Made by a program: the position numbers and the translations under genes
The notes under the pieces: generated by a model
Seen by the model: the letters and a program-made list of their open reading frames with translations, nothing else
Databases searched by the model: none
What the model was told of the DNA's origin: nothing
DNA from: Vitrella brassicaformis CCMP3155
Lineage: Eukaryota; Protista; Chromerida
NCBI GenBank assembly: GCA_001179505.1
Contig: CDMY01000753.1
Location: 1-24,059, forward strand
DNA: 24,059 nucleotides
Direction: 5' to 3'
Shown here: positions 1 through 24,059 of the stretch, piece by piece
Layout: every line of letters starts with the position of its first letter
Numbering within the stretch: the first letter of the stretch is position 1

Positions 1-403
1 CGTGTGACGGTGTGTGGGGACACGATGCCAACGTGTTCATCGCCCACATGGCTCATGCGCTGTTGGAGAAGGAGGGGTTGAAGGGTCGGGGGTTCAGTCA
101 TGTGTCTGGATGGATTCGCTCTCGCTTGTCTATCGCCCTCGCGCGTGCGACTAGCTTCTGTCTGCGTGGGGGAGGGAGGGGAGGGTTTGCGGGACTGGGG
201 TGTGCTGATGGGGCGGGGATCGATCCCTCCTCCCCGTGATCGTTTGACTCTGCGTGCTCATGGGACTGTATATTTATGAGTATCACGGACACACAGACGA
301 GTGTTACGGTTAATGCAAGTTTCTCTCCCGTGTACTTTGATTGGGATTACTTCGCTTTAAGTCAAGCACATCAATGCAGCAACCGCAGGAAGGTCCACTA
401 AAG

Positions 404-716
404 TCAGCAAAGCAAAGCAAAGCAAACCAAAGGGGGGGACACCGTCCTCAAGCAAAGTAAAGTAAGTAAAGCAAAGCAAAGCAAAGGGAGGGGGGGAGCA
501 AGGGGGGGACACCGTCCTCAAGCAAAGTAAAGTAAGTAAAGCAAAGCAAAGGGGGGGAGACTCCCCGCAAGCAAAGTAAAGCAAAGCAAAGCAAAGCAAA
601 GTAAAGTAAAGCAAAGCAAAGCAAAGCAGAGGGGACCCCCCTCGAGCTGAGTGAAGCAAAGTAAAGTAAAGGGAACGTCAAGCAAAATAAAGTGAAGTAA
701 AGTGAAGTGAAGTAAT
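404..716 (+). repeat. Modular AAGCA/AAGTA/AAGTG pentamer array with interspersed GC-rich palindromic cores
   Basis: Runs of agcaa/agtaa are broken by cores GGAC-acc-GTCC, GGGGAG-A-CTCCCC and GAGGGG-A-CCCC(CC)TC. A 52-bp exact direct repeat lies at 430-481 and 500-551. Confidence 0.9.
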
Positions 717-726
717 GTGAGGCGAA

Positions 727-1098
727 ATGCAGGCGAAGACGGAAGCGACAGACGGATTGACTCGTAAGCACTATGACGCGTCCACTGACGCACTGTTTCC
801 ACGGCATGAAGGCCGCTTTTGCTTTGCATCCTTGGCCTGTGCACGCGCACAACCACTCACACACAGCGTTGCCGAAGTCCAGCAGATCAAGCAGATCAAG
901 CAGAGCAGATCCAGGGACAACTTTCCCAGTGGAGGAGTTGAGGAGACGTGTCTTTTGAAAGACGGAACCATCAAACGTGCGACCCTGGACTCGTTTCGCG
1001 GAGAAAGAAAGGTGCGTTTGTCTGACGCGCATGCGCCAAAAGTTGTCCTTGACGCCTTGTCGCATACGGTCAGTTTGGTGTTTGCATACGGTCAATGA
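727..1098 (+). CDS. Unassigned 123-aa ORF between the inverted pentamer arrays
   Basis: The ORF starts at an ATG directly after the array and has ordinary composition. I recognise no motif; it may be non-coding or an exon fragment. Confidence 0.2.
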   Translation: MQAKTEATDGLTRKHYDASTDALFPRHEGRFCFASLACARAQPLTHSVAEVQQIKQIKQSRSRDNFPSGGVEETCLLKDGTIKRATLDSFRGERKVRLSDAHAPKVVLDALSHTVSLVFAYGQ

Positions 1099-1560
1099 GA
1101 GAGTGCATGGGTGGATGTAGGGGGTGAGACACAAGAAGGAATGCATCAATATCTGTGGACGGGCGTGTACGTGTCTGTGGAATTGCTGATATGTGTTCGT
1201 TGCATGAATGGTGGGTGGTTGTGTGGATGTGGGTGCACGTACGTATCATCTGATGAATAAAAGCGCTTTGAGCCGTCCGGAACCAACCGAATTCAGTGAA
1301 TGCATTCTTGGTCTGCGTCTGTCCATCTGTTTGGCTGACTGCTTGACTCCTGCCTCTTGCTATTGTACATTAAAGCACATCTGCCATAGACTGCTGATAT
1401 GCACGGATTCTGCAGATGCCACACAGGCCGTACAGAAAACGAAAGATGACCACGTAACTCCGTCCACCAGTGACCTGAATGGCTAAGGCGTTCACTGTGC
1501 GTTGCTGCCGAGCCCGCTGCTGCTGCTGCTGCTGCACAACTGCAATAAGCAAAGGCGACA

Positions 1561-1785
1561 TTGAAGAAGAACGACATTGATTTGTTCAGCCCCGTCGCAT
1601 ACCATGCTGCATGGGCTACGATGGAGCCTATCGATGAGCCACTCCCTGTGGCATGGGCACAGGGAGTGGTTGAGGTGGGCCCTGAGTATGAAGTTCAGCT
1701 CGGTGGACGAGAAGAGGCGCATTTCTTCTGCCAAGACGGCAAACACCTGCTCCACTCCTCCCACAACAACATCCCTGGCCGATGA
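1561..1785 (+). CDS. Unassigned short coding-like fragment (KKNDIDLFSPVAYHAAW...)
   Basis: Protein-like composition only; no ATG at the start and no recognised motif. Confidence 0.15.
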   Translation: MKKNDIDLFSPVAYHAAWATMEPIDEPLPVAWAQGVVEVGPEYEVQLGGREEAHFFCQDGKHLLHSSHNNIPGR

Positions 1786-1959
1786 AAGCGCACAGGCAAC
1801 GTATGCATTTGTTCGCTGCACAGCCTTCAATTTCCTTACCCTGTTCCTCCGGTGCATCCTTTTTTGTGCGATTTCTCGGTCAGCTGCCTACCTGTGGATC
1901 CAGTGAGGCACGGAGGGCACTGTGGCTGCTGCGCCATGGCGACGAAGCGGACATTTCTT

Positions 1960-2190
1960 CACTTTACGGGGGACCTCGCTCTACTTCTTTACTGTACTTT
2001 AATGGTCACTTCTCTGCTTCACTTGGCTTTACTCTACTTTAATTGTCGCTTCTCCCTCTGGTTCACTTTTTCCTTTCCTTTATTCACTTTACTCTGCCGA
2101 CTTTGCTGGGTGAGCTCAAAAGAGATTTACTCTACTTTGCTCTACTTTGCTGGGGCCCGCCTTGTCTCTCTCAAATGACTTTACTTTGCT
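1960..2190 (-). repeat. Degenerate pentamer array (TTTAC/TTTGC/TCTAC) in inverted orientation to 404-716
   Basis: The reverse complement reads AGCAAAGTAAAG / AGCAAAGTAGAG / GTAAAGTGAAG, with GC cores (gggggacctc, ggggcccgcc) like those in the left array. Confidence 0.7.
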
Positions 2191-2433
2191 AAATCCGCCA
2201 TGGCCTTTGTGCACGAGCGTGAGCGGGACGACCATCAGTGCGGTGAGGCAGGTGCCAGAGGGGGCAACAAAATGGCAGCTTTACTGGATCTGCGACTGGC
2301 TCCCCCTGTATGGCTGCTCGGGCGGTTGTAAGCAGCCTCTCCGAACTAGGCAAACTTTAACGGGTCCGAGTGAAGGGTCAAATCGGGTGTAGTAACCATG
2401 GGTCCATTCGACGATGTCGAGAATCTCGACGTG

Positions 2434-2468
2434 CAGGCCCCCATTTGGCATGTGACCCACATACATAA
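2434..2468 (+). repeat. Outer segment of the left TIR
   Basis: CAGGCCCCCATTTGGCATGTGACCCACATACATAA matches the reverse complement of 8644-8678 (CAGGCCCCCAAATGGCAGTTGACCCACATACATAA) with about 4 mismatches. Confidence 0.85.
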
Positions 2469-2654
2469 CAAGTAAGGCGCCCAGGCAAGCTGAGCGCGGT
2501 GCACGACCCCCCAAGTGATTGGGGCGACTGTGCGTTTGACGAAGAATGCAGATGTGTCCAACAAACACGTCGATCACACCAGCCATGCGATGAGTAAAAG
2601 AACACATGTCCTTCTCCCTTTTGTAGCTGTGTGTATGTGTGTGGATGTGTCATG

Positions 2655-2756
2655 AGATAGGTACGAACACGAAGAGACATAGAATATCGCACAGGTAAGA
2701 ACAAGACGCACAGCACAATTGTGCCGAGATAGGTACAAAGACGAAGAGACAGAGAA
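2655..2756 (+). repeat. ~31-bp imperfect direct repeat inside the nested element
   Basis: gagataggtacgaacacgaagagacatagaa (~2655) versus gagataggtacaaagacgaagagacagagaa (~2726). Confidence 0.75.
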
Positions 2757-3658
2757 CACTACAAATCATGAAGGCAGGTATTGTGCAGTTGGGGTGAACT
2801 ACACGAATCATGAAGCATGCAGGGCGGATCACGAGGAGGACAGGCAAACAAGCGCAGATCAACAAACATGCGCAAATCAGCTTCTGCCAACGAAAAATGA
2901 CCGATGAGAAGAGTGTGCCTTCTTGATCTCGAGCCTATTGGCACGAGAGCCGATTGGTCCACGCTCTTGAGGAGCTTGCCCAGAGCCCTGACCACAGCAG
3001 CCCATCGTTCGCGTCCTTGTCGTTTGTGTCGATGGTGTCGCCGAACTTTGCAGACACAGACGAGAGAGGCGTCGTTGTGTGGGAGATGTGTCTGTGTGTG
3101 TGGTGTGTATGCCCGTGGTACCTCACCTGATGTCGATTCGCGCTGGCGACCCTGGCGGCTGTCGTTGTTGGGCAGTTCTGGGTGACTGTCTGCCAAGGAA
3201 CGCACTCACGTACAGGCACATGACTCTTACGGCAGGCAGTACGTTGCTTTGTCCTCTTACGGCGAGGGCATGAGTGCTTGGTAGCCGAGACCCAGTGCTC
3301 GCCGCACAGGCCGAACTTGTCGAGGCAGGCCCCGTTGCCTTCTGCATTCTGTACGGCGACGGGTTCTTGCTGGGGCATCAGTGGCGGGGGTGCATCACTG
3401 GGCACAAACACGTGCACGGGCACAAATGATTGCCTGACAGACACAGAGTCATCAGGAACAGATGAACCGGTCGGGGGGTAAGGTGTGTCCACGAGAATGA
3501 GTACCTGTGGATGTCGGCGGGCAGCGACTGTGTGTTCTCGTCGTCGGGCCACGCTGGTGAGAAGACCGGTGATGCAAGGGCGAGCGTGCGAAGACGAGGA
3601 AGGAGGAGAGAAAGAAAAGGAGCAGCCGCTGACGGCTGAAGAAGACGACTGAGTGCTG

Positions 3659-3721
3659 AGCTTGACAGACTGACTGCTGAGCTTTTAACAGACTGACTGC
3701 AGCTTTTAACAGACTGACTGC
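3659..3721 (+). repeat. Three ~21-bp subterminal tandem repeats
   Basis: (g)agctt(tta/g)acagactgactgc occurs three times near the right end of the nested element. Confidence 0.8.
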
Positions 3722-3815
3722 GAGGCGACTTTGGCAACCCCGGAAGAACCGATCGTACGCACGGAAAAAAAGTAGCCTAGAGCAGTCCCCCAGCTGGTGC
3801 TTTTGGGGGGTCGTG

Positions 3816-4080
3816 AAAATTGCAGAGAAGCAGCCCACCCGGCTGATCAAAAGCAAATGTGAACCGCCCATGTAAGAGCCTCTCACACACCAAGCAGCAG
3901 CTCCTCGCTCGGTCACGTTCTTTCACAATGGGAACCCTTCACCCTTCTAAGGGCGCCCCGTTCTCGGCAATCAAAGCAGCTGTGACCACCGGGCTGGGCG
4001 CATCTGAACGCTCACTCAAAGGGCATCCAAACATCATCACCTCACTCACTCTGGTTCGTGAGATATGATTCACTCAATTC
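3816..4080 (+). repeat. Inner segment of the left TIR (~265 bp)
   Basis: aaaattgcagagaagcagcccacccggctgatc...gagatatgattcactcaattc is the reverse complement of 8378-8645, near-identical in the outer part with small indels further in. Confidence 0.92.
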
Positions 4081-4132
4081 TGTCCGACCACTGCGTATCT
4101 GACTTGCTGCTTTCTCTGCAGTGACTTGACAG

Positions 4133-4483
4133 ACACGGACCGCCGCCAATTCCACGGCCGTCGCCCAGGTGATCTTCTCGTTCACGTCGACACACGAGTA
4201 CCCCAACGACATGGGTGCCGAGGGCGCCCCTGCTGCCGCCGCACAAGGAGCTGCTGCTGCTGCTGCGGCTGCCGCTGGTGGCGAGGAGGCAGGGGATGGC
4301 GAGGGCGACGGGGTGCAGCAGGATCACGACCTGTATGCCAACCACGATGATGACGATCCAGAGGGCCTCGAGGCCGTGCAGCAGGCGGCGCAGCTGTTTG
4401 GTGAAGCGCCCATCCAAGGATATATGGGCGCTGCGCTCGGCCATGGGGTCGACCACGCTGAGGTTGCAAATCTGATAGACTGA
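4133..4483 (+). CDS. Terminal-exon-like acidic/Ala-rich coding fragment convergent with the transposase
   Basis: The frame is open from 4130 to a stop at 4483 (...FTSTHEYPNDMGAEGAP...DHDLYANHDDDDPEGLEAVQQAAQLF...). A pyrimidine-rich tract and CAG acceptors (ending ~4121 and 4132) precede it. Confidence 0.5.
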   Translation, partial: TRTAANSTAVAQVIFSFTSTHEYPNDMGAEGAPAAAAQGAAAAAAAAAGGEEAGDGEGDGVQQDHDLYANHDDDDPEGLEAVQQAAQLFGEAPIQGYMGAALGHGVDHAEVANLID

Positions 4484-4693
4484 GAGTAGGTTGGTGTATG
4501 AGGTGGCGATGAGGAGCCTCATGGACTGATTGGTGTATCTCTGTGCATTGTACATACATTCGTATCAATCAATCGATGAATCATCGCAATTACCAGTCAA
4601 TCTGTCAATCATTGAATAGGTTACTCAATGCTGACACTTGCACCAACCACTGCTACGCCAATCATTCATTCTCTATATATTATCTACATTTCG

Positions 4694-7600
4694 CTAGATA
4701 AGAGGTGGTGTTCTACTGGGATATAGTTTGACCTGGGCTACAATTTCATTCCATTTCTCTTGCTGTTCCTCACCTATCTGTGGCAGCTCAAGCAATGGCA
4801 CCTCTGGCAATGGCCGGTCGTACTCATCGGCTGCAATCATCTGAGTGCTCACGTTGCTGGCGTAGCTCAACACAGCCCGATGCTTCTCACTCATCGAGGC
4901 CAGTATGTGTCTCTCCAGCTGCAGTTTGATTATTTGCAGTCCCAGCTCTGCCTTCACTTGTTTGCCGCCGCCCTTCATTGTGTGATTTTCTTCGATCAAA
5001 TGAGCCTCCTTGTTCACCGACTCGTGTGCTTGCATATTTAGGAGGCCGTATGGGGGCGCCATCCCATTCATCGACTCGACCAGGTGTGGAAGGACGTGGC
5101 ACTCGAGTAGATGCATCGAGGGTGTGTAGATGTCGAGCCACTTCAGCCCGAACGGCAGCAGTGAGCAACAGAAGCAGAGACATTAGTATGGGAGGAAGCG
5201 AATGAGAGAGCGCCTTACATTGTCAGGCCAACGACCTTCATCTGCCAGAGATGGCGGGAGAAAAGCCGAAGCTGATCCTCAATGGCAGGGGCAGGGGTTC
5301 TGAGGCAGAAGCGGATAACCCAGGCGTAGGACATGAAGAAGCACCAGAGTTTCCCCTTTTCCTTGGCTCCAACTTCCACGAGCAGAAGGAGGTAGTCGCG
5401 TATGTCTCTGGCCTGCAACCGGCTCTTGGGACTTTCCAAGACGCATTGATTCGGCAAGGATGGCTCGATCCTCCTGCTCAGTCTTGGACTGTGCCGCCCC
5501 TCCCTGTTCTCCCTCTTCAAAAACAATCGACGTCGAGGGCCTCCTTGACCTCGTCCTCACTGAGTGGCTTGATGCCTCCCTCAAACTCTGCCTGCTGAAA
5601 GTCTGCAATCTGCTCCTCCTCACGTGGCAGCACCTCAAAACAGGAAGGTGGAGCAGATGCCACGGTACTGCATGTCTTCATCGCACCTACCTCCGTCGGT
5701 AGCGATTGATTTGATCACTGGCATGAAGTTGAGGGGCAGTTTGAGATTGTCAGTAAGTCAAAACGTGCTTCTGTCTTTGCTGAACACACCTACTTGTTGT
5801 GTCTCATCCGCATGAGTTCGCTGCCGTCACCAGATATGCATAGTGGGATGGTGATTTCATCGTCAGCGGTCCATAGCTCGTCCTTGATCAGGTCCAGCCG
5901 CCAAACACCATCTACCACGCTGGGGTGGGTTTCGATCAGCCACTGGAGGAGCCGAAAGGGACTCACCTAGGTTGATGAGAAGTGCTCGTTGGCCTTGCGC
6001 GGATCACACGCATATCCAAGGGCACCGCCAGGACGGAGCAAATCGAAGAGGTCGACCTCTTCCAGTGAGGGCATGTAGTCATGTCTCTCCGTCTGGATGG
6101 CCTTCTTTGAGGGAAGAATGCGGGGCTTCTTCTTGCTCCGTGACCACCGTGTACGCCCGGGGAGGATGTCGTTGATCAAGAGGTTAGTGATGAGCTGCAG
6201 GCGTTGCCATCCAATGTGCAGCTTCAACTGAAGAGAACGGTACAACGACTCGCTCACACGACAGTAACGCTCCGCAAATCCTTTGACGACATCCAGCAAG
6301 GCATTCCGCAAAGAACCGACGGGCCGCGCATCTTCACCTTGCTGTCTCACTCTGTCCAGAAACAGCTGCCACACACCAGACAGGACGCCTCGAAGTATGC
6401 CGATGGGCCAGTTGAAGACGAAGAAGAGAGACAGCAGGCGAGTTAGATTGTTCTGCATCGACTGCAGCTTGCTTGAAGTACCGCCGTAGCTCCACCCCTT
6501 TGGACGAAATCTGCCGGCGAGGCCATTTATCCAGAGCAGGACCTCTACGGCGGCATCCGCCATCTTGTTGCGGCGCCGGTTCCCGGACTCGTCTCGAGAC
6601 GCTGCGTATTCGGTGATGGACTCCTCGGGACCGACAAGAGCCGATCCAACACTGGTGGTGATTCTCAGCTGACGCCATTTTTTGCCGCCTTTCTTCCCCT
6701 TCATTTTCTCTAACATCTCCACCTGCACATGAGCCGTGTGACTCTCATCTTGATCATAGTGGACCCGCCGAATGAGTGTCCAGGGTTCGTCGTTGTTGAC
6801 GTCCTTGTGCTTCGGCCCGATCTGCTTCTTGTTGGCGGACTCAGGACTCTCTGCCCCTGGACGTCCCTCTGCGTCTTGATCATCACTCATCTCCGCCTCC
6901 AGCTCCAGGGCGTCGTCATTATCTTCTCCGACGTCCTCCTCTGCGGCCATCAGAGGATCCAGCTCATCCTCTGTTTTCACCTGCACCAAGGGGCCTGCGG
7001 ATGTGGCTGCGGCTGCGGCAGCGGCTGCTGGCGGGCTCACATCCCTCGCAGGGATGTTCATGTCCTTCAGGCTGCGCGGAGTGGGGAAAGGACTGTCAGC
7101 CTCCTGATCAGACGGAAACTGATCCCAGTCATGAACATCTCCTTCTTCGGAAGATTTGATGGAAGATAGACGCTCCTCTGCATCTGACTGAAATCGGTCG
7201 TCTGTCTCCATTCCGGCAGGCCGAATTGACTCTTCTTCAATGAGGTCCTCGTCCCAGGCAGCAGCAGCAGCAGCAGCATGAGTCCGCTGTCTCTGCCGTC
7301 TCCGCTGTTTTGGAGCAGCTGCCGGTGCCGCAGCTGGTGGAGAGGCAGCCGCCGCTGCAGCTGCGGCGGTCGGAGAAACATCGCGGATCCCAGAAATGTA
7401 CTTGGAATAGGTGGCTCTGTCTTCTCTGACGCGTCTCTTGACACTGTGCGGGAGAGCCGTGAACTGGTCGTTCATCCGTCTCCAACGCGCTGAGAATCTC
7501 ATCTATGGCCACCTCTCGTGCCCGCTCTGTCTCCACCTGCTCGAGGACCTCTTGCCGTGAAGTGACCAAGCGCTCGAACAAGTCGATTGGCAGGCCTCCT

Positions 7601-8103
7601 GGCAAGGACGGGGTGAAAGTCGGGATATTGCTGATGTATTCTTGAAGATAATCCCGACACAACTTGACAAAACGATTAAACCGCGCTTCTTCCTTGCGGC
7701 AATTCTCCCATCCGCCCTCCATCAGACGCACCAGGGTACCGTCGGCCACTCTCCGTGCCTTCATCCTCTTTTTGAGGATTTCGACAATGCGGCGGGGCAG
7801 CGCTTTACCGCCGACAGTCAGTGCATCATCGTCGGCCTCCCACTCCGCTCGACGCTTCCGTTGGTTCAGCCCCGCGGCGGGAGACGCGGGTGCGGGTTGT
7901 AATGGTGGAGGCAATGGAGCAGGTGCGGCTGCCGCGGCAGCTGCAGCTGCCGGTACTCCTCCCCTCCCTCCGCCTGCAGCTGCCGGTCCTCCTCCCCTCC
8001 CGCCGCCACGAGCTCGTCTCCTCAGAAGAGGCCTGCCTTGGTCGTCCACGTCATCGCCCAAACGCGATATCCCCAGCTCAAAGCCACTGGGTGCGCCAGC
8101 CAT
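4694..8103 (-). pseudogene. Frameshifted RAG1/Transib-like DDE transposase with long N-terminal extension
   Basis: Collinear motifs across frames: SESLYRSLQ...ILPSKKAIQTERHDYMP (cf. RAG1 SCSQYHKMY...LLP), CISGDGS (D at ~5826), IATDGG (D at ~5695), LWCFFMSYAWVIR helix, TPSMHLLECH (H-x4-H, ~5096-5113) and QAHESVNK (E at ~5021; cf. RAG1 GNESGNK). Lesions: frameshift ~7475, in-frame TAG 5967-5969, and further stops/shifts at 5800-5400. Confidence 0.75.
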
Positions 8104-8377
8104 TGGTGGTGAGTTGGGTACCGGCTGAGATGCAGGCAGCCAAGTGGTGGTCTGCACAGTCAATGGGGAGAAAGCAGAGCGGCAGGTGGTGACCGTTTCT
8201 GTACAGACTTGCGTGACACATTTCTCGCGAACCAGAGCGAGTGCGAGGACCACCCTAAGGGAAACATGCATCAGCGGTCACTGCCCTTTGAGTGACGGTT
8301 CCAGCGGAGACGGCTACTAGCTTGACATGGGGGAAATGGGGGCAATGCATGCATGAAGTGTTTCACGCGTTTCACGC

Positions 8378-8678
8378 GAATTGAGTGAGTCATATCTCAC
8401 GAACCAGACTAAGCGAGGTGATGATGTTTGAAATGAATTGACAGTTCTTTGAGTGAGGGTTCAGATGCGCCCAGCGCGGTGGTCACAGCTGCTTTGGTTG
8501 CCGAGAACGGAGCGCTGTTAGAAGGGTGCCCATTGTGAATGAACGTGAGCGAGCGAGGAGCTGCTGCTTGGTGTGTGAGAGGCTCTTACATGGGCGGCTC
8601 ACATTTGCTTTTGATCAGCCGGGTGGGCTGCTTCTCTGCAATTTTATGTATGTGGGTCAACTGCCATTTGGGGGCCTG
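8378..8678 (-). repeat. Right TIR (~300 bp, uninterrupted)
   Basis: Reverse complement of 2434-2468 + 3816-4080. Read outward-in it begins (CA)CAGGCCCCC. Confidence 0.92.
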
Positions 8679-8984
8679 TGTCAGTGAGGCTGGGCGCCTC
8701 ATGACACCTAGCGGGGCGTCGGCCACGAGGGATCACCCTCGCCATCACGCGGGCCAACACAACCAAACGCTGCGGTAAGGGCCCAGCCAAAAGGTGGACC
8801 ACCCCTGCCTTGCTTGCGTGACCATAGCATCTGTGGTCGATGACTCGAAAAACCAACCCATCCCTCTGTCCTTGAGCTGACGAGTGCCCCACTCGCCCTC
8901 AGTCCTGACGTGCGGTTCAGAGCTGGCAGCCCCACGAAGCTGCCCATCCATCGATCCATCCAGGATCCCGTTCAGGTGTCCATC

Positions 8985-8999
8985 ATGGCAGACACCATC
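8985..8999 (+). pseudogene. First 5 codons (MADTI) of an ORF interrupted by the LTR retrotransposon; continues at 21938-22216
   Basis: Removing the element and one CATC copy rejoins ATG GCA GAC ACC ATC to CAT CCG TGC..., giving a 97-aa open frame. Confidence 0.4.
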
Positions 9000-10800
9000 T
9001 GTGGTGAGGTGCTCCCTCCCCACTGACTCATTGATTCTTCTTTCGAAGTACTTTTCGTTGCCCGCCACAGGTGCTCTAAGCCCTGTGCAAGGCGCCCTCC
9101 CAAGCAAATGCTTCGGAGACGGCTGAATTCTTTTCTTGTCTACATAACTGTAGCCTACATATCTGCAGCTCTGCCCTTCGTGCCCCGTCGCCCTCGAATT
9201 CGTTTCATGTATGCACTGCATGTTGTCTGCTGGGGGGCTGGCTGTCTGACTGGCTGACTGGGGAAATGGATGGAAATCGATGGGAAGGAAGGACTCGTTT
9301 TTCCGATGTACAGGCAGTGCCGCCCATCTGTGGGTTTACTTTGTCGATTGGTACTGGTTTGCGCCCGCGAGCGCTCGTCGAGTGACGAAATGACTGTCTG
9401 AAGAAGCGTCTGAGACACGCCTTGTTTGCTTTGATTGGAGTCTGTACGAGAGAGGAGAGGTGCTCTGCTTATTTCTGTGAGGGCCTATGTATTTACTTCA
9501 TGAAAGAAAGGCCGAGCAAGGGGAGACAGGAGTGCACAGGCTAGGAAAGAAGGCTGGCCGTGGCTGAGTTGTGTCGAGAGATGTGTAAATGCATGCGGGT
9601 CTGCATGCATACTCGCTGGTTTTACAAGGTGTACGCTAGTTCTACAGGGTGCGTACATAACGCCGTACGCACTGTAGGGCAAGGACATTTTTCGAATGCT
9701 CCAACTCTCCTTCATCACCCCCATTCCACTTCCAGTCCACCCGTGTGACTTCTGTCTTTGGTGCTTCTTCGTGCGGACAAAGCGACTTCGTTTGGTTTGA
9801 GTGAAAGAGACGTGTCGTTGTTGTCTGTCTTGCATCTGCGGAGGTGTTCCTCGAGCAGTCTTATTCCCTCGTGGCCTTTCTCGGCGTCTCGGAGCGGTCT
9901 TGGGCATCAGGAGCGGCTGCAAGGAGCTCAGGTATGACATTGACTGGCTGCGCTTGTGTGTGTGTGTTGGTCTGTGTCAGTGCTGAATGCGCCTGAGGTA
10001 ATCGGATGCCATCGGAGCGGGAGGCGGACCTCACGGATCCGGGACGTGCTCGCCTGAGTCGCGGTTGAATACGGGTTACTCAGGGTAAATGGCATGTACT
10101 GCCTGATGGGACGCCGCCTGTGGCTTCGTAAGAGCGAGTTGTACGCCCGTGAGGAGCCGAGACGCCTCGCTGACGGCGATCTGCTGAACGGGCTGCAAGA
10201 GAACACTCCGTTGAGGATGTTCTTGTGAGCTTCCGTATGCGATGAAGCAGAGTGGCAACAAAGGAGACATGGTGCGGCCATGCTCGCTTTGTGTGTCTTG
10301 GACGGCCGAACGAAAGCAATGAGAGAGTGACTCATTGACTTGTCGTTCTGTGCCTGGTCGACGGTGTGTTGACGAGATGGAGAGAAGACAGTGATTTTCC
10401 CTCTCGACGGACGGAATGTCTCTGTATGTTACGTATGGCTTCATGGCATCCCACCAGCCCTTCGTGTCTCTCTTGTTAGCTGAGACTCAGACCTCCCTTG
10501 TGAAGGTGTGGTGAATGGTTGCGTATAGGATGCGATGCGATTGGTCATCCTCATATTCGTTATTGAGCTGCGCTGGATGGAGACATGCGTCGAATGCAAT
10601 GTCCCTCATCGTGTGTCGGCTGGATTGGTTTGTATTTGATGATCGATCAATCCCTCTCGCCCACACGACCCTTTACATACGCTCGTGAACCATTCGTGCG
10701 ACGATGGGTCCTCGTTTGTTAATTACCGGCATGCATTCACTACACACGGTGGATGTCTTGTGTGTACGTCGCTCACACATCACTATCCCACCTCATGACA
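9000..10800 (+). repeat. 5' LTR (1801 bp)
   Basis: Starts TGTGGTGAGG and ends CCTCATGACA (8/10 imperfect terminal inverted repeat). Directly repeated at 19798-21933. Confidence 0.97.
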
Positions 10801-10807
10801 CTTATCG

Positions 10808-10824
10808 TGGCTCCCCTCCCGGGA
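10808..10824 (+). promoter_or_regulatory. Primer-binding site, probably tRNA-Asp
   Basis: TGGCTCCCCTCCCGGGA has reverse complement T-CCCGG-GAGGGGA-G-CCA. This fits T-stem + 7-nt acceptor strand + G discriminator + CCA, and resembles eukaryotic tRNA-Asp 3' ends (GGGGAGCCA). Confidence 0.7.
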
Positions 10825-11036
10825 GGGCATGAAGTGTTGTGTGATGCTGTATGAAGCCTTTGTGGTTTGAAAATGAAGAGGAAATCGGTTCTCCCTTTCC
10901 TGCTGTGCTGATTGGCAGATTGGGCGGACTCTTTGTTCAGTTGATTGTCTCGTCAATCAAAAATCATTTGTTGATTCACTGAATCACACCCGAGTGCGCA
11001 CCTATTTGAGACATCAAATAGCGTGTCCCTTGGTGT

Positions 11037-12864
11037 ATGCTACAAGCCCCAGGGGCTGGTGTGTTTGTCAATCCCAACGGACAACACGTTCAGTGGTGTG
11101 TCGGGGCAAATCGTTGGCGTGACATTCAGACAGGGCACATAGCAGTTGCTCCTGCGAATCACGCTGTTCCGATTCAACAAGCACCGCAGGCACCTGCTGC
11201 ACCAGCAGCTCCTCCTGCGCCTGCTCCTGTAGCACCGGCAGCCCAGCCAGTTCAACTTGATCCACTTCTTGCTGTCGCTGGCCCTGACGCTCATCTCGTC
11301 TTTGTAGACGGAGTTGACGCCATGGCTTTCTCTGAGCGCAACAACAAGATCAACTTCATTTGCAACAGCATTGGCACTTACAATGGCACTGTCGAGGGCC
11401 AGCCGGCCGAGCAGTTTGTCGATCGATTCACGCGAACGATCGGTGATGTCGGCCAGTTTTTCGGCCAAAGACAAACTTCTCACGTTGGGCCAGTGCCTGA
11501 GTGGCGAAGCGAAGGGCATCCTCGAGGGATACCACAAGAGGCATCCCATCTCTGATGCCGCGGCGAATGATCCCAACGATGCCTACTGGCAGACAGCGTT
11601 GGACGAAGTCATTGCCGACGTCAAGGCGACGTACGGCATCACTCCGGGCTTTGCCCGCCAAGCCGTCAAGATTCTGAGCAACCCGGCGTCGATCAATCAG
11701 ATCAAACCGGACGGTTCGTTGCGTCAGAGATTCACTGAGTTGGAGAAGATCATCAATGTGGCCGAGACGCAGGTCAAGCTCACCGATGAGCAGAAGGCCG
11801 ATGCGGCCATCTCGTTGCTGCCTCCCATATTGCAACCCAATCTGAAGGTTCAGATGGAGAACAACTGGGAGCAGCGCAAAGCGGTCTATCTCACCGGCGC
11901 AGCTGGTCGAGCCGAGACCGATGAGGAGTGCCCCAAACGCAAAGACTGCTACAACTTCCAACAGGCAAAGAGACACGCACTCATGTATGAGAATGCGTAT
12001 CCTGAGCCGGTTGCGCAGACCAACTTGAGTTACAAACACGAGGCCACTCGCTCACCTGATGTGGCGAAACTCATGGGTGCGTTTGGTGAGCTGCTCAAAC
12101 CATCGACGGACAGCATGGACAGTTTGTCGGCTGTGGGTGCCTTCGCCGCCCCCAAGCCGGCTGTCCCATTCGCTAGTCTCGCTGAGGCCGTCCAGTCCAC
12201 GATGAGTCCGTTCGCTGTGTCTTCTGGCTCCAAAGCCACGAAGGAAGAGAAACCAGCGAGCAACTTGGGCATGTCTCAGGGAGACTTAGCCAAACTCATC
12301 AAGGACTCGGTCGGCGAGAAGGTTGAGGAGGCGTTGGCGAAACAGAAGAAGGATGCTTCTTCGTCTCGCCCGTCCACCTTCTCCCGATATCGTTTCGGCG
12401 GCACCAATCGAGTGAGTGCGCTCGAGGAGGATGCTGCGTCCTCTGACGGCGACGACGAGGGAGACATCGTCTTCAAGTCGATGTTCTCGGCACTCATCGA
12501 GCAGAAGAGTATGCCCCCTGCCCAGGCTGCGAAGCTGGCACGGGCTGCTCAGGAAGCTGCCATCAAGTCGAGAGTTCCTTCCCACATGCGCACTGACGCA
12601 AGCACGAGTTCCGCGCCGTCCAGTTCGAGCACCTCGAACTCGGGAGGCGGCGGCAGAATTCAGTGCTATGAGTGCAAGGGCTTCGGGCACATCGCTGCTC
12701 AGTGTCCCAATAGGAAGAATGCTCAGTCATTCGCACAGCCATCGTGTCCTGCATGCGGCAAGCAGCACGCATTCGTCGATTGCGATTCTGAGGCTGCTCG
12801 CATACTCAGACGCGCGCATTCGGACACGGCGGCTGCCACCGACACTGCACGGTCGGGAAAGTGA
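11037..12864 (+). CDS. gag: Gag (~608 aa reconstructed), with one +1 frameshift at the T5 run 11457-11461
   Basis: Pro/Ala-rich N-terminus; capsid-like TYNG...EQFVDRF joins SAKDKLLTLGQCLSGEAK if one T is removed. Zinc knuckle CYECKGFGHIAAQC (CX2CX4HX4C) plus a second CPACGKQHAFVDC. Confidence 0.88.
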
Positions 12865-12905
12865 TCGGGCCGGACGAGCGGCAGGGCACCGCTACGTCTA
12901 TGGCC
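12855..12905 (+). promoter_or_regulatory. Predicted -1 programmed ribosomal frameshift signal (gag to pol)
   Basis: G GGA AAG heptamer (12855-12861) directly before the gag TGA; the -1 frame is open (12861-13166). A stem-loop GGCC-G-GACGAGCGG-cagggca-CCGCT-A-CGTC-TAT-GGCC starts 6 nt downstream. Confidence 0.65.
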
Positions 12906-14188
12906 GAGATCGTTTCTGCCATGCATGAGGTCGATGACGTCGATGTCTCGAATGTACAGCTGACGAGACATGACAATGTACAGTCGAATGGTGATGTACA
13001 GTCAAGTAGTGACAGACCTACATACCAGCAAGTCTTGAGGTCCAAGAAGTTTCGACTTGGAGGGATTTCGGTGGATTCTCTGCCGAAATCGAGACGGATC
13101 ATCACGCCGACAGGCAAAGTCCTGCAAGTGATGAAGCAGTACCCGATGATGCGTTTTTCGAATTGATATTCGAATGACGGTCGTCTTATTACCGTATCCA
13201 CAATCATTCCATCGCTGTCAACAAGAGAGAGTGGCGTTGGAATCCGCACGGTTGGTATCGATGCCCGGAGCTCGAATACAAGTATTGCGATCGGAGGATG
13301 GAGCCTCCTCGCTCGACACGCGAGCAGAGGGGCTACGCCTCTGACGCGGATGGTGGAAGATGGGACTCGTCTGATTCAGGCAGTTCATCGGCTGGCGATG
13401 ATTGTCAATCAGAGAGGGAGCTGCCCAATATCGTGCCGCGACGTTTGACGAGGAGGAAGCGTCAGCGCCTCCGGGACAAACGCGCAAAGCACGCGCGCAG
13501 GCATCTCTATTATCCTGACCAATCGTACGAGCAGATCTTTGCGAATTTTGCCGTGTTGCCCACCATACACGCGCATCTTCGGAGCACATCGCTCGAAAGA
13601 CATGCGTATGAGTTCAAGCAGGTCCACGCGCCTCTTTGGATGTATACGTATGTCCCTCCCCAGTCGACCCCTGCTATCCGGCCAACCCCGAAGCAGCGGG
13701 CTATTCCTCGTGAGATAGAGAAGGCTCGTACGCCTCCATCTTCTCGTGAGACTACAAAGAGGAGGAAGAGACAGCGGGAAGCAAAGAAGGCGAGTCAGTC
13801 ATCCAAGTTCACGGCTGTAGATGAGTCTCACCAGCCGCCCTCCTCTTCTGGCTCGAAGCAAGATGTCTCGATGACCTCACCGGTGATCGATGTGTCTTCC
13901 TTCGTTCCTGACGTCAAGAAGTCTATTCGGTATTGGTTGTTGTCGCTCTTGGCTCTCTTCTGGTTGGTACTCGTCGCGAGCGCCGCCAAAGGGTCAATGC
14001 CTGAGAGAAAGACAATCATCAAGAGCCCACTCCGATGGACAAAGACCCTTGCTGAGCTCAAGAGCTGGTTCACAGGGGCCATCGTTCAAAGGAGAAACAT
14101 CTCATGCTGTACGATAGCCTCAATGAGGGGCGCATCTTGGATGAGATGCTTCGTTCAGGCTATCGTGAGTGGGAGACCGTTTCACTGA
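12861..14188 (+). pseudogene. Pol N-terminal extension (disrupted ORFs 12861-13166 and 13178-14188)
   Basis: Consecutive sense frames between gag and pol contain basic runs (RRLTRRKRQRLRDKRAKH; KRRKRQREAKK) and a hydrophobic segment (IRYWLLSLLALFWLVLVASAA). The frame breaks near 13164-13177 and 14056-14100. Confidence 0.55.
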
Positions 14189-17100
14189 AAGCGTTCTGTC
14201 AGCATGTGTTGACATTTCTGTCTTGGCTGCTCTTGGCCGCCGTTGCATTCATGCACGGCGTGTCTGGCAGCAACACAATCGTTTCTTCCATATTTTCTCT
14301 CTTCACTGGCTTAGCTTCGCTGCTTGCCCAGCGACCTAAGCAATTCATACGTACAGACAAATTGGAAGGCTGTCGACTGCATGCATATCGTGCTGCATGC
14401 GGCCTGACTTCGTTCTTCTCGTTTGTCCCACTTACTTGGGTGGCCCTCATTGTAGCTTTCTGTAGCGCTTTGATGTCTTGTCACGCATTGGCGGGGCTGG
14501 AAGGTGGCCGTTCAGCCGTACTTGCCTGCATGGATCAGCAAGGGAATAAGACGTTCCTGTCGAGTGTCGAAGGAACGGGCTTTCGTCTCACCACTTCTGT
14601 CTGGCTTGGTTCACGCAAGAGGGGCGATTCTGTCTCCGCCTTGGTGGATACAGGTGCAGATAATAGTTATATGTCATTTTCCCTGTATCGCACTCTGCGT
14701 CAATTTGGGATTGTTGACGATCTGCAGCCGACATGGAGAAGGCCTTACAGTGAAGGAGGTCTTCCCTTGAAGGCCAAAGGCAAAGTGCGATTAACGCTTG
14801 CTCACCCAGAGTCAATGGCTGGAGTGACACCGATTTATTTCGATGTGACAGTGGTAGAGAACATGACCACGGACTTGATCCTTGGTGGTGATTTTCTTCA
14901 CTATCACTGTCGAAATATAGACATACAGAATATGAAGCTGTATTTGTCTCGCTGGTCGCCGATGTGTCTCTTCCATGCTCGGGCTGTGTCTCCCGACATG
15001 CGAGGGTCAGCGGCCAGCCGTCTGACAAAGGACCTCTCGAGGAGAGGCCTGGACAGACACTCACCTGCGACTTCGATTGTCTCTTCGATTGAGGGACAGA
15101 AATCGAAGAAAGCTCAAAGAAAACCCAAGGTTCGTCTGCAAGGCGGAATGCCGGTGGCTCGCGCGTCAGCCAGTCACTCCATTCCTGCCTGGACGATGGC
15201 GGTTGTTGAAGCTGAGCTGCCCGACTCAGATTTGTCTGAGGGGACAGAAGGCCTCATCGAACCGCTGAGGTGCTGTCCTTTTCAACAACGGCTTTGTGTT
15301 GCAAATGCACTGGTGACAGTGCGAACCGCTCACCTGACCGTCAAGAACACAGACAGAAAGAGAAAAGCTACGGTGGTGTACGTGCCAGTAGCTAATTTCT
15401 CTCCCAGACCTGTCAAAATTCAGATCGGTACTGAGATTGGCAAATTCGTGCCAATGCAGCTGATCAAACACGAGAACGTGATGCCTGTCATGGATAAGGC
15501 CACGTATCGTGTACGAGACAAATCTTTGCTGGAAGGCTTGGATTTGCCGTCATTTGCCACTGTCGAAGAGGATTCCTCACTTGGCAAAGACGAGAAGGGC
15601 CGAGACATTGCTGAGGTCTTGTATACAAACTGTCCGTTCGTCAAGCCTGAGACAGATGAGATAGCTGCTGTCGCTACTCACCTCTCGAAGGCCGATGCGG
15701 TGGAAACTCATGTGATCGATCCCGATTGCTGTGTTTCCGCTGTGGCTTCGTTTCCATCCAAAGGAGACGTGGATGAGGATGAGTTGCCCGACGCCCAGCG
15801 CGTCGTCTCGCCCGATCATCCACTTGCTCCCGATCCATCTGACGATGATCCCATCATCGAAGATGAAACGGAAGAGCAGAATGAGCCAGTGCAAGGCTCC
15901 CACGACGACCCAGTAATTCAGGAAAATCCTGATTTGAGTCGATCGAGGGACGGCACTTGGTTGCATTCATCGCCTGACCCGAAAGAGACAGATGAGCCAC
16001 CAGTGCAAGAATTTGCGCGAAGGGAAGACTCACCGAATTTCTCTCGAGTCGGCGCCAGGCAATACGTGAAAGAGGACTTGTCGCATGTCGACAAGATCAA
16101 CTTCCTTGTGTATCCTGAGGATAAACATGGGCAAACTCAAACACAGAAAGCTATCATTCATAGCTTGGCTTGTGAGTTTGAGGATTGCTTCTCGAGCGAA
16201 AAGATTCCGTATGGCAAAGGCAAGCTGGTCTACCATTATATTGAGGTGAAGGGCCAGCCTCCTTATGAGCCTGCACGAAATCGACGCTCACCAGCGAAAG
16301 CAGCAGAAGAGCAGAGGCAAGTGGATGACATGTTGAAGGAGGGAATGATCCGCCCTTCGTCATCACCTTACTGTGCCCCTGTTGTTCTTGTGCGGAAGAA
16401 GGATCCGAATCAATGGCGTCTCGTCGTTGATTACCGACCCTTGAATGCGCAAACTGTCTTGGATAACTTTGTGCTTCCTCGCATTGATGAGACCTTGGAT
16501 GCCCTCGCGGGACATTCATGGTTTGCGACGCTCGACTTGGCAAAAGGTTTCCATCAGATTCCGATGGCTGAGTGTGACAAACACAAGACAGCCTTTGCAG
16601 TTGCTGGTCGAGGACAGTTTGAGTATGAGTTCCTACCCATGGGCCTCTCAAACTCCGTCGCTACCTGTCAACGATTCATGGAGGTTTGCTTGGCTGGTCT
16701 GCAGTGGCAAACATGTCTCGTCTACCTCGATGATATCTGCGTCATGGCAAGAAGCCATGAAGAGCTCTGCACACGCTTGCGTGAAGTCTTTGAGCGTGTC
16801 CGAGCTGCGAATATTCGATTCAAGCCCTCAAAGTGTGTTCTCGGCACGAGGCGAATTGATTACCTTGGTCATTCTGTCACGGCCAAGGGCGTCAAGCCGC
16901 TCAAGGAGAAAATACAAGCTGTCGCTGACTTTCAGTTGCCCAGCAACAAGAAAGAGCTCCACAGCTTCGTCGGCTTGTGTCAATATTATCGCCGATTTGT
17001 GCAGGATTTTGCAGTGATTGCTGCTCCTTTGACGGACAAGCTCAGTGCAAAAGCACCTGACAAATTCGCGTGGACATCAGAGATGAGGGAGGCATTCTAT

Positions 17101-19788
17101 CGTCTCAAGAAGGAGCTCTGCAGTGAGCCCATCCTTCGCCTACCCGATTTCTCTAAGACATTCATCTTGAAGACAGACGCCAGTGACCGTGGAGTCGGTG
17201 GCGTGCTGGTTCAAGAGGATGCGGATGGAACAGAGCATCCTGTCCTTTATGTCTCTCGCAAGTTTAACGCCACGGAGGAGAAGTCCTGGTGGCCAACAGA
17301 GAAAGAGGCATTCGCTCTGTACTGGTGTGTGAAGACTCTTCGTCCTTACCTGGACGGGAGGCACTTCATCATCAAGACCGATCACTCTGCTTTGAAGTAC
17401 ATCAAAGCATGGAGAGAGATCAACCAGAAGGTCCAGAATTGGAGCCTGCTCCTCCAAGACATGGACTTTGAGGTGCGGCACAAGAAAGGCAAGCTGCATC
17501 GAGATGCTGACGCCATCTCGCGGCTCTGCGCCATGGCTGCCAAAGCTTGTGGTTGCACAGAGGAAGAGTGGCGCTCGATGGTCAACACCATCGAGGAGGA
17601 CTTCGACGAAATGCCTGAAGAGGGCAGTCCGCTCTCAGCAGACATTCTGAGAAGTGAAGCGTCCGCTCATTGGCCAAGTGATGAAGAGATCATCACTTTG
17701 CAACGAAACGATGAAGAGCTGGGTCAAACATGTGAGTATCTGACCACGGGCAAGGAACCAAGCGACGAGAAAATCGCAAGGATGGTCCGCTCGGGCTCTT
17801 ACGAGTTTTCGTTGATCGATAGAAAATTATTCCGAATTTTCCGAGCACCCAGCAGAGGGATAACGCCGTGTCTCGTTGTTCCTCCGCCTCTTCGCGAGAA
17901 GGTGCTCTACGAGAATCACGGCCATGTGTTGGCTGGCCATCTCGGTCTCCAGAGAACTGTGTCTCGCATTTCTCTGCGATACTGGTGGAGAGGCATGTAT
18001 GACGACATTAAGAGATGGGTCATGAATTGTCCAGTGTGTCGTGCGGCGCGACAGCGCCCGACGACTCACTGGCCTCTCAAACCCATCCCGGTGACTCGTG
18101 CGTTTGAGTTGGTCGGCATGGATATTGTTGGACCGCTGCCTGAGTCACACAATGGCAATCGTTACATGCTTGTCTTCATGGATTACCTGACAAAATGGCC
18201 TGAGGTATTTCCGATGAAGGACATGACGGCTCTCGCTGTCGCTGAGTGCTTGGCTTGGTTTGTTGCCCAGCATTCAGTGCCGAAAGCCATTTTGATTGAC
18301 CAGGGCTCGCAGTTGAAGTCGAAGGAGCTTCAGAAAATCTGCGATGTCTATGGCATACACCACAAATATACAACACCAGCACATCCAGAGACGGATGGCT
18401 TGGTGGAGCGATTCAACCAAACCCTTGTCCACCAACTCAAGAAGCTGGTAGACATGAAGGAGAATCGCTGGGAGAAATATCTTCCGTATGTGTTGTTTGC
18501 TTACCGTGTCACCACGCAGCAGAGCACGAACCATACGCGGTTTGAGATGGTGATGGGTCGACAAGCTCGTCTGCCGGGTGATCAGTCTTTGGTTGCAATG
18601 GACATGCTGTCCGGCATTGAACCAGAAGACTATGTCGAGGTGCTGCGCGAAGGCCTCGAGATCCTGCACAAGGAGGCTCGGGAGAACATCGCAAAGCAGC
18701 AAGAGAAGATGGCCCAAAAGTCAGCTTGGGCCGCAGAGAAGCTGCCCCGATATGAGATCGGGCAGATGGTTCGTCTCCATTTGAAGCAGATTCCGAAAGG
18801 AACCAGCTCGAAATTCGCTCTCCCTTGGCGAGCGATTTTCCGAGTCGTCGACGGCTTCAACAATGGATTGAACTACCGCATTCAGCCTCTTGGTGGACAA
18901 CAGGTGATGAATGTGCATGTCTCTCGCTTGGCACCCGCTTATAAAAGCAAATGGCTCCAGGAATCCCCTGAGAAGCCAGAGAGCTTTAAGCAGGTGACCA
19001 TCGAACACAGGCCCACCGCACCAGCGAACGTCTTGGACGAGACGGACACCGGTGAGGTGTGGGAAGTGCAAGAGATACTCGATATGCGCACCAGGAGAGA
19101 CGGGCGCCGCGACTATCTCGTCAAGTGGAATCTCCTGCCGCGTAGCTTGGCGGAGTGGATTCCAGAAGAACAGCTCTTCTGTCCGAAGCTCTGCAGTGAC
19201 TTCGAACGGAGAAAGAGAATGATCGATGCGAAGAAGCAATCAGAGCGGTACGTGAAAGCTCAAGCTGTAGCTGCAAGTCGCGCCAAAGTTGGCGGCCTTG
19301 ACTTCACTGAGACGCCCAGATTGCAGCAAGAGCCTGCAAAAGGAAAGCAACCGACCTTTGAGCAGATCAAAGTGGGCCAGGTTCTCCTTTTGTTTCATCC
19401 TGAGTCGCATGGCATTTACTACGTGAATGTGTTGGCAAAGGATGGAGACGGCATTGAAGCTCGCTATCTGCCGAAGAGCTCGAAGGTAGAGGTCGAGCAG
19501 GGCAAGTTCAGACACCCTGCTGGATACTCCACTCGCTTCTCGCGCAGAGAGCTTGAGAAACACTACACTTGGCGGATCATGGGAGACGCCGAAGTGCGAG
19601 CCCTTCCCAAAAGGAAGGCACTGAAGATTCCTGCTCCTCCTCAGGCAGCGCAAGCGCCCCCTGCATCACAGCATGCCGGGGCCGCACAACAAAGAGCGGC
19701 GTCGACGGAGCGTAGAACCTCGCAGAGACTCGCTGACAGGCGGGCTGCGCAGAGTTCATCGTCGACCGAGGACGCTCGACGTCAATGA
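14104..19788 (+). CDS. pol: Pol polyprotein: PR-RT-RNase H-integrase-chromodomain (1894 aa open)
   Basis: LVDTGA (14641-14658); RT motifs SPYCAPVVLV, VDYRPLN, LDLAKGFHQI, PMGLSNS, YLDD (16723); RNase H TDASD, EKEA, TDH; integrase HGHVLAGH...CPVC, MDIVG, DQG, DGLVERFN. Confidence 0.97.
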   Translation: MLYDSLNEGRILDEMLRSGYREWETVSLKAFCQHVLTFLSWLLLAAVAFMHGVSGSNTIVSSIFSLFTGLASLLAQRPKQFIRTDKLEGCRLHAYRAACGLTSFFSFVPLTWVALIVAFCSALMSCHALAGLEGGRSAVLACMDQQGNKTFLSSVEGTGFRLTTSVWLGSRKRGDSVSALVDTGADNSYMSFSLYRTLRQFGIVDDLQPTWRRPYSEGGLPLKAKGKVRLTLAHPESMAGVTPIYFDVTVVENMTTDLILGGDFLHYHCRNIDIQNMKLYLSRWSPMCLFHARAVSPDMRGSAASRLTKDLSRRGLDRHSPATSIVSSIEGQKSKKAQRKPKVRLQGGMPVARASASHSIPAWTMAVVEAELPDSDLSEGTEGLIEPLRCCPFQQRLCVANALVTVRTAHLTVKNTDRKRKATVVYVPVANFSPRPVKIQIGTEIGKFVPMQLIKHENVMPVMDKATYRVRDKSLLEGLDLPSFATVEEDSSLGKDEKGRDIAEVLYTNCPFVKPETDEIAAVATHLSKADAVETHVIDPDCCVSAVASFPSKGDVDEDELPDAQRVVSPDHPLAPDPSDDDPIIEDETEEQNEPVQGSHDDPVIQENPDLSRSRDGTWLHSSPDPKETDEPPVQEFARREDSPNFSRVGARQYVKEDLSHVDKINFLVYPEDKHGQTQTQKAIIHSLACEFEDCFSSEKIPYGKGKLVYHYIEVKGQPPYEPARNRRSPAKAAEEQRQVDDMLKEGMIRPSSSPYCAPVVLVRKKDPNQWRLVVDYRPLNAQTVLDNFVLPRIDETLDALAGHSWFATLDLAKGFHQIPMAECDKHKTAFAVAGRGQFEYEFLPMGLSNSVATCQRFMEVCLAGLQWQTCLVYLDDICVMARSHEELCTRLREVFERVRAANIRFKPSKCVLGTRRIDYLGHSVTAKGVKPLKEKIQAVADFQLPSNKKELHSFVGLCQYYRRFVQDFAVIAAPLTDKLSAKAPDKFAWTSEMREAFYRLKKELCSEPILRLPDFSKTFILKTDASDRGVGGVLVQEDADGTEHPVLYVSRKFNATEEKSWWPTEKEAFALYWCVKTLRPYLDGRHFIIKTDHSALKYIKAWREINQKVQNWSLLLQDMDFEVRHKKGKLHRDADAISRLCAMAAKACGCTEEEWRSMVNTIEEDFDEMPEEGSPLSADILRSEASAHWPSDEEIITLQRNDEELGQTCEYLTTGKEPSDEKIARMVRSGSYEFSLIDRKLFRIFRAPSRGITPCLVVPPPLREKVLYENHGHVLAGHLGLQRTVSRISLRYWWRGMYDDIKRWVMNCPVCRAARQRPTTHWPLKPIPVTRAFELVGMDIVGPLPESHNGNRYMLVFMDYLTKWPEVFPMKDMTALAVAECLAWFVAQHSVPKAILIDQGSQLKSKELQKICDVYGIHHKYTTPAHPETDGLVERFNQTLVHQLKKLVDMKENRWEKYLPYVLFAYRVTTQQSTNHTRFEMVMGRQARLPGDQSLVAMDMLSGIEPEDYVEVLREGLEILHKEARENIAKQQEKMAQKSAWAAEKLPRYEIGQMVRLHLKQIPKGTSSKFALPWRAIFRVVDGFNNGLNYRIQPLGGQQVMNVHVSRLAPAYKSKWLQESPEKPESFKQVTIEHRPTAPANVLDETDTGEVWEVQEILDMRTRRDGRRDYLVKWNLLPRSLAEWIPEEQLFCPKLCSDFERRKRMIDAKKQSERYVKAQAVAASRAKVGGLDFTETPRLQQEPAKGKQPTFEQIKVGQVLLLFHPESHGIYYVNVLAKDGDGIEARYLPKSSKVEVEQGKFRHPAGYSTRFSRRELEKHYTWRIMGDAEVRALPKRKALKIPAPPQAAQAPPASQHAGAAQQRAASTERRTSQRLADRRAAQSSSSTEDARRQ
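14590..14960 (+). other. Retroviral-type aspartic protease domain
   Basis: ALVDTGADNSYMS and DLILGGDFL motifs. Confidence 0.92.
16340..16885 (+). other. Reverse transcriptase domain
   Basis: Ty3/Gypsy RT motifs with catalytic YLDD. Confidence 0.97.
17155..17520 (+). other. RNase H domain
   Basis: FILKTDAS...EKEAFAL...IKTDHSAL...ADAISR. Confidence 0.95.
17900..18920 (+). other. Integrase (HHCC zinc finger, DDE core, degenerate GPY/F module)
   Basis: H-x4-H...CPVC; GMDIVG / IDQGS / LVERFN; KFALPWRAIFRV...NYRI at the GPY/F position. Confidence 0.95.
19051..19206 (+). other. Chromodomain
   Basis: EVWEVQEILDMR...YLVKW...EWIPEEQL..KLCSDF matches the chromodomain pattern. Confidence 0.9.
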
Positions 19789-19797
19789 GGGGCGAGC
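19787..19797 (+). promoter_or_regulatory. Polypurine tract
   Basis: GAGGGGCGAGC abuts the 3' LTR and overlaps the pol stop codon. Confidence 0.75.
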
Positions 19798-21933
19798 TGT
19801 GGTGAGGTGCTCCCTCCCCACTGACTCATTGATTCTTTTTTCGAAGTACTTTTCGTTTCCCGCCACAGGTGCTCTAAGCCCTGTGCAAGGCGCCCTCCGA
19901 AGCAAATGCTTCGGAGACGGCTGAATTCTTTTCTTGTCTACATAACTGTAGCCTACATATCTGCAGCTCTGCCCTTCGTGCCCCGTCGCCGTCGAATTCG
20001 TTTCATGTATGCACTGCATGTTGTCTGCTGGGGGGCTGGCTGTCTGACTGGCTGACTGGGGAAATGGATGGAAATCGATGGGAAGGAAGGACTCGTTTTT
20101 CCGATGTACAGGCAGTGCCGCCCATCTGTGGGTTTACTTTGTCGATTGGTACTGGTTTGCGCCCGCGAGCGCTCGTCGAGTGACGAAATGACTGTCTGAA
20201 GAAGCGTCTGAGACACGCCTTGTTTGCTTTGATTGGAGTCTGTACGAGAGAGGAGAGGTGCTCTGCTTATTTCTGTGAGGGCCTATGTATTTACTTCATG
20301 AAAGAAAGGCCGAGCAAGGGGAGACAGGAGTGCACAGGCTCGAGAAAGAAGGCTGGCCGTGGCTGAGTTGTGTCGAGAGATGTGTAAATGCATGCGGGTC
20401 TGCATGCATACTCGCTGGTTTTACAAGGTGTACGCTAGTTGTACAGGGTGCGTACATAACGCCGTACGCACTGTAGAGCAAGGACATTTTTCGAATGCTC
20501 CGACTCTCCTTCATCACCCCCATTCCACTTCCAGTCCACTCGTGTGACTTCTGTCTTTGGTGCTTCTTCGTGCGGACAAAGCGACTTCGTTTGGTTTGAG
20601 TGAAAGAGACGTGTCGTTGTTGTCTGTCTTGCATCTGCGGAGGTGTTCCTCGAGCAGTCTTATTCCCTCGTGGCCTTTCTCGGCGTCTCGGAGCGGTCTT
20701 GGGCGTCAGGAGCGGCTGCAAAGAGCTCAGGTATGACATTGACTGGCTGCGCTTGTGTGTGTGTGCTGGTCTGTGTCAGTGCTGAATGCGCCTGAGGTAA
20801 TCGGATGCCATCGGAGCGGGAGGCGGACCTCACGGATCCGGGACGTGCTCGCCTGAGTCGCGGTTCCTCAGGGTAAATGGCATGTACTGCCTGATGGGAC
20901 GCCGCCTGTGGCTTCGTAAGAGCGAGTTGTACGCCCGTGAGGAGCCGAGACGCCTCGCTGACGGCGATCTGCTGAACGGGCTGCAAGAGAACACTCCGTT
21001 GAGGATGTTCTTGTGAGCTTCCGTATGCGATGAAGCAGAGTGGCAACAAAGGNNNNNNNNNNNNNNNNNNNNNNNNNNNNNNNNNNNNNNNNNNNNNNNN
21101 NNNNNNNNNNNNNNNNNNNNNNNNNNNNNNNNNNNNNNNNNNNNNNNNNNNNNNNNNNNNNNNNNNNNNNNNNNNNNNNNNNNNNNNNNNNNNNNNNNNN
21201 NNNNNNNNNNNNNNNNNNNNNNNNNNNNNNNNNNNNNNNNNNNNNNNNNNNNNNNNNNNNNNNNNNNNNNNNNNNNNNNNNNNNNNNNNNNNNNNNNNNN
21301 NNNNNNNNNNNNNNNNNNNNNNNNNNNNNNNNNNNNNNNNNNNNNNNNNNNNTCTTGTGAGCTTCCGTATGCGATGAAGCAGAGTGGCAACAAAGGAGAC
21401 ATGGTGCGGCCATGCTCGCTTTGTGTGTCTTGGACGGCCGAACGAAAGCAATGAGAGAGTGACTCATTGACTTGTCGTTCTGTGCCTGGTCGACGGTGTG
21501 TTGACGAGATAGAGAGAAGACAGTGATTTTTCCCTCTCGACGGACGGAATGTCTCTGTATGGTACGTATGGCTTCATGGCATCCCACCAGCCCTTCGTGT
21601 CTCTCTTGTAAGCTGAGACTCAGACCTCCCTTGTGAAGGTGTGGTGAATGGTTGCGTATATGATGTGATGCGATTGGTCATCCTCATATTCGTTATTGAG
21701 CTGCGCTGGATGGAGACATGCATCGAATGCAAGGTCCCTCATCGTGTGTCGGCTGGATCGGTTTGTACTTGATGATCGATCAATCCCTCTCGCCCACACG
21801 ACCCTTTACATACGCTCGTGAACCATTCGTGCGACGATGGGTCCTCGTTTGTTAATTACCGGCATGCATTCACTACACACGGTGGATGTCTTGTGTGTAC
21901 GTCACTCACACATCACTATCCCACCTCATGACA
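19798..21933 (+). repeat. 3' LTR (about 1792 bp once the spurious gap and duplication are removed)
   Basis: Same termini as the 5' LTR. About 26 differences by manual comparison, including an 11-bp deletion near 20865. Confidence 0.97.
21053..21352. other. Assembly gap (300 N) with overlapping flanks
   Basis: 21009-21052 is identical to 21353-21396, while the 5' LTR has this 44-bp segment only once. Confidence 0.95.
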
Positions 21934-23234
21934 CATCCATCCGTGCCTCAGTCCTCACTCTCGACAGCCTCTGCTGCGGCCGGAGGCAGGAGGAGCAGAG
22001 GACGCCGCTGCTGCAGCATCACGAACGGAGATGCCCACCATAACTTCAGCCCTACACGCACGAGAGCTAGCAGCCACCACACGCTTCAGTACTCGCCTTT
22101 GCCTCCTGCCTCACGTGCCATGGTCTGCTCTCTTCCCGTGGAGATCTGCCTGCCTTCCTATTACCGTGGATGAGGGAAGATGGGTGGAATTGGCGCCCGT
22201 CCGATGCAGAGGATGAGGTGAAGGCCGACAGACTAAAGATCCAAGGAGGGGATGGATGTTGCCCTGCCCGACACGCCGCTTGCTGCTGGATGCGTAGGGA
22301 TATTCACAGGTTCAAATCACCTGAGTCTTTGTCCATTCACGCCATGCCGACACAGCATCGCAAGGGAAAAAGGTCTCTTTTCGGCTCGTCTACCGATTAC
22401 AAAAGTGTTATGTTTTCGGGACTTCCGCGGTTATGTGTCCCTTTTCCGTGGCTCGACCAGTGAATACACGCCCCGCGAAAACGAAAAAAAGCCCGTCCTA
22501 GCCTGGAGACACGAGTAGCGAAAGAAACCGACGGGAGACATGCAGACAGACCGACAGACACCCACCAAGGAAAATGAGTTTGGCATCCTGTGCAAATGCC
22601 ATTACCAACCGTCACCATCGTCACAGGTGAGGGAGGAGGTGTAGTAGAGAGGCAGAAGACCCAGGAAAAGCCACCCTGGTGGGTGATCAAGAGGGAGGGA
22701 AGAGGGAGAGACAAGCACCCACACGGGGCACTGCCAGCAGGAAGTGGCCACGGCCGCCAAAACAACAAGGAATGGGCCTCGGCAGACAGTATAGAGGGTG
22801 GACTAACACAAGGAAGGCCCTCGAGGGCTTTTGATCCACGAGACGCCTTGGCCCCCATTGCATGCATGCGTGGCCCCACGGGGAGTTCGAGACTTTCTCG
22901 CGTCAAACCACTGCAAAAGCTCGCAGCAGCAGCGGTCGTCTGTTGCTCCTTCCTGTGACCTCTCAGCTCGTGCTGGGAGGAGGAGGGTGTGTGTAGTTGT
23001 TGGTCCGTAAGCAGCTCATCAACTGCGAGACCTTCAGTGGCGAGTGAGCATCGTCATGTCAGGCGAGGCGAAGGAGGGGGAAGTGGTGCATCCCCCTGGA
23101 GGAGAGGGCACATAAGAGCAACCTCCAAAGCAGCAGAACACGGTGGGATGCACATACATGCTCACTTGCACATGCCTTTGTGCACCACGGGCTTTCCCAG
23201 AGAGAGAGAAGAGCCATGCATGGCAGCATGCGTG

Positions 23235-23300
23235 TACAGTGGGCCTCGGATAAATGGGACCCTGCTTATATGGGAAAATCGTTATATGGGAAAATCCCAT
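23235..23300 (+). mobile_element. Probable left end of a Tc1/mariner pogo/Tigger-type element or MITE
   Basis: TA followed by CAGTGGGCCTCGGATAAATGGGA, then two TTATATGGGAAAATC repeats. No matching right end found in the window. Confidence 0.45.
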
Positions 23301-24059
23301 TCAACCGATGTACATTCTGTTGTGCATTTTTCAAGCCGGTGACATTCATTCATTGTGAGCCGTCGCAATGACCTGCATGTGGTCAGCGTGCCTCACTGAT
23401 TACTGTGAACCAAATTTCACCGTCAAACAACCACAAACAGCCGAGATCGGGGCCGCTGAAGTGAAGCCAAGCAAGCACAAGAGAAGCAGCGAAGCAAACA
23501 AGCTGCGGAGCGGCATGAACGGCTTGCCTTTGAGCCCACAGTAGCATTTGCAGTGAGACAGCGAGTCAAAAACCATCGTCAGACGAGCAAGAGGCCGCCT
23601 GCGGCCCTCCTCACCAGCGGAGTGAGGAGGGCTACTCAGAGTCTCAAGAGCCTCTCACAGCAAACTGAGCGGTTCTGACAAACCGCCACCTTTTTGAGCA
23701 TGTCGCAAGACAATACCGATTTCGGCGCACAGCCACACACAGACCCGTTCTCACAAATCCGAGCTGCCTATGTTTTCGGGCTTCCTCTGGGGCACTTAAC
23801 AAACGAAAGACCTGGCCGATTGGCCTTCTCGTTCTTGCGCTAGAAGCGATTTTGTGCCGGCAGATGTCGACAAATAGGCCGTCACGTAGACCTAAGGAAA
23901 ACTCCACACAGAACACGTTTCTCGTGTCAGAAGTGCAAGTCGGTCCAGGGTTTAGGGTCTAGGGTTCATAGACCGACGATCCACTGATCTGTGAGACAGG
24001 ACGGCTGTTGAGTCTTTGTCCGTTCCATGAGACAGGCCATGGCGGACAGGACGTCAGAC

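What the first reader, a model, noticed from the sequence alone, without database searches (positions are those of the whole stretch)
2434..8678. RAG1/Transib-like transposon with ~300-bp TIRs in a probable protist genome
Sequence: reading across frameshifts gives, in order, an S-x2-LY...ILPS motif, D (ISGDG), D (ATDG), a helical LW..F..Y region, TP-x2-H-x4-H and Q-x2-E-S-x-NK. Established: H(3-4)H before the catalytic E typifies the CACTA-Mirage-Chapaev and Transib/RAG1 group. Inference: this is a member of the RAG1-related lineage. It is unusual for its ~300-bp TIRs, a right terminus reading CACAGG (RSS-heptamer-like CACAG) and its apparent host lineage. The D1-D2 spacing (~45 codons) is shorter than RAG1's ~108, so either a deletion or a new family.
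Basis: partly seen in the sequence, partly recalled or inferred. Interest (0 to 1): 0.8.

Follow-up and report, generated by a model that had tools for sequence, protein, structure and literature searches.

The report
Decayed RAG1-like transposon in Vitrella
This is a dead, internally deleted copy of a rare jumping gene in the alga Vitrella brassicaformis whose cutting enzyme is a very distant relative of the immune recombinase RAG1.

Summary
The genome is Vitrella brassicaformis, a chromerid alveolate. The element lies on the minus strand.

- **Ends.** The true left end is at 2291/2292 (5'-CGCGACTGGCTCCCCC), not 2434. The terminal inverted repeat is about 500 bp. The left arm is split by an unrelated nested repeat (2469-3815). 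The right arm is cut at 8678 by other transposons and lacks its outer 142 bp. The "CACAGG heptamer" is that junction.
- **Catalytic residues.** D1 (ISGDG), H-x4-H and the E (QAHESVNK) are real and conserved among copies. This copy has lost about 245 codons holding the true D2 and a CxxC pair. Other copies keep them, as D-93-D-19-CxxC.
- **Kinship.** Pfam and single-sequence searches find nothing. A family profile hits only RAG1 among solved structures (E 1.4e-4). A model of the core matches only RAG1, HzTransib and BbRAGL (Z 5.5-7.1, next 3.6). The nearest sequence relatives are uncharacterised protist proteins, one from Spongospora.

RAG1-type kinship at the level of the CACTA-Mirage-Chapaev-Transib clade is supported. 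Membership of Transib proper is not shown: the ends lack CAC, and flanking duplications are 5 bp in one pair and 3 bp in another. The scan had already noted this family on two other pieces of this genome.

The parts
2291..2468 (+). Outer part of the left terminal inverted repeat. The true left terminus reads 5'-(T)GCGACTGGCTCCCCC; the first base is C in 10 of 12 ends.
   Evidence: Terminus defined by 12 ends with diverging flanks. 2292-2468 matches both ends of other copies.
2469..3815 (.). Unrelated nested repeat inserted into the left TIR. It is not part of the element.
   Evidence: More than 50 matches elsewhere in the genome. The right arm is continuous across this point, and the junctions show a 2-bp duplication.
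3816..4143 (+). Inner part of the left TIR, including subterminal repeats of about 100 bp.
   Evidence: Inverted-repeat arms I1-I4 and I10. Matches to the TIRs of other copies up to 4143, with the 3997-4133 unit repeated in tandem in other copies.
4694..5182 (-). C-terminal transposase piece. It holds H-x4-H (HLLECH, about 5096-5113), the catalytic E (QAHESVNK, E at 5021-5023), the HTMKGGG motif, and a stop codon at 4694-4696.
   Evidence: ORF and translation. Conserved in 8 genomic copies. hhalign to the protist relative P0015 gives E 1.7e-4 in register.
5215..5681 (-). Frame-shifted remnants of the helical region between the zinc motif and E (…LQARDIRDY…KLWCFFMSYAW…, VLPREEEQ…).
   Evidence: Three-frame translation. 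tblastn to the C80 copy piece.
5682..5789 (-). Deletion junction. The second half of the RNase H fold with D2, the CxxC pair and the PDILH motif are missing (about 245 codons compared with the paralogs).
   Evidence: P0001 residues 507-690 and the C80 204-aa piece have no counterpart in the window. Alignments.
5790..5966 (-). Piece carrying the first catalytic aspartate (CISGDGSELMRMR, D at 5826-5828).
   Evidence: D1 is conserved in all copies and in the protist relatives.
5967..7502 (-). 511-aa ORF covering the low-complexity N-terminal region plus a conserved helical region before the RNase H fold (SESLY…, RILPSK). It ends at an in-frame TAG (5967-5969) where the paralog has Tyr.
   Evidence: It is protein P0003 of the databases and is 42% identical to the C226 copy.
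7237..8271 (-). Upstream 344-aa ORF in another frame, a possible N-terminal exon. It has no recognisable domain, and its first codons overlap the TIR.
   Evidence: No Pfam family.
8150..8678 (+). Right TIR (inner part with a duplicated subterminal repeat), truncated. The outer 142 bp are absent from the window.
   Evidence: The outer segment occurs only at 2292-2433 in the window.
8679..21827 (+). Other transposons that cut off the right end. They are not part of the element: a 320-bp repeat (8679-8998), then a Ty3/gypsy chromovirus-type LTR retrotransposon (LTRs from 8999 and from 19797).

Best explanation
Window 2291-8678 is a dead, non-autonomous copy of a low-copy cut-and-paste DNA transposon of Vitrella brassicaformis.

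**The family's transposase.** It is a very divergent RNase-H-fold DDE enzyme of the RAG1/Transib type. The order of its motifs is:
- D1 in (I/F)SGDG;
- D2 93 residues later, in GDQ/SDQ, followed by a conserved phase-0 intron;
- a CxxC pair exactly 19 residues after D2, as in RAG1 (D708 to C727);
- a long helical insertion;
- H-x4-H, then E 25 residues later.

**Inferred mechanism, by homology with HzTransib and RAG.** The enzyme binds the long inverted ends and their subterminal repeats, nicks at the 5'-CGCGAC termini, and releases the element through hairpins on the flanking DNA. It then inserts the element with a short staggered cut, 5 bp in one intact copy.

**This copy cannot do any of that.** It has a nonsense codon, frameshifts, and a deletion of about 245 codons that removes D2 and the CxxC pair. 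Its left end is split by one transposon and its right end is cut off by others.

**Classification.** The family belongs to the CACTA-Mirage-Chapaev-Transib clade. Its exact lineage (Transib, a CMC branch, or a new protist branch) is not settled.
For: **Host.** The paralog P0001 is named Vitrella brassicaformis CCMP3155. The genome has 72.7 Mb in 1064 contigs, as published (PMC4501334).

**It is a transposon.** Ends are sharply defined in 12 copies. Two short copies carry both ends: C346 (1.8 kb) and C701 (2.8 kb). Several divergent, decayed transposase lineages are present.

**Motif conservation.**
- D1, D2 and CxxC.
- H-x4-H, E and TMKGGG.
- Spacings D-93-D-19-C; the 19 is identical in four protist relatives.
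- GT..AG introns at the same site after D2 in two lineages that are about 27% identical.

**Kinship.**
- Exhaustive phmmer over 1.84 billion proteins finds only Vitrella paralogs plus P0004 (E 7.9e-4) and P0005 (E 9.9e-4).
- P0005's family includes a Spongospora subterranea protein.
- Profile A7 against solved structures: the top 15 are all RAG1, E 1.4e-4, next family 0.35 (weaker versions).
- The AF2 model built on that alignment has pLDDT 60-90 in the RNase H part.
- Foldseek's top 35 are RAG1 or HzTransib, probability up to 0.99, with BbRAGL at rank 44.
- VIA-align over 48,161 chains: RAG1, HzTransib and BbRAGL at Z 5.5-7.1, next 3.6, P element 3.2.
- ESM Atlas: RAG1 clusters at 0.97, TM 0.55-0.62.

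**Flanking duplication.** GTGAC on both sides of the C701 copy.
Against: - No Pfam family, including the RAG1 domain models, reaches E 10 for any piece.
- Single-sequence phmmer against solved structures finds nothing.
- The C-terminal profiles (H-x4-H...E) hit nothing among solved structures, so the identity of the E rests on motif order only.
- The structural model is mediocre overall (mean pLDDT 52.6). It was built on a shallow alignment, and TM-scores to RAG1 are low (0.27-0.30).
- The profile that reaches RAG1 includes the non-Vitrella relatives.
- The termini are CG...CG, not CAC...GTG.
- The C346 copy shows a 3-bp (CAA) flanking match, not a 5-bp one.
- No intact copy was seen, so activity is entirely inferred.
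Confidence: 0.85

Rival explanations
1. It is a member of the Transib superfamily proper, a deep protist branch that shares the immediate ancestry of Transib and RAG1 rather than of EnSpm or Chapaev.
For: - The best and only strong structural and profile matches are RAG1, HzTransib and BbRAGL.
- Atlas look-alikes carry RAG1 Pfam domains and none carries an EnSpm domain.
- The D2-to-CxxC spacing of 19 equals RAG1's.
- One copy has a 5-bp flanking duplication, the Transib hallmark (PMC1131882).
- Copy number is low, as is typical of Transib (PMC4411706).
Against: - No CMC-type structure is solved, so any clade member would hit RAG1. This was seen for ESTA in PMC12730594.
- The termini lack the CACAATG heptamer.
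- The TIRs are about 500 bp with subterminal repeats, not 38 bp.
- The second intact pair shows 3 bp.
- The element and its protein are much larger than canonical Transib, and the gene has introns.
Confidence: 0.4
2. It belongs to a CMC-type lineage (EnSpm/CACTA, Chapaev, Mirage, ESTA, Plavaka, Lanisha) or to a new sister lineage inside the same clade, and its resemblance to RAG1 reflects only the shared core.
For: - All these lineages share C(2)C and H(3-4)H between D2 and E and make 2-5 bp duplications (PMC12730594).
- Long subterminal repeat regions and multi-intron genes recall EnSpm (my own knowledge).
- The C346 copy has a 3-bp CAA flanking match.
- Sequence isolation is extreme: only two borderline non-Vitrella hits in 1.84 billion proteins.
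Against: - No hit to the EnSpm Pfam families.
- The termini are not CAC/CACTA.
- A 5-bp duplication in the C701 copy lies outside the 2-4 bp CMC range, although 3- and 5-bp duplications both occur among close Transib relatives (10.64898/2026.08.26.747230).
Confidence: 0.45
3. It is not a transposon but a host gene family, or a domesticated transposase, that happens to lie between inverted repeats.
For: - Introns at conserved positions.
- Gene models exist in the public annotation.
Against: - Every copy seen is broken in a different way.
- The same ends flank short non-coding derivatives in C346 and C701.
- Ends are sharply bounded, with unrelated flanks at a dozen loci.
Confidence: 0.03
4. The protein belongs to an unrelated DDE superfamily (hAT, Mutator, P, Kolobok) that also carries ES.N-type motifs.
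For: An E-S-x-N motif after the catalytic E is widespread among DDE transposases (my own knowledge).
Against: The exhaustive structural search gives the P element transposase Z 3.2, against 5.5-7.1 for RAG1, Transib and RAGL, and lists no hAT, Mutator or piggyBac chain. The CxxC and H-x4-H pairs sit at RAG1-like positions.
Confidence: 0.03

Closest known systems
RAG1 and RAG-like transposases (mouse and zebrafish RAG1; amphioxus BbRAGL/ProtoRAG)
   Same: - They are the only significant profile hits among solved structures and the best structural matches.
- D1, D2 and the CxxC pair align with D600, D708 and C727/C730.
- The D2-to-C spacing is 19 in both.
- H-x4-H lies shortly before the catalytic E (25 residues here, 20 in RAG1).
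   Different: - Sequence identity is about 13-17% in the structural alignments.
- No RAG2-like second gene is present in the element.
- No RING or N-terminal zinc domain was detected.
- The ends are not RSS-like.
- The host is an alveolate alga.
Canonical Transib transposons (insect Transib1-5, HzTransib)
   Same: - Same fold (HzTransib Z 6.6, rmsd 3.8 over 131 residues).
- Low copy number.
- One intact copy has a 5-bp flanking duplication.
- Inferred hairpin-on-flank cut-and-paste mechanism.
   Different: - Transib has 38-bp TIRs starting CACAATG, elements of 3-4 kb and a transposase of about 700 aa (PMC1131882).
- Here the TIRs are about 500 bp and start CGCGACTGG, the element is longer than 5.5 kb without the nested inserts, the protein is roughly 1000 aa or more, and the gene has introns.
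- HzTransib is not found by the sequence profile at all.
CMC lineages and other members of the CACTA-Mirage-Chapaev-Transib clade (EnSpm, Chapaev, Mirage, ESTA, Plavaka, Lanisha)
   Same: - DDE with C(2)C and H(3-4)H between D2 and E, and 2-5 bp duplications (PMC12730594).
- Subterminal repeats and introns, as in EnSpm (my own knowledge).
- A 3-bp flanking match in one copy.
   Different: - The termini are not CA..TG.
- No match to the EnSpm Pfam models.
- No solved structure or reference sequence was at hand for a direct comparison.
Uncharacterised protist proteins: Spongospora subterranea A0A0H5RB55 (P0006) and metagenomic relatives P0004-P0015
   Same: - They are the nearest sequence relatives outside Vitrella (E about 1e-3 over the whole 1.84-billion library).
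- They share GDG, the SHS...E segment, GD(M/Q)K(F/W)I.L..G, CxxC at +19, P.D.LH, TP.MH..E.H, Q..E..N and TMKGGG.
   Different: - About 25-30% identity over the core.
- They lack the long low-complexity N-terminus.
- No convincing inverted ends were found around two of them.
- They are unnamed and unstudied.

Membership tests
CACTA-Mirage-Chapaev-Transib (CMCT) clade, as defined in PMC12730594 | [quoted passage not shown] | tested here: met
   At family level the order is D495, D588, C607-x2-C610 (P0001), then HLLECH and QAHE (window, C80, C945). These are conserved across copies. The window copy itself lacks D2 and CxxC through deletion.
CACTA-Mirage-Chapaev-Transib (CMCT) clade | 5'-CA..TG-3' termini (stated to hold 'in most cases') | tested here: not met
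   The termini read 5'-CGCGACTGG...CCAGTCGCG-3' in 12 ends.
CACTA-Mirage-Chapaev-Transib (CMCT) clade | Target-site duplications of 2-5 bp | tested here: inconclusive
   Only two copies with both ends were available: GTGAC/GTGAC (5 bp) in C701, and CAA/CAA (3 bp, no 5-bp match) in C346.
Transib superfamily (PMC1131882) | 5-bp target-site duplication | tested here: inconclusive
   One of the two intact pairs shows it. The window copy has no right end.
Transib superfamily | RSS-like 38-bp TIR beginning CACAATG or CACNNTG | tested here: not met
The terminus is CGCGACTGG.
Transib superfamily | Transposase core significantly similar to Transib transposases and the RAG1 core | tested here: met
   Met at profile and fold level only: RAG1 E 1.4e-4; RAG1, HzTransib and BbRAGL Z 5.5-7.1. 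Not met by single-sequence or Pfam searches.
Transib superfamily | Phylogenetic placement inside Transib+RAG1 rather than CMC | not testable with these tools
   No Repbase or RepeatPeps reference sequences or CMC structures were available.
RAG-like (RAG1L-RAG2L) transposons | A RAG2-like second gene inside the element | tested here: not met
   There is no further sizeable ORF with any Pfam family between the TIRs.
CMC (EnSpm/CACTA, Chapaev, Mirage) | CACTA/CAC termini and 2-4 bp duplications | tested here: not met
   The termini are CGCGAC. The duplications seen are 3 bp in one pair and 5 bp in the other.
CMC (EnSpm/CACTA) | Match to the EnSpm transposase Pfam models (Transposase_21 and associated domains) | tested here: not met
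   No Pfam hit at E up to 10 for Vitrella proteins or their relatives.

The most novel reading that the evidence does not exclude
The Vitrella elements, together with the Spongospora and metagenomic relatives, form a previously undescribed, superfamily-level lineage of RAG1-type transposons native to SAR protists (alveolates and rhizarians). The lineage has its own end structure: TIRs of about 500 bp, CGCGAC termini and subterminal repeats. If so, the RAG1/Transib-style zinc-braced DDE core was already diversified in early eukaryotes, well outside animals and fungi.
Probability: 0.35. Interest if true: 0.6.

Novelty: new variant of a known kind. Interest (0 to 1): 0.42.

Why it matters
RAG1, the enzyme that assembles antibody and T-cell receptor genes, descends from Transib-type transposases. 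These are known almost only from animals and one rust fungus (PMC1131882).

A family with the same zinc-braced catalytic core, and now with identifiable transposon ends, in a photosynthetic relative of apicomplexan parasites widens the host range of this enzyme type to the SAR supergroup. It has relatives in a plasmodiophorid. It also supplies very divergent sequences for rooting the Transib/CMC/RAG1 tree.

This window adds the end structure that earlier notes on this genome lacked. The copy itself is a wreck, and the wider clade (EnSpm and others) is already known to be widespread, so this extends a known picture and does not overturn it.

Tried and rejected
**Searches that found nothing**
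- Pfam scans of all pieces, the paralogs and the relatives gave no relevant family.
- phmmer of single pieces against solved structures gave nothing.
- Profiles of the C-terminal H-x4-H...E region against solved structures gave nothing.
- The word-index protein search with the paralog, and later with alignment A6, returned only Vitrella proteins.
- The Atlas look-alike search of the window's C-terminal piece returned only unnamed clusters.
- A search for inverted ends around the relatives P0007 and P0004 gave nothing convincing.
- Literature searches found no report of Transib in Vitrella or other SAR protists. Absence from this library is weak evidence.

**Methods that failed**
- Single-sequence AlphaFold of P0001:300-690 gave pLDDT 36.7 and was unusable.
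- MAFFT alignments of exon fragments with few rows were misaligned and were discarded (A2 and A3).

**Readings rejected**
- The 2434/8678 boundaries.
- CACAGG as a heptamer.
- ATDG as D2.
- A short D1-D2 spacing as a family trait.

**Not done**
- The exon and frame pieces were never joined into one protein.
- No read mapping was done.

Full report
**Host and setting.** The window is contig C753 of a 72.7-Mb genome in 1064 contigs. A paralogous protein is named in the databases as Vitrella brassicaformis CCMP3155. The assembly figures match the published chromerid genome, which reports only about 1.5 Mb of transposable elements (PMC4501334).

**The repeat and its true limits.** The inverted repeats are real. 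The arm pairs are:
- 3816-3940 with 8521-8645, 97% over 125 nt;
- 3940-4021 with 8447-8528, 93%;
- 4028-4080 with 8378-8430, 92%;
- 2434-2468 with 8644-8678, 89%.

When the right arm is compared with other genomic copies, homology does not stop at CCTG (8678). In most copies it continues as CACGTCGAGATTCTCGAC..., and that sequence lies in the window to the left of 2434. Whole-locus comparison carries the left arm out to 2292.

At that point 12 independent ends share 5'-GCGACTGGCTCCCCC. They are preceded by C in ten ends and by T in two, and the flanks then diverge completely. The terminus is therefore 5'-CGCGACTGG at window 2291.

The left arm is 2291-2468 plus 3816-4143. It is split by a 1347-bp member of an unrelated repeat family that has more than 50 genomic matches. 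The junction shows a 2-bp duplication.

The right arm (about 8150-8678, with a duplicated subterminal unit) lacks the outer 142 bp, which occur nowhere else in the window. At 8679 another repeat family begins. It is followed from 8999 by a chromovirus-type LTR retrotransposon, with RT, RNase H, integrase and chromodomain in a 1894-aa ORF and LTRs 97-99% identical.

**The coding region.** All pieces lie on the minus strand.
- A 511-aa ORF (5967-7502) ends at a TAG where the paralog has tyrosine.
- The same frame continues to CISGDGSELMRMRHNK, which holds D1.
- Paralogs then carry about 245 codons that this copy lacks. The paralogs are C226 (database protein P0001, 702 aa) and C80 (P0002).
- The missing stretch holds the second half of the RNase H fold, with D2 in FILGDQ, and then KWIGLILGLAGSAAANPCQRC.
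- The C-terminal piece (4694-5182) carries HLLECH and QAHESVNK.

Across copies and lineages, D1, D2, CxxC, H-x4-H and E are all conserved.

In P0001 the spacing is D495-93-D588-19-C607. The second histidine precedes E by 25 residues in the window.

A GT..AG phase-0 intron sits directly after the D2-Q codon in both the C226 and C945 lineages, which are about 27% identical in protein. Every copy examined is defective in its own way.

**Family assignment.**
- *What failed.* Pfam finds nothing. Single-sequence phmmer against solved structures finds nothing. The word-index search finds only the protein itself.
- *Nearest relatives.* An exhaustive phmmer search of P0001:205-690 against 1.84 billion representatives returns only Vitrella paralogs plus two borderline proteins: P0004 (E 7.9e-4) and P0005 (E 9.9e-4), with E-values for the whole library. 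P0005 belongs to a small family that includes a Spongospora subterranea protein.
- *Shared motifs.* These relatives share the D1 and D2 contexts, CxxC at exactly +19, P.D.LH, TP.MH..E.H, Q..E..N and TMKGGG. hhalign of the Vitrella C-terminal profile against P0015 gives E 1.7e-4, in register.
- *Profile against solved structures.* A profile of Vitrella fragments plus these relatives (A7) has RAG1 as its top 15 hits (E 1.4e-4). The match is aligned on D708 and C727/C730, and the next family scores 0.35. Smaller profiles gave 0.002 and 0.005.
- *Structure.* AlphaFold on A7 gave a modest model (mean pLDDT 52.6, but 60-90 over the RNase H part). Foldseek's 35 best chains are RAG1 or HzTransib, with BbRAGL at rank 44 (best E 1.8e-3, probability 0.99). 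An exhaustive VIA-align search of 48,161 chains gives RAG1, HzTransib and BbRAGL as the only six chains with Z of 5 or more (5.5-7.1). The next chain scores 3.6 and the P element transposase 3.2.
- *Look-alike search.* The ESM Atlas had already put RAG1 clusters first (0.97, 196 of 256 features; TM 0.55-0.62).

**How far the assignment goes.** All lineages of the CACTA-Mirage-Chapaev-Transib clade share C(2)C and H(3-4)H. Another of its lineages, ESTA, was likewise recognised through an HHpred hit to RAG1 (PMC12730594). Only RAG1, RAGL and Transib have solved structures. My hits therefore establish clade membership, not membership of Transib.

The classical Transib hallmarks are a 5-bp duplication and a CACAATG-led 38-bp TIR (PMC1131882).
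- The termini here clearly differ.
- Only two copies with both ends could be read. C701 has GTGAC on both sides. C346 has no 5-bp match but a 3-bp CAA.
- A recent preprint reports both 3-bp and 5-bp duplications among close Transib relatives (10.64898/2026.08.26.747230). The mixture is therefore not disqualifying, but it is not decisive either.
- The long ends with subterminal repeats of about 100 bp, the introns and the large protein recall EnSpm as much as Transib.
- No RAG2-like gene is present.

**Mechanism.** By homology, I infer a cut-and-paste cycle with hairpin formation on the flanking DNA and staggered integration. Nothing here tests it, and this copy is certainly inactive.

**Limits of this work.**
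- The exon and frame pieces were searched separately, by reference, and were never joined. The catalytic E could therefore not be placed in a model.
- Two earlier notes of this scan on other pieces of the same genome reached the same general reading. They were treated as leads only. What this window adds is the transposon ends.

Noticed in passing
window 8999-21827: An apparently young Ty3/gypsy chromovirus-type LTR retrotransposon. Its LTRs (from 8999 and from 19797) are 97-99% identical. It has an uninterrupted 1894-aa ORF (14104-19788) with RT, RNase H, integrase and chromodomain.
   Followed up: partly
window 2469-3815: A 1347-bp member of a repeat family with more than 50 genomic matches, nested in the left TIR. 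It shows a 2-bp duplication at the junctions. Its type is unknown.
   Followed up: partly
window 8678/8679 and L038:6199/6200 (C647): Two different copies of the element carry unrelated insertions at exactly the same point of the TIR (CCTG | CACGTCGAG). The one in C647 is a 9-kb insert flanked by CTG. This could be a hot spot or a coincidence; it is unexplained.
   Followed up: partly
L036:5344-7183 (C346): A 1.8-kb non-autonomous copy sits inside what reads as a coding exon (…AVQEAAL | element | KAIDQMMDIMGEQKC, then GTAAGT). It must either disrupt the gene or be spliced out as an intron.
   Followed up: no
L033:254-4188 (C945), L032 (C909), L034 (C1026), L035 (C381): At least four further lineages of the same transposase family, 25-45% identical, are present in the genome. 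All are broken. C945 keeps D1, D2, CxxC, H-x4-H and E, with two small introns.
   Followed up: partly
L071:6001-7769 and L072:6001-7250 (metagenome contigs): Relatives of the family lie on 40-kb and 307-kb eukaryotic metagenome contigs as multi-exon genes without obvious inverted ends. The organisms are unknown.
   Followed up: partly

Follow-up and report, generated by a model that had tools for sequence, protein, structure and literature searches.

A Ty3/gypsy retrotransposon of Vitrella brassicaformis with a chromodomain and a predicted orphan SH3-like barrel at the end of its integrase

The window analysed here, a stretch of 24,059 nucleotides of contig CDMY01000753.1 from the chromerid alga Vitrella brassicaformis, carries a recently inserted, apparently autonomous and intact Ty3/gypsy-type LTR retrotransposon. 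The best joint explanation of its features, towards which we lean with somewhat better than even confidence, is a Ty3/gypsy element whose integrase combines an HP1-like chromodomain with an orphan SH3-like barrel that serves as a second tethering module.

Results

The two long terminal repeats, compared with each other by blastn, are ~98% identical, have TG..CA ends and are flanked by a 4-bp CATC target-site duplication read from the LTR flanks (5' copy at 8996..8999, 3' copy at 21934-21937; all features given here lie on the + strand). The 5' LTR spans 9000..10800 and the 3' LTR, delimited by blastn together with the sequence, spans 19798..21933, including a 300-N assembly gap (21053-21352). 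Between the repeats, the ORF list contains a gag-like frame (11314..12864) with a CCHC zinc knuckle, a weak Pfam match at 19.5 bits that falls under the zf-CCHC cut-off of 20.8, and an uninterrupted frame of 1894 codons (14104-19788) that constitutes pol. The peptides quoted in an earlier, sequence-only reading of this DNA are indeed encoded within this frame (frame 1, + strand, 19051-19570). In pol, Pfam detects a protease (aa 174-266, a weak match), a reverse transcriptase (aa 763-924; RVT_1, E 7e-32) and an RNase H (aa 990-1119; RT_RNaseH, E 7e-35), the latter two together covering 16390..17460, and then the zinc-binding Integrase_H2C2 domain (aa 1259-1316, E 4e-20) and the rve catalytic core (aa 1332-1428, E 1e-12) of the integrase at 17878..18387; chromodomain, extra barrel and basic tail complete the protein. 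The LTRs with their duplication and the Pfam order of protease, reverse transcriptase, RNase H and integrase are those of Ty3/gypsy (Metaviridae-type) elements. Downstream of the catalytic core, an alignment with a second Vitrella family and a weak Integrase_p58_C match delimit an integrase C-terminal region (aa 1547-1620, 18742..18963), which we infer to be the usual GPY/F-type SH3-like domain. A purine-rich tract, GAGGGGCGAG (19787..19796), overlaps the stop codon just upstream of the 3' LTR and probably functions as the polypurine tract. The element is apparently single- or low-copy, judging from the assembly and from contigs of public runs, in which the internal region is represented by one identical 9086-bp contig with zero variants.

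The stretch at pol aa 1650-1705 (19051..19218), fused to the integrase, is a bona fide chromodomain of the HP1 type. Pfam Chromo (PF00385) matches aa 1653-1703 with 34.1 bits, above the cut-off of 25.1 (E 2.6e-8), the stretch matches 47 chromodomain sequences in the PDB at E <=0.01, and its best solved relatives are the chromodomains of HP1/CBX and CDY proteins, headed by CBX5 (3fdt, E 2.2e-7). The model of the whole tail gives the domain a pLDDT of 73-89. In CBX5, the methyl-lysine cage of HP1-alpha is formed by what we take to be the tyrosine of GEEY, the tryptophan of KWKGF and the phenylalanine of KGF, and the window chromodomain has W, W and L at the aligned positions, so that the W/W/L cage proposed from the sequence is borne out by the 3fdt alignment. 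By the same alignment the full three-aromatic cage is absent, the third position being leucine in both Vitrella families.

Beyond the chromodomain lies a second module of ~73 residues (aa 1754-1826, 19363..19581), delimited by conservation, an AlphaFold2 (AF2) model and fold matches, and consisting of a barrel followed by a short helix and a strand (FSR.ELE..Y.W). This stretch had been recognised in the sequence-only reading and is real and beyond chance, but the end assigned to it there, 19570, is too short, as the module reaches ~19581-19600. AF2 models it as a beta-barrel with a pLDDT of 85.5 and a pTM of 0.75, all five models scoring 82.7-85.5, from a 3-sequence alignment in which two sequences are nearly identical, i.e. 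two effective families. The strands fall at model residues 16-21, 26-36, 39-44, 51-54 and 65-69, and modelling of the whole tail yields the same strands, so that the secondary structure is unchanged over two independent runs. All top structural neighbours of the model are SH3-like barrels. The models thus support a small beta-barrel of SH3-like type that folds on its own, a class of fold to which Tudor and chromo-barrel domains belong, and the SH3-like fold suggested earlier for this region is confidently predicted. The module is rich in aromatics (9-10 F/Y/W per 73 residues), several of which are kept in position between the two families (pol F1764/Y, Y1772, Y1773/W and Y1788/F), and its loop LPKSSKVEV is invariant. 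Its net charge is ~+4 in the window family and ~-1 in the second.

Between the two modules runs a linker (aa 1706-1753, 19219..19362; assigned from identity and the tail model) that begins as an extension of the C-terminal helix of the chromodomain and continues as a disordered, indel-rich stretch, with pLDDT <50 at residues 89-107 of the tail model and a whole-tail pTM of 0.42. Since this low-confidence segment is what connects the modules, a fixed 'tandem reader' unit is not indicated. The protein ends in a basic, low-complexity tail of low pLDDT (aa 1827-1894, 19582..19785), and in the second Vitrella family a basic disordered tail likewise follows the module.

The second family, with a pol 48-52% identical to that of the window, provides a measure of which parts of the integrase are retained. 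Identity between the families is 66% in the integrase C-terminal region, 17% in the spacer and 62% in the chromodomain; thereafter the proposed second reader is kept at 45%, as compared with 25% for the linker and 3% for the tail, in keeping with the conservation among copies that the sequence-only reading had expected of a real domain. Over the module, identity at the three codon positions is 0.59/0.62/0.38, the third position being near saturation, and 16 of the 32 identical residues are encoded by different codons. The module is under purifying selection at the protein level. Two copies of the second family differ in the module by 0 nonsynonymous and 2 synonymous changes, and among their 18 substitutions in all the corresponding counts are 1/4 in the domains vs 10/3 in the non-domain stretches (Fisher p = 0.047).

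To judge from database searches, the sequence family of the barrel is an orphan, confined to two diverged retrotransposon families of Vitrella. An exhaustive phmmer search of 1.84 billion representatives returned as real relatives only the window's own gene model and Vitrella CEL91738.1 (E 2.9e-10, 39% identity), which retains the order chromodomain-linker-module, and no protein outside Vitrella. Four further phmmer matches (P0003-P0006) are spurious: they are giant bacterial repeat proteins in which sub-threshold matches to an Ig-like repeat motif are summed. A word-indexed protein search with pol region 1640-1850 found no match among proteins of 1042-3314 aa, and such a search with the tail alignment found only a Vitrella fragment and an MMETSP transcript that spans the integrase C-terminal region without the module. 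Two scans of JGI metagenomes, with chromodomain patterns and the module pattern PKSSKVEV, yielded zero relatives. The proteins nearest to the window integrase are 33-41% identical to it.

Family assignments of the barrel were sought by several routes. None of the three members matches a Pfam family at E up to 10, and a PDB sequence profile search gave no Tudor match, with chance matches only (E at least 0.49). An ESM Atlas feature search on the window module returned nothing informative, and a fold search of BFVD returned only uncharacterised phage proteins, with E of at least 6e-3. The module's language-model neighbours lie in the Tudor clan, at scores of 0.76-0.77 where 0.9 is the meaningful level. 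The top structural matches include many structures of Tudor type, and Sds3-like proteins and one rve-containing protein appear among the shape matches in the ESM Atlas. In the fold search, Sm/LSm/Hfq, RimP-C and TraI SH3-like domains score equal to Tudor domains, so that Tudor matches do not stand clearly above unrelated barrels. The proposal of two Royal-family-like readers is therefore upheld as to a chromodomain followed by a separate conserved barrel, but Royal-family membership of the latter finds no match in Pfam or in PDB profiles, and we treat a Royal-family dual reader as a hypothesis.

Two more familiar origins were considered as well. A duplicated integrase C-terminal (GPY/F, SH3-like) domain was rejected, as hhalign of the module against the element's own C-terminal region, represented by an alignment of n=3 sequences, gave a probability of 0.4% over 10 aligned columns. 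A chromo-shadow-like module is unlikely: the chromo fold of chromo-shadow domains comprises three strands plus a helix, as opposed to five to six barrel strands here, and there is no chromo or chromo-shadow Pfam match.

Discussion

What might a second module contribute to an integrase that already has a chromodomain? By analogy with what other retroelement integrases carry as add-ons at the C-terminus, the barrel would most likely be a second tethering module that helps to select the site of integration or to stabilise it. Methylated histone H3 tails would be the docking site of the chromodomain, and the flexibly attached barrel would engage another chromatin feature nearby; two contacts, each weak, could jointly make binding stronger and more selective. 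The leading candidate for the ligand of the barrel is a methylated histone tail, bound in a Tudor-like mode, with nucleic acid or a host protein as alternatives.

The most specific version of this scheme is a bivalent reader, in which the chromodomain and a very divergent Tudor-like barrel recognise different histone modifications, or a modified histone plus DNA, and so direct integration to one chromatin state. We regard this as possible but rather unlikely. The module shares its richness in aromatics with Tudor-type readers such as the capped Tudor of Sds3 (7sxi), Krimper eTud2 (7cfd), the RDM15 Tudor (7de9) and the tandem Tudor of BAHCC1 (8ye8), but is only 8-16% identical to them in structural alignments and matches no Tudor HMM or profile. 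In canonical Tudor domains the loop that connects strands three and four bears a cage aromatic, whereas in the module this loop is PKSSK and lacks one. Being basic, hydroxyl-rich and non-aromatic, such a loop suits phosphate or nucleic-acid contacts no less than the binding of methyl-lysine.

Just as tentative is a nucleic-acid binder that, much like Sm-like domains or the C-terminal domains of integrases, would contact target DNA, the ends of the viral cDNA, or RNA, and give the intasome stability instead of reading histone marks. The equal fold scores of the Sm/LSm/Hfq, RimP-C and TraI SH3-like domains speak for this, as do the rve-containing protein among the ESM Atlas shape matches, the invariant basic, hydroxyl-rich loop and the basic disordered tails that follow the module in both families; the top Tudor-like match, the Sds3 capped Tudor, is itself presumably a nucleic-acid binder. 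Against it stand the modest or slightly negative net charge and the hhalign comparison, in which the module and the integrase C-terminal region of the element show no resemblance at the profile level. The resemblance to Sm/LSm/Hfq and RimP C-terminal barrels is one of fold only, with zero Sm-family Pfam matches at E up to 10, and the module sits in an integrase tail as opposed to forming a ring-shaped RNA chaperone.

We think it improbable that the barrel is a protein-protein adaptor, which would attach the integrase to a particular host protein, as in the pairs Ty1 integrase-AC40 and HIV integrase-LEDGF, or mediate integrase multimerisation. Peptide-binding modules are often SH3-like barrels, the flexible linker gives a beads-on-a-string layout and restriction to Vitrella would suit adaptation to a host-specific partner, but no partner or motif speaks for it, and most of the structural neighbours are readers and RNA binders as opposed to SH3 domains of the classical proline-peptide-binding type. 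That there is no functional second domain at all, but a lineage-specific tail in a low-copy element, similar by shared descent only and given an over-confident barrel by AlphaFold from a very shallow alignment (three sequences, two effective families) matching no known family, is very improbable given how much better the module has been kept than linker and tail over the same time, with third codon positions near saturation, and given five concordant models whose secondary structure recurs in independent runs.

The second tethering module that we favour can be set against known systems. Chromodomain-bearing Ty3/gypsy elements, i.e. chromoviruses and independently derived Gypsy lineages, resemble the Vitrella element in the order protease-RT-RNase H-integrase and in the HP1-like chromodomain at the integrase C-terminus. 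They presumably also share a role, the tethering of integration to marked chromatin, which is established for some chromoviruses and which we infer for the Vitrella element. They differ in that the Vitrella pol continues past the chromodomain with a conserved barrel and a basic tail, whereas the nearest pol identified outside Vitrella (P0009, 33% identity) ends right after its chromodomain, and in that the third cage aromatic is a leucine in Vitrella. A further parallel comes from the brown alga Ectocarpus, in which Gypsy elements carry either a C-terminal chromodomain or a Tudor domain, interpreted as chromatin readers that were acquired independently (PMC12477816). As in the Vitrella element, the integrase of Gypsy-10_Ec32 has a Royal-family/SH3-like barrel as a C-terminal add-on; by the description in that paper, the reader at the pol C-terminus is a named Tudor domain (PMC12477816), whereas the Vitrella barrel accompanies a chromodomain and is without a match to any Tudor model. 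The hosts also belong to different lineages, Ectocarpus being a stramenopile and Vitrella an alveolate.

A chromodomain and a second barrel on a flexible leash would together constitute a two-contact targeting device. We found no description in the literature of an LTR element that combines a chromodomain with a second conserved barrel. Single chromodomains are well known in such elements. The report of a single Tudor domain, from brown algae, dates from as recently as 2025 (PMC12477816). The bivalent reader, if true, would be the first case of two different Royal-family readers on the integrase of a retroelement, with the barrel as founder of a new Tudor-like family; if the barrel is another nucleic-acid-binding SH3 domain, the finding would add modestly to what is known of the modularity of integrases. 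The chromatin and mobile elements of Vitrella, a free-living relative of the apicomplexan parasites, have to our knowledge barely been studied. By deciding where retroelements land, C-terminal add-ons of integrases shape genome architecture, and they also serve as models and tools for targeted integration; an orphan fold family that appears to be confined to Vitrella retrotransposons would offer a tractable subject for binding assays.

Retrotransposon in the window

An exact sequence match of the annotated gene model assigns the window to contig CDMY01000753.1 (assembly GCA_001179505.1) of the chromerid alga Vitrella brassicaformis CCMP3155, which excludes an animal, human or crop source. The pol ORF of the element occupies positions 14104-19788 on the plus strand and runs without interruption for 1894 codons, with the second module near its 3' end. 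Within this ORF, Pfam identifies an aspartyl protease (pol aa 174-266, a weak match), a reverse transcriptase (aa 763-924, E 7e-32), an RNase H (aa 990-1119, E 7e-35), an integrase zinc domain (aa 1259-1316, E 4e-20), an integrase core (rve; aa 1332-1428, E 1e-12) and a chromodomain (aa 1653-1703, 34.1 bits with a cut-off of 25.1). Direct repeats (LTRs) of 1.8 kb that are ~98% identical flank the ORF at 9000-10800 and 19798-21933; their ends are TG...CA, a 4-bp CATC duplication lies on the outer flanks, and a purine-rich tract overlaps the pol stop codon directly upstream of the 3' LTR. The uninterrupted pol with its domains, the near-identical LTRs, the TG/CA ends and the CATC duplication mark the element as an LTR retrotransposon of Ty3/gypsy type, young and apparently autonomous. 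A 300-N assembly gap at 21053-21352 breaks the 3' LTR and accounts for the seemingly low GC of the 21-22 kb bin when base composition is profiled.

Upstream of the protease, the pol N-terminus (14104-14600, aa 1-165) has several long hydrophobic, transmembrane-like segments, and this region is ~30% identical in a second, diverged Vitrella retrotransposon family. The pol start is overlapped in the -1 frame by an ORF at 13298-14188, an arrangement suggestive of a frameshift junction. Two large minus-strand ORFs at 5967-7502 and 7237-8271 (within 2434-8678) gave no Pfam match, and 415-671 contains AAGCA/AAGTA-type short repeats mixed with G-rich and C-rich 20-mers (repeat family D1).

The internal region of the element occurs once in contigs from public runs, on an identical 9086-bp contig with 0 variants, and identical fragments are present in a marine-sediment metagenome. 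Stretches matching 18469-18512 (integrase region) and 19761-19800 (pol end/LTR edge) recur on other contigs of the public runs, at 2-3x the depth of the element body, and could represent related repeats or solo LTRs at other genomic sites.

Chromodomain

The nearest solved relatives of the chromodomain are those of HP1/CBX and CDY proteins, the best being CBX5 (3fdt, E 2.2e-7). In this alignment, the three CBX5 residues which we take to form the HP1-alpha aromatic cage face W, W and L in the window, so that two of three cage aromatics are retained and the third is Leu, precisely as the sequence-only reading had described. The surrounding KWNLLP motif is unchanged in the second Vitrella family.

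Conservation of the second module

When pol aa 1743-1849 was compared exhaustively by phmmer with 1.84 billion representative proteins, only two true matches emerged, the window's own gene model and the 230-aa Vitrella protein CEL91738.1 (E 2.9e-10, 39% identity), in whose 90% cluster the gene model CEM11018.1 also falls. Four further matches were discarded as giant bacterial repeat proteins that score only by adding up sub-threshold matches to their repeats. The CEM11018.1 contig bears a nearly full-length related pol, with frame breaks, that is 48-52% identical to that of the window; therefore, the genome holds two diverged families of retrotransposon that have the order chromodomain-linker-module in common. 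Between the families, identity is 66% in the integrase C-terminal region, 17% in the spacer, 62% in the chromodomain, 25% in the linker (with indels), 45% in the module (aa 1754-1826, 19363-19581) and 3% in the C-terminal tail. The proposal that a discrete conserved unit follows the chromodomain is thus borne out, the module being better conserved than the linker and tail on either side. Codon-position identities in the module are 0.59, 0.62 and 0.38 for positions 1, 2 and 3, and half of its identical residues use different codons, so conservation is at the protein rather than the nucleotide level. Comparing two second-family copies, the module has 0 nonsynonymous and 2 synonymous changes; the nonsynonymous/synonymous counts are 1/4 for the two domains taken together vs. 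10/3 for non-domain stretches (Fisher p 0.047, on 18 substitutions). The most striking conserved feature of the module is the invariant nine-residue stretch LPKSSKVEV.

Outside Vitrella, the pol most similar to that of the window (P0009, 33% identity) stops right after its chromodomain, whereas the Vitrella pol continues into the module. Two metagenome scans, seeded with the chromodomain and with the module, found no relative. An MMETSP transcript protein (P0008) shows that the second family is transcribed: it agrees with that family's integrase C-terminal region and turns unrelated just before the chromodomain, perhaps through truncation of the copy, splicing or chimeric assembly.

Predicted fold of the module

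From an alignment of three module sequences, AlphaFold2 predicts a fold with mean pLDDT 85.5 and pTM 0.75 (all five models 82.7-85.5). It comprises a short helical turn, strands at model residues 16-21, 26-36, 39-44, 51-54, 57-59 and 65-69, a helix at 70-76, a strand at 78-81 and a short helix, with a basic, hydroxyl-rich loop joining the third and fourth strands. The same elements recur in a model of the whole tail from chromodomain to module (module pLDDT ~80-88, chromodomain 73-89), in which the chromodomain C-terminal helix runs on into the linker, residues 89-107 have pLDDT <50 and overall pTM is 0.42. As modelled, the chromodomain and module behave like beads on a string and do not pack into a tandem unit.

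Foldseek of the module model against the PDB gave no match at E <=0.001; weaker matches include Sm/LSm proteins, several Tudor domains, KapB, ZapC and a designed SH3 barrel, and also the RimP-type barrel 1ib8, the structure 3fb9, Spindlin, Papi, TDRD2, PHF1 and the barrels of LSm/Hfq, TraI, EF-P and MscS. Among the ESM Atlas shape matches are Sds3-like proteins and one protein with rve, and a language-model feature search run on named clusters only ranks PTM/DIR17 Tudor, Spindlin and Tudor-knot/MBT highest (scores 0.76-0.77, a lead only). As predictions go, assignment to the SH3-like small beta-barrel class, to which Tudor domains belong, is well supported. hhalign detects no kinship of the module with the integrase C-terminal region of the element itself (probability 0.4%). 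The earlier suggestion of a Tudor-like reader is supported in part: the conserved Tudor/SH3-like barrel is real, its action as a reader putative. Pfam returned nothing for the module at E up to 10 and its profile gave only chance matches to PDB sequences; membership of the Royal family is possible but not established. The deciding feature for such membership would be an aromatic cage. Pol residues 1764, 1772, 1773, 1788, 1802, 1812, 1821 and 1823 are aromatic in both families.

Proposed role

Architecture, conservation and predicted fold are shown here; for function, we infer from comparable C-terminal additions to integrases that the module is most likely a second tethering module. The chromodomain would contact a histone tail and the module would supply a second contact, which could sharpen or stabilise target choice. 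A modified histone tail is a tentative candidate for the ligand of the module, with nucleic acid hardly less plausible and a host protein a more doubtful choice. That the stretch is no domain at all is very improbable.

A 2025 survey of Ectocarpus transposons described Gypsy lineages that carry a chromodomain at the C-terminus and one that carries a Tudor domain there, termed the first Tudor-carrying transposable element, and argued that Gypsy integrases have acquired chromatin readers repeatedly (PMC12477816). Our literature search found no paper joining Vitrella, a retrotransposon and a chromodomain, and none that describes a second barrel after a chromodomain. To the known chromodomain, or Tudor domain, at the C-terminus of Gypsy integrases, the Vitrella element adds a second, predicted barrel past the chromodomain.
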